Positions 1 through 64,000 of a stretch of DNA of 64,000 nucleotides are shown in pieces. The DNA comes from Carpediemonas membranifera BICM. Its lineage: Eukaryota; Protista; Fornicata. The notes under the pieces were generated by a model. It did not search any database. It saw nothing but the letters and a program-made list of their open reading frames with translations, and was not told the origin of the DNA. Each line of letters begins with the position of its first letter. The stretch's first letter is position 1. A program made the position numbers and the translations under genes. The stretch is from positions 277,556 to 341,555 of the forward strand of contig JAHDYR010000013.1 in the NCBI GenBank assembly GCA_019828565.1, written 5' to 3'.

Positions 1-2
1 TG

Positions 3-3000
3 GTCGACGCCGTCTCTGCGGCCAGGAACTGTATCCATAACAACACGCCCCTCCTCCTCCTGGGGGCACGCGGGTCGGGTAGACGCAAGGCCATCGAGAC
101 TGCCGCCGCCTCCATGCCGTATCCGGTCACAGTCCGCCACATCTGGTGCTCTGGTGTCACCACTGCAAGCACCCTCCGCGACGTCGTCGTCCGTGACCTC
201 AAGCCCTCCTTTACTGGGGCTGGCACCCGGGTGTTCAGGCCGCCCTCTGGCAAGACCGTCTTCGTCCTCCACGGGCTGGACACAGTCCCTAAGGACGGCT
301 ACGACTCGAGGGAAGTCGTCAACTGGGCCTCGCATATTGCCCACCACTCGTCCATTTATGATCCGGTCACCGGCACGGCGGACCGTCTGGTCGACGTCGT
401 CATCTTCGCCACTATGGCTCCGGGACTGTGGAAGGAGGGAGTGACGCTGGATCAGATTGCATCGCCCAGGCTGCTGGGTGTCAGCACCACTGTGAGCATG
501 CCTCGCCCCTCTACCCGGGAGTGCAGGGACATCCTCCTCAGCAAGATCATGGGGCTGCCCTCGTCCCTGGGGCAGAAGACCACAGCTCTCGCTAACACGG
601 TCGTTGCTGCCGGAGAGAGCGTTAACAAGCACCGCCCGGCTGCTGAACACGTGACACTCGACCAGCTTGTCCGTTGGGTGGGGGAGCTTGCACACTACGA
701 CCTCAGTACCGACCCAGCAACGGCCATACTCCACGCGGGGCTCACAGTCCTCGGTGGAGCACCCTCTACACACGACGAGAAGCCCATGCAGAAGATCCTC
801 GCCCACGCCATTGCCCAGAAGTTCCTCGGCGACAAGACCGCGTCCAGCGACCTTCAAAAGACGCCTCTCATGGTCGCCCTGGACACGTCCAACGAGGTTC
901 TCCGGCAACCGATGGAGGAGGCGGACCTGGCAGAGTTGGGCGGGTCGACAGTGCAGTTTAGTGTAATTTTTAACGCCCTCAGCACGGCTACTGGTCTCAC
1001 CATCACCATGAACCAAGGCTGCGGCGCCATCCCCGCGCTCATGGCTGCCACCCGCTCTTTGGGCGTTGAGCTGCACCACCCCGCCCCGGCCCGGCCATAC
1101 ACGACCAGGACCATGATGGCCGAGCTCAAGACCGCCATAGCTGCGGTGCTGGAGGGCAAGAAGGTCGCCCTCGTCATCACTGAGCCCCTAATCGACACTT
1201 TCCCTGCCTGGCTGTCCATTGTCAACAGCTTGGCCTCCGGAGTCCTCCCACCCGAGCTCTCGTGGGCAGACATACAGGTCATGGCGGCCGGCGCCAGTCT
1301 TCCGCCTGAGGAGACCCAGGCGGCCATCCTCGCAGGCCTCATCCCCGTAGCCGTGCTCGACTCGGCCCACCCCGCATATGATGACCGTATGCGCCTGTTC
1401 GTCGGGCTATCGAACAACACTGTCGCCGTCAAGATGACTCAGGCTGAAGTCACTGGAGTCGACGAGTCGGTCGTTATGCTCCATAAGGAGTATGCCACCC
1501 ACCCCTCCCAGCTCGGCATCATGGCCGGACTATTTACTACTACCCGCGCCGCCCAACTCGAGAGAATCGGGTCGGATAAGGCGCGCCTGGACAGAGGCCT
1601 TCAGGCGCTCGAAGGGGCGCGGCAGGCTATCGGTGACCTCACGACTCAAGCCGAGTCACAACGGAAGGAGCTTGACGAGGCAAAGGCGGCTCTCCAGGTC
1701 ACCCTCGAGGACATCCGCCAGGCTACAGTTGAAGGCACGAACAAGACGAGGGAGGCCGAGACGATGCAGGCCGAGCTGAAGACCAAGGAAGCGGCTGTTG
1801 CGGAGAAACGGGTTGGTGCCAAGGCGAGGCTCGACAACGTTGTGCCTGTGATCGAGGAGGCAAGGCAGGCGGTGGACCGCATCGACAACAATAGCCTTGG
1901 CCGGGCAATTGATTACAGCAAGGGCGCCAACGCCAGCCGCAGTTTCAAGGATGTGATTGGACTCATTCAAAAGATCACAGAACCCCGCCCGGATCAAAAG
2001 ATGAGCGCCGGAGTCGTGAGGCGTGGCATCGAGGCGTTGGGCCAGGACATCGACTCCTGGGCCCGTGAGCTCACTGACAACAAGAAGAAGTTCGCCAGCA
2101 TCAAGAAGGACGTCGCCAACCTCGAGCCGGACCAGGAGCTCAAGCGCGCTGCCACATGCCTACCGCCTCTCGCTGCGTGGATCCGGGCCGTAGTCAACTA
2201 TGCTGATACCGTGAACGACGTCGCCCCCCTCACGGCGGAGGTCGAGCGACTCGACTCTGAGCTCAGCAACAGTCGCCGTATGCTGGCTGATGTCGAGCGA
2301 GAGCTAGTGGAGCTCAAGACCCGCGGTGATCAGCTCGCTGCCGATTACCAGTCGCGCACGGCTGAATCAGTGTTGCTCGGCCAGAAGCTCGAGGCCATCG
2401 AAGACAAGCTCGGCCGGGCCACGTGGCTGATGAACCAGCTCGAGTCGGAGCGCAGTCGCTGGGCTTTCTCCAGAGACGAGATGGCTGAGGTCGCCGCTTC
2501 TATCGACAATCTCGCCGTGCACGCCGCAGCACTCACCTCTCACGGTCTCAACCGCAGCGAGGATGGCCGCCAAGCGCTGCTTGACCAGTGGAGTGTCCCC
2601 CAGCTGGACTACCCGGCCCTGGTCAGCTCCCACAAGGCAATCGCCCAGTGGATCGACGCCGGCCTCCCCTCCCACGCCGCTTCCCTCACCAACGCCGCAG
2701 CTCTCGACCTGACTCTGACATGCGGGGTCTGCCCGCTCGTGATAGACCCAGACGGGGGCCTCGTTGACGCCGCTGCCGCTGTACTCGCCGCCCGCGGTGT
2801 CCCTGTGGACAGGCTATCGCCCAGTCACCCCCAACTCCTCAGCAAGCTCGCCCTCGCTGTTAGATTCGGCCGAAAGGTGATTCTGAGCCTCACAGACCCC
2901 TCGGTGCTCCCGCTGCTGGCTTCATTGCTGGTGGCCGAGGTCGGCGATTCCATCATTGTCGGCAGTCAGACCGTGGATGTATCCCCAGATTTCCGACTGA

Positions 3001-5600
3001 TCCTGTCGACCGTTGACGGTGACATGACAAAAATTCCGCCATACATTACCGGCCACGTGGTACCAATCCGTGTGGTCACGAGTAAGGCTGGCCTCGTCCA
3101 GTCCTTCATGGACATCACGCTGGCCACCCTGCACGCCGACATGCGAGAGCAGCGGGCCCAGGCGACGGCGACGGAGACCAAGCTGCGGAAGGAGCTCGAG
3201 AGCCTGGAGGACGACCTGCTGACGACACTGTCAGAGAACCAAACAGACTTGCTCGGCAACGACGCCCTCGTTGAGACGCTCAAGACACTGAAGGCGAGCA
3301 CCAAGGAGGTCAGCCGGGCCCTGGACGCCGCGAGAGAGTCCAAGGCTGCCCTGGAGCACACTACCAGCAAGTACCTCCCCGTAGCTGAGCTGGCGGCCCA
3401 AGTGTCTATGGCACACGCGACATTGGCCTCACTCCACCCGTTGTACCAGATCAGAGCGGTCAGACTCAACGCCGTCTTCGAACAGGCGCTGAGGTCAGCT
3501 GGCGCAGCGACTGACAGCTCCATCGTTCCAGCGATTCTGACTAAGCTCACTGTCGCGGCGTTCAGAATGGTCGTCAGGTCGGTACTTAGCGAACATCGTA
3601 CAGCTGCTATCCTCACGCTGCTCTCGTTCGTTCGTCATGACGTTTACACTGATAAGCAATGGCTCTTCCTCCTGGGCGGCCTCACCACCACCAGCGACGC
3701 ACCAGGCTGGGTCCCAGAAGACCGCAAGACAACCTCCGCACCACTTTTCGACGTGGTCGACCGCTCACTGTTTGCCGACACATCCCCCTGGAAGACTTGG
3801 GCCAGCGGCGGTCAGGACCCGCGTGTGGACACTAAACTGCTCGCCATGGCAGCCAAGACGCTCAGGCCCGACCGGTTTGAGGAGCTAATCACCCGCACGA
3901 TCACGTCCGAGCTCCGTATCGACGCCAGTGTTCTCACCCCGCTCCCACCCGCCCTGTCACCCTTCCACACACTCCTCATTGGCAGCCCCGGCGCTGATGC
4001 GGCTGGGGCAGTCATGGCGCTTGCACCAGAGGGTCAGGCGGTGGACTTCACCTCCTTTGGTGAATGTGACTCGACCGCCATCTGTCACAAGATCGCCACG
4101 CCTGGCTGGCACGTGGTCACAAACCTCCAGTTGTCACCCACTGACACCAGCATCATCGTCGAAGCGGCTGCCCACATCCCCGTGGGCGATACGCGCATCT
4201 TCTTCGTCACGGAGCCCTCGCCCGACCTGCCTCCCACCCTTCCTCAGCTGTGCGACACATACACACTCGAACTGCCCCGCGGTGTGGCTGCATCCGTCGC
4301 CCGTACCTACGAGACGTGGCCCCCGGATCTCCCGGCCACCGTACCCGACCCAGAGTTCAAGAAACGGGTCTTCCTCGCCGCTGTACTCCATGCGATCATC
4401 CTTGAACGCCGCCTCTACTCCCCCAGAGGATGGAGCAAGAAGTACGAGTTCTCCTCTGCTGATATGGCGTGCGCCATTGATCTCCTGATCGCCCAATCGC
4501 ACGGGACATGGTCCTGGTCCCGTATCCAAACCCTATTGGGCTCCGTCGTCTACGGTGGTAGACTCGAAGGGGAACCCGACGCCAAGCTCCTCAAGGCGCT
4601 GGTCAGCAAGTTCATGAGCAGGCCCGCTATCGAGAGGCCGGGGGACATCCTTCTCTCACTCCCAGCCCACCCCACGGCCGCGTCGGCCTTAAGCTGCGCG
4701 AACTCGTTAACCGATGTTGACCAGGCGTCACTTCTTGGCCTTCCTGTGAATGCGTCAGTTCAGCAAGCAGTGCAGGCCGCACAGGCGACATGCTCCCAGT
4801 TCCGACGTGTGATGGGGTCTTCTGGGTCTGGCCACGCCGACGAGCTCGTCAAGGGCGTTCTGAGCGCATGGGATGGCGTGAAGACGACGACAGGATGCTG
4901 CCAGACCATCACTGTCCGCGAGATGCCGGATGCCATTGGTTCTTTCTTTGCGGCTGAGGTTGCGGCTATCCACAAGTTCTGCATGCTGATTGACTCAAAC
5001 CTCGGTATGTTCCGCGACTCCGGATACGACATGACCATTCTTGACTCTATCGGGGCGCAGCTTGTGGCGGGTGAGCTGCCGCTTGTATGGGACCGCGCCC
5101 TTCCCAACAACATCGGCGATTACTACGCGACCCTCTCTCCGGTTCGCATGTTTAAGATTATTGGCCAGAAGAGCGCCGCCATACGTCATATGGCGTCTGA
5201 ATATGCTTCCAGCGGCATTCTAAGTGGTCTCACTGTCGACCTCGGCGTCTTTATGGTCCCCGGCGGCTTCATCTCAGCAGCATGTCAGCTGGCAGCAAGA
5301 CAGCTTAAGGTCTCACCCACCACTCTCATGCCCGTGGTACAGTCTGCCCCAGTCGACGGCGCAGTCAGGGTCAAGCAGCTTTTTGTCACTTCATCTGCAG
5401 GTCAAAGTCTGTTGACTTCCACAGCTGAGGTCCACCTTACGTGGGCAACCAGTGGAATCCCTGGTGATTTACCTGTGTATGTAACACCGCTCAGGGACCC
5501 CACAGACTTGCTGTTCCACATCAACGCCAAGGATATCCATGGGCTGGGTGCGGCATCCGCCATGACAGGCGATTATGCATCAGTGATTAACGATAACTGA
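3..5600 (+). CDS. DYNC2H1: Dynein heavy chain, C-terminal part (AAA3 to C-terminus), most like cytoplasmic dynein-2 (IFT dynein); 5' end lies outside the window
   Basis: Frame is open from base 3 (degenerate P-loop LLLLGARGSGRRK). Stalk coiled coils, AAA5 PLVIDPDG and LALAVRFG, AAA6 ERRLYSPRGWSKKYEFS..D and VYGGRLE. The dynein-2 assignment is by-eye motif similarity. Confidence 0.85.
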   Translation, partial: VDAVSAARNCIHNNTPLLLLGARGSGRRKAIETAAASMPYPVTVRHIWCSGVTTASTLRDVVVRDLKPSFTGAGTRVFRPPSGKTVFVLHGLDTVPKDGYDSREVVNWASHIAHHSSIYDPVTGTADRLVDVVIFATMAPGLWKEGVTLDQIASPRLLGVSTTVSMPRPSTRECRDILLSKIMGLPSSLGQKTTALANTVVAAGESVNKHRPAAEHVTLDQLVRWVGELAHYDLSTDPATAILHAGLTVLGGAPSTHDEKPMQKILAHAIAQKFLGDKTASSDLQKTPLMVALDTSNEVLRQPMEEADLAELGGSTVQFSVIFNALSTATGLTITMNQGCGAIPALMAATRSLGVELHHPAPARPYTTRTMMAELKTAIAAVLEGKKVALVITEPLIDTFPAWLSIVNSLASGVLPPELSWADIQVMAAGASLPPEETQAAILAGLIPVAVLDSAHPAYDDRMRLFVGLSNNTVAVKMTQAEVTGVDESVVMLHKEYATHPSQLGIMAGLFTTTRAAQLERIGSDKARLDRGLQALEGARQAIGDLTTQAESQRKELDEAKAALQVTLEDIRQATVEGTNKTREAETMQAELKTKEAAVAEKRVGAKARLDNVVPVIEEARQAVDRIDNNSLGRAIDYSKGANASRSFKDVIGLIQKITEPRPDQKMSAGVVRRGIEALGQDIDSWARELTDNKKKFASIKKDVANLEPDQELKRAATCLPPLAAWIRAVVNYADTVNDVAPLTAEVERLDSELSNSRRMLADVERELVELKTRGDQLAADYQSRTAESVLLGQKLEAIEDKLGRATWLMNQLESERSRWAFSRDEMAEVAASIDNLAVHAAALTSHGLNRSEDGRQALLDQWSVPQLDYPALVSSHKAIAQWIDAGLPSHAASLTNAAALDLTLTCGVCPLVIDPDGGLVDAAAAVLAARGVPVDRLSPSHPQLLSKLALAVRFGRKVILSLTDPSVLPLLASLLVAEVGDSIIVGSQTVDVSPDFRLILSTVDGDMTKIPPYITGHVVPIRVVTSKAGLVQSFMDITLATLHADMREQRAQATATETKLRKELESLEDDLLTTLSENQTDLLGNDALVETLKTLKASTKEVSRALDAARESKAALEHTTSKYLPVAELAAQVSMAHATLASLHPLYQIRAVRLNAVFEQALRSAGAATDSSIVPAILTKLTVAAFRMVVRSVLSEHRTAAILTLLSFVRHDVYTDKQWLFLLGGLTTTSDAPGWVPEDRKTTSAPLFDVVDRSLFADTSPWKTWASGGQDPRVDTKLLAMAAKTLRPDRFEELITRTITSELRIDASVLTPLPPALSPFHTLLIGSPGADAAGAVMALAPEGQAVDFTSFGECDSTAICHKIATPGWHVVTNLQLSPTDTSIIVEAAAHIPVGDTRIFFVTEPSPDLPPTLPQLCDTYTLELPRGVAASVARTYETWPPDLPATVPDPEFKKRVFLAAVLHAIILERRLYSPRGWSKKYEFSSADMACAIDLLIAQSHGTWSWSRIQTLLGSVVYGGRLEGEPDAKLLKALVSKFMSRPAIERPGDILLSLPAHPTAASALSCANSLTDVDQASLLGLPVNASVQQAVQAAQATCSQFRRVMGSSGSGHADELVKGVLSAWDGVKTTTGCCQTITVREMPDAIGSFFAAEVAAIHKFCMLIDSNLGMFRDSGYDMTILDSIGAQLVAGELPLVWDRALPNNIGDYYATLSPVRMFKIIGQKSAAIRHMASEYASSGILSGLTVDLGVFMVPGGFISAACQLAARQLKVSPTTLMPVVQSAPVDGAVRVKQLFVTSSAGQSLLTSTAEVHLTWATSGIPGDLPVYVTPLRDPTDLLFHINAKDIHGLGAASAMTGDYASVINDN

Positions 5601-5769
5601 CATGTAAAGCACCTTATTGACGCCTACTGCACCCGCAATGGTTTGTTCGTGGGCCAATGGCCTCAACCAACTTTGAACGTGATCTGAGCGTTATTTGCTG
5701 TTGCGTTCGTTGTGACTTTTCGATGAGTCGCAGGAGAGATTTCGGATTGAGCCATGCCCCACACCCGAC

Positions 5770-6148
5770 ATACTGACCATAAGAGTGAAATCTTCGCTAC
5801 GCTCAGGCTCGCGAAGCTCGGCTGTGCCTCGCCGCTCGCAAAACTGTTCGTCGCTATATGGCAATAAACGATGCTCCCTCTTCTCCACCTCCGGCATAAC
5901 CATGAGGTCGGCCGAAGGTATCCACCAGGGGGACCCGCTCTCTCCAATTCTGTTCAGCTTGGGCGTTAAGCCCATTCTGGACGTCTTTCGTGAGGCTTTC
6001 CCTGGGTGGTGCATCCGTGCCTTCCAGGACGACATCGTAGCCACCACTACCCGCCCGCTACAGTCGCCTGGGGTCGGCTGTGAGGCCAACAATCTCACAG
6101 AACTCGCTACTCAGAAGTTCAACGAGGTTGGCCTCCGCCTCTGTGATC
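5770..6148 (+). pseudogene. Non-LTR retrotransposon RT fragment (CRE/SLACS-like), cut by a Gypsy LTR
   Basis: GIHQGDPLSPILFSLGV and AFQDDI motifs; ends at the LTR boundary 6149. Confidence 0.8.
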
Positions 6149-6223
6149 TGTCGAGGTAAAAGGGAGTCTGATTCAAACTGTTTATAGGGTTGGTATTGGG
6201 GTTAGTACCCTATACTGCTCACA
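6149..6223 (-). repeat. 75-bp 3' LTR of a Gypsy fragment (Gypsy-4)
   Basis: TGTGAG...CTCGACA directly after the purine tract AGAAGGGAAG and the chromodomain stop; internal TATAGGG/CCCTATA hairpin. Confidence 0.75.
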
Positions 6224-6231
6224 CTTCCCTT

Positions 6232-6504
6232 CTAAAGGTGCAGCTCCGGATGGGCCTCGGCGTAGATGTCGAGGGCCTCGAGGTCGCGGACCTCGCGGTA
6301 CGGGAGCCACTCATCGGCGCCTGGGTAGCCGTCCCAGGCGACGAGGAACTCAAGGGAACTCTTCGTGGGGCCACCGCGGTGGCCAGTAATGGCTTCGACT
6401 TCAAATGTATCGTCGTCCAGTGAGGCGACGGTGAGGTCGTCAAAGGCCAAGGAGTCGTCGTACTCCACGAGCCGGGAACCGTGGGCATCGGTTTTCTTCA
6501 GCAT
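6232..6504 (-). pseudogene. Integrase C-terminus/chromodomain fragment of Gypsy-4
   Basis: FEVEAITGHR...FLVAWDGY....EW chromodomain followed by PPT and LTR. Confidence 0.85.
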
Positions 6505-6759
6505 ATGAGGGGAATTAACGTTAATGTGCCTCGCTAATGCGGAGAATGCTTTTACAGGGAAAGATGAAGAGAAAACCCTTGTGCCAATAAATGGCTTAAA
6601 CTGTATAAATGATTAGTGTGGTCTATGACCACCACAGGGGAGGAGACGGAGGAGGAGATGTTGGAGGAGATGTTGGAGGTGATCCTTGAGGAGATTGAGG
6701 AGGACATGGATGAAGAGGAGGGAATGAATGATGATGATGAATTTTGGACAGAGGGCGGT

Positions 6760-7281
6760 TTACCGATTGTTTGCCCGCTTGGGTTTCTTCGGCTTCCGAA
6801 AATCCTCGTCCTGTCTCGTTCGCTCCTTGAGGTGCGGGTTCTTGGCCAGAGTCTTAAACACAACCTCGCTGTCAATCTTCTCGGGGCCCATGTCGGGTTT
6901 CTCTGCGAGGGCCGCCGAGCCGGCAGTGGCGACCGAGAGACCAACGAGGTAACCATACCGGTCCTTACACCACAGAACACGGTGGCGGAGGTACAGGCGC
7001 GAGAGCAATCCATAGCCGTTCAGGCGTCCGAACTTGAAGCCTCGATAGAGGTCTTCGAGGAACTCAGCCTCCTCCTTCATCGACTGGGAAGCAGGGCGTT
7101 TCCAGGAAAGGTTTGCCTCCTCCTGAAGCTGAGCCACGGTGGTTTTGAGCTTCTTCTCTTCGGTCTTGTCATCGAGCTGCTCCTTTAGCTTGTCCAAAGC
7201 TCCGGAGAGTTCTGCGATCTTGGCCGTCGCTTTCGTTAGCTCTTCTTGCTCATTGGCGTTCATGCTTGCCTTTCTTTGCTC
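6760..7281 (-). CDS. gag-like ORF of DIRS-like element B (3' part; 5' part at 12224-12413, split by Gypsy-1)
   Basis: Clear homologue of the ORF at 17067-17588 (WKRPAS..M.EEAEFL...LRHRVLW.KDRYGYL); followed by the same kind of Ser-rich tract. Confidence 0.75.
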   Translation of the reverse strand, partial: EQRKASMNANEQEELTKATAKIAELSGALDKLKEQLDDKTEEKKLKTTVAQLQEEANLSWKRPASQSMKEEAEFLEDLYRGFKFGRLNGYGLLSRLYLRHRVLWCKDRYGYLVGLSVATAGSAALAEKPDMGPEKIDSEVVFKTLAKNPHLKERTRQDEDFRKPKKPKRANNR

Positions 7282-7285
7282 TCTT

Positions 7286-7391
7286 TGTTGTAACGATGCT
7301 AATTCATTTCGACACACTGGTGTCGTCTCGGACCAAGTAGGACCAAGACGACACCCATAAAATATATAAATATTAATACGGTATTGCGACA
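7286..7391 (-). repeat. Gypsy-1 3' LTR
   Basis: Direct repeat of 12109-12223 (2-nt and 7-nt indels, 1 substitution); 10-bp stem GGTGTCGTCT/AGACGACACC. Confidence 0.95.
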
Positions 7392-7450
7392 CTACCCCTC
7401 CCCCCCCACCGAGAGTATTAAAGCCACTTTGCAAATTGTGTCAGAAACCC

Positions 7451-7516
7451 ATCCGATGGTCGAGGATCTTCCTTCAGGGTGGAACCGGGTTCGACCCCCG
7501 GAGTCACCATATTTTT
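7451..7516 (+). ncRNA. tRNA-like structure (D arm, T arm/B-box, CCA, T-run) antisense in the Gypsy-1 3' UTR
   Basis: ATCC-GATGGTCGA-GGAT arm, CCGGG-TTCGACC-CCCGG arm, AGTCACCA then TATTTTT; no paired acceptor stem, shortened middle arm. Confidence 0.45.
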
Positions 7517-7981
7517 CACTGAATGGGTCTTAACCTGCACGACCCAGCGATGAGTCGAAAAGAAGGAGGAGGCGAAGGACGAAAAAAATGGGAAGGGTGT
7601 ACTCGATATGCCCTTGCAGCGGCCTACCTCCACCTCCTGTCTGAGGTCTGAGTACTTCGTGTGGTGGCCGAAACACGAGTCGATGGCGAAAGAGTGAACG
7701 GGGAAGATGATCGCAACGAGAGCTGAACCCGAGGGAAATGGGGAGATATATAAAGGTGATTGTACTGCTGTAGCACTAGGTTCTCACGGGCATTGGTTCC
7801 CCGCAATGCGCAAAAATTTGGAATCAATCGACTATCGATTAACTGGGGAGGTTTGGACCGAAATTCCCCGCAAAAGAGGTGTAACAAGCATGTGTAGAGC
7901 GATATTGGGCGGAAGAATTACTTCCCGGAGGGTAATTGAGCATAATTGGCTGCTCGCCGATTGAGTTGCCTAATACTGCGG

Positions 7982-10900
7982 CTAGGACCGGGCCTGCCAC
8001 CTGCGACGAATACGAGCCAGAGTCGGCTCTAGTGCAGGGTTCTCGCGCAAATATTGGTCTAGGGCCTCCAGCTGGTCGGTGTCTCTGGTAAAACTAATCC
8101 AAGAGTCTTCGCTCGGCTCGTAGCCCAGCCAGTGGACTTTGAATTCGACCTTGGACCCCTTGTTTGAGACCCTGTGCTTGTAGACATTGTCGACCACGTA
8201 CTCACCGCACTCGGCGGCAAGTCTAGCGATCAGGGCTTGCTCGTCCTCTGGCGTCTCGACAGGAATGAGTCGCTCATCGCTGACCAGGACCTCTGCCAGC
8301 GACACCAAGTCGCGAACCACGTGCGTAGCGGGCGATTCGCCGGCTCGTACAACCTTCATCGGGCCCCGGAGGCTGGTGAGCAGCTTGGGAGCTCTGCCAA
8401 CGTAGCGGAGGAGTGCGAAGGAGCCATCCGGGAAGCTCGGAGGTGTGTCGCTGTCCTCGCCGCTCTTGTTTCGTTCGCTATACCGTTGGAGATGAGCCTT
8501 GGCTTGCAGACGGCGGGTATTAAGGGCGTCGCGGAACGCCTTCAGGCAATCGGCTTGGCCCGCCGACATTTCCTTAAATAGGGCCCACGCCCGCTCGTAT
8601 TGCGCGACTGAAAACTGCTCGGAGTCGGATCCCGAATTGCCTGTCACTAGGCGTAAGGGGGCTTGCCCCGTGGCCCGTGTTGGCCGTGTATTAATGATGT
8701 ACTGCACTAAAGGGAGGAAAGGAACCCAGTCATAGTCCTGGCTGTCAAATAGTAAACCCCGCAACAGACGAAGGACTTTTCCATTCGTGCGTTCAAGAAT
8801 TCCGTTGGAGGCTGGGTGATGTGGGGTCGAGTAACGATGCTTGAGGGAGAGGATCCGGTTGACTTCAGCGTCCACTTGGTTCCTAAATTCCGGTCCGCCA
8901 TCAGTTTGAAGTAGCGCTGGTTTCCCAAATAGGGCCCAGACTTCTAGCATTGCTTGGGCTGTCTCGGCGGCCGTGGTTGATCTCACCGGCTTCAGTACCA
9001 CGTATTTCGTGAAGACATCTGTGAAGACCAAGACGCCCTTGTACTCACCGCTAGCCCCCAGGGAGAGAGTGTCGACTTGGACGCATTCAAAGGGCGTGTA
9101 CCGGTGTGTGCTGTTCTTCGCCGGGGGCGTTCGCTTGTGTGCGCGCAACTTCTGGCATGTCAAGCACTGCTTGACTACCCGCTTGGCGAGTGCCGAGACG
9201 TCGGGCCAAACATGACCCGCCTCCATCGCAAGAGTCGTAAGGCGTACTGCCTTGGGGTGGCCATTGGCGCCCTCATGCAGATCTTGAAGTATGCGCAGCT
9301 TCTCCTCCTCCGATGGTACGATCTCGGCACTGTTCACAGTCTTAGTCGACGATTCTAGCCGTGAAAGAGCGTCGGCGACCACATTATGCTCGCCTGATAT
9401 GTGGGCAATGTTGAAATTGAATTCTTGCAAAGCAATCCGCCAGCGCATCACCTTGGGGGATACGAGGGAGCGGCGCATGAGGTACACAATATTCCGGTGG
9501 TCTGTGTGGATAGTGAGCGAGTTAACCATCTTGAGTAGAGGACTCAAGTCAGGCCGGGTGAGGGTATGAAGGATTGCGTACAGCTCCTTGTCGTAGGTGG
9601 CCCAGCGCCTCTGCGTCGCGTTAAATAATTTCGAAACGAAGGCGACCAGGCGGCGATTCGCGCCCTCTCCCTGGGTGATTACGGCCCCAAGCCCCCGGTC
9701 GCTTGCGTCAGTGTAAACGTCCCATGGCAGGCTGGGATCAGGCTGAGCCAGGACGGTCTCTTGGGCTACCGCCTCTCTCAGGGCCACGAGGGCTTCCTCT
9801 TGGCGTGGTCCCCATACGAATGGCTCACCGGCGTTCCTGATCAGCTCATAGAGGGGGTCCACAAGGTCCGCCGCGGCTGGGATGAAGTCGATCACGTAAT
9901 TAAACATCCCTAAGAGTGTTCTGACCCCTGAAACATTGCTCGGAGCCTCTATCGACGTGAGTGCTTCAATCCGTCGCTTGTCGATGCTCTTCCCCTCGCG
10001 GGAAAGGTGGAAGCCCACGATGTCTAACTCCTCCGCGCCGATCACACATTTTGCCGGGCTAAGCCGAAGGTCATACTTTGTCAGCAACTGGAAGGTTTGC
10101 TCTAAGCGTGCTATAAGTTCCTCCTCAGATTGGGCGTAGATTAAGATGTCGTCAATATAGACCAGCACCCCCCGGTGGAGTACCGGGGCGAGGATGGATT
10201 GCATGGTACGCTGGAAATAACTCGGAGCGTTAGTCAGCCCGAATGGGACTCGGTTGAACTCCTCGTAGTCGTCAGGTGTTACAAACGCCGTCATAGCTCT
10301 GTCTTCCTCGAGGAGGGGCATCTGATGGTACCCGGACGTCAAGTCCAAGCTGGCGAAGAATTGAGCCCCCGCCGCCTCCTGCACGAAGGTTTTCAAGTCG
10401 GGAAGGGGAAAATGGTCACGAATGGTGGGGGTGTTGAGCTTTGTGTAGTCCACACAGAGGCGTATGGCGCCGTTCTTCTTATCCACTACCACGATCGGGG
10501 AGGAGAACGGTCCGACGCTGTTCCTGGTGATGCCAAGGTGGCGTAGGCGGGTTACTTTTTCCCGCACCTGAAGGCGTCGTTCCCCTGATAGTCTCCGGGC
10601 TCGTTCCTGGACCAGGGCGTCCGGGTCATTCAATCGGATCCGCATAGGTTCAACCTTGGCTCCTTGAGCCGGAATGGGGCCGAACAACGTGGAATACTCA
10701 GCAAGTAGCGCTCGTACCTCGCTTCGGAGCGTGGCGCTCGCGGATTCGGGAATTTCAACAGCACCAACGTCCTCCGAGACGTCTAACTGGTTCAAACTCA
10801 GCGGAATGTCGTCCCCGTCCTCCTTGCTCAGATTTTCGGCTACGAGCTGGAGGAATAAGGAATCCTTCGTGAGAAGCCCGAGTACACGAAGAATGTCGGT

Positions 10901-12088
10901 GCCAATAAGGATTTTCTCGCGGTCCCCACTGAGGATTGCGAACTTCGCCTTAAACCGCGTTGGGGCTCCCGCCAGCGTGAGGTGTAACCAAGCCTCAGTA
11001 TAGTGGTTAGTTGTCGAAATGGAACCGTTCGCCATTCTGAAGCGGAGGGTCGGGCCGGTCACTGTCTGTAGGCCAAGGGCCTCTGCTGACGCAGCGGAGA
11101 TGATAGATTTTGGTGCTCCAGTGTCAATAATAAAGGAATACTCTTGGTCGTTTATACGACCAGACACTTTGAGTGGCTCATCGGGGTCCGTGTCCAGGAG
11201 ATTAGCCTCGATTGGCTCCTTCTTCTTCGGGTTGGACCGGAGGCCGCCTCCTTCTTGGCGAGAGCGCATTGGGGCCCCATTGGGGCACTGATTATCCCAA
11301 TGCCATCCGCCGCACTTGCCACAGGCACGATGGGGAGGCTTCAAAGCTGGGTTGACGTCGTTCGGCTTGAGAGTGGAAGACTTCTCCGGGACCCCTGAGG
11401 CAACTGCGCCCGGGACCGGGAGGCGAGGCGGTTGGCCTCCTGCGGCCGTTCCTTTCTTTCGGGTGGAGGACTTTCCGGCCTGGTAGTGACCAAAGCGAAT
11501 GGCCTTAGCCCGAGCGTCGTCATCTTCTTGAGCGAGGGCAATGCTCAGCTCGTATGCATCGGCAAGTGACTTCCTCTTAGGATGCTCCTTGAGTTCAAAG
11601 TCCAGGACCTTGCGGAAAGTGGATGGGCGGATCCCCTGAAGGAAGATCTTACGCGCGTTCTTCTCAAAGGGGGAAATGTCTTCTTCGTCCTCTTCTTGTT
11701 CCTCTTCGTCCTCGTCCGAGTCGGACTCTTCGATGTCTTCGGCCTTAGAGAAAACTGCTGAGAACGCGCTGACGTACGCGCGAATGGAGGTGATTCTTTT
11801 TTCAGATACCTGGCAGGTGACGGCCTCGAGCTCTTTGACAAGGGACAATTTGTCCACCGGAGCAAGGAACTTGCTGACGTATTCGTCAATCTTGTCGTCA
11901 TTTGCCTTCGCCAGGTCTACGTTGAGAGTGTCCTCAATGATGTCCTGCAGGTCATTGGGGAGGAGGACAGCCAGCTTGGCGGCGGGATACAACGCCTTGA
12001 TTCGGGCGGCATCCCTCTTAAATGAGCGCCAGGTTTCGCTAGTCAATGTCTCAACGCTCAGAGTCGGCAGAGAAATATTACCGAACAT
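7982..12088 (-). CDS. Gypsy-1 Gag-Pol polyprotein (Gag-ZnK-PR-RT-RH-IN-chromo)
   Basis: CGKCGGWHWDNQC, IDTGA, YIDD, TDAS, HHCC, DT/DGG/E integrase triad, KVHWLGY chromodomain. One intact ORF; first ATG after the LTR is at 12088. Confidence 0.97.
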   Translation of the reverse strand: MFGNISLPTLSVETLTSETWRSFKRDAARIKALYPAAKLAVLLPNDLQDIIEDTLNVDLAKANDDKIDEYVSKFLAPVDKLSLVKELEAVTCQVSEKRITSIRAYVSAFSAVFSKAEDIEESDSDEDEEEQEEDEEDISPFEKNARKIFLQGIRPSTFRKVLDFELKEHPKRKSLADAYELSIALAQEDDDARAKAIRFGHYQAGKSSTRKKGTAAGGQPPRLPVPGAVASGVPEKSSTLKPNDVNPALKPPHRACGKCGGWHWDNQCPNGAPMRSRQEGGGLRSNPKKKEPIEANLLDTDPDEPLKVSGRINDQEYSFIIDTGAPKSIISAASAEALGLQTVTGPTLRFRMANGSISTTNHYTEAWLHLTLAGAPTRFKAKFAILSGDREKILIGTDILRVLGLLTKDSLFLQLVAENLSKEDGDDIPLSLNQLDVSEDVGAVEIPESASATLRSEVRALLAEYSTLFGPIPAQGAKVEPMRIRLNDPDALVQERARRLSGERRLQVREKVTRLRHLGITRNSVGPFSSPIVVVDKKNGAIRLCVDYTKLNTPTIRDHFPLPDLKTFVQEAAGAQFFASLDLTSGYHQMPLLEEDRAMTAFVTPDDYEEFNRVPFGLTNAPSYFQRTMQSILAPVLHRGVLVYIDDILIYAQSEEELIARLEQTFQLLTKYDLRLSPAKCVIGAEELDIVGFHLSREGKSIDKRRIEALTSIEAPSNVSGVRTLLGMFNYVIDFIPAAADLVDPLYELIRNAGEPFVWGPRQEEALVALREAVAQETVLAQPDPSLPWDVYTDASDRGLGAVITQGEGANRRLVAFVSKLFNATQRRWATYDKELYAILHTLTRPDLSPLLKMVNSLTIHTDHRNIVYLMRRSLVSPKVMRWRIALQEFNFNIAHISGEHNVVADALSRLESSTKTVNSAEIVPSEEEKLRILQDLHEGANGHPKAVRLTTLAMEAGHVWPDVSALAKRVVKQCLTCQKLRAHKRTPPAKNSTHRYTPFECVQVDTLSLGASGEYKGVLVFTDVFTKYVVLKPVRSTTAAETAQAMLEVWALFGKPALLQTDGGPEFRNQVDAEVNRILSLKHRYSTPHHPASNGILERTNGKVLRLLRGLLFDSQDYDWVPFLPLVQYIINTRPTRATGQAPLRLVTGNSGSDSEQFSVAQYERAWALFKEMSAGQADCLKAFRDALNTRRLQAKAHLQRYSERNKSGEDSDTPPSFPDGSFALLRYVGRAPKLLTSLRGPMKVVRAGESPATHVVRDLVSLAEVLVSDERLIPVETPEDEQALIARLAAECGEYVVDNVYKHRVSNKGSKVEFKVHWLGYEPSEDSWISFTRDTDQLEALDQYLRENPALEPTLARIRRRWQARS

Positions 12089-12108
12089 GTAGCCACTAGT
12101 GAATTCAC

Positions 12109-12223
12109 TGTTGTAACGATGCGCTAATTTATTTCGACACACTGGTGTCGTCTCGGACCAAGTAGGACCAAGACGACACCCATAAAATATATAATATATA
12201 AATATTAATACGGTATTGCGACA
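12109..12223 (-). repeat. Gypsy-1 5' LTR, followed by palindrome AGTGAATTCACT (12098-12109)
   Basis: Direct repeat with the 3' LTR; no TGG tRNA-type PBS adjacent. Confidence 0.95.
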
Positions 12224-12592
12224 TCTTTCCTGAACTGCGACGATTTGATCGGAATCAATTCGATCAGATTAACCTCGACCGCTCAGCCGAAGCGTGGGCG
12301 TGGCGCTCCGCTCACCTACCCGACTGTTAGTCGACTACAGTCGAAGTCTCCAATTGATCTAATCAAATTTATACTCCTGGATCAGGCTGAGCGTCTTGCT
12401 CGTCGTCAGCCATTTCCAGGGATGTGCCGAACAGGGGAGGTTTTTTCCCCCTTGGTTAAATTGGCTTAAACGTCCCAGGTCACCAGCCGAATAGTTTCCC
12501 CGAATCTAGAAGATTCTCCCGAATCTTTTGGGTTTGGGTCCGGGTGATCGGCACCCCACGCGGACCCTTGTGGACCGCGCCCCAAGGCGTAC
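12224..12592 (-). mobile_element. 5' region of DIRS-like element B gag (leader, candidate exon 1 at 12375-12413, candidate intron 12230-12374)
   Basis: Colinear with 17589-17975 of element A, including a 45/46-nt identical block and CGCCCCRAGGCGTAC. Confidence 0.65.
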
Positions 12593-12838
12593 CGAGTTCT
12601 ATAGACCCTATATGGTCATCAGCCCCTCCTCTTCTGACGTTAGTGACGCATCACCTGATTAAAACGAATTCTCGAATACCCGTCGTTTACGCCACATTAG
12701 TTTTTCCAACATGACCTTGACTTTGCAACTGGGCATAATGGTTCTTTGGTCTCTGTCTTCGCTTCTGTTCTTATGTTTAACACTCATTTGTACACATTGT
12801 GCTCTTCTTATCTTCTGTATCTTCTATCTACAGTTAGC

Positions 12839-13882
12839 TCAGCTCCATGCGCTTCTGGACAGTCGTATTGCTTCACTGATGTATGTTTGTACTGAGTCTT
12901 GCGCCCGCCATCCCCCCAAGGCTTGCACCACTTCCATTGGAGTTCCAGATTCAACCAGATGTACTGCGGCGCCGCGGCGGAAGGAATGCCCGGTGGCCTT
13001 GAATACTTCCTCGAGGTCCATCATCATTTCGAATCGCGCCCACGGCTCCAGTGCCCCCTTCAACGCAGACCGGCTCTCTCGTAGTGTTGCCTGGCTATGG
13101 GTGTACGAACGCCACAAGGGGCCTTCATCTGGTAGGTTACTCATGTGCTTGGCGAGCCACCAGGCTGGTGACCGCAGCTGGTCGTCGGCTGAGGGAACCA
13201 ACTTCAGCGTCGCTTCATCCCTTGTCTTTGTGTGTCGTATCGTAATCTCCAGCGCGCCGTCTGCTCCGCCGTGCCTCACATCCTCTGGCTTGAGTGCCCG
13301 GATCTCGCCTGCTCGCGACACTGTCGCAAACGTCACCAGGCCAAAGGCAATTGCCTGAGTGAGGGGCGGGGTCGCGTATGCCCCGGCTGACCTAGCCGCA
13401 GCCTCCAGCGTCTCACGCCTGATTGGCCAAGCCTTCCCAGTCTTACGTCTGGGCGTTAGCTCGCATCGGCCTGCTAGCCTCGCACCTGCCCTGGTCAGGG
13501 CCCGATGCAACCTTGTCGTCTCAGCGCTCTCGCCCAGTGCCTCCAGTCCCATCCTGATGTTCGCCTCCTTCGTGATGAATGTGTCTCTGGCGACGAAGGG
13601 GATTTCGGAAAATAGATACAACATCAGTGTGTCTGCCGGCTCAATGGCGTCAAGGAGCTCGGCGAACTCGTGCAACCACTCGCGGTCTGTGAGTTCCTGC
13701 CTTGCTCGGTCCAGCGTCGCCTGTGCCGTGTCCCTGGCCGTCGGGGCAGTCAGACAGGCTGACGATCCGGTAGACTCCGTCCATTCCCACAGGGAACCAG
13801 TCGCCGCCCAAGCGATTGCAGCCGATCGGTGCACTTTAAGACACTCTCGATGTCTTTCATGCAAGCTGTGCCCCGGCTGCAA
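12839..13882 (-). CDS. DIRS-type tyrosine recombinase (second YR, start uncertain)
   Basis: SRAGE, HTKT, HSFRRG, GGW, TYI: complete R-K-H-R-W-Y set. Confidence 0.92.
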   Translation of the reverse strand: MQPGHSLHERHRECLKVHRSAAIAWAATGSLWEWTESTGSSACLTAPTARDTAQATLDRARQELTDREWLHEFAELLDAIEPADTLMLYLFSEIPFVARDTFITKEANIRMGLEALGESAETTRLHRALTRAGARLAGRCELTPRRKTGKAWPIRRETLEAAARSAGAYATPPLTQAIAFGLVTFATVSRAGEIRALKPEDVRHGGADGALEITIRHTKTRDEATLKLVPSADDQLRSPAWWLAKHMSNLPDEGPLWRSYTHSQATLRESRSALKGALEPWARFEMMMDLEEVFKATGHSFRRGAAVHLVESGTPMEVVQALGGWRAQDSVQTYISEAIRLSRSAWS

Positions 13883-14150
13883 TTCATTGCATATGCCAAC
13901 ACAAAGAGCTCAAAACGAGGTCTATAGCCCTCAACGGCGCTTCGTTGAGGAGTTCTAGCGATTTTTCACTTTTGTTGCGCAATTTCTTCATCTGATGCGC
14001 AATTATTGAACCATCGAGCCTAAAAGAGACTCTAAAGCCTTAACGGCTTCCAAATAGCCAATATCACCTTGTCCATCAAGGTTTATGATTAGCCTCACTA
14101 AGGCCCACAATCATACCCCTCGCAGCCACTCCTCAATGGCTTTGAGGGGC

Positions 14151-15015
14151 TTATCTCTTCTTATCCTTCTCTAATAAGGCTCTGAACGGGGCTACGGACG
14201 TGCTGTAGTCCAGGCGAAGCACGTCTTCCACATAACGGATCAATGAGTTCTGGTCAGCCCATGTGCCCTTCGCCGCAACAACCGGGATAGGGATACCCAT
14301 CAGAACCAGGTCAGCCGCGCTCCCGCGGCGCAGACCGTGCAGCCGAGCCTGCGTGGAGATGATGCCCTTCACCTGGTCCTCAATGACTGAGTAGGGGTGC
14401 GACCAGAGAGGGTCTTCGGCCACCGCGCCTGCATCTATCCTATTGACTAGGACCTCAGATAGCCAGTGAGCCGGGTCTAGCTCCCCGTCGACTCTCGGGA
14501 CGAGCTTCTCAACGACCACTCGCCGGGTCTTAGTGCCGTGGATGGAGATTCTTAGCCCGCGGCGCGCTCTCCGCTCTAACGTCACCAACATGCAGGGCAT
14601 AGATCTCTCCTGGCCTGGAGGTCGTGGCGTAGGTGGTCAGTGCAAAGGCGAAAGCCTCCTTCCAAAGGTCGTCGTCTCGAGACTGAGGGTGGGCAGCCCG
14701 AAGCCTGTCAACCAGAGTGTGCGCGCGAATCGGGAGAGCAGGCCCTCTAAGCTTCCCAAGAGCGTTCCTTGCCTGCTCTTTGATGACTGCGTCGGCGTCC
14801 AGCGGTGGTTCCCATGATGACACCCGGCCGAAGAAGCGACGGATTAGGCTCCACTTCGAGGTGATTGTATCCTTGGTGACCCTCGAGGCTTGGTCCTTGG
14901 CCCATGCTCTTATGACTTCGATGCTGCTAGTGTCAGGTGGAAGGGCACCCCAGAAACCCGAGAACTGTTGGAGCACACCCGCGACGTGGCGCTTGTCTAC
15001 GAATCCACTTAACAT
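14151..15015 (-). CDS. Tyrosine recombinase of element A (one frameshift near 14570-14600)
   Basis: SRPGE | HGTKT, HGLRRG, GTW, RYV spread over two frames. Confidence 0.88.
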
Positions 15016-17134
15016 GTCACCCTCGAGGGAGATGGTGAAGATGTCACTCCCACAAACAGGGCCGCCAATCGGTATGTGCCGTCCGCCTGCAGGGGGGTGA
15101 TCGCTGATAGGTCCGCGTCCTCCGCTTTGACTCTGAAGAACATGCGGTGCGGAGTCAGCTCTCTCAGCGCAACTGCCGTCGGCGATCTGCAGTCGGACAC
15201 TAGCAGGACGAGGCCACTTGGTAGGGATCTCGGCTGTGTGGTCCTAGCAATGTGGAGGTGGCACAGCTTTGCATATACTGCTGATAGGAGCGCGAAGGGT
15301 GTCACTGCTAGCCACCTTCCTGTCGACCAGTCCATGTCTATGAACCTGCTGTCGTCGACCGTCGACGGGCTGTGTTCTACTCGAGCTCCAAGCCACTCGG
15401 AGGGCCAGATCTCTTTCTGCATGGGACCCCACTCGGCTGTGATCCTGTCGATGATCCGACGAGGCGCTGAGAGCGTTTCGGACCTCGACAATGCGTCGGC
15501 TTGGACGTTCAAGTGACCAGAGACGTGAAGGAGCCTTATCCTGATGGCCCTTTCGCTCAGTGTGGGTAGCAGGTCCCGTATGACTGAGTCTACAAACTGC
15601 GGAGCCTTGGTTGAGCCTTGCTTGTTCCACCAGCTGACTGCTGCCACCGAGTCGGAGTAGATGGTGACCTCCGCGTCTGTCAACGGCTCTGCTAGGATCA
15701 GTCTCACTGCTTGTTCCACTGCTCGGAACTCGAGCAATGTGATGTGCTCGTCCACCGGGGCCGGCCTGGTGAAGGTGAAGGGTTGACGGCCCGGGATTGT
15801 GATCACTCCGCCGAGTCCTGAGAGAGAGGCGTCTGTCATCGCTGTGATGTGGAGCGTCGGAGACAGACCCCACAGGTGAAGCAGCTCTTGGAAGGACCTT
15901 ATCGGAGATGGCCGTGATAAGCGGCGCTCCCATTGGATCAGTGCTTCTCTCGCTTCGCCGGATATGAGTGTGCGGTAGCGGTCCTTCAGTTGGGCTCTCT
16001 GGAGGGGTCTGATAGCGGCTCGGCCCTCCGGCCAAATGATGGCTGCAAAGCCGAGATTGCCCAACAACCGCTGCATGCTGTGTGTCGTGGCCCCCGATGC
16101 CAAGGCCTCCCTGACTCGTGAGAGGTACTTCTGCCGCTTGCTGTCCTGCAGAGCGATCCCCCGCCGGCCAGAGTCCATGACGAAGCCAAGGAAGTCGGTC
16201 TGCTGCGTGGGTGAGAGCTGCGATTTCTTCCTGTTGATGACCAGGCCGAGGTTCTCTAGGAGCTGTAGTATGCCGGGCATCGCAGCGGTCAGTGTCTTCT
16301 TGTCCCCGGACAGGAGCCAGTCGTCGAGATAGATGGTCAAGTTGATGCCTGGGAACATCCGTGCTACGATCTGCGCTGCTGTCAGCATCACCCTTTGGAA
16401 GAAGAATGGCGCTGGGCCCCAGCCGAAGGGTAGGACGTTGAAGGCATAGGGTCTCCCGTCGACCACGAAACCCAGCAGCGGGCTGTCCGAGGCCCTGACC
16501 CCCTAACTGGTAGTAGCCCTTGACTAGGTCCAAGCGTGCCATGTAGTCTCCTTCGCGAAGCTGGGCCATCGCTTGCTTGACTCCCTTCAGCCGAAAGGTT
16601 CGATGTTCCGTTGACACTGCGTTCAATGCCCTTAGGTCGTGGATCAGACGCGTCTCTGGTGGCGTCTTCGGCACAGTGAAGATAGGTGAGATCAAGCTGG
16701 GAGACCGGCATGGGCTTGCCGCGCCCAGGCTCAGGAGGGTTTTCAGGTGGTCGCGGAATGCCTTGCGGTCCTTGGCGCGAGTTGGTGGTAGGCGCGGATG
16801 ACGAGGGTGCGCTCTTAGGGATATCGGGACGCCCTCGCGTAGCCACGTAACCACCTCTGATGGCGCGCCCAAGTGCCTCCATAGGCGCCACTGCCTGTTG
16901 ATGCAGGGAAATGGTGGAACTGACGGGGGAGGAGGTGCTGTGGACGGGGGAGGAGGAGGCGTCGGTGACAGGGGAGGAGATTGAGGAGTAGTGGGATTTG
17001 TGGTTGGATGAGGAGTTAGGACCTGTGGACCGGGGCGAGGATTCTTGATGGGTGGTTTCTTTTGACTTAGTTTGAGTTCTTCGTGCCGGCGCGCTTCGGC
17101 TTCTTCCCGTGAAAACCCCGGTTGCCGCCGTCAT
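15009..17134 (-). CDS. RT-RNase H-degenerate adenine methyltransferase ORF of element A (frameshifts near 16870 and 16500)
   Basis: RLIHDLR, LDLVKGYYQ, LPFG, YLDD, TDAS, ADALSR, then WG...DW...TPF resembling the DIRS Dam-like domain; Ser-rich N-terminus overlaps gag. Confidence 0.9.
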
Positions 17135-17811
17135 GTCCGGTGCCGGGCTTGGTGTTCTTCTCGGTCAGGCGGGGGATCTTGGACAGGGTGCGGAGGACGA
17201 GAGTCTCGATCTCCGTCTCGTTCATCTCGTGGCGCTCGGCAAGGGCGGCCATGCCCGCGGTGGAGACAGCAGAGGCGGCTAGGTAGCCGTAGCGGTCCTT
17301 CACCCATAGGACTCGGTGACGGAGGAAGATGCGAGCGAGTACGGCGAAGCCACTGATTCGATTGAACTTGAAGCTGCGGTAGATCTCATCGAGGAACTCC
17401 GCCTCTTCGCGCATAGTGGATGAAGCAGGACGCTTCCAAGTCATGGTGGTCTCTTGCCGAAGCAGATCTACTGTCTCTCGGACGTTGCCGCCGGCAGTAA
17501 ATGCGTCTTGAAGCTGTTGAACGGTGGCTTTGAGCTCTGCGATCTCTTGGGCGGCGTCTCCCATCTGTTTCAGTTCGCTCTTGAACAACTGAACCGCCCT
17601 TATGAGACGCACGATCCCGTCTTTGAGATCGTATCGAATCATCCTCGACCTCTCGCGCCGAAGTTTTGGCTCCGCTGGCCTTGCCAGCGACTTGCAGTCG
17701 ACTACGGTCGAAGTCTCCAATTGATCTAATCAAATTTATACCCGAGATTGATGGGAAACATGCTCTGACCTCCAGGCTCTCCAGTGTCACGGGGGGCTGT
17801 GCGTCGCCCAT
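17067..17811 (-). CDS. gag-like coiled-coil protein of element A (candidate exon 1 at 17770-17811, intron 17589-17769)
   Basis: First ORF of the element; homologous to element B gag; splice model is inferred. Confidence 0.7.
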
Positions 17812-18003
17812 CTTCTCGGAACTACCGGGGAATGGGGTTTTAACCCCTTGGTAAAATTGGTCTGAACTGGACCGTAGATTTGATTCGAATATTTGGTCAA
17901 TATTCGATCTCTCTCGAATATTTGTACCAGATGGCCGGTAGTCCATCTGGGCCTGTACCACGCCCCGAGGCGTACTTACGCATCGCGTCTACGACGGTAT
18001 GCC

Positions 18004-18074
18004 TGCTCTGTAGTGTAGCGGTAGCATAAGAGGCTCATAACCTCTAGGCCTAGGATCGAAACCTAGCGGAGCAA
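18004..18074 (+). tRNA. tRNA-Met(CAT), initiator-type T loop
   Basis: Full cloverleaf: TGCTCTG/CGGAGCA, AGAGG-CTCATAA-CCTCT, CTAGG-ATCGAAA-CCTAG; followed by TTTTT. Confidence 0.93.
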
Positions 18075-18117
18075 CTTTTTACGATGGTAATCGATGGGTA
18101 AGTCAACTGGCAATAGT

Positions 18118-18199
18118 TGCTGCCAGTGGGGTTCGAACCCACGCCCATTACTGGAAAGGGACTTGAATCCTCCGTCTTAGACCACTCGACCATAGCAGC
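18118..18199 (-). tRNA. tRNA-Leu(CAA)
   Basis: GCTGCTA/TGGCAGC acceptor stem, TTCAAGT loop, long variable arm, GTGGG-TTCGAAC-CCCAC; no T-run directly downstream. Confidence 0.9.
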
Positions 18200-18324
18200 G
18201 TTTGGCAAGGCCTTTGCTTTCTCTGTATTCTCTGTGGCCCTGGTTCTCTGCTTGGATCGGCTCTGGGTGCCTCTCTGGTGCTCGTATTCTTGGCTCTACT
18301 CTTGTGGTCGGCATCGACTCCTTA

Positions 18325-18537
18325 CTACCGGGATACGCGGGGCTTACCCCTCGCTGATCCCAGGAGTGGGGCGTCTCTGTTGCACTGCGGAGTGGGTCTC
18401 TGCTTACCCCCTGGGGGTCTAGGGCCTGTTCTTGGGCTCACCCCTTCTCTTACTCTCTTGCTTGCTCTGCTTATACTGCTGGCACTGCCCCCTTCTACCG
18501 GGATACGCGAGGCTTTCCCTCATTGATCCCAGGAGTT
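18325..18537 (-). repeat. Two imperfect ~43-bp copies of a stem-loop in the LINE 3' UTR (18325-18368, 18495-18537)
   Basis: CTACCGGGATACGCG.GGCTT.CCC...TGATCCCAGGAGT twice. Confidence 0.8.
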
Positions 18538-18580
18538 TGGTGTGGCGCCTTAGGTCTGCTTGTGTTCTCTGTGTCTCTGC

Positions 18581-21500
18581 TCACTCTACTTTGTAGCTGT
18601 CGTACACTTCTGCTAGCGCTTTGAGGCCTGTTTGAAGGCCCTCCCATATCTCTTCTCTCCCCTTCATTACCAGACTCTGTAGTTCCAGGATTGGTCTCTC
18701 GTTGTACCATTTCCCCTCTGTTCCGCGTCTGATGTCAAGGTCTCTGGTCTTATCCCTCGCTTCTTTCCAGATCTTGGCCCAGCCTTCCCCCTGTCTACCA
18801 TGGGGCATTCGCATATTATGTGCGATGCTGACCCTATCCTCTGTTCCTCTGCCCAGTCTCTGATGAGTCTCTGTTCTCTGATCTGGTCTGGTTTCTCCAA
18901 GAGGATCTTCCACAGTAGGTCAATCTCAGTCTCTCTTGAGCACAGAGGGCACCTTCTCTGGACCTCCTCCTTCAGTTCGTCATCCATCGCGATGTTGGCT
19001 ACTGCTCTGCTCGGTCCCTCTCCTTTCTCTGCTGAGGATGGGGCTGGGCTGACATTTGCTATCACTGATACGATCCTCTTCCACTCTGCTCTGGTTTGCC
19101 CCTTCTGCGGTTTCCTGTTGATCATTGGTTTTCCCAGGAAGCACTTTCCTACTCTCCGGTCTCCTGCAATCGCTATCAACCCCTTGGCTGACTTACTTTT
19201 GCACCTCTTCATCCAGTTTCTGGTGATCTCCTCTTTACCGTACTCGAGTAGCGCTATCTTGGTCGCCTCTCTTCTGGTGTCGCTGAGGATTCTCTGCGCT
19301 CTGTCTCTTGCAATCCACATGATGGTACCTCGTCTCCACTCTCTGTCTCTCACTGGTATGCTCTGGTCTCTGCTGTTCACTGTCCTTTTCACTGCAAGCA
19401 TCTCCATGTGGGCTTGGAGGTCGACCCAACCGTTCATCAGCCTCATGGCGGCTCCCCCTCCGGGTCCAGTGCCTGCCATGATACCTTGCCAGTCATTCCA
19501 GATCTTCCTGGCCCCTGTCTCGTTTCCCCACACTTCAATTCCAAAAGTGATCCTCGGCCAAATGTAGATTTCTAGGAGGAGTCTGCTGGCTGTCGCTGGC
19601 ATGTCTGCTCTAGTCCACCCCGCCCATCTCACTAGGTTCTGGTACCTCTTGCTCTGTTCTTTCTTCTTCCCGATACATGCTCTGAGGGGGTCACTGCCAC
19701 TGGCTAACCATAGTCCAAGGTACCTCGCCTCTTCCGCTGGTAGTAGCGTGACGCCGCCTATTCTGACCGTGGCTGCTCTGTCGACACTGATCATGACGTT
19801 CTTCTGCTCGTTGACGCCCATTTCGTGTTCTCTGATGATCGCTATGACCAGGTTTGCTATGATCTGGCTCTGTACCGGTGTGTCTCCCGTGACTGCAGTG
19901 TCATCCACAAACATGGTTAGCACTGCCGGGAGTGGGTCTCTGGTACTTGTTGTTTCCACTGGTGGTTCTCTGATATCATAGGGCTCGCTCATGTGCTTTT
20001 TCCTGACCAGGTGGGGCCAGTTTGCCATGAAGAGAACAAACAGGGTCGGGGCTAGTACGCACCCTTGCTTCACCCCCTGTTTGTCCTTTCCCATGACTTA
20101 GCCCCTTTCACTGATATCCATGTCTCTTGTAGTGTGCTCTGGATTGCTCTGATAAGGTGGGCCTCCACTCCCATTCCCTGGAGTTTGTCCATCAGGGTGT
20201 CTCTTGGCACTGTGTCGTATGCCTTCTCTATGTCTAGGAACACTGAGGTCGTCTCCCCCCTTCCTGGTGCCTCTGCACTATATACTGGATCTGCTGCACT
20301 ACGTCCCTTTCAGGTTGGAATCCTGCCTGTTCTCTGGGTATGAACCTTTTGGTGGCCTTCTCCAGTCTCTTCTTTAACAGCCGACCGTATACTCTGTACA
20401 GCAACGGGGTGAGCGAGATGGGTCTATACGACTCTGGCTTAACTCTGAGTTTTCCGGTCTTGTGGATAGCTGACACTGTTGCGTATTTCCACGTCTCTGG
20501 GATCTTCCCTTCTCTATATACCCTGTTCATAAATCTGGTAAGCTCCTTGAGTCCTCGCTCATTGAGTTCTCTTAGCATGGTCCCTGTTGTGTTCTCTGGG
20601 CCCGGGGCTGTGTCTCTCTTAATCTTACTGATGGCTGCTTTCACTTCCTCCTTGGAGAATTCGTCCCCTCCTATGCCAGGCCACTCCTTCCACTCTGGTT
20701 CTCTGCCTCTACTTACCTTCGCGTACTGCTTAAGCAGGATTTCACTGATCGTGGCCTTGTCCGTGGTGATCATTCCGTCCTTGAGCAGGCTGCCAGGCAT
20801 CCCTTTGTACTGGTTGTCGCACCACCATCTTCTGACTGCAGCCTCTACCATTGATCTCGATGCTTTGTATCCCTCTCTTGTGCTCTTGCTGAGGTCGGCT
20901 ATCCACTCTTCTCTGCGTTTGTCCCAGTACTTCTTCAGTTCGCTGTTCATTAGTCTCGTCCTCACCTTGTTGCCTGCTTCTGACCATTCTGTTTCATGGA
21001 GGTCGGCCCATGCGCTGTCTTGTACTATCTGCTCTCGTGGTTTGGCTCTCTTCTCCCCGGCTGGTTCCCCCAGGCAGGCTCTGATTGTCTCCCTCCCACT
21101 GATCTATCGATCCGTTTCTGTCTAGCTCCTTGATTGTTGTGTGGCCCTCCCTCTCTTTCATATTCCATGTGTGCACTCCTGGCATTTCCAGGCCACTGTC
21201 ATCGTCTCTGTTGGCTCTGTATCGGGGTTCTTCCCAGGCAAGCTTGACCCCTTCGTGGGCCGACCCCCATACTCCCAGCACTGTCGAGCTGACCACTTGA
21301 ATCTCTGCTTTCCTGATTCCCTCTGAGACCATTGCGAAGTCCGGTGTGGTGTTGCCACTGGATAATGTGCCCCTCTCTGGTATGATTGCTCTGAGTTTGT
21401 GTTTGTCCATAACATCCTTCCACCTGGTGGTTCCGTGTGCCGGCCCTGGGGCCATGTTCCAGTCCCCAATGATGATTGCTTCCATGTCCCCTTTCATGTC

Positions 21501-22021
21501 CAGTATCTCTTGGATGTTGTCTCTGAACTGATCTTTCACTGTCTTCCCTTTATCTGAAGTGGGTGCATACACTGTGATTACCATGATGTCTCTGCTCGTC
21601 CTCATAATACTCGCCTGCACTCTTCCTGACAGGCTGTCAGTGATGCCGACATCCCATGTTGCTCTGGCATGCGGGCTTACGATTGTGCCGATGCCTTCTC
21701 TGGTCCCGTGCCACTTGGGTGTAGGGGGTCGTCACCTGTGATTCCCAGTTGTCTGTTCACGCGATGCTGGCACCTGGTCTCTCTTTTCCGCTTTTCGTTC
21801 GTTGTTGCTAGTGTTTCCTCTGTTTCTCTGCCTGCTAAAGCGTACTGGAAGTCTATGAAGCTGTGGACTCTTGTGTTTGCTGTTCTCCATGTCTCTTGTA
21901 TACAAACCGCTTCAATGTCTCTGAGTTTGGTTTGAATTGCTGTTGCTATTGATGCCGTGAAGTCCTTTCCTCGTCCTATGTGCCCCTGAGTGTTCAGGCT
22001 TAAGATCTTGAACGTTTCCAT
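18581..22021 (-). CDS. LINE ORF2: AP endonuclease-RT-CCHC, broken by about five frameshifts
   Basis: SLNTQG, CIQET, VYAPT, GDWN; APGP, YRPISL, QAGF, GVKQGCVLAPTLF, FVDD, YLG; CPLC...HIICEC. Confidence 0.9.
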
Positions 22022-22354
22022 GTTGTACTATGCTCTGATCCTTATCCTGCGAATTCTGAGAATTTCTGCAGGGGCTAAGGGTTCACTGTGTCTCTGTCCC
22101 GTCAAGGGGCCTCGATGCCGGTCTTGGTAACCCTTGGCGGGCCAGCCTCCGTGCTTCTTGGTGACCGATTCGCCCTCGGGCATGGATACTTAGGAGGGGG
22201 CGCAGTGGCGTGACCCCCCCTTTGGCTGCCGCCTGCAACCTACTGGCAGTGCCCGTGGGCTAATGCCAGGCCCTGGGTGGGAGCCAGGGTTATATAAAGA
22301 AAGAAAGTCTGATACACTAGTTTCTGAAAGAATACTGCTTTATCTCTGATCCAC

Positions 22355-24290
22355 TTACTCCTCCGAGACCTCACTTTCACTGGCATCATCATACGGTTCA
22401 GGGTCGCGGGCCTGACCACCTTGCATGTTGGCCATGAAGGACATGAACTGTGTCATCATCTCCATGGGGTCCATCTGTCTGGTGGTCCTGGTTCTCCTGC
22501 TCTTGTTCCTGCGACGGGGCACTACCGCGGCGTCTCTGTTCTTGACCATCTCAATCGGTGGTCTGACAAGGGGGTCGGGTTCAGTGCCTGCCAGGTCTGC
22601 GGGTCTCTGCCGGGCGGCCTTGAGGGCTGAGATTTCTCGCTGTGCCTCTGCCAGTTGAAGTAGGAGCCTCTGTTTCTCGGCGTCCTGCTGGTCCGGTAGT
22701 CTGCTTCTTACCGTCCCAGCGGTGTCGTCACTGTGTCTGCTCCTCTTTCCTGACTCGGATAGGTCGTCTCTGCCTTGGCTGCCTCGCTTGCCGGCTGCTG
22801 AGGAGTGGTTGCCTCTGCGGTTGTCTCTGGCTGTTCCAAGATGTTCTCTAAACCACTCGTTTCTCTCCCGCTGGCGCCTCTCTGCCTCTTCGAAGTCGGG
22901 TCTGATCCGGAGACCGTCCTGTTCTGCTCTGTTGGCCCTGGCTTCCAGACGTTCGAGCTCCGTGTCGCGTTCATAGATTTCAGGACGTCTGATTTCTCTG
23001 TCGATGAGGCGCCCAGCCTCTCTGTCGTCAGGGTGTCTGATGTCTCTTTCGGTGGGTTGGTCAGCTTCTCTGGCGATGGGGCGTCTGACCTCATAGTCAG
23101 CCGGACGTCTGGCCTCTCTGTCGGCCAGGTGTATGGCTTCTCTGTGGGTGGGATGTCCGATCTCTCTGCCAGTAGGGCGCCTGACTTCCTGGTCGACCGA
23201 CCGTCTGGCCTCTCTGTCAACTTGGTGACCCACCTCTCTGTCGTGGTGTCTCTCATCTCTGATGTCCGGGCGTCTGATCTCTCTGTGGTCACGGCGCTCG
23301 TCCTCGCGGCGTCTGTCCACCCGGGTTGCAGGGTCCAGGATGTCTCTGAAGTTCCTGCCTACCACTTGGTGCTCGACTTCGCCGACTGCCGTCTGGAGGT
23401 GAGTGTCTCTGTACGTGACCCTGAAGGGCATCTCGTCCTTGCCGTCCACGTCGGGTTTGTATCCGCTGGGTGGGATGCCCCCCATTCTGACTCTGGCCTC
23501 TTCCGGGATCACTGTGGTGACCATGCGTCGGCCTTCCCAGCGCATGCGCTTCAGGATAGACCCCGCGTCTCTGGTTCTGATCAGTCCCCAGTCTCTGGGG
23601 ATGAATGCGACTCTGATGGAGGCTCTGGCGTTCGGGGGGGCTTTGACATTGGCTATGCGCCCTTCAAACTCTCTGAGTGCCTCTGCTAGCTCTTCGCATC
23701 CCCAGGTCTCTTGCCGGGCGATGCGCTCTCTGCTGGGCCACCAGTTGACGAGCTGTGACAGTGTGACCATGTTCTCTTCGTTGTGCGCTCCAAGGCCGGC
23801 TCGGCCCTGGACCGCTCTGAGTTGCTCTGGGTTGTCTAGCTCCTCTTCCAGTGTCCAGATAGGGTTCCTAGTGACTCTGTTGTCTCTGTCAGTGAAGGCG
23901 TCAGGGGATAGGAGCAGGCCCTTCATCCCCATCGCTACCTCTGCAAATCCGAAGCCAATGCCGAACCTGTGTTCTCTGTCTGGCACTACGAGGAACCTGT
24001 TGCCTTGGTGCCCGTCTCTGATCTCTCTGAACGCTGGGTGGGGGCCAAACTCCTGGAACGCTGTGTGCCTCGGCTGGAACCCCAGCCCTGCTACGATGTC
24101 ACTGCTTTCTCTGGCTGCTCTGACCTCTTCCTCAATGGCTGGCTGCAGCAGTCTGAGGGCGTCCTCTAACTCACCGATGCCGTTGGTGCCTCTGAATAGT
24201 GCTAGAACTCTGATTGCGAACAGTGTGCTGTCCGCCAGTGCGAAAGAAAGAAAGAAAGAAAATTTATGGTGCCTGGTATCGGGCCCCGGT
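22355..24290 (-). CDS. LINE ORF1-like protein with octapeptide repeats and coiled coil; start unresolved
   Basis: Frame open from ~24290 without an early ATG; lies upstream of ORF2 with the same codon style. Confidence 0.65.
22978..23290 (-). repeat. About 12 degenerate 24-bp coding repeats (consensus DRE[IA]RRPx)
   Basis: Visible in translation: REVGHQVD REARRSVD QEVRRPTG REIGHPTH REAIHLAD REARRPAD... Confidence 0.85.
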
Positions 24291-25234
24291 TACTTAGGCT
24301 GATCTCCCTTATTACTGGAGCCGAGTTCCCCGGGGCGCTGCCTCCTCCCTGCGATTGAACTTGTCAGCTGCGTCCAACGAGCGATTCGGTGCTACTGCTT
24401 CCGCTCACTCCCGATTTCACTTCCCCCCATAGGCCTTCGCCATCTCCGTGCGCTGAGCGCTTTCCTGTCTCCCTGTAAACCCGGCAGCTTCCAGGGAGCC
24501 TGGGGGTCTGTCCTCGGTGCTTCCACAGGCAGGTTTGTCCTGCAAGACCTTCTCTATAGCACTCCCTGATTCCCTGCAGTCCCTACGGGGTCGTTCAAGC
24601 ATGGCACCCTCTCCTCTTTCCAGATTCCCTGTTCAGTGCCCCCACGACCCTGTTAAGTGGCCTACCCGTGGGCGGGGAAAGCAACTAAGTCCCTCTCATC
24701 TACCCCTGTTAGGCGGCGTGGGCTAGGGCTAACACAGACTCTAGATCTGCAAGGCCTAGTACCCCTTATGATAGTTCTCTTGTGCTACACTTCCCAGCGT
24801 CCCTCTATCGTTCACAAGGGCGGCGGGGACGTCATGTCCCCCGTATCCCATGCTCAGTCCCTGCAGTTTCCTTAGGTTCACCGCGAGTGGTGCAACCATC
24901 CAATTGATGGATTTCCTCTGTCCCTGGCCCTGCCCTCTCCCTGGGAAACATGGGGGTCTCCCCTTGATCCCAGAGTCTATGCTTCCCTGCCCCCTTTCTG
25001 GATGTGGTGTTCCTTATCTATCCATCTATTCTATAGCTATCATAGACCTTTGCCAGGGCTCTCAGCCCAGCTCGCAGTCCTTCCCATATCTCTTCCGACC
25101 CTGTTAACACTAGTTGTTGCACCTCTAAGATTGGCCTCTTCTCATACCACCTCCCATTCGGGCCTCTTCTGACTTGCAATTCCCTGGTCCTCTCCTTAGC
25201 TGTCTTCCATATCTTTTCCCAGTCATCTCCTCTT

Positions 25235-27142
25235 TCAACTTTCCGCCAGTGCGCAGTGATAGCACCCCGCCGTGTGGCTGTGGTAGGGGCATACTCTCTT
25301 GGGTGCTTCCCGTGACTGCCACCGGCTGGTCCACAGGTCTAGCCACTCCATGCTCTGCGCGTTGTTGTAATTGACTCTGAATCTCTGTTCGAGGTCGGGT
25401 CTAGCCCTGACCAGCAGCGTTGGCAGCTCGTTTTCGTCCACTAGTCTCTGTGCGAAGTAGTCTCTGCTCTCTGCGGCTAAGCCGTTCGCTGCGTCTGTGA
25501 GGAGGAACATCTCCATGTGCTTTCCCTTGGCGAACAGGTGGACTCTGCAGCCTTCTCTTCTCTCATACGCTTTGAGCTCCGTCGCTAGACGGTCGCCCCA
25601 CGCCTGGAAGGTGTGGACGTGCTGCTCTAGGTCTCTGGGGGGTCTTCCTGTCGCTATGTCCACGAAGGTCGCTGGTGGTAGGCCTGTGACAGCCCATGAT
25701 GTGTGCCTTGACTGCTCGACTCTGTTGAGCGGCATGTCCTGGTAGAACATACCGTGGCCGTGGCCGACCACTTCACTGCTATCCACATCTATCATGACAA
25801 TGCCTCCTTCGACCGGGATCGCTGGTGTGCCTTGTCTTGAGCTGCCCGTGTAGCTGCACTCAAAGTCAATGGCTGCTAGGACAAGTCTCTGGTTCGGCTG
25901 GGTCTCTGATAAGGGCAGGCTGCTGGTCTCGTGCTGGCTCCTCCCTTCGCCTGCCATCCTTCTGGCCTCCTGCTGATCTCTGATATGCTCTTGGACGATG
26001 TCTTCCAGGCTAATCCTCGGCGGCACCTCCTTGTCTCTGTTCACACTGTCTATAGGAAGCTGAGTGCGCTTGCCTGATGCCTCGCCCCCCAGCACCTGCC
26101 GCTTGGGGGTTCTTGTGGTTCTCTTGTTGGCACTGACTCTGTTTATCCTCTGAGACGCTGGGGTTGCCGGGGCTTGGCTACCACAGATACTGTCCGGCCT
26201 CGTCATCTCTACGTCGCTGTCGATGTCCGTGCTAGCAGACCTGTCCTCCTGGGAGGCATGTTCGGCTCTCTTGTCACGGCTGATCTCTGCTCCGATGATT
26301 TCGGCTCTGACTACTGCAAACTGCGGCTTGCCACTGAGCGGCGTCTCTTCCCCTCGCTTCCGGATACCGCTACGGCCGCTGGTGTCTACTCCTGAGCTAT
26401 TCCATGCCGCTTGCCACACCACTGGTGCCTCTGGTGCCTGCAGTCTCAGGATGTCTCTTGCCTCTTCCATGTACCTGGTGATGGGCCATGCCTCCGTGTC
26501 TTCCAGGTCCAGTAGAACTCTGAAGGTGCCATCCTCTTGCTCTATGGCTACTCTGGTGATGGGTCCTCTGTTGGACGGGTCCCACACTTGCTCGCCGCTG
26601 AGGCACTCGGGGGCTTCATCCTCTGCTGTCCCTGTGATGACCGAGTACATGCCAGTCTCTCTGTTTTCGACGCTGTCTCTGACGTTGTCCCACTGAATGG
26701 GGTTCTGGCCTCTGGGTTGCAGGACTGCTTGTTCGATGGACTGCTCCTTGGGCCATCTGGCCATGTCCTTGTGCCCTGGTCTCACTGATGTGGGCTCGTT
26801 AGAGCTGGCGATGCGCTGAATCTCTGCTTCTCTGGGGTCTAGGGCCTCTGCTACCATGATGAAGAGGTCGCGAAGCCCGTGGATGCCGTTCGGATGTCTG
26901 AGGATGGTGTCCCTGTTGTCGGTCACTCCTGAGGCTGTGAGGATCCTTCTGACGTTGGTTAGTACTTCCTTGCGGGCTGTGGAGCTTGCGCCGAAGGACT
27001 TTTCGGAAAAGTCGTCACTTCTGCGCAGTAGTAAGGTCCGGGCGTTTCCTTCCTTGATCAGGTAGCTGTCTAGTAGTTCTCTGATGGTACTCCACTGTTT
27101 TTGCGTAGATTCTCTGGTTTTCTCTGATATTTCTACCTGCAT
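25235..27142 (-). CDS. 635-aa protein with C-terminal Maelstrom (MAEL, DEDDh-derived) nuclease-like domain
   Basis: AIDFEC, IPVEGG, H.....TGLP, CPYH......HCALAE match the DEDD + E-C-H-C pattern of protist MAEL domains. Confidence 0.7.
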   Translation of the reverse strand: MQVEISEKTRESTQKQWSTIRELLDSYLIKEGNARTLLLRRSDDFSEKSFGASSTARKEVLTNVRRILTASGVTDNRDTILRHPNGIHGLRDLFIMVAEALDPREAEIQRIASSNEPTSVRPGHKDMARWPKEQSIEQAVLQPRGQNPIQWDNVRDSVENRETGMYSVITGTAEDEAPECLSGEQVWDPSNRGPITRVAIEQEDGTFRVLLDLEDTEAWPITRYMEEARDILRLQAPEAPVVWQAAWNSSGVDTSGRSGIRKRGEETPLSGKPQFAVVRAEIIGAEISRDKRAEHASQEDRSASTDIDSDVEMTRPDSICGSQAPATPASQRINRVSANKRTTRTPKRQVLGGEASGKRTQLPIDSVNRDKEVPPRISLEDIVQEHIRDQQEARRMAGEGRSQHETSSLPLSETQPNQRLVLAAIDFECSYTGSSRQGTPAIPVEGGIVMIDVDSSEVVGHGHGMFYQDMPLNRVEQSRHTSWAVTGLPPATFVDIATGRPPRDLEQHVHTFQAWGDRLATELKAYERREGCRVHLFAKGKHMEMFLLTDAANGLAAESRDYFAQRLVDENELPTLLVRARPDLEQRFRVNYNNAQSMEWLDLWTSRWQSREAPKRVCPYHSHTAGCYHCALAES

Positions 27143-29566
27143 TCACTGTGCCGTTTTTGTGCGTATGAAAAAGGTTGGCGAATGCATCGTCCTGAAAATC
27201 GGTCAGCGTGGCCTTGTGCGGCTCCTGTAACTGTGTAGGGGTCTCGGTTTTCTTCTTTTTCTCTGGTTCGGCCGTAAACTGCGTTACGGCGAAATGGCGC
27301 ACTGTCCAAAAATGCACGCTGATTTTCTCGCTGGGTGGTCTCGGGATTTTAGGACTGACTTCGCCCTAGGTAGTGCCTACATGAGGGCTATCTTTGGTCT
27401 CTGTGCCTCTGCTTGATCACTCCTCCTTCACCGTGAACATGCCAAAAACCAAAAGTGGTCGCGGCTTCTCGGTGTTCTCTGTGGGTTTCCCTGCTTTCTC
27501 TGTTAAATCTCTGTTCATTGTACTCTTGTATTGTCTCTGTGTTGGGCGTGGAGCTCCCACTCGCGCCCGGCGGGGATCCATGAATGCACCTTTGAGTTTG
27601 GCGGACAGGAAGCTGAGGCCGCTCCTTCTGAGCTGATGGGGGCGCTGTACCAGTTTACTGGGACAGGCCGTTGGCCTTTTGTCCATCCCCGAACATAGTC
27701 TTTCGACTTAGCTGAATTCGATGGCGGACTGCCGACTTCCTTGAACGCCTGTGTGGTGCCTCAGGAGTCAATGTGCAGTTTATGTAAACAGATCATTCCC
27801 TTTCGTCCTCCTGCGCGTCCACAGTAATTAATTACTGTCTTGTAGCTATCGGACAGTTGATTAGGGGGCAGGAACGTTAGGTTCTTAATGATCAGGAGAG
27901 AGAGCAGTATTCCGCCGTGCAATAAGATCAAGCGTGATATTTCGTCGCTAGAGGATCTTGGTGTGTATACAATGCTTTTATTCAGTGCCTCTCCCGATGT
28001 GCCGTGTAGAATTCGCACTTTGCATGCGCACAACGAACTGGGTGGCGTTTCCCATCATGTGAACGAGGCGAGCAAGATTCTCCAGTGTCAGGAGCGTCCT
28101 CGTTGTCCACGCGACGACATGAATGATGGATACAAGCAGGCGCCGTGCGAAACCTAGAAGCTGAATGATTTCCGCAATCTCCGTGCGGTTGGCGGTGATG
28201 AGAACGCAGTCTTGAACGTGGACAAGTTGCCTAGAAGGTCTTATGTCTGTATACGTGTGATTAGAAGCTGCTTGGTCCCGCCTGGTGGGCCTCATGAGCG
28301 ATAGGATGCTCGGACCCACGTTTCTCTATTACGGTGGATAGAACCCGGCGATAGAAAGCGCCGCTCAGGTCAGCGGTGCGGCACCACACCCGGGGGCCCG
28401 ATAGGGTCGATTTGCCCCGTGTTTCCTGGATGACCCAGTTGAGTCGTCCTGTGGCATTTCACCATCGAAATGTCGGAAGAACAGCGAAGATGATGGAGCG
28501 ATGCTCAGAATGCTCGATATTGCCTCTTCATTTCATTTACATCGCTACTTTGCCCCTTCTTTGCTTATAACCCCTCCCTCCTGACCACTTTATGGTTTTC
28601 ATGTCGATTTTCGCAAGTTCGCCTCTTCAACAGCGAATGACATCGACTAGGCGCCGTCAGCGCATACTACTTATTCTTTATTCACCTAATCTTGCCCCAT
28701 TGCGATCGTCCACAGCGTCGTTGTCCTCAACAAGCGTCTTTTCCTCATTTTCGCCGATCCAGCTCTAGAACGCTCCAAGCGACGCACAGACGGCGGGTCC
28801 GAGCGCTGCCAGTTGGCACAGGACTGTACGCCGGCGTCTATAGGGAGCGCGCGCAAGGTCAACGTCGGTTTTGACCATCGACGACTTCGACTCAAGAGCG
28901 AGGCGGAGGGACGCCAGGATGTTCCAGGGACGTGTATGAGCCGAGACAAGGCTCGCGGGGCCGATACAGGTGGGTGATGGAGTCATTTTCGCCTCACCAT
29001 ATCTTCGCCTGACGAGGGCGGGGGGGAGGTGGAGAGGCTCAAGATCGTGCTCAATCCGACAATATATCACGAGATCTAGTCAGATCGTGAGTCAATCCGA
29101 TGATTTGAGTCATTCAATTGACCGGTCGGTATACATGTCGCGTGCGAGTGTTCACTCAATAGGGGTGGAGAGCGGCCGTGTCGTACCACACACACCCACA
29201 TTACAGCCATGTGGTGGCGGTGGTGACCAGCAGCTACAATTATTCAGCCGACCTTCCAATGGGCGATAGCGCGATTAGCGTCTGCGTTTGAGGCTCGCGC
29301 CAAGTCCAGCCGGTCGGTGATACTAATATCAAGTGTGATCTTGATGCAACCTTGCTTGTGCGCATACCCGATGATGACCAGTTACCCGCCAGGTCGTGGG
29401 TACAATTCTTCTTGGCTGTTAAGGCAACGTGTCTTCCTGATGCCGTGATCAGATGGTGACCCAAGTCGGTCTGCCGCGTTGTATATCATGGACAATAAGG
29501 GGGCTGAGCCTCTCACAGTTGGTCGGGCGGGTGTTACAAAGTGCCTGATTTATTGTTGATTAGTTG

Positions 29567-30715
29567 TTAGAGTCGGCGGCCCCGACCAGCGAAGGCAGGT
29601 CCAGTACTGCGCGGTTCAACCCCGTGACGAGTAAGGTGCGCTACCACATCAGGCAATTCTAGCAACTCCGGCGTCGGGTACGACCGTGTCACAAACCTGT
29701 AGTCTTCCCATTTCAACGTGAGGAGTCGACCACCCGGGCCGTTGCGACTGCCAACAACTCGTTCCAGTCGATAAGTACGGAGCTCATCAGTGAACTGGAG
29801 CCCTCCGTCGCCCGTAGTCATGAGTACCGGTACCCACTGTGGATGGGCTTTGAATACCCGCATGACCAAGCGGAATCGCTTCTCCATCTCCGGTATATCA
29901 GAGGACCGGTAGCAAGCCTCTTGAAGCAAACCATAGACTCCCGGGAAGACGGCTAAGGCCAGGAGGTGGCAGAGGGACTTGTCACCCCTACCAGGGAGCT
30001 TGCGTCGGATAGCGTCCATCTCATGGTGCCAAGTGGCGGCGCGATGCAGGTCCAGTTCAGGTAGTGCCTGGGCAAGTTTCATGAAGGCCTGAAGATCGAG
30101 CAACACGCGACGCGCACAAGAAACACCCTTAAGTTGGCGTTCGACGTCTTCGAGGGAGAACTCACGCTCGAACCGCTGTTCACGGAGAGAATTAATAAGC
30201 GGGGTGAGTGTTAGAGCAATCGAATGGGCGTGCTCGCCCAACAGCCGATGGACCAGCCGGTTCAAGTCCGAAACGTCCGTTCCTGAGGCGTGGGAGAGCT
30301 GGCGAACCGTAGTAGTCACGTCAGCAGGCTGGTTGGCTTCGGGCTGGCCGTCTGGCAGCGTTGGGGAGCTGTCATTCCCCGGGGCATCGTCCGAAGAAGT
30401 CGGCGATTCGTCTTCTTCGCTGTCATCGTTCGAGCTCTCGTCTACCGACGAAGCGGGCTCTGAGTGACACACGGGACGGCGCACAAGCCTCTTGCGCCTC
30501 CTGTCGCCCGGCGCTACGCGTGACGATCGCAGATTTTGGATGTCGGAGCCCAATGTTGCACAACGGCGCTGCAGAGAACGCATTCGAGGATCATCAGATT
30601 CCTCAGAAGCTACTAGCTGCAGCAACCGGGCCAATTCCCCCAAATGTTCCGTCACCATTTGCACCAAGATTGGTGCAAAATGAAACATCCCAATCCCGGA
30701 TGGAAAGCCGCTCAA
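29567..30715 (-). CDS. Hypothetical protein with C-terminal chromodomain-like motif
   Basis: 382-aa ORF; YRLERVVGSR....LLTLKWEDY; acidic Ser-rich linker; start uncertain. Confidence 0.55.
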   Translation of the reverse strand: MSGFPSGIGMFHFAPILVQMVTEHLGELARLLQLVASEESDDPRMRSLQRRCATLGSDIQNLRSSRVAPGDRRRKRLVRRPVCHSEPASSVDESSNDDSEEDESPTSSDDAPGNDSSPTLPDGQPEANQPADVTTTVRQLSHASGTDVSDLNRLVHRLLGEHAHSIALTLTPLINSLREQRFEREFSLEDVERQLKGVSCARRVLLDLQAFMKLAQALPELDLHRAATWHHEMDAIRRKLPGRGDKSLCHLLALAVFPGVYGLLQEACYRSSDIPEMEKRFRLVMRVFKAHPQWVPVLMTTGDGGLQFTDELRTYRLERVVGSRNGPGGRLLTLKWEDYRFVTRSYPTPELLELPDVVAHLTRHGVEPRSTGPAFAGRGRRL

Positions 30716-31019
30716 ACATGGAGTTATGATCTCTTTATTGTTGTCTTGATGTTGTTTAGTCGTTTAGTAGCTCTATCTGAGCGCAGTCGTGGTGTGAATT
30801 CCCGCTGCAAAGAAAAAGGCTCGTATCTCGCCGTAGAGGCCTCGTAGAGGCCTGAAAACACCATTTTCAGCACCAACCTGATTAATGGCGCAAACAGTTG
30901 GAAAGGGGCGGTGTTTCACCATCGTCGTGTTTGGATGGCCATAACCTGCACCCAAGCATTTTAAGGTACGTCACATTTCGATTTTCGGCGAGGAAAAGCC
31001 GAGGAGGGGCAGGATCCCC

Positions 31020-32100
31020 GGTCAAAGCAGTCATTTACCTCGACGACTGGTTGATAAGTGCACCGAAAGAGACTCTCATGCAATACAAGAGCGACATTCT
31101 CCAAACTCTAGACGCTCTCGGCCTTATCATCAACTTCGAGAAGAGCGAGCTCAATCCAGTCTCCATTACGACCTTCCTCGGCTTCAGCATCGACAACAAG
31201 CGCCGCAGGATCTCTCTAGCCAGCGAGAAGCGCCTCCGCTACCTTCACCGCGTCGAAGAACCCATGCTATCAAGGCGATGGACGGGCCCAGCGTGGGAAA
31301 AGCTTCTAGGATGCCTCAGCTTCGCTTCAATCGCATGGCCGGACGGCCGTGCATGGCTACGCTCTCTCCAGACACATAAGCAAGGCCTAGAAGCCCAGAA
31401 CCTCGCGGCCCTGAGCGAGTGGGCCCACCGTCTCTCCCGCGAGTCGCCTACCAGATCATTCGACGACCTAGCGTCTCTTTGGGGTCTGAGAGAAGCCATG
31501 GACATCACGGTAGCTTCCGACGCCGCCAAGAGCTCCATAGGAGCCGTGATCAGGAGGCCCGGACAGCCAGACATAGCCTTCGCCAGACAAATCCACGCGT
31601 CCTCCTCCAAGCACATCACAGAGGTGGAGTTTCTAGCAGCATGCGAGGCCCTAGAGATGCTAACTCAGGACGAGGCGGCGTCCGGGCGCGAGGTCACGAT
31701 CTTCTCGGACTCGTCGGCCGCTGTCAGCTGGATCAACAGGCAGGGGTCCACGAGAGCACCTCAGTCCGTCATAGCCCGAGTGCAGCAGCTGTGGCCAGTC
31801 CTAGCAAGCAAGTCTATCTCCGTCAGGGCGGTCCACGCACAAGGGCACCTCAATGTCACAGCAGATGCCCTGTCTCGCTTCGAGCGCCTGCACTGGAGGA
31901 CCCCAATACTTTACCATACTGTCCTGGATCATGGACGCCTGGGGCCCCGTACAGGTCGATGTCAAACCTGCCAACCCCGTCGGACAAGCGTGGTCCGGTG
32001 CCCGTGTTTGGCAACCCCAGGCTGGTCCCGAGGCCCAACAGTCTTGGGGGCGCCCCAGCAGCGGTCGCGGTCAGTCTTGGAGCTGACCGCGGTTGATGGT
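31020..32100 (+). pseudogene. RT/RNase H fragment of a third DIRS-like family (C)
   Basis: IYLDDWL, FLGF, SDAA, ADALSR; homologous to but distinct from element A; 5'-truncated. Confidence 0.85.
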
Positions 32101-32210
32101 GCTCCGGTCTCCGGAAATCTTGACGCGATCATTCGCAGAACGACGAAAGGAGCCGATGCCAATAAACACCCTGTTGCCTGTTGCCTGTTCAGGCCGTGCA
32201 TAGCACGTGT

Positions 32211-32329
32211 GGCAAGGCCAGCGGAGCCAAAACTTCGGCGCGAGAGGTCGAGGATGATTCGATACGATCTCAAAGATGGGATCGTGCGTCTCATAAGGGC
32301 GGTTCAGTTGTTCAAGAGCGAACTGAAAC
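32211..32329 (+). repeat. ~119-bp inverted copy of element A leader/intron sequence (about 17568-17686)
   Basis: Near-identical (one substitution seen). Confidence 0.9.
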
Positions 32330-32449
32330 CGCGGGGCAGCCTTGCTCCCGATCCCCTCCATCGGATGGTGACGCTCGGCATCACGTAAGGTTGAGCGAGG
32401 TAATTTACTCCGGCTTACGCAGAGTTAGACCCGGGACGATGCGAGAACG

Positions 32450-35400
32450 CCCTCCTCGAGGAAGACAGAGCTATGACGGCGTTTGTAACACCTGACGACT
32501 ACGAGGAGTTCAACCGAGTCCCATTCGGGCTGACTAACGCTCCGAGTTATTTCCAGCGTACCATGCAATCCATCCTCGCCCCGGTACTCCACCGGGGGGT
32601 GCTGGTCTATATTGACGACATCTTAATCTACGCCCAATCTGAGGAGGAACTTATAGCACGCTTAGAGCAAACCTTCCAGTTACTGACAAAGTATGACCTT
32701 CGGCTTAGCCCGGCAAAATGTGTGATCGGCGCGGAGGAGTTAGACATCGTGGGCTTCCACCTTTCCCGCGAGGGGAAGAGCATCGACAAGCGACGGATTG
32801 AAGCACTCACGTCGATAGAGGCTCCGAGCAATGTTTCAGGGGTCAGAACACTCTTAGGGATGTTTAATTACGTGATCGACTTCATCCCAGCCGCGGCGGA
32901 CCTTGTGGACCCCCTCTATGAGCTGATCAGGAACGCCGGTGAGCCATTCGTATGTGGACCACGCCAAGAGGAAGCCCTCGTGGCCCTGAGAGAGGCGGTA
33001 GCCCAAGAGACCGTCCTGGCTCAGCCTGATCCCAGCCTGCCATGGGACGTTTACACTGACGCAAGCGACCGGGGGCTTGGGGCCGTAATCACCCAGGGAG
33101 AGGGCGCGAATCGCCGCCTGGTCGCCTTCGTTTCGAAATTATTTAACGCGACGCAGAGGCGCTGGGCCACCTACGACAAGGAGCTGTACGCAATCCTTCA
33201 TACCCTCACCCGGCCTGACTTGAGTCCTCTACTCAAGATGGTTAACTCGCTCACTATCCACACAGACCACCGGAATATTGTGTACCTCATGCGCCGCTCC
33301 CTCGTATCCCCCAAGGTGATGCGCTGGCGGATTGCTTTGCAAGAATTCAATTTCAACATTGCCCACATATCAGGCGAGCATAATGTGGTCGCCGACGCTC
33401 TTCACGGCTAGAATCGTCGACTAAGACTGTGAACAGTGCCGAGATCGTACCATCGGAGGAGGAGAAGCTGCGCATACTTCAAGATCTGCATGAGGGCGCC
33501 AATGGCCACCCCAAGGCAGTACGCCTTACGACTCTTGCGATGGAGGCGGGTCATGTTTGGCCCGACGTCTCGGCACTCGCCAAGCGGGTAGTCAAGCAGT
33601 GCTTGACATGCCAGAAGTTGCGCGCACACAAGCGAACGCCCCCGGCGAAGAACAGCACACACCGGTACACGCCCTTTGAATGCGTCCAAGTCGACACTCT
33701 CTCCCTGGGGCTAGCGGTGAGTACAAGGGCGTCTTGGTCTTCACAGATGTCTTCACGAAATACGTGGTACTGAAGCCGGTGAGATCAACCACGGCCGCCG
33801 AGACAGCCCAAGCAATGCTAGAAGTCTGGGCCCTATTTGGGAAACCAGCGCTACTTCAAACTGATGGCGGACCGGAATTTAGGAACCAAGTGGACGCTGA
33901 AGTCAACCGGATCCTCTCCCTCAAGCATCGTTACTCGACCCCACATCACCCAGCCTCCAACGGAATTCTTGAACGCACGAATGGAAAAGTCCTTCGTCTG
34001 TTGCGGGGTTTACTATTTGACAGCCAGGACTATGACTGGGTTCCTTTCCTCCCTTTAGTGCAGTACATCATTAATACACGGCCAACACGGGCCACGGGGC
34101 AAGCCCCCTTACGCCTAGTGACAGGCAATTCGGGATCCGACTCCGAGCAGTTTTCAGTCGCGCAATACGAGCGGGCGTGGGCCCTATTTAAGGAAATGTC
34201 GGCGGGCCAAGCCGATTGCCTGAAGGCGTTCCGCGACGCCCTTAATACCCGCCGTCTGCAAGCCAAGGCTCATCTCCAACGGTATAGCGAACGAAACAAG
34301 AGCGGCGAGGACAGCGACACACCTCCGAGCTTCCCGGATGGCTCCTTCGCACTCCTCCGCTACGTTGGCAGAGCTCCCAAGCTGCTCACCAGCCTCCGGG
34401 GCCCGATGAAGGTTGTACGAGCCGGCGAATCGCCCGCTACGCACGTGGTTCGCGACTTGGTGTCGCTGGCAGAGGTCCTGGTCAGCGATGAGCGACTCAT
34501 TCCTGTCGAGACGCCAGAGGACGAGCAAGCCCTGATCGCTAGACTTGCCGCCGAGTGCGGTGAGTACGTGGTCGACAATGTCTACAAGCACAGGGTCTCA
34601 AACAAGGGGTCCAAGGTCGAATTCAAAGTCCACTGGCTGGGCTACGAGCCGAGCGAAGACTCTTGGATTAGTTTTACCAGAGACACCGACCAGCTGGAGG
34701 CCCTAGACCAATATTTGCGCGAGAACCCTGCACTAGAGCCGACTCTGGCTCGTATTCGTCGCAGGTGGCAGGCCCGGTCCTAGCCGCAGTATTAGGCAAC
34801 TCAATCGGCGAGCAGCCAATTATGCTCAATTACCCTCCGGGAAGTAATTCTTCCGCCCAATATCGCTCTACACATGCTTGTTACACCTCTTTTGCGGGGA
34901 ATTTCGGTCCAAACCTCCCCAGTTAATCGATAGTCGATTGATTCCAAATTTTTGCGCATTGCGGGGGAACCAATGCCCGTGAGAACCTAGTGCTACAGCA
35001 GTACAATCACCTTTATATATCTCCCCATTTCCCTCGGGTTCAGCTCTCGTTGCGATCATCTTCCCCGTTCACTCTTTCGCCATCGACTCGTGTTTCGGCC
35101 ACCACACGAAGTACTCAGACCTCAGACAGGAGGTGGAGGTAGGCCGCTGCAAGGGCATATCGAGTACACCCTTCCCATTTTTTTTCGTCCTTCGCCTCCT
35201 CCTTCTTTTCGACTCATCGCTGGGTCGTGCAGGTTAAGACCCATTCAGTGAAAAATATGGTGACTCCGGGGGTCGAACCCGGTTCCACCCTGAAGGAAGA
35301 TCCTCGACCATCGGATGGGTTTCTGACACAATTTGCAAAGTGGCTTTAATACTCTCGGTGGGGGGGGAGGGGTAGTGTCGCAATACCGTATTAATATTTA

Positions 35401-37017
35401 TATATTTTATGGGTGTCGTCTTGGTCCTACTTGGTCCGAGACGACACCAGTGTGTCGAAATAAATTAGCATCGTTACAACAAAGAGAGCAAAGAAAGGCA
35501 AGCATGAACGCCAATGAGCAAGAAGAGCTAACGAAAGCGACGGCCAAGATCGCAGAACTCTCCGGAGCTTTGGACAAGCTAAAGGAGCAGCTCGATGACA
35601 AGACCGAAGAGAAGAAGCTCAAAACCACCGTGGCTCAGCTTCAGGAGGAGGCAAACCTTTCCTGGAAACGCCCTGCTTCCCAGTCGATGAAGGAGGAGGC
35701 TGAGTTCCTCGAAGACCTCTATCGAGCTTCAAGTTCGGACGCCTGAACGGCTATGGATTGCTCTCGCGCCTGTACCTCCGCCACCGTGTTCTGTGGTGTA
35801 AGGACCGGTATGGTTACCTCGTTGGTCTCTCGGTCGCCACTGCCGGCTCGGCGGCCCTCGCAGAGAAACCCGACATGGGCCCCGAGAAGATTGACAGCGA
35901 GGTTGTGTTTAAGACTCTGGCCAAGAACCCGCACCTCAAGGAGCGAACGAGACAGGACGAGGATTTTCGGAAGCCGAAGAAACCCAAGCGGGCAAACAAT
36001 CGGTAAACCGCCCTCTGTCCAAAATTCATCATCATCATTCATTCCCTCCTCTTCATCCATGTCCTCCTCAATCTCCTCAAGGATCACCTCCAACATCTCC
36101 TCCAACATCTCCTCCTCCGTCTCCTCCCCTGTGGTGGTCATAGACCACACTAATCATTTATACAGTTTAAGCCATTTATTGGCACAAGGGTTTTCTCTTC
36201 ATCTTTCCCTGTAAAAGCATTCTCCGCATTAGCGAGGCACATTAACGTTAATTCCCCTCATATGCTGAAGAAAACCGATGCCCACGGTTCCCGGCTCGTG
36301 GAGTACGACGACTCCTTGGCCTTTGACGACCTCACCGTCGCCTCACTGGACGACGATACATTTGAAGTCGAAGCCATTACTGGCCACCGCGGTGGCCCCA
36401 CGAAGAGTTCCCTTGAGTTCCTCGTCGCCTGGGACGGCTACCCAGGCGCCGATGAGTGGCTCCCCGTACCGCGAGGTCCGCGACCTCGAGGCCCTCGACA
36501 TCTACGCCGAGGCCCATCCGGAGCTGCACCTTTAGAAGGGAAGTGTGAGCAGTATAGGGTACTAACCCCAATACCAACCCTATAAACAGTTTGAATCAGA
36601 CTCCCTTTTACCTCGACAGATCACAGAGGCGGAGGCCAACCTCGTTGAACTTCTGAGTAGCGAGTTCTGTGAGATTGTTGGCCTCACAGCCGACCCCAGG
36701 CGACTGTAGCGGGCGGGTAGTGGTGGCTACGATGTCGTCCTGGAAGGCACGGATGCACCACCCAGGGAAAGCCTCACGAAAGACGTCCAGAATGGGCTTA
36801 ACGCCCAAGCTGAACAGAATTGGAGAGAGCGGGTCCCCCTGGTGGATACCTTCGGCCGACCTCATGGTTATGCCGGAGGTGGAGAAGAGGGAGCATCGTT
36901 TATTGCCATATAGCGACGAACAGTTTTGCGAGCGGCGAGGCACAGCCGAGCTTCGCGAGCCTGAGCGTAGCGAAGATTTCACTCTTATGGTCAGTATGTC
37001 GGGTGTGGGGCATGGCT
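32450..37017. repeat. Right arm of the 4568-bp inverted duplication (3' half of Gypsy-1, element B gag, Gypsy-4 chromo+LTR, CRE-like RT)
   Basis: Reverse complement of 5750-10317. Confidence 0.95.
32473..34783 (+). pseudogene. 5'-truncated duplicate of Gypsy-1 pol (two 1-bp frameshifts)
   Basis: Almost identical protein to the C-terminal half of 7982-12088. Confidence 0.92.
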
Positions 37018-40000
37018 TAGGTAAGCACGAGCGAGCGAGACTCCGGAGAGTGCAGTCGCCGGCTCATAGGTGGGTTCGTCGTAGCCTTCCCACTTCACCT
37101 TCAGTTCGAGGATGTCGTCCTTGACGCGGTGCTTGAGGATCTTCTCAACGATAAAAGTCTCCTCGTCTGAGGAAGCTAGCTGGCGGAGCTTGTTGAAGTG
37201 GTAGTTCACGTGGAACGGGAGCAGGTGATCCCGGTGGACGGTTGTGGTGGTGTTCGTGATGATGTCGGCGATAACGACGGCCTTGTGGTCGAGGATCTCG
37301 AGGATCTTGTAGGGTCCCAGGTGACCGTGCAACTTGGGGGTCCTGTTGCGCTGTACGAGGACTAGGTCACCTGGCTTGAGCTCGGTCTCTGCGGTCTTTC
37401 CTTTGGCAGGCGCTTCTCGACAACCTTACGTTGCGTCTCCTCCCCCTTCTTGGAAAGGGACTTCAGGTGGTTAGTGAGGTTGTCTAGGTATTCACGATGG
37501 GAGGATAGGATTGTCTCGAAGCTGTAGGGTCAGTCGGGGCGAGTAGCCGGGCTCTAGTGGCGGACGGGTCCAAATGCTCGCCGTAAAGCATGCTGTGGGG
37601 GGTGAGGCCTGTGGCAGAGCAGATAGAAGTGTTCAGCAAAAGCTGAACGGCAGGGAGAAAGCCTGCTCCACTCGTCAAACTTGTTAAAGTTGAGCGTGAG
37701 GCAGCGGAGGTGCTTCATCACTTCGGCGTTACGGCGTTCAACAACGCCGTTGGACTGGGGATGATACGGGAGAGTGTGTTGTTCGGTGATCTCGGCATCA
37801 GACAGGAGGGCCTTGATCACGGCACCAGTGTACTCCGGCCCGTTGTCAGCCTTAATGGCGGCAGGGATGCCATGACGGCAGACAAGTTGTTGCCAGATGG
37901 CAGAGGCAGCGGCATCGGCAGTGTTCTCATCGCTGGCATATAACTCCGTGTACCTGGTGAACATATCAACAAGGACGAAGATGTACTTGCGGCCGAACAT
38001 GTCTGCGGGGATGGGGCCTATGGTGTCAATGGCGACCGTGTGGAAAGGCTTATACACGGCCGTGGTCCCTAGGCTTGACTGAGCGAACTCAGAGAGTCTA
38101 GCCTTGAGACAGATCGGACAGGGAGTGGACGTAGGCGGCGATCTCTTGAGTCGCGCTGACCCAGGTGTAGCCGTCATCGCGGAGGCGGGTGTACGTGGCT
38201 CTAGCTCCGTGGTGGCCACAGTGAGCGATGGCAATAAGCTCTTGGCGTAAGCCCTTCGTTTGATCACAGGTCGGGATCATGCAGGCTCCGTTCCGGCGTC
38301 GGAGACCATCAGCGTCTACCGGCAGCTTGCTGATCTCCGGGTCCTCTCCTTGGAAGTGTGCCAGTCTGTCCTTGAACCGGGCATCGACAGATATGGCGGC
38401 GACGGGTTGGGCTGTAGTCTGGCCGTGGCCATACCGGCTGAGCGAATCAGCTATGACGTTATCCTTCCCGGGAACGTGTGTGATTTCAAAGTCGAAGTCG
38501 GCTAGCGTCAGACGCCAGCGGAGGATCTTGTCGTTCGTCGCGGACTTGTAGATCATGTAGATCAGATTACGGTGGTCTGTTCTGAGGGTTACATGCTTCA
38601 CGCGCAGAAGGTGGGTGAGGGAGGGGTGCGTGAAGGCGTATACGATGGCGAAAAGTTCCTGTTCGCAGGTAGCCCATCTGGTCTGGGTGGGGGTGAACGT
38701 ATGAGAGAAATAGGCCAGCACTTGTCTGCCCGAGTTGTCGTTGGGAGTCTGGTAGAGTACACCTCCGGCTCCGACATTGGAAGCGTCGGTCTCGAGGGTC
38801 CAAGGAAGGGACAAGTCTGGGTGAGCGATGAAGAGGTCATCGGTGAAGAGGGACTTAAGGGTGTTGAAAGCCTCAGTCTCGGCTGGGCCGAAGCTGAAGA
38901 CGGCGTCCTTCTCTAGGAGAGCGGTAAGGGGCTTGAACAGCTCATGGCGTTTCTCTGAGATGAATGAGGCTAAGAACTGGAACTTGCCGAGCACGGTCAT
39001 GAGCCCGTGGACATCAGTGGGGAGGGGAAGCTCTCGTAGGGCGCGGGTGCGCTCAGGGTCTACGTGAACTCCAGCCTTGTCGACAATGAAACCAACTATG
39101 GGGGCCTCGGAATAGCCTATTCGGCACTTCTTTGCGCCTAGGCGGACGTTGGCTTCTTCCAGGCGAGTGAGGGTGTCATCGAGAAGCTTGAGGAAAAGTT
39201 CCTCGGAGGAGTACATGAAGAGGTCATCGATGTACGGGTCAACCCCCTTATGGAGGATGGGCCCGAGGATAGTCTCGATACCTCGCTGGAAATGCGACGG
39301 GGCATTGGCAAGCCCAAAAGGCATCCTGGTGAACTGTTCATGCACGCCAGGGGCGATGAACGCGGTCTTCTCCTTGTCCTCGTCAGCCATAGGCACCTGC
39401 CAATAGCCTGAGGTCAGGTCCAGGGCGGCAAATCGGTCGCACCCACTTGCTCGGCGAAGGAACTCGCGCATGTTGGGGAGGGGGTGTCGATCACGGGTGG
39501 TGTGGCTGTTGAGTAGGACATAGTCGATGCAAAGCCGCCAAGCGTCCCCCTTTCGCACGAGGACTACTGGACTGGCATATGGGCCGGTGTTGGCCTCGGT
39601 GATGCCCTTGTCGCGTAAGTCTGAGACATGATCGTGCAGCCACTCCGTCTTGGCTGGAGCCAGAGGGCGTGGCTTCATGTTGACAATGTAGCCGTCGGTC
39701 GGGATGGTCATGGGGGGGAAGGCTGCCGGCTCTTCGGGGAGGTTTGGATCGAACACGGCGTCATGCTTGCGGAGGATCTCACGGATAGGGTCGTGTAGTT
39801 GATCAGGACATACGTCCACTTCATCGCTGAAGAACTGTGGAGCAGCTGAGGCTTCAGCGACAGGGACTGGGTCTAGGTACTTGTGGGGAGGGAGCCCTTC
39901 GGTGGTCTGGGGGTCTTCGTTGCAGTCGACGCCTGTAGGGACGAAGAGGCCCTTGGCGCTGAGGAAGCCAAGAGCTCTGAGGATATCACAACCAACGAGT

Positions 40001-40054
40001 ATGTGATCATCGTCGCGTTCGATTACGTGGAAGGTGGCCTCGGTAGTGACCATG
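36991..40054 (-). pseudogene. Gypsy-2 pol: protease C-half, RT, RH, integrase, chromodomain (frameshifts near 38115, 37655, 37415); 3' LTR absent
   Basis: ILVGCD, YIDD, TDAS, DTIGP, DNG, VERRN, KVKWEGY; rejoins 60430 onward in frame once the giant insertion is removed. Confidence 0.92.
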
Positions 40055-40106
40055 CAGTCAATTCTGGTACCTTTTCTGGAACAAATGGTTCCAGAATTGG
40101 TTCCAG
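40055..40106 (+). repeat. Left TIR
   Basis: CAGTCAATTCTGGTACCTTTTCTGGAACAAATGGTTCCAGAATTGGTTCCAG. Confidence 0.97.
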
Positions 40107-40527
40107 TTTCTTTGATCGATTTTGATCGAATCTCGCGGATCAGTTCTAAAGTTGGTGTGCGTACTCTATAGACCTAGCTTCACCTCTGGACACATTAATA
40201 CTGCATGCAGATGTCTCAATAAATATTTATGATCGGTTTTCGTATCGTCAGTGCAGGATAAGGTCGCATGACTTGGCCAAAGTCGCTCTTCAGAACTCGA
40301 TCGTCTGACACATACAAACGCTAAAAGTGGTTGGCAAAGATGCATTAGACCTTGTATATGACGTGTATAGACAAAATTTCGGGTGTTGCACTGTCACCTT
40401 CCAAAGGTGACCACGCAAAAAGTCTTGAAAGTGAACCTTCAATATCAAACTAGTGCTAAAGCAACGGTATTGTGCGTCATTTCCTCCAAAACGCCCCCTT
40501 TACGTGATATTGTACGCTCAATATTTG

Positions 40528-41757
40528 ATGAGTTCAAAATGGTGTGACAGTACGATGGCTGATAATACACGTGACAGAGACCTTTTGCGGAAGATTGTTG
40601 CAGCGATTATGGCAGCTTGCTTCTATTTTACTCCAGAAAGCATCGAATGTATGGAACTTGCTGCATCTGAGGTCATTTGGGCTATTCTTCCCGAACATCT
40701 ACAAGAATTGTTCAAGAAGAAGAGATTCATGGCGATGTACATCAAGCCTGCCATTACATCAACATTCAGCTGCTCAACCAGCCAGATCATGTGCAACACA
40801 ATGGGAAAGATTCGAGGATTGTTCTTGAAGAGAGATTGCGACATTAACATCGACCGGTTGCAGCTGGCCTTGCACGCTTTACATCCTGGCGAACATTTAA
40901 TTACCTGGGTGCCACCGGCTGTCGTTCGCCATCTCTCTTTCCAAAACTACTCGAAAAAGCAGGACAGGCGGTCAGTCTCCAGGATCAATATGCGCTCTGC
41001 ACCACAAGTGAGTAGTGTTGACACTGTCCGAGATGAGCAAGCTGCCAATCGGGCTGCACAAATGCATCTTCACATTGACCGCATATCTGAGCGGTTTACT
41101 TCGTGTGTCGCCGAGGCGAATGTTCTTGTGCGTAATGCGATGGACAAACGCAGTGTACTTGACCAGTTTACCTATAATCAGATCCACAACTCACTGAGAA
41201 TGTGCTGCCCGACATGTCTTGACCCATATAACATGATCTTCAAAATAGAAGACGAGCCAAATGTTTTGCAGTGCGACCAATGCCACCGCTACTACCATTA
41301 TACTTGTGAAGCAGGAGGTTTTGCCATACAAAGTGGCTACCTTTCAGACGGGAAGCGTTCAAACAACATGAGTCTGTGCGACAACTGTGCAGCTGTCAAT
41401 CAGAACGGGGAATGCTTTTATCGCACGCCAGATCACGATTGTACTGAGGATTTAACGGCTGACAGATCAGTGTCACATTGCTGTTACTACTGCAACAATT
41501 GGTTCTGCCGAGAGCACACAGCCCAGACGGCCTTTGATACCGGAATTGACATGCTACGTCGCCCATCTCAGCGTGTTGCTGTATGTGTCACATGCTTCAA
41601 TCGAATTCAGCTTGGTCAAAGACTGTTTAACGACAAGTTCGTGAGCACAGCTGCTTTGATATCTTGTCCCAATCCTGAAGCGTCCGAGCACACTGAGAAT
41701 GATGAAGAAGGCACTGGTATCGACACAGAGTCATCTGACAGTGATAAATATGATTAG
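40528..41757 (+). CDS. PHD-finger protein with a second Zn-finger
   Basis: CPTC...CDQCHRYYHYTC...CDNC (C4HC3), then CYYC...C..H...CVTC; first in-frame ATG used as start. Confidence 0.8.
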   Translation: MSSKWCDSTMADNTRDRDLLRKIVAAIMAACFYFTPESIECMELAASEVIWAILPEHLQELFKKKRFMAMYIKPAITSTFSCSTSQIMCNTMGKIRGLFLKRDCDINIDRLQLALHALHPGEHLITWVPPAVVRHLSFQNYSKKQDRRSVSRINMRSAPQVSSVDTVRDEQAANRAAQMHLHIDRISERFTSCVAEANVLVRNAMDKRSVLDQFTYNQIHNSLRMCCPTCLDPYNMIFKIEDEPNVLQCDQCHRYYHYTCEAGGFAIQSGYLSDGKRSNNMSLCDNCAAVNQNGECFYRTPDHDCTEDLTADRSVSHCCYYCNNWFCREHTAQTAFDTGIDMLRRPSQRVAVCVTCFNRIQLGQRLFNDKFVSTAALISCPNPEASEHTENDEEGTGIDTESSDSDKYD

Positions 41758-41837
41758 AGGCGCGCTCAAACCAACGTTTAGAGAAGAGCCCGAGAGAGAG
41801 AAGCCGGGAGAAGAGCCGGGGGAGAGCCCGGGGGAGA

Positions 41838-42133
41838 GCAGCAACTCCCACAATTCTTTGGGATACTGTTCTTTTGGTGTTGATGTTGTTATTGATGTTG
41901 ATTTTCTCCGCTTTTCGCTGCTTTGCGTTGTAATTGCAATGTTTTCTAGTACATTCCGCGCATCAGATCATTGCTACAACCTGAACTCGCCATTTTGGCG
42001 TTGCAATGAAACTATCCCCTAAAGTGCACACTAAATGAAATCAGAACAATTCGGGGCAAGTGGCGGCATTCATGCAGCTGAATATCTGCTTAGCTTGCCT
42101 TACTAGTCACCTTGATATGGCTGATGTGACGGG
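41838..42133. repeat. Partial copy (M0) of internal module M
   Basis: Matches about 56269-56565. Confidence 0.9.
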
Positions 42134-42240
42134 GATGCACTGATGAGTCTGCACATTGACACAAATTCATTTTTGATCGATGAGCCAACTACTCAGAGGA
42201 CACAGCCTGCAACAACCCTCAAAACCCTCTAATCTATCAG

Positions 42241-42834
42241 CTATTCGTATTTAAAAGTGAGGGACTCGACCTGAATGGTCTCCTTTGTGTTGCAGTTGCA
42301 ACGCCACAAGATGAAGTAGTGGAACTCTTCTTCATTGACCCCCCCCTCAATGAGGGCCTTGTACCACACTATAAACTCACAGGGATAGCACACCATGACT
42401 GACAAACCCCATCTATCGCCGATGCAAACATCGAAATCGAAGTTTTCAGTCGCGAACTCCTCTCTCGTTCTCGCTTTGCAACTGAGAGCGATCTTACACC
42501 AACGCAGATACGTCAGGTGCTGACTCATGATGCTCGATGCTTCATCCACAGTTGTGGAAGGGAGATCTCTCGTCATCTTTGCCGGAACAGAGCAGTGGAC
42601 AACACCTGTGCCGTAGTTCTCGGCAAGAGACTTAGTTCTCTCCGTGTAGATGGTCTCAGCACCCTTGGTTGTAAGCCAAAAGGTTACAAACGCCTCAACA
42701 CACGAAGCCTCCAACTTTGAAATGCTTGCGCTGGGGTTCTCGATGTTTCCACGTCTTATCATTGTGTACAATGAAGCAAGGTGCCTAAAAAGCAACCCAT
42801 TGTTGGTTTTCGCTGGACATTCTCGGAAGTGCAT
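42241..42834 (-). CDS. Hypothetical cargo protein (start uncertain)
   Basis: 197-aa ORF divergent from the SET gene; no motif recognised. Confidence 0.45.
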   Translation of the reverse strand: MHFRECPAKTNNGLLFRHLASLYTMIRRGNIENPSASISKLEASCVEAFVTFWLTTKGAETIYTERTKSLAENYGTGVVHCSVPAKMTRDLPSTTVDEASSIMSQHLTYLRWCKIALSCKARTREEFATENFDFDVCIGDRWGLSVMVCYPCEFIVWYKALIEGGVNEEEFHYFILWRCNCNTKETIQVESLTFKYE

Positions 42835-42861
42835 GTTAAGGTTGAAACGTTAAGGGTCGAA

Positions 42862-43566
42862 ATGAAGACAATCGCAATCCCTGCGATCAATGATGATGAC
42901 AAAAACACCCCCAAAAGCTTATCTCTTGCCGACTACGAGACGTTTATGGACCTATCGAAGCTATCTGATGAGCAGAAGAAGAAGTTCCTTTCCCTGAAGA
43001 CTAAAACGCCTGATTCCACCTATTCAGGTGAGGAATTCGACACTGCAGGCATTCACAAGGACAGGAAGCTTCACATCACACAGCAGGATAGCCTGATGGG
43101 ACTGAGCGTTGGTCAAGGCATGTTCAGCAGCCAGGCCGTCCAAGTCGGCGAAGTTATCGGCATTTACTGCGGTCATGTCATCACTACGTCTGATTCTCAT
43201 GGTGACTTTGACTTCCTCATCGACAAGACGGACTTTTGCGTGAGTGCTGACCCGAACACCATTGGAGTCCACCGAATCAACGACAATCCGGTGCTGACGA
43301 ATGTGCAGTGCAACATCAGCTATGTTCGCGTGTTGGTCGAATCAGATGAGCCCACGCTCCTTCCTCTTCTCTTCTTCGTGTGTGTTCGCACGATACGCCC
43401 GTACGAGTTCCTATCGGTTCAGTATGCCGATAGCTACTGGGCCAGGGGTGAATCAGAGCGTCTTCCACTCTTTGTTGTGTCATTCAAGACGCTTGTCGAG
43501 AATGCTAGGCTCACGAACATTGCTGACGCCCGGTTCCATGCCCGGCATTACTTACGCCTAGAATAA
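42862..43566 (+). CDS. SET-domain lysine methyltransferase
   Basis: GQGMFS...GEVIGIYCG, HRIND, RTIRPYEFLSVQY..SYW. Confidence 0.85.
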   Translation: MKTIAIPAINDDDKNTPKSLSLADYETFMDLSKLSDEQKKKFLSLKTKTPDSTYSGEEFDTAGIHKDRKLHITQQDSLMGLSVGQGMFSSQAVQVGEVIGIYCGHVITTSDSHGDFDFLIDKTDFCVSADPNTIGVHRINDNPVLTNVQCNISYVRVLVESDEPTLLPLLFFVCVRTIRPYEFLSVQYADSYWARGESERLPLFVVSFKTLVENARLTNIADARFHARHYLRLE

Positions 43567-43581
43567 GTAAATCCGCTGGTC

Positions 43582-54823: not shown

Positions 54824-55831
54824 ATGAACCGATATAACAGGATCCATCACCCTGAAAGGTACGCGCGCCAAGAATACGGCCATCGTGAACCTCCTCCGTT
54901 CCTTTCCGCGTGGAACGATGAGCAGCTCCGCATCCTTGGCGATAATGCGCGAGTTCTTCAGCTGCTCGCCATGATGGTCCCTTGGATGCGGAAGATCTTG
55001 GCCTCGCCTGAATTTAACCCCGGGTGCAAGCCCAATAGCACCGAGAAGGACCTCCTCGGCAAAGAGCTCGAACAGGACGTGGATTCATCAAGAATCCTTC
55101 GTGTGATGTCCAATCGAGCGGCGTACAACAAAGCCCATGCCAAGATCATTCGTGATCTCGTTGAGTACCGGAACCGCGCAGCTCACAATGAGCTTGAGCC
55201 CGACACCCTGCCCAAGGTCCTGGAGCTGGTCGAGAGCTTGGCCCAGGCCTTCTCGGTTCCATTGCACGATAACGTCAGGGCGTTCATCGCGCTGCTTAAG
55301 TCGCCAGTGTCGCTCGTTGCGACAAGTGAACATCATGCTCTGACGAAGAAGGTCAGCATTCTTGAGGATGAGATTGAGAGGCTGCGTAGCGGCGGCCGTA
55401 AGACCATGCTCAGGCTGCCAGGTGTCAGGTCTCAGCCGGTGCCCACCACTTTGGAGCAGGCAACGATGACGACTTCGGACGTCGGAGACCTGGATGAGCC
55501 GAGGCCCAGGCCCGAAGACACGGGCAAGACGCGCGGTACGCTCATGTCGCGCACACTGACTGCTAGCCAGGTGGACCAGCTAGCTATGGCCAGAACGCAT
55601 GACCCCCCGCTTGTCCTGTCAGGACGTTGCATCGTGTGCGGGGGCTCATGCGAGACCTCAGAGTGGGCTTGCCGTCGTACCTCAACGACGACACCCAAAG
55701 ATCCTTGCCGAACGTTGATTCGGAAGGTTAAGATTGGGAATACTCGCGACGTCTCTGTCTACCTCACAGATGAGGCATTTGAGTGGGTCAAGCGTCGCGA
55801 TCCGACAGGCAAGAGAGCGAGACAGGAATAA
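54824..55831 (+). CDS. Second copy of the HEPN-domain gene
   Basis: One amino-acid difference (R to M) from 46037-47044. Confidence 0.75.
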   Translation: MNRYNRIHHPERYARQEYGHREPPPFLSAWNDEQLRILGDNARVLQLLAMMVPWMRKILASPEFNPGCKPNSTEKDLLGKELEQDVDSSRILRVMSNRAAYNKAHAKIIRDLVEYRNRAAHNELEPDTLPKVLELVESLAQAFSVPLHDNVRAFIALLKSPVSLVATSEHHALTKKVSILEDEIERLRSGGRKTMLRLPGVRSQPVPTTLEQATMTTSDVGDLDEPRPRPEDTGKTRGTLMSRTLTASQVDQLAMARTHDPPLVLSGRCIVCGGSCETSEWACRRTSTTTPKDPCRTLIRKVKIGNTRDVSVYLTDEAFEWVKRRDPTGKRARQE

Positions 55832-56565
55832 ATGAATGTATATATGCCTGTCTGGGCATCAGCGCTGTCGTTCAGGCCAATCCACGTTTGTGGATCCGTG
55901 CAGTTTATGGTTTCTCGGCCTCCATGCTACAGCCCTGCCTCACCATCGGTATCGACGTGTACTGCGGCAAGAACAGCTTCACCCAGGGCGAAGATAACGT
56001 CCGCCAGGGTCAGCGCCGCTCCGTCATCGGCATGTCCGCCTGGTACGTCGAAGAGCAGGGCCACCTTGAGACCGTCAACCGTCCCGTCGAGACCATCGCC
56101 CGCTTGGCGAGTAAGCGCTACACTACCGCTTCACCAGCCCTCCAAGGCAGCGTTCTGGACCTGCGTCATCTCCGGCGAACTGGAATGATCCAAAGTAACG
56201 GTGTAGTGTTCTTTCTGGCAGCTAATTGTGCATAAGCGAATGCTTTGTGGTCATTTATTGCTCTTTGGCGCAGCAACGCCCACAAACTCTTTGGGATACT
56301 GTTCTTTTGGTGTTGATGTTGTTATTGATGTTGATTTCTCCGCTTTTCGCTGCTTTGCGTTGTAATTGCAATGTTTTCTAGTACATTCCGCGCATCAGAT
56401 CATTGCTACAACCTGAACTCGCCATTTTGGCGTTGCAATGAAACTATCCCCTAAAGTGCACACTAAATGAAATCAGAACAATTCGGGGCAAGTGGCGGCA
56501 TTCATGCAGCTGAATATCTGCTTAGCTTGCCTTACTAGTCACCCTGATATGGCTGATGTGACGGG
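55801..56565. repeat. Internal module M4, abutting the transposase upstream region
   Basis: Copy of M. Confidence 0.95.
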
Positions 56566-56602
56566 CCTGTTGATGAAAGCCACATGGCCGTGCACTTTAG
56601 GG
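56449..56602. promoter_or_regulatory. Candidate divergent promoter: inverted 13-mer CCCTAAAGTGCAC / GTGCACTTTAGGG
   Basis: One copy ends 16 nt before the transposase ATG; the other points into module M; a variant precedes the kinase ATG. Confidence 0.45.
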
Positions 56603-56618
56603 CATAAGACATCTCAGA

Positions 56619-59219
56619 ATGAGTAACGCATCATTTCAACTATCCACTGTGACAGATGACGCTGTGATCGAGTTCTTGGACAATAGCACCTTGAAGGAGA
56701 TCGTTTCAGCAATTCTCGACGAATTCTTGCGGAAGAACAGACAAGGAGCTTTCACTTGTGACTCCAAAGAACAATGCAAGCGTTGTCTGATTCAGTTCTT
56801 GTCGCGTACAGCTAGAGCGACAAAGGGCGTAGAAATGCCGCTTCGAAAGGCGATTGTTGATGAGGATTGGCAAAAACTACACGCGCAACGAGCTAGCAAC
56901 CATCATGTGCGTGTGACGCGAAGGGATATCAGGGACGAAGCGCTCCCACTGTACAAGGCGATGTCAACGATTTTGGCCGTCGATCTTGGCATCAATAAGT
57001 TTTCTCGCCTCAGAAAGGTGTTCCTTGACTTGGCAGATAACATGGGGTTGAGGACGGCCCTTGAAGCCTATACACCACCTGCTGTCCAGAGTCTTGATAG
57101 CTTGGGATATGACATAGTTTCAAGAGATGAAATGAAGTGTGTGTTACAGCGCACGCCCACGCTCATCCATGATATGATGGCGTTCACGCCTGAGCACAAG
57201 GATGTGACTGGTCATGATGGTGTTACGACACAGTCACTGCAGATGAACTGTGCTGCCGGATTCTCACAGGCAGTTTCCGTCACGAATGTGTTCTACGTAC
57301 CTGTGAAAGTTTCTGACAATGAAGATGACAGCGCCCGGCTGCCTGATCTCTACATGAGATTGCAGCACCTTGAGTGCGCCTATGTGTATCACCACGAGAA
57401 GCTTGGAAATGGCGCTGGTCGAGTGTTCGTCTGCCACGAGAATGCAGAGACACTCAGTCGGGCAAAGGAGATCTGTACGGATTTGAAGTTTTCAGCTGTT
57501 GATATCTGTGCCAGAAAAGAGCGCATTGTTGTCAAATCTGTGACTTATGACCCACTCGCGCTTGTTAAGTTTTGCCTGCAGCATCCTTCACGGATTGAAC
57601 GCGATATTAAGGCTTACAAAAAGGCTTTGATGGGCTCTGTTGTTGCCGATGATTCCAGAGAGCAAACGATAGATTTGATCGTCTGGTTTGATGGATATCG
57701 AGCTGATGCTACGGCAGTGAAGTTCAGACTATTTGACAGGACAGGGTGTGTTCTACCACAGCGAATAACTCCTCCCATGACTCTTCTCATGTATCAAGGG
57801 TCTGAGAAGTTCTTACCGGATTTCTTTGGCACGATCGAGCGCCTGCTTCGCTCATTGGTTGATGTGCCGCTTCCTTCTGGCGTGAGTCACTACAGGCCAG
57901 CTAGTAGAATCATCGTGCGACTCCTTGGTCTTAGCGGTGATCACAAGGCTCTTCAAATTGTCTCAGGTGTGAAGCGGGGTGGCTATTACCGCTCACCATT
58001 CTCCTCTCTTAACATGTTCTACGTCGCAACCGATCCATTTAAGGACAGGTGTAATCGTTTGACACTACGCGACACTGTCAGCTTGCGTTTCAACGGGCTT
58101 ACCCCTGACACACAGCGTTTTGGGCAGGCAGACGGACGCAATATCGATATGTGTTGTTTCAGTCGCCTGACGTCTAGTGGTATCCATGAAATCCAGCCAA
58201 TGTTCGCGGGGACCTTGCTTATTCCGCCAGTCATGCATATAAGCCATTATTTGATGAAGGATCTTTGGATTGTCCTTGGATTGATCAAGAAAAGCTGTGC
58301 AGGTTCCAATGTTTACACATTAGACAAGATTGAGGCCGACTTTAAGAGGACCACGGGTTGCAACGAGCAGAGTTGGAATCGGCGGAAGCTGGCCACTCTC
58401 GTGAATGATCACATTGATGGATTTGACAGCACCCTTCGCTCATTTATTTTCCTGATTGGAAAGCTTCAGGCCCTTTATTACTCATCGGATCACGTCACCG
58501 ATGCCACAATCGCATTTCATCATGCAGCATCCCTTGCAGCGTTTATGTTCTTCCATCAACTCACGCTCCACAGTAAGCGCGATAAGAACAAGGCGACTCG
58601 TTCCGACGAGTACCGGTTGACATATCAACCCAAGTTTACTGGATCTCTCTACCTGAATGCCGTCGTGTCTGTTCTTCCTGTAGTTCACAGTCAACTTCGT
58701 ATTGGACTTAGGTTCCTTCTTGAGGAGTACTTCGAGCGCGATTTTCTGTTGAATGCACAGGTTAGGCAAGAGAAGCATCGCGCTTGGCTTCTGGGTTTTA
58801 TTATCCAGAAGATCAGCATCAACCGGATCATTTCCAGTCATACAAGACGAGGAAGCACCAGAAAACACGGCCAGGTGAAGAATATTGCAGTGGAGTGTAA
58901 GTCTATCTGTTTCCACAAGTGTCTGTTTGATGCAAATGCTTGTATTACATGGCGATCAAGAGTTCTATCATGCCCTCCTCAGTTGGATGAGGCTGAGTGT
59001 CAGATGTCCCTGGAGAATATCTTTTGTGGTTGGGTTGCTGGCATACGAAATGAGACTCAAAATGTGCAGGACCTGTTCCAGATTGATGAGAAAGAGCGGA
59101 TCATCACGGTTAAGACGGCAACCAGTGGTTTGGACTGGGGCTTATGCATCTGTGGGAACTGCATCCAGCGAGAGAGAGAAGAGCATATGGTGGGTGGTCA
59201 CCGCTTGCGTCCAAGGTGA
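56619..59219 (+). CDS. RAG1/Transib-like DDE transposase (866 aa)
   Basis: Ordered motifs WFDG, TLLMYQGSE, SGDHKAL...G, GI...PMF, PPVMH, NRRKL, LYLNAVV, EEYFE parallel RAG1 core CDG, PLCLMLADE, GYDEKLV..G, GV..KPF, DALH, ARKL, NYFHKTLAH, SEGNE. Confidence 0.78.
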   Translation: MSNASFQLSTVTDDAVIEFLDNSTLKEIVSAILDEFLRKNRQGAFTCDSKEQCKRCLIQFLSRTARATKGVEMPLRKAIVDEDWQKLHAQRASNHHVRVTRRDIRDEALPLYKAMSTILAVDLGINKFSRLRKVFLDLADNMGLRTALEAYTPPAVQSLDSLGYDIVSRDEMKCVLQRTPTLIHDMMAFTPEHKDVTGHDGVTTQSLQMNCAAGFSQAVSVTNVFYVPVKVSDNEDDSARLPDLYMRLQHLECAYVYHHEKLGNGAGRVFVCHENAETLSRAKEICTDLKFSAVDICARKERIVVKSVTYDPLALVKFCLQHPSRIERDIKAYKKALMGSVVADDSREQTIDLIVWFDGYRADATAVKFRLFDRTGCVLPQRITPPMTLLMYQGSEKFLPDFFGTIERLLRSLVDVPLPSGVSHYRPASRIIVRLLGLSGDHKALQIVSGVKRGGYYRSPFSSLNMFYVATDPFKDRCNRLTLRDTVSLRFNGLTPDTQRFGQADGRNIDMCCFSRLTSSGIHEIQPMFAGTLLIPPVMHISHYLMKDLWIVLGLIKKSCAGSNVYTLDKIEADFKRTTGCNEQSWNRRKLATLVNDHIDGFDSTLRSFIFLIGKLQALYYSSDHVTDATIAFHHAASLAAFMFFHQLTLHSKRDKNKATRSDEYRLTYQPKFTGSLYLNAVVSVLPVVHSQLRIGLRFLLEEYFERDFLLNAQVRQEKHRAWLLGFIIQKISINRIISSHTRRGSTRKHGQVKNIAVECKSICFHKCLFDANACITWRSRVLSCPPQLDEAECQMSLENIFCGWVAGIRNETQNVQDLFQIDEKERIITVKTATSGLDWGLCICGNCIQREREEHMVGGHRLRPR

Positions 59220-59502
59220 TTTGTCTCTTCCCAAATTGGTATCTCCGGATATATGCGATATATAAATAATGCAATGTTAGCTCAGCGATTAAGGACAGCG
59301 CTCCTGGTATCAACAGGGCGCATCATGCCCTGCGTATTCTAGCAGCACGCGGTCTCTCCGCATCCCGCATGTTCAATCTCACTACGTTGTTTGCTCGTCT
59401 GATATTAACAGCAGAATGACACCAGAAAATTTACCAAACATGATGTGGACGGGGAGTGCTTCAATATTTGTCTCTTGATACGGTTCATGTTTGCTAGTTG
59501 CC

Positions 59503-59754
59503 TCACTGAGAACGTAGGATTGCCTTCATCAGGTATATGGACGCAACATCAAGGTATTCCTTCGCGATATCGTCTGCAAAGAGGTAGTATTCCTCTATTT
59601 GAACCAAATCTTTGATTCTTCTGCGCATCGTCTGTAATTCAGTGACGAATTCGTGTCTTCTCATGTTTGTGCACTTTATGCACAAACATGAACCTCCATT
59701 GATTTGAAGCAATTCTGGCACTATTAAGCGCCACGCTACGAGTGAGCATGGCAT
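59503..59754 (-). CDS. Small helical hypothetical ORF
   Basis: Protein-like composition only. Confidence 0.25.
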   Translation of the reverse strand: MPCSLVAWRLIVPELLQINGGSCLCIKCTNMRRHEFVTELQTMRRRIKDLVQIEEYYLFADDIAKEYLDVASIYLMKAILRSQ

Positions 59755-60377
59755 GTTTCAACACCTAGCCGTCGTCACAGTTTAGTCAGTTTTGACTCGA
59801 ACCGAACCAGTGCCTATAACACCATCAATACTGAAGTTCAGATCCTTTTGAAGTGATAAACTAGTAGAATAGAAGGATGAATAACACTGTGCTCAGTTTT
59901 AGCTCCGTTGGACATGAAACATATTTTTCTATCGATTTGCGTTTGCTTGCGAAAGTTTGTGCTATTTTCTCCAGATAAAGGCGTGCGCAAGGAAATCTGG
60001 AGGCTAGCGCTGTTATAATGAATATTAAACTGTTACGTAACGGTGTCGGTATCCAACGCGCATCCCCCGTTCTTGAGCAGAAGCAAACTTTTTTGGCAGT
60101 ATTTCCCGAAAACCTCAACTTTGAGCAAGAATAATTTTTTGGGGGAGCTGTCACAGACTGAGAGAGAGTTGGAGCTGGCTTAAGCACACCTCGGGCAAGC
60201 CTCTGTTAGTTTTTGGTCGAGCTCTGCTGAAAAGTGAGTGAGTTCATGAGAGCAGTACGTATCAACGTTCCTTGGGCCCAGTATTAGTTGCATATTGCTT
60301 TACACCCCGTGGCAAGGCGTCGCTAAATTGTTTGAACGCGTTTAGTTTTTCTTGCAAATGCCATTTTTTTTGGCATT

Positions 60378-60429
60378 CTGGAACCAATTCTGGAACCATT
60401 TGTTCCAGAAAAGGTACCAGAATTGACTG
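60378..60429 (-). repeat. Right TIR
   Basis: Exact reverse complement of 40055-40106. Confidence 0.97.
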
Positions 60430-61754
60430 CATGACCATGGCGTTGCCCGCAGATGGAAGGCTCAGACTCACCTTTGCTACGCCCTTCGTCATAAAAAGCT
60501 GCTTATTGACGTCCAACAGAGCAATTGAGACGGATGTGTCGATCGTGGCCTTGAGGCGCTCGGCCAACAACTGCGAAATACAGCTTGGGGCGGAACCGGA
60601 ATCAATCAGGATTGTCTGCGTCTCGCCGTTGACTTTCCCTTGGACGGTGAAGTAGGATGAGTCGGGCTGTGGTTCGTCGACAGACTGCACCGGCTGGGCA
60701 TGGGCGGTCTCATGCACTGGTCTTTCCTTCTTGAGGGTGCTGCTGGGGCGGAGGTTCATCCTACCAGCGCGGCGGTCGGACTGCTGAGTGGGATCCGCAT
60801 TTGGTTGAGGCACTGGCAGCTGGCAGTTGGCGTTGCCCGAAGTATGTCGGGCTTGGGTATGTGGCTGTTGCTTGTCATGCTGGCCGGTCGGTTGTGCCGG
60901 GTGCGGCGACTGGTTGGACTGCTGGGTGGAGCCTCGCTGGGCGGCGTCGGCCTTAGGGCACTGCCACCTCCAATGCCAACCACCACAGAATGGGCAGGGG
61001 GTCTTGGAGGGTGTGGCCGGGAGCCCATGTGTTCGGCCTATGGCGGGGCGGCCTTGGCGGCTCTGCCCGCCACCTTGGCGATGGCGGTCAACGGAGTTCA
61101 ACACGGCAGCTGACGTGGTGGACGGTGTCAAAGACGAGATGTCGAGGCCTGCCAGATCGCTTGCCAGCGCCTGGAGGCGCTCGACCTCGGTCTTCACGAT
61201 CTGAACGGTATCCTCGAACAGGCGAGCGCCTTGTAGCTCAACCTCGGTCTTGAGGCGAGCTTGAAGCTCACTTGGCCTGATGGCGGCGAGGAGTACACGG
61301 GCGGCGACCTTGCTCAGGCCCCGATGAGCGGGGCTAGGCCCGGATGGCGAGGAGCCCAGTAGCTCAGCGAGAGCGTCTACGTCGGGGTCGTCATCATCAG
61401 CTTCAGGCTTGGGCGGGTCGTGGTCGGGGATGAACGTTAGAGCGTGCTTGTAGAGCGCACGGAGCTCTCGGACGTACAAGAGGATCGAGTGAAGCTTGTT
61501 GTCGTGATTAGGCATCTGGAGGGCACGCATTGCTCGGAGGCATCCATTGAGTGTTGGAGGTAGGAGGTGCGTGAGGAGAGAAGCCTCGATATCTTCAATG
61601 GTTGCGGAAGAGAGATCAACTTCATATCGAAGCTCAAGGACATCAAGAATCTCTTCTGAAATACAGTCGGATGGCGAAAGAGTTGGAAATTGGGCTTTGA
61701 GGACTCGGAAGTGCCGAGTGAAGGTTCTGATCGTAACAGGATCTAGATCAGATA
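60430..61754 (-). pseudogene. Gypsy-2 gag and protease N-half (first codons at 63280-63306, split by the Tc1 element)
   Basis: CPFCGGWHWRWQC, LIDSGS; removing the Tc1 element and one TA gives MVTQNHLFLSDLDPVT in frame. Confidence 0.9.
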
Positions 61755-61819
61755 TTGCTCTTTTACTCTAAAAATGAACATCATTTTGATTAGGCCTGGA
61801 ACTTTTTGATTGACGACAG

Positions 61820-62269
61820 ATGGTGAGAACTGTAACGTGTAGCCTGTGCAGCTGCAAGAACCACAACAGGGCTGGATGCCCATTCAAAGATGTTTTATCT
61901 ACAGCTGAGGATGGTAATGTTGATAACTCCGCGATAACACAGGGAATGAGGACGTTGGTGGAGAACTCGGAGATTGCACGGGCTCTCCCTGGAAGGATGA
62001 TTGCCGCATGGGCATTCGAGATCATGCGAGGACATGCCACTGTCGCTAATCCTCCCGCCGGTCTCCTGAAGCCGCACTCGACGCCCTCATCCTCTGACTA
62101 TCAGCCTGCACCGCGGAGAGAAGTGTCGCACGGCTTTATCTCCATCCCAGTGAAGCCCGAGTGGTACTCTCGCGTTATCTCGTTCCTTGCGTCTTTGGAG
62201 GAAGCAGAGCGCAGCGAACCTTCTCAGCCAGCTCTATCTGTTACATCCAGCCAAGAATTGAGAGAATAA
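61820..62269 (+). CDS. Zn-knuckle accessory protein inside the Tc1-like element
   Basis: CSLCSCKNHNRAGC; ATG start; stop converges on the transposase stop. Confidence 0.6.
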   Translation: MVRTVTCSLCSCKNHNRAGCPFKDVLSTAEDGNVDNSAITQGMRTLVENSEIARALPGRMIAAWAFEIMRGHATVANPPAGLLKPHSTPSSSDYQPAPRREVSHGFISIPVKPEWYSRVISFLASLEEAERSEPSQPALSVTSSQELRE

Positions 62270-62275
62270 ACAGCT

Positions 62276-63205
62276 TTAATGGGAATATCCATGCTTCTCG
62301 TAGAGACCTCTTATGTTTTTCTTGGCAACGTCATCAAAGGCGGCGAGTATTGCCGGCAAACGCCCCATGTCCTTAAAGTGCGTGTGAACAAACGCCTTGA
62401 TCCACGCGAACACAACCTCGATTGGGTTCAAGAATGGCGAATACTTAGGGAGGAAGACGATGCGGACATCATAGAGTTGCATTAGGGCGTCAAGCTTGCC
62501 CTTGAGTGCGTGTATGGAGGCATTGTCCATCACGAGGACGCACCCCGGTATCATCCCCAGCAACTCTATGGTATTGTCTAGAAACTTGTCAGCAGTAAAT
62601 GTACCTGTCGTTATGACTCTGTGCTTGATCCCTTCGACGCCAAGAGTCGCGCACACCGAGTAACGCTGGCCGACCGGGCCACCCTTGCGGCAAGCATATG
62701 TCCTAACGCCTTTTGGGCCACGCACTCGCTTGACCGCCAGGTGACGGGGGTCGAAGCTAGTCTCGTCGAGGAAGAAGACTTGATCGGTGGAATAGTACGG
62801 GGCAATCTCCGTTGCGTAGAATGAACGGAAACGCCAGGCTTCCTCTGGATTCCTTTCCATCCATCTGGTGTCACCGACCTTGAGCGTAAGCTTCTCTTTG
62901 TGTAGTATCGTCTGGGAGAGGCTGGATAGCGATACTGAAATACCGAACTTCAGCTGCACGACAGTGGCTATGTCGCTAAGCCGAGCAGCCGGATTCTGGA
63001 GAACATAGTCACGTACATACTTCGTCACTTCTGGGCTCATCTTGGTAGCTGATCTCACTCTCTTTCCAGAGCATTTCGCTCTATTGGCCTTGATATCATA
63101 GATGACATTGCGGCAACGGCCCGTTACGCGTGCAATGTTTGCTATAGACATTTCACTTCCGAGAAGTGTTGCTATGTTCAGTCTCTCTGAATCAGTTACG
63201 ACCAT
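62276..63205 (-). CDS. DD35E transposase
   Basis: N-terminal HTH, FLDET, MDNASIH, YSPFLNPIE; 35 residues between second D and E. Confidence 0.95.
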   Translation of the reverse strand: MVVTDSERLNIATLLGSEMSIANIARVTGRCRNVIYDIKANRAKCSGKRVRSATKMSPEVTKYVRDYVLQNPAARLSDIATVVQLKFGISVSLSSLSQTILHKEKLTLKVGDTRWMERNPEEAWRFRSFYATEIAPYYSTDQVFFLDETSFDPRHLAVKRVRGPKGVRTYACRKGGPVGQRYSVCATLGVEGIKHRVITTGTFTADKFLDNTIELLGMIPGCVLVMDNASIHALKGKLDALMQLYDVRIVFLPKYSPFLNPIEVVFAWIKAFVHTHFKDMGRLPAILAAFDDVAKKNIRGLYEKHGYSH

Positions 63206-63323
63206 TCACTCTCTTCAATTTGTGAGCAGAACTTTGAATGAATCAAAACCAATTGTTCATTTTTACGCTGAAAGAGCAATAGGAACAGATGATTCTGCGT
63301 TACCATTTTCCAGGAGTGATCAC

Positions 63324-63399
63324 TGTGCCGGATGGCAGCAGAAAACGGGGAAATCCATTTACCTTAAAGTGCACTGGGAGTGAGGGAGATGCTGTGACA
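63324..63399 (-). repeat. Gypsy-2 5' LTR (76 bp) followed by palindrome AGTGATCACT (63315-63324)
   Basis: TGTCAC...GGCACA, 17 nt before the gag ATG; same layout as Gypsy-1; partner LTR is missing so the boundary is inferred. Confidence 0.7.
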
Positions 63400-64000
63400 G
63401 GCCATCAGTTCGTTCCCGAGAATGATGTCGTCTCCGTCGTCAGATTGGTCTGGCTCATGGAGGAGACGTATGAATAGGCCCTCGCTGGTGAGGCAGCCGA
63501 GGGCTCTGAGAATTTCACACCCGCATTAGCACCAATGGTGCCTCTCAGGGAGTACGTCCAGGTTGGCCTGGAAGCTTGTGTCATGACCTGCGAGCGCCAA
63601 TTGCAGGTCGGCATGGGTCTGACCGTTCAACGCCACCACTGACTGATCTGCCAGGACATAGTGTCGTGTAGGTCCGGTATAGTAGGGAAGACCGAGTTTG
63701 GATACCAGACCTTGAGAGACTCCCGAGCGTGCCGCGCCACAGTCAATGTTGAACGAGTACTTCTGACCATTTTTCTGGCCAGGGACTTTCATCGAGCCGC
63801 TCTCGTCCGTCTTAACCTCGGCTAGCATCGCTTCGAAGGGGTTCCGCGTCGGAACTGTCTCTCTCAGGCCACCACCGGGACCACGGTGTCTCTTCTGGTT
63901 TCTCGTCGCGTTCTGCTGTCTAGTCGGCTCGCTGGCGGTCGTATGCGGCTGTCGCTCGGCGCGTTCAGGCCTCGGCGTGTTCGCGTTAGGGCATTCGTTC
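63400..64000 (-). pseudogene. Gypsy-3 gag tail and protease, interrupted by Gypsy-2; continues beyond the window
   Basis: NECPN...GGGLR and IDCGAARS parallel Gypsy-1 QCPN...GGGLR and IDTGA. Confidence 0.8.

Follow-up and report, generated by a model that had tools for sequence, protein, structure and literature searches.

A 20.4-kb cargo-carrying transposon of Carpediemonas membranifera with a predicted RAG1-fold transposase and a host Piwi gene segment in four copies

The window analyzed here (the whole 64,000-nucleotide stretch of a Carpediemonas membranifera contig) contains a single unit of 20,383 bp at positions 40051-60433, with 56-bp ends reading CATG...CATG, located in the protease gene of a Gypsy retroelement. 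There are good grounds for regarding it as one element that likely moves whole by cut-and-paste through an 866-aa transposase with a predicted RAG1/Transib fold, with a likely duplication of AC at the target, and for proposing four steps in its biology, each of which carries its own strength below. More tentatively, at clearly less than an even chance, it may belong to a superfamily-level new lineage of giant RAG1-fold transposons (CATG ends, AC target, RAG1 zinc site lost) with a modular anti-silencing kit of chromatin writers, erasers and readers and with amplified Piwi decoys that would turn the host small-RNA system on itself, convergent with Drosophila telomeric retrotransposons. The flanks, ends and transposase gene are arranged as follows.

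38098..40050, minus strand: interrupted Gypsy polyprotein, downstream half (protease end, RT, RNase H)
40049..40050, plus strand: left target-site duplication AC (preferred reading); AC also lies 3' of the right ends at L002 and L005
40051..40106, plus strand: left TIR, 56 bp, starting CATG, with repeated motifs GGTTCCAG/TTCTGG inside
56619..59219, plus strand: RAG1-fold DDE transposase, 866 aa, predicted from a structure model and conserved motifs
59220..60377, no strand: right subterminal region, non-coding, with slightly differing versions in sequencing runs X1-X3
60378..60433, minus strand: right TIR, 56 bp, CATG at the end
60434..60435, plus strand: right target-site duplication AC
60434..61767, minus strand: interrupted Gypsy polyprotein, upstream half (gag, protease start)

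The TIR arms (56 nt each) show a 100% inverted match, for which the chance expectation is about 3e-23, and neither a second pair with the TIR sequence anywhere in the window nor an internal copy was detected. A single 56-nt pair bounding one large unit argues against the possibility, raised with the initial annotation, that the repeats belong to two small independent elements. The repeated GGTTCCAG/TTCTGG motifs are likely transposase sites. The clean splitting of a Gypsy protease ORF that had been described was confirmed, with a gag-protease half and an RT/RNase H half flanking the element; the upstream half matches the Pfam aspartyl protease (E 1e-4), and the two halves read ...GNAM/VTTEATF... 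across the insertion. No support was obtained for a Tc1 relic that had been suspected within the right subterminal region. Among the matches listed, contigs of the sequencing runs cover neither of the two TIR tips nor most of the transposase, and they are uninformative on expression or copy number. The region as a whole is a nest of retroelements.

By itself, the window permits five readings of the boundaries (TIRs of 56 bp with AC as the duplication, 55 with GACC, 54 with TGACCA, 53 with AT and 52 with CATG), all of which preserve the Gypsy frame. The right ends of two related insertions, L002 and L005, are near-identical through CATG-AC and divergent beyond, and AC stands 3' of the right end in 3/3 cases (window, L002 and L005). 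Because both related insertions share CATG, these letters were assigned to the element, and the TIR is therefore 56 bp long. The L002 flank encodes a Gypsy integrase whose Thr-Val-Gly-Pro is preceded by the codon ATG, where both window integrases have Asp; the 56 bp + AC reading is favored because only this reading gives the L002 target room for an Asp codon. These junctions make AC (2 bp), and not CATG, the most probable target duplication. The arrangement initially annotated, a 52-bp TIR starting CAGTC with a 4-bp CATG duplication, is, like a 54-bp/6-bp reading, unlikely: the window alone does not separate the readings and the Gypsy frame is kept in each, but three independent targets would each have to read CATGAC, and the L002 integrase would need a Met at its first catalytic Asp. 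The protease spacing relative to the second Gypsy of the window also fits AC better (7 residues against 6, versus 9, which is weak evidence), and the rule given in the accessible part of PMC12730594 for the CMCT clade (EnSpm/CACTA, Mirage, Chapaev, Transib, Plavaka, ESTA, as well as Lanisha; Kojima 2025) is CA..TG termini with TSDs of 2-5 bp. With the 56-bp reading preferred, the TIRs remain perfect, as first reported, and only their length and the CATG duplication are revised.

The transposase ORF is open over its full 866 aa, consistent with the intact frame noted initially, and matches a protein annotated in C. membranifera. Sequence searches assigned it to no superfamily in Pfam, PHROGs, NCBIfam or PDB sequences, and transposase Pfam families were matched at E <= 1 by 0/20 family members, so that the RAG1/Transib clan would reach a deep eukaryotic branch in a form missed by standard profiles. 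A structure model with pLDDT 77.6 (a poor single-sequence fold, pLDDT 35, was discarded) found as best Foldseek matches RAG1 (E 1.5e-6), HzTransib (9.4e-5) and BbRAGL (1.5e-4), the P-element structure 6p5a reaching E 0.06. VIA gave Z 12.8 against RAG1 (PDB 5zdz; 408 aligned, rmsd 5.0), and the model scored Z 12.1 against Transib (6pqx), 11.0 against ProtoRAG (6b40) and 11.3 against 6p5a. The claim of a RAG1/Transib-like transposase thus holds at the level of fold, RAG1 and Transib being best by both Foldseek and VIA, whereas a special closeness to Transib does not, as RAG1, Transib and P-element structures lie within 1.5 Z of one another at 10-12% identity. ESM Atlas leads (0.84-0.86) point to RAG1, DUF1280 and Transposase_21 clusters, and the model has a ferredoxin-like insertion at aa 220-300.

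The order of the motifs suggests D358, D441 and E706 as the catalytic triad, with PPxMH at aa 536-540, and W356, D358, D441, PPxMH and E702/E703/E706 are kept in at least 90% of 20 alignment rows. GDHKAL..GY and PPxMH may resemble Chapaev3 motifs. After the second Asp, where a C(2)C motif was looked for, the window reads RSPF at 458, and of the 17 rows that extend across this position 0 carry the two Cys and 7 retain one; before the last Glu, at a site placed by motif analogy, the H(3-4)H position reads LNAVVSV at 679, the first His occurring in many relatives and the second in none. Because C(2)C and H(3-4)H are absent, the family is called CMCT-like and not a CMCT member; nor is it a Transib. 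As the zinc ligands CxxC and H(3-4)H are missing from the window transposase, its activity is only predicted. The unusual ends and the degenerate zinc site bear on the diversification of V(D)J recombinase relatives. In the first proposed step, which we hold with high confidence, the transposase, with D358, D441 and E706 as catalytic residues, would bind the repeated subterminal motifs, excise the unit and insert it at an AC site. A transposase carrying 20 kb would be of interest for gene delivery. A word-limited profile search with the transposase returned only 2 proteins, both already known, and no conserved partner gene emerged.

The remainder of the element is occupied by cargo, for which the PHD, OTU, HEPN and tyrosine-recombinase (YR) labels are putative, being derived from motifs or sub-threshold scores.

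40528..41757, plus strand: 409-aa ORF with a C4HC3 PHD-like finger at aa 227-287 and further Cys/His clusters (motif; Pfam PHD E 0.058 only)
42241..42834, minus strand: 197-aa ORF, no family found, including in Pfam, PHROGs and NCBIfam
42862..43566, plus strand: SET-domain (lysine methyltransferase-like) gene (Pfam SET E 0.043)
44374..45630, minus strand: 418-aa ORF, no family found, including in Pfam, PHROGs and NCBIfam
46037..47044, plus strand: HEPN-like gene copy 1, 335 aa, with an RNRAAH motif and a C-terminal Cys cluster (Pfam HEPN_Swt1 E 0.002-0.007, under the curated cut-off)
47769..49203, minus strand: protein kinase, split over two frames, whose C terminus has a zinc ribbon (Pfam Pkinase E 1e-19, DZR_2 E 0.003)
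49341..50420, minus strand: tyrosine-recombinase-like ORF, 359 aa (ESM Atlas)
50422..50750, no strand: one pair of 31-bp inverted repeats (90%) in the intergenic gap from which the YR-like and OTU-like genes diverge
51591..53132, plus strand: ORF of 513 aa, counted between stops, whose C-terminal part has an OTU-like protease motif (DGNC ... H) common to an L003 ORF (E 0.002)

Eight distinct genes accompany the transposase (SET, kinase, OTU-like, HEPN-like, PHD-like, tyrosine-recombinase-like and two without family). The multi-gene cargo described initially is therefore real, and its estimate of about ten genes is corrected by the kinase, which is split in two frames, and by duplication, the source of another HEPN-like gene and of a shortened version of the 418-aa gene. 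The kinase frames overlap at 48490-48515 over a short dinucleotide run, and both halves match a single unbroken kinase ORF in L003. The SET gene has homologs in L001/L003, where 3 SET ORFs match it (E 1e-8 to 1e-4); at E 0.035-0.8 their joint profile retrieved 37 sequences from PDB, of which almost all are designated SET/PR methyltransferases. The OTU-like ORF had no Pfam match, and PDB OTUD3 appeared only at E 1.5. No host-adaptive gene was identified among the cargo, which looks self-serving (chromatin, silencing).

The YR-like ORF scored 0.93-0.95 to integrase clusters in ESM Atlas, 10/10 named matches belonging to one clan with only 103-130 shared features, and had no match in Pfam, PHROGs, NCBIfam or PDB. 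The TGxR Arg is absent and no clear HxxR His or Tyr nucleophile was seen (by eye, against the known motif), suggesting that the protein is likely catalytically dead; an attempt to relate it to the DIRS-type recombinase at 12842-13909 failed, as the two were not alignable. Starships are fungal, larger elements with an active tyrosine-recombinase captain as first gene. The analogy drawn initially with them is apt for a large element with multiple cargo genes and otherwise loose, since here a DDE enzyme and TIRs are present, the YR-like gene lies mid-element and looks dead, and the cargo shows no identified host-adaptive function. That the YR-like protein moves the unit as in Starships, the DDE gene being a passenger, is extremely improbable: the resemblance of the 359-aa ORF to integrase clusters speaks for it, but the catalytic residues are apparently missing, L001-L005 contain no YR-like homolog, TIRs together with a TSD are typical of DDE elements, and it is the DDE gene that all relatives have in common and that, in the window as in L002 and L005, adjoins the right end.

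Relatives in another assembly carry related cargo. Next to the L001 transposase are two SET genes and a GNAT gene, and next to that of L003 are kinase, OTU-like and SET genes, although these transposases are only 26-28% identical to that of the window. As homologs of the SET, kinase and OTU-like genes adjoin such distant transposases, cargo is regarded as a family trait; no left TIR was found in the available sequence of L001-L005, and adjacency to the transposase suggests that the relatives' cargo lies inside their TIRs. In the second step, which is fairly probable, the enzymes on board (a SET methyltransferase, a kinase, an OTU-like protease and a PHD reader, with a GNAT acetyltransferase in a relative) would be a long-standing, reshuffled kit, keeping the element active through effects on chromatin or on proteins of the host.

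Internal repetition accounts for approximately 4.2 kb of the 20.4 kb, leaving 16.2 kb unique, and includes a host gene segment overlooked in the initial annotation.

43582..44281, no strand: ~700-bp patchwork unit, copy 1 of 4 (others at 46959-47713, 53282-54019 and 55746-56483)
43699..43884, plus strand: Piwi segment copy 1, equal to aa 562-623 of the host Piwi-domain protein P0034, including a GIDV motif
47131..47316, plus strand: Piwi segment copy 2, identical to copy 1
53454..53639, plus strand: Piwi segment copy 3
53980..54417, minus strand: truncated second copy of the 418-aa gene, from internal duplication
54058..56483, no strand: 2.4-kb internal duplicate of 45271-47695 (99.8%, 4 differences)
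54824-55831: second HEPN-like gene, inside the 2.4-kb duplicate
55918..56103, plus strand: Piwi segment copy 4, separated by 515 bp from the transposase downstream of it

The 700-bp unit joins the HEPN-like gene's 3' end to short pieces of foreign origin, the Piwi segment and a shared intergenic tract; also inside it are 35 nt that match another contig and an internal repeat of 22 nt. In the third step, somewhat better than evenly probable, host pieces and internal duplications would have been gained by template switching during repair of excision breaks, in a lineage, the metamonads, for which the available text of PMC8516963 reports the absence of NHEJ. The near-identical 4.2-kb duplication, the retroelement-rich surroundings and the inverted-repeat pair adjoining the YR-like ORF could also be accommodated by a small transposon (transposase plus ends) enlarged by nested insertions or assembly errors, whose cargo never moved as a unit. 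We consider this very unlikely, given that 16.2 kb is unique, that the 2.4-kb duplicates differ at 4 positions, that no nested TIR/TSD element was found inside and that SET, kinase and OTU-like homologs lie beside distant transposases in another assembly. Mobility as one unit, as proposed initially, agrees with the single perfect TIR pair, the split target and the shared cargo types, and movement of the whole is graded as likely; in the sequences covered, no further complete copy with its two ends turned up.

The four 186-bp Piwi segments are identical to one another, 56/62 aa are shared with P0034 (Pfam Piwi E 7e-38), and the GIDV motif is taken to contain the first catalytic Asp of PIWI. Compared to a 2423-nt contig from runs X1/X2 the segment shows 19 nt differences (90% identity), and over a 31-nt part it agrees with a second contig except at 1 position. 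Nine of the 12 listed differences fall at third codon positions (P 0.004), hence the divergence arose mostly under protein constraint, and the longest identical stretch between these 12 is at most 17 bases, which, like the 10% divergence, speaks against the small-RNA step proposed next. Three of the four segments are located between converging genes, so that read-through would yield both strands. In the fourth step, which comes close to an even chance without reaching it, small RNAs from the segments would direct the host Piwi/Argonaute to the mRNA that encodes it, so that transposons would be silenced less strongly, following the model reported, in the part of the source at hand, for Drosophila telomeric retrotransposons (PMC13534243).

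By analogy with those elements, the segments may serve against the host transposon defense, a proposal we hold at slightly under even probability. The Drosophila captures comprise piwi, aub and nxf2 pieces of 140-235 bp with 76-95% identity, in up to eight copies per element, and host-gene piRNAs were measured; 186 bp, 90% identity and four copies fall within these ranges, whereas those are LINE retrotransposons with piRNA evidence and this is a metamonad DNA transposon known from its sequence (PMC13534243, as far as available). A competing explanation, itself nearly balanced between probable and improbable, is that the transposon is real and the segment is neutral filler, a host scrap from break repair multiplied within a duplicated 3'-end/terminator block. 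As the 700-bp unit carries other foreign scraps, amplification of the Piwi piece may be a by-product; elsewhere in the element, a 36-nt piece at 45762 matches several other contigs. Moreover, the tract 43887-44164 directly after the Piwi segment is found in an X1 contig with other upstream DNA and without the Piwi piece, and no Piwi segment was found in L001-L005. Against this, the longest foreign piece seen, by far, comes from the silencing effector itself, it agrees in length, in identity and in its gain of copies with the Drosophila captures for which host-gene piRNAs were measured (PMC13534243, same part), and both the 31-nt match to the second contig and the third-position bias argue against neutrality. 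The anti-silencing reading predicts small RNAs on Piwi codons 562-623 and, if the segments are active, would mean that anti-silencing gene capture occurs in a DNA transposon and in a protist, and that the strategy evolves repeatedly.

With respect to known systems, RAG1, Transib and ProtoRAG are the best structural matches and share the order of catalytic motifs, whereas the element differs in its low identity (10-12%), TSD of 2 bp in place of 5 bp, CAT terminus, ferredoxin-like insertion and 20-kb size, and no RAG2-like gene was identified in the window. P elements are similar in fold but have a THAP domain and a 7-8 bp TSD, and the element has neither a THAP match nor such a TSD. Transib termini are CAC, in contrast to the CATG found here, which is not RSS-like. 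Transibs are further described, in the consulted part of PMC4411706, as having 5-bp TSDs and RSS-like 7-bp termini, whereas the element allows no symmetric 5-bp TSD reading.

The likeness to the CMCT clade, as presented in the available part of PMC12730594, includes the RAG1-like DDE fold, 5'-CA..TG-3' termini (CATG..CATG, or CAGTC..GACTG under the 52-bp alternative), a 2-bp TSD within the 2-5 bp range (CATG would also fall within it) and the capture of epigenetic enzymes by some members. The element differs in lacking the C(2)C or H(3-4)H pair and any Pfam match to a member family, in its eight cargo genes and in its metamonad host, and neither CATG termini nor an AC target is given for the CMCT groups as described there. 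ESTA has a TA TSD and a first row starting CAC, against AC after 3/3 right ends here, and PlavakaB has CATCA..TGATG termini, against CATGC in the window, L002 and L005 (PMC12730594, same part).

As to size, the available part of PMC6431247 describes EnSpm/CACTA families of 16-20 kb with 4-5 ORFs in Chondrus crispus, which resemble the element in size class, multi-ORF build and RAG1-related superfamily but differ in lineage, termini and cargo; no Transposase_21 match was obtained here. Polinton/Maverick elements, with protein-primed PolB, retroviral-like integrase, packaging ATPase and protease (same source), were rejected as a classification: in line with the initial remark on missing Polinton genes, none of these families was matched by element ORFs in Pfam or PHROGs, and the mobilizing enzyme is RAG1-like. 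Enzyme-carrying CMCT elements are reported in fungi, and SET-carrying HarbingerS and MuDR families of Phytophthora and anti-silencing Vandal elements are cited in the consulted part of PMC12730594; the Phytophthora and Vandal elements likewise place chromatin or anti-silencing genes on a transposon, but they belong to other superfamilies and have one captured gene, compared to a multi-enzyme kit plus Piwi segment. Because multi-gene CACTA elements of 16-20 kb are already described (PMC6431247, in part), the element is a new lineage and variant and not a new category. As a DDE-based element with several cargo enzymes, it lies outside fungi, plants and red algae. The initial proposal of an undescribed family of large cargo transposons stands insofar as no description was found in the literature (Repbase and Dfam lay outside the search) and cargo types are shared in the family, whereas the size class itself is known (PMC6431247, in part), as are enzyme-carrying CMCT elements (PMC12730594, in part). 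The word fragment 'transpos' has 0 occurrences in the main text of the C. membranifera genome paper.

The lineage is so far known from Carpediemonas and a few other assemblies only. Relatives were found in 0/147 candidate stretches of viral contigs, with 0 matches to the TIR pattern, and in 0/123 from prokaryote genomes, and no viral fold matched the transposase at E <= 0.001. The tree covers the new family only; P0022, whose C-terminus is a low-complexity repeat, was excluded from alignment A2 and from the tree, which also omits P0001 and the short fragments P0004, P0006, P0007, P0012, P0023, P0024, P0026, P0029 and P0031-33. The transposase family has 24 annotated records in C. membranifera, one of them constituting the window's own subfamily and 8, of J8273_6817 type, belonging to a sister subfamily, 99.5-100% identical to its representative and distributed on 7 contigs; the number of records and the near-identity within the sister subfamily therefore indicate recent activity of the family.

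The element is a real transposon and represents a new lineage and variant within the RAG1/CMCT clan; its cargo encodes several enzymes, and it holds a candidate capture for anti-silencing. Its arms (40051-40106 and 60378-60433) are 56 nt long and perfectly complementary, and self-comparison of the 64-kb window detected no further copy of the arm sequence. ORF reading and Pfam domains revealed that a minus-strand Gypsy polyprotein is split by the insertion: gag and the protease start are on its right side, and the remainder of the protease is on its left side together with RT and RNase H. GC content is 50.7% in the element versus 55-57% outside. The perfect arm pair, the split polyprotein and the distinct GC show a single insertion and rule out two small elements, which upholds the initial annotation of one large unit.

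As the target itself is GTGACCATGG-like, five symmetric TIR/TSD readings are compatible with the window sequence. A scan of metagenome contigs yielded five related loci from 523 candidate stretches (L001-L005, bearing relatives of the transposase), among which L002 and L005 represent one and the same element, each time with a different flank. Their right ends read ...ACAG CATG AC, beyond which the sequences diverge. The L002 flank is a Gypsy integrase in which an ATG codon precedes Thr-Val-Gly-Pro, and both window integrases have Asp at that position. If the L002 target was intact before insertion, C, A, T and G would be element-derived, and only a 56-bp TIR with an AC duplication fits. AC follows the right end in all three cases (window, L002, L005). 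The element therefore likely spans 40051-60433 (20,383 bp), with 56-bp TIRs and a 2-bp AC TSD, in place of the 52-bp TIRs and 4-bp CATG TSD originally proposed; this TSD is likely rather than proven because both sides are visible in one insertion only. Two of the three observed insertion sites are inside Gypsy coding sequence (the window target and L002:3415 onward), and the L005 flank is mobile-DNA-like in appearance; the family may prefer other transposons as targets.

The transposase (866 aa, 56619-59219, plus strand) had no sequence match in Pfam, PHROGs, NCBIfam or PDB. An AlphaFold2 model from a 20-row alignment (pLDDT 77.6, pTM 0.74) was used as the Foldseek query, and all 42 matches listed at E <= 0.001 were RAG1, HzTransib or BbRAGL, so that the predicted fold agrees with the RAG1/Transib-like assignment first made. 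VIA-align gave Z 12.8 against RAG1 (408 aligned, rmsd 5.0), 12.1 against HzTransib, 11.3 against the P element and 11.0 against ProtoRAG, at 10-12% identity throughout, and showed that residues from about 220 to 300 form a ferredoxin-like insert. Conserved in the alignment are W356, D358, D441, PPxMH (536-540) and E702/E703/E706; by motif order, the catalytic triad would be D358, D441 and E706.

Kojima 2025 (PMC12730594) defines CMCT membership by two motifs, C(2)C and H(3-4)H, together with CA..TG termini and TSDs of 2-5 bp. The element's termini and TSD fit that description, but its family is without these zinc motifs: both Cys of C(2)C occur in none of 17 family rows, and the second His of H(3-4)H in no row. 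Because the zinc motifs are unmatched despite the fitting ends, the transposase appears CMCT-like and is not assigned as a member. As characterized in the sources cited, Transib is ruled out by its 5-bp TSD (PMC4411706), ESTA by its TA TSD versus AC, and PlavakaB by its CATCA termini versus CATG (PMC12730594). No description of the family was found in the literature (Repbase/Dfam lay outside this search), and "transpos" has no occurrence in the main text of the C. membranifera genome paper. The annotation's undescribed family is compatible with this result, but large multi-ORF members of the clan are already known, such as the 16-20 kb Chondrus EnSpm families (PMC6431247). TET-carrying ESTA, Plavaka and EnSpm elements are known in fungi, and SET-carrying Harbinger and MuDR elements are known as well (PMC12730594).

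Transposase residues 315-772 are identical to the annotated C. membranifera protein J8273_7060. When 1.84 billion representatives were scanned in full with phmmer, only 17 matched, and 10 of the 16 looked up were C. membranifera records. The family totals 24 annotated records in this species, of which some may represent fragments of a single locus. The element's own subfamily has one record; the nearest (~50% identical) has eight at 99.5-100% on seven contigs, and another has five at 98-99%. These near-identical records indicate that the family has been mobile recently. In a 21-row transposase tree, deep subfamilies are numerous and the C. membranifera rows are distributed across the midpoint root; the deep joins are unsure because several long branches meet.

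The cargo comprises eight distinct genes, and the kinase alone passes the curated threshold:

PHD-like gene, 409 aa, by motif or weak score
Gene without family assignment, 197 aa
SET gene, by homologues and profile
Gene without family assignment, 418 aa
HEPN-like gene, by motif or weak score
Kinase with zinc ribbon, its frame shifted within a run of dinucleotides
Tyrosine-recombinase-like (YR) gene, by motif or weak score
OTU-like gene, by motif or weak score

The multi-gene cargo was correctly recognized in the annotation, but its count of about ten falls to eight, with ~4.2 kb internally duplicated and 16.2 kb unique. Beside their transposases, L001 carries two SET genes and a GNAT acetyltransferase, and L003 a kinase with zinc ribbon, OTU-like, SET and RCC1-repeat genes, which are the same kinds as in the element in a different order. 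Three element genes (SET, kinase, OTU-like) have homologues in L001/L003 (E 1e-8 to 0.002); none was found in the related loci for the other five. No left end of a relative was found in the available sequence of these loci. As the L001/L003 transposases are only 26-28% identical to the element's, the kit appears to be old and modular. Both loci also have in common a gene of 333-353 aa whose His-Gly...Cys pattern is putatively caspase-like.

A 276-299 aa gene without family assignment occurs in two versions, 53% identical, upstream of the same transposase (L003:8114-8941 and L004:363-1259), which shows that cargo has been exchanged immediately next to the transposase gene on that side. The L003 RCC1-repeat gene lies upstream of that locus's cargo. 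A 36-nt piece (45762-45797 and 54549-54584) matches several run contigs with flanks that are presumably RCC1-repeat-like (GENYNGQLG). In three family members (L001:202-288, L004:222-329, window 50422-50750), cargo genes are preceded by inverted pairs or by long palindromes of the hairpin type.

Comparison of public-run contigs with the window matched 186 nt (43699-43884) to a contig of 2423 nt, at its positions 1649-1834, with 19 differences. A peptide search with this segment retrieved one protein from nine candidates, P0034, a C. membranifera "Piwi domain" protein of 823 aa (Pfam Piwi E 7e-38), identical at 56 of 62 residues over aa 562-623; the contig's loose ends translate to adjoining P0034 residues. 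The element holds four mutually identical copies, three between converging genes and the fourth 515 bp upstream of the transposase. Nine of the 12 listed differences (19 in total) fall at third codon positions (P 0.004), so most change arose in a coding lineage, which would be either a donor that had already diverged or the host gene after the capture. Over 31 nt, the segment also matches another contig (2404 nt) with one difference, possibly a paralogue.

Son et al. 2026 (PMC13534243) report that telomeric retrotransposons of Drosophila have taken up fragments of piwi or aub, 140-235 bp long and at a median of ~90% identity, which were amplified as many as eight times and are accompanied by piRNAs that map to the host gene. 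The Piwi segments closely match these captures in size, identity and amplification, and by this analogy they may serve anti-silencing, at somewhat less than an even chance. That they are neutral filler is about equally probable: they are embedded in a patchwork with other scraps, one contig has the adjacent tract without them, and they are absent from L001-L005.

Transposition would proceed by cut-and-paste at AC sites, with capture and internal duplication through template switching while excision breaks are repaired, to which the reported lack of NHEJ in metamonads (PMC8516963) would contribute. Cargo enzymes would act on chromatin, and anti-silencing could operate through decoy RNAs from the Piwi segments. 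The observed basis is the ends, the split target, the open transposase frame, the cargo frames, the Piwi copies and related cargo in distant members.

The right subterminal region (59417-60344) recurs in slightly altered form, with 5-8 substitutions and an insertion of 8 nt, in run contigs (X1-X3) whose depth figures reach ~2000, far above other pieces; these may be non-autonomous copies or abundant RNA, the depth being compatible with either. An IS630/Tc1-type element (61753-63281, 28-bp TIRs, intact 309-aa DDE_3 transposase) lies at the 5' end of the interrupted Gypsy gag. A 4.57-kb inverted duplication (5750-10317/32450-37017) has arms that are 99.8% identical and include a LINE-type RT fragment and a portion of a Gypsy element. 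Between the arms are two tRNA genes (18004-18074, 18118-18199) and nested elements of DIRS-like and LINE-like type. The tyrosine recombinase at 12842-13624 (Pfam Phage_integrase E 8e-12), with adjoining RT/RNase H frames, identifies a DIRS-like retrotransposon. The sole clear host gene in the window by Pfam encodes a dynein heavy chain, of which the C-terminal portion is present (114-5600).
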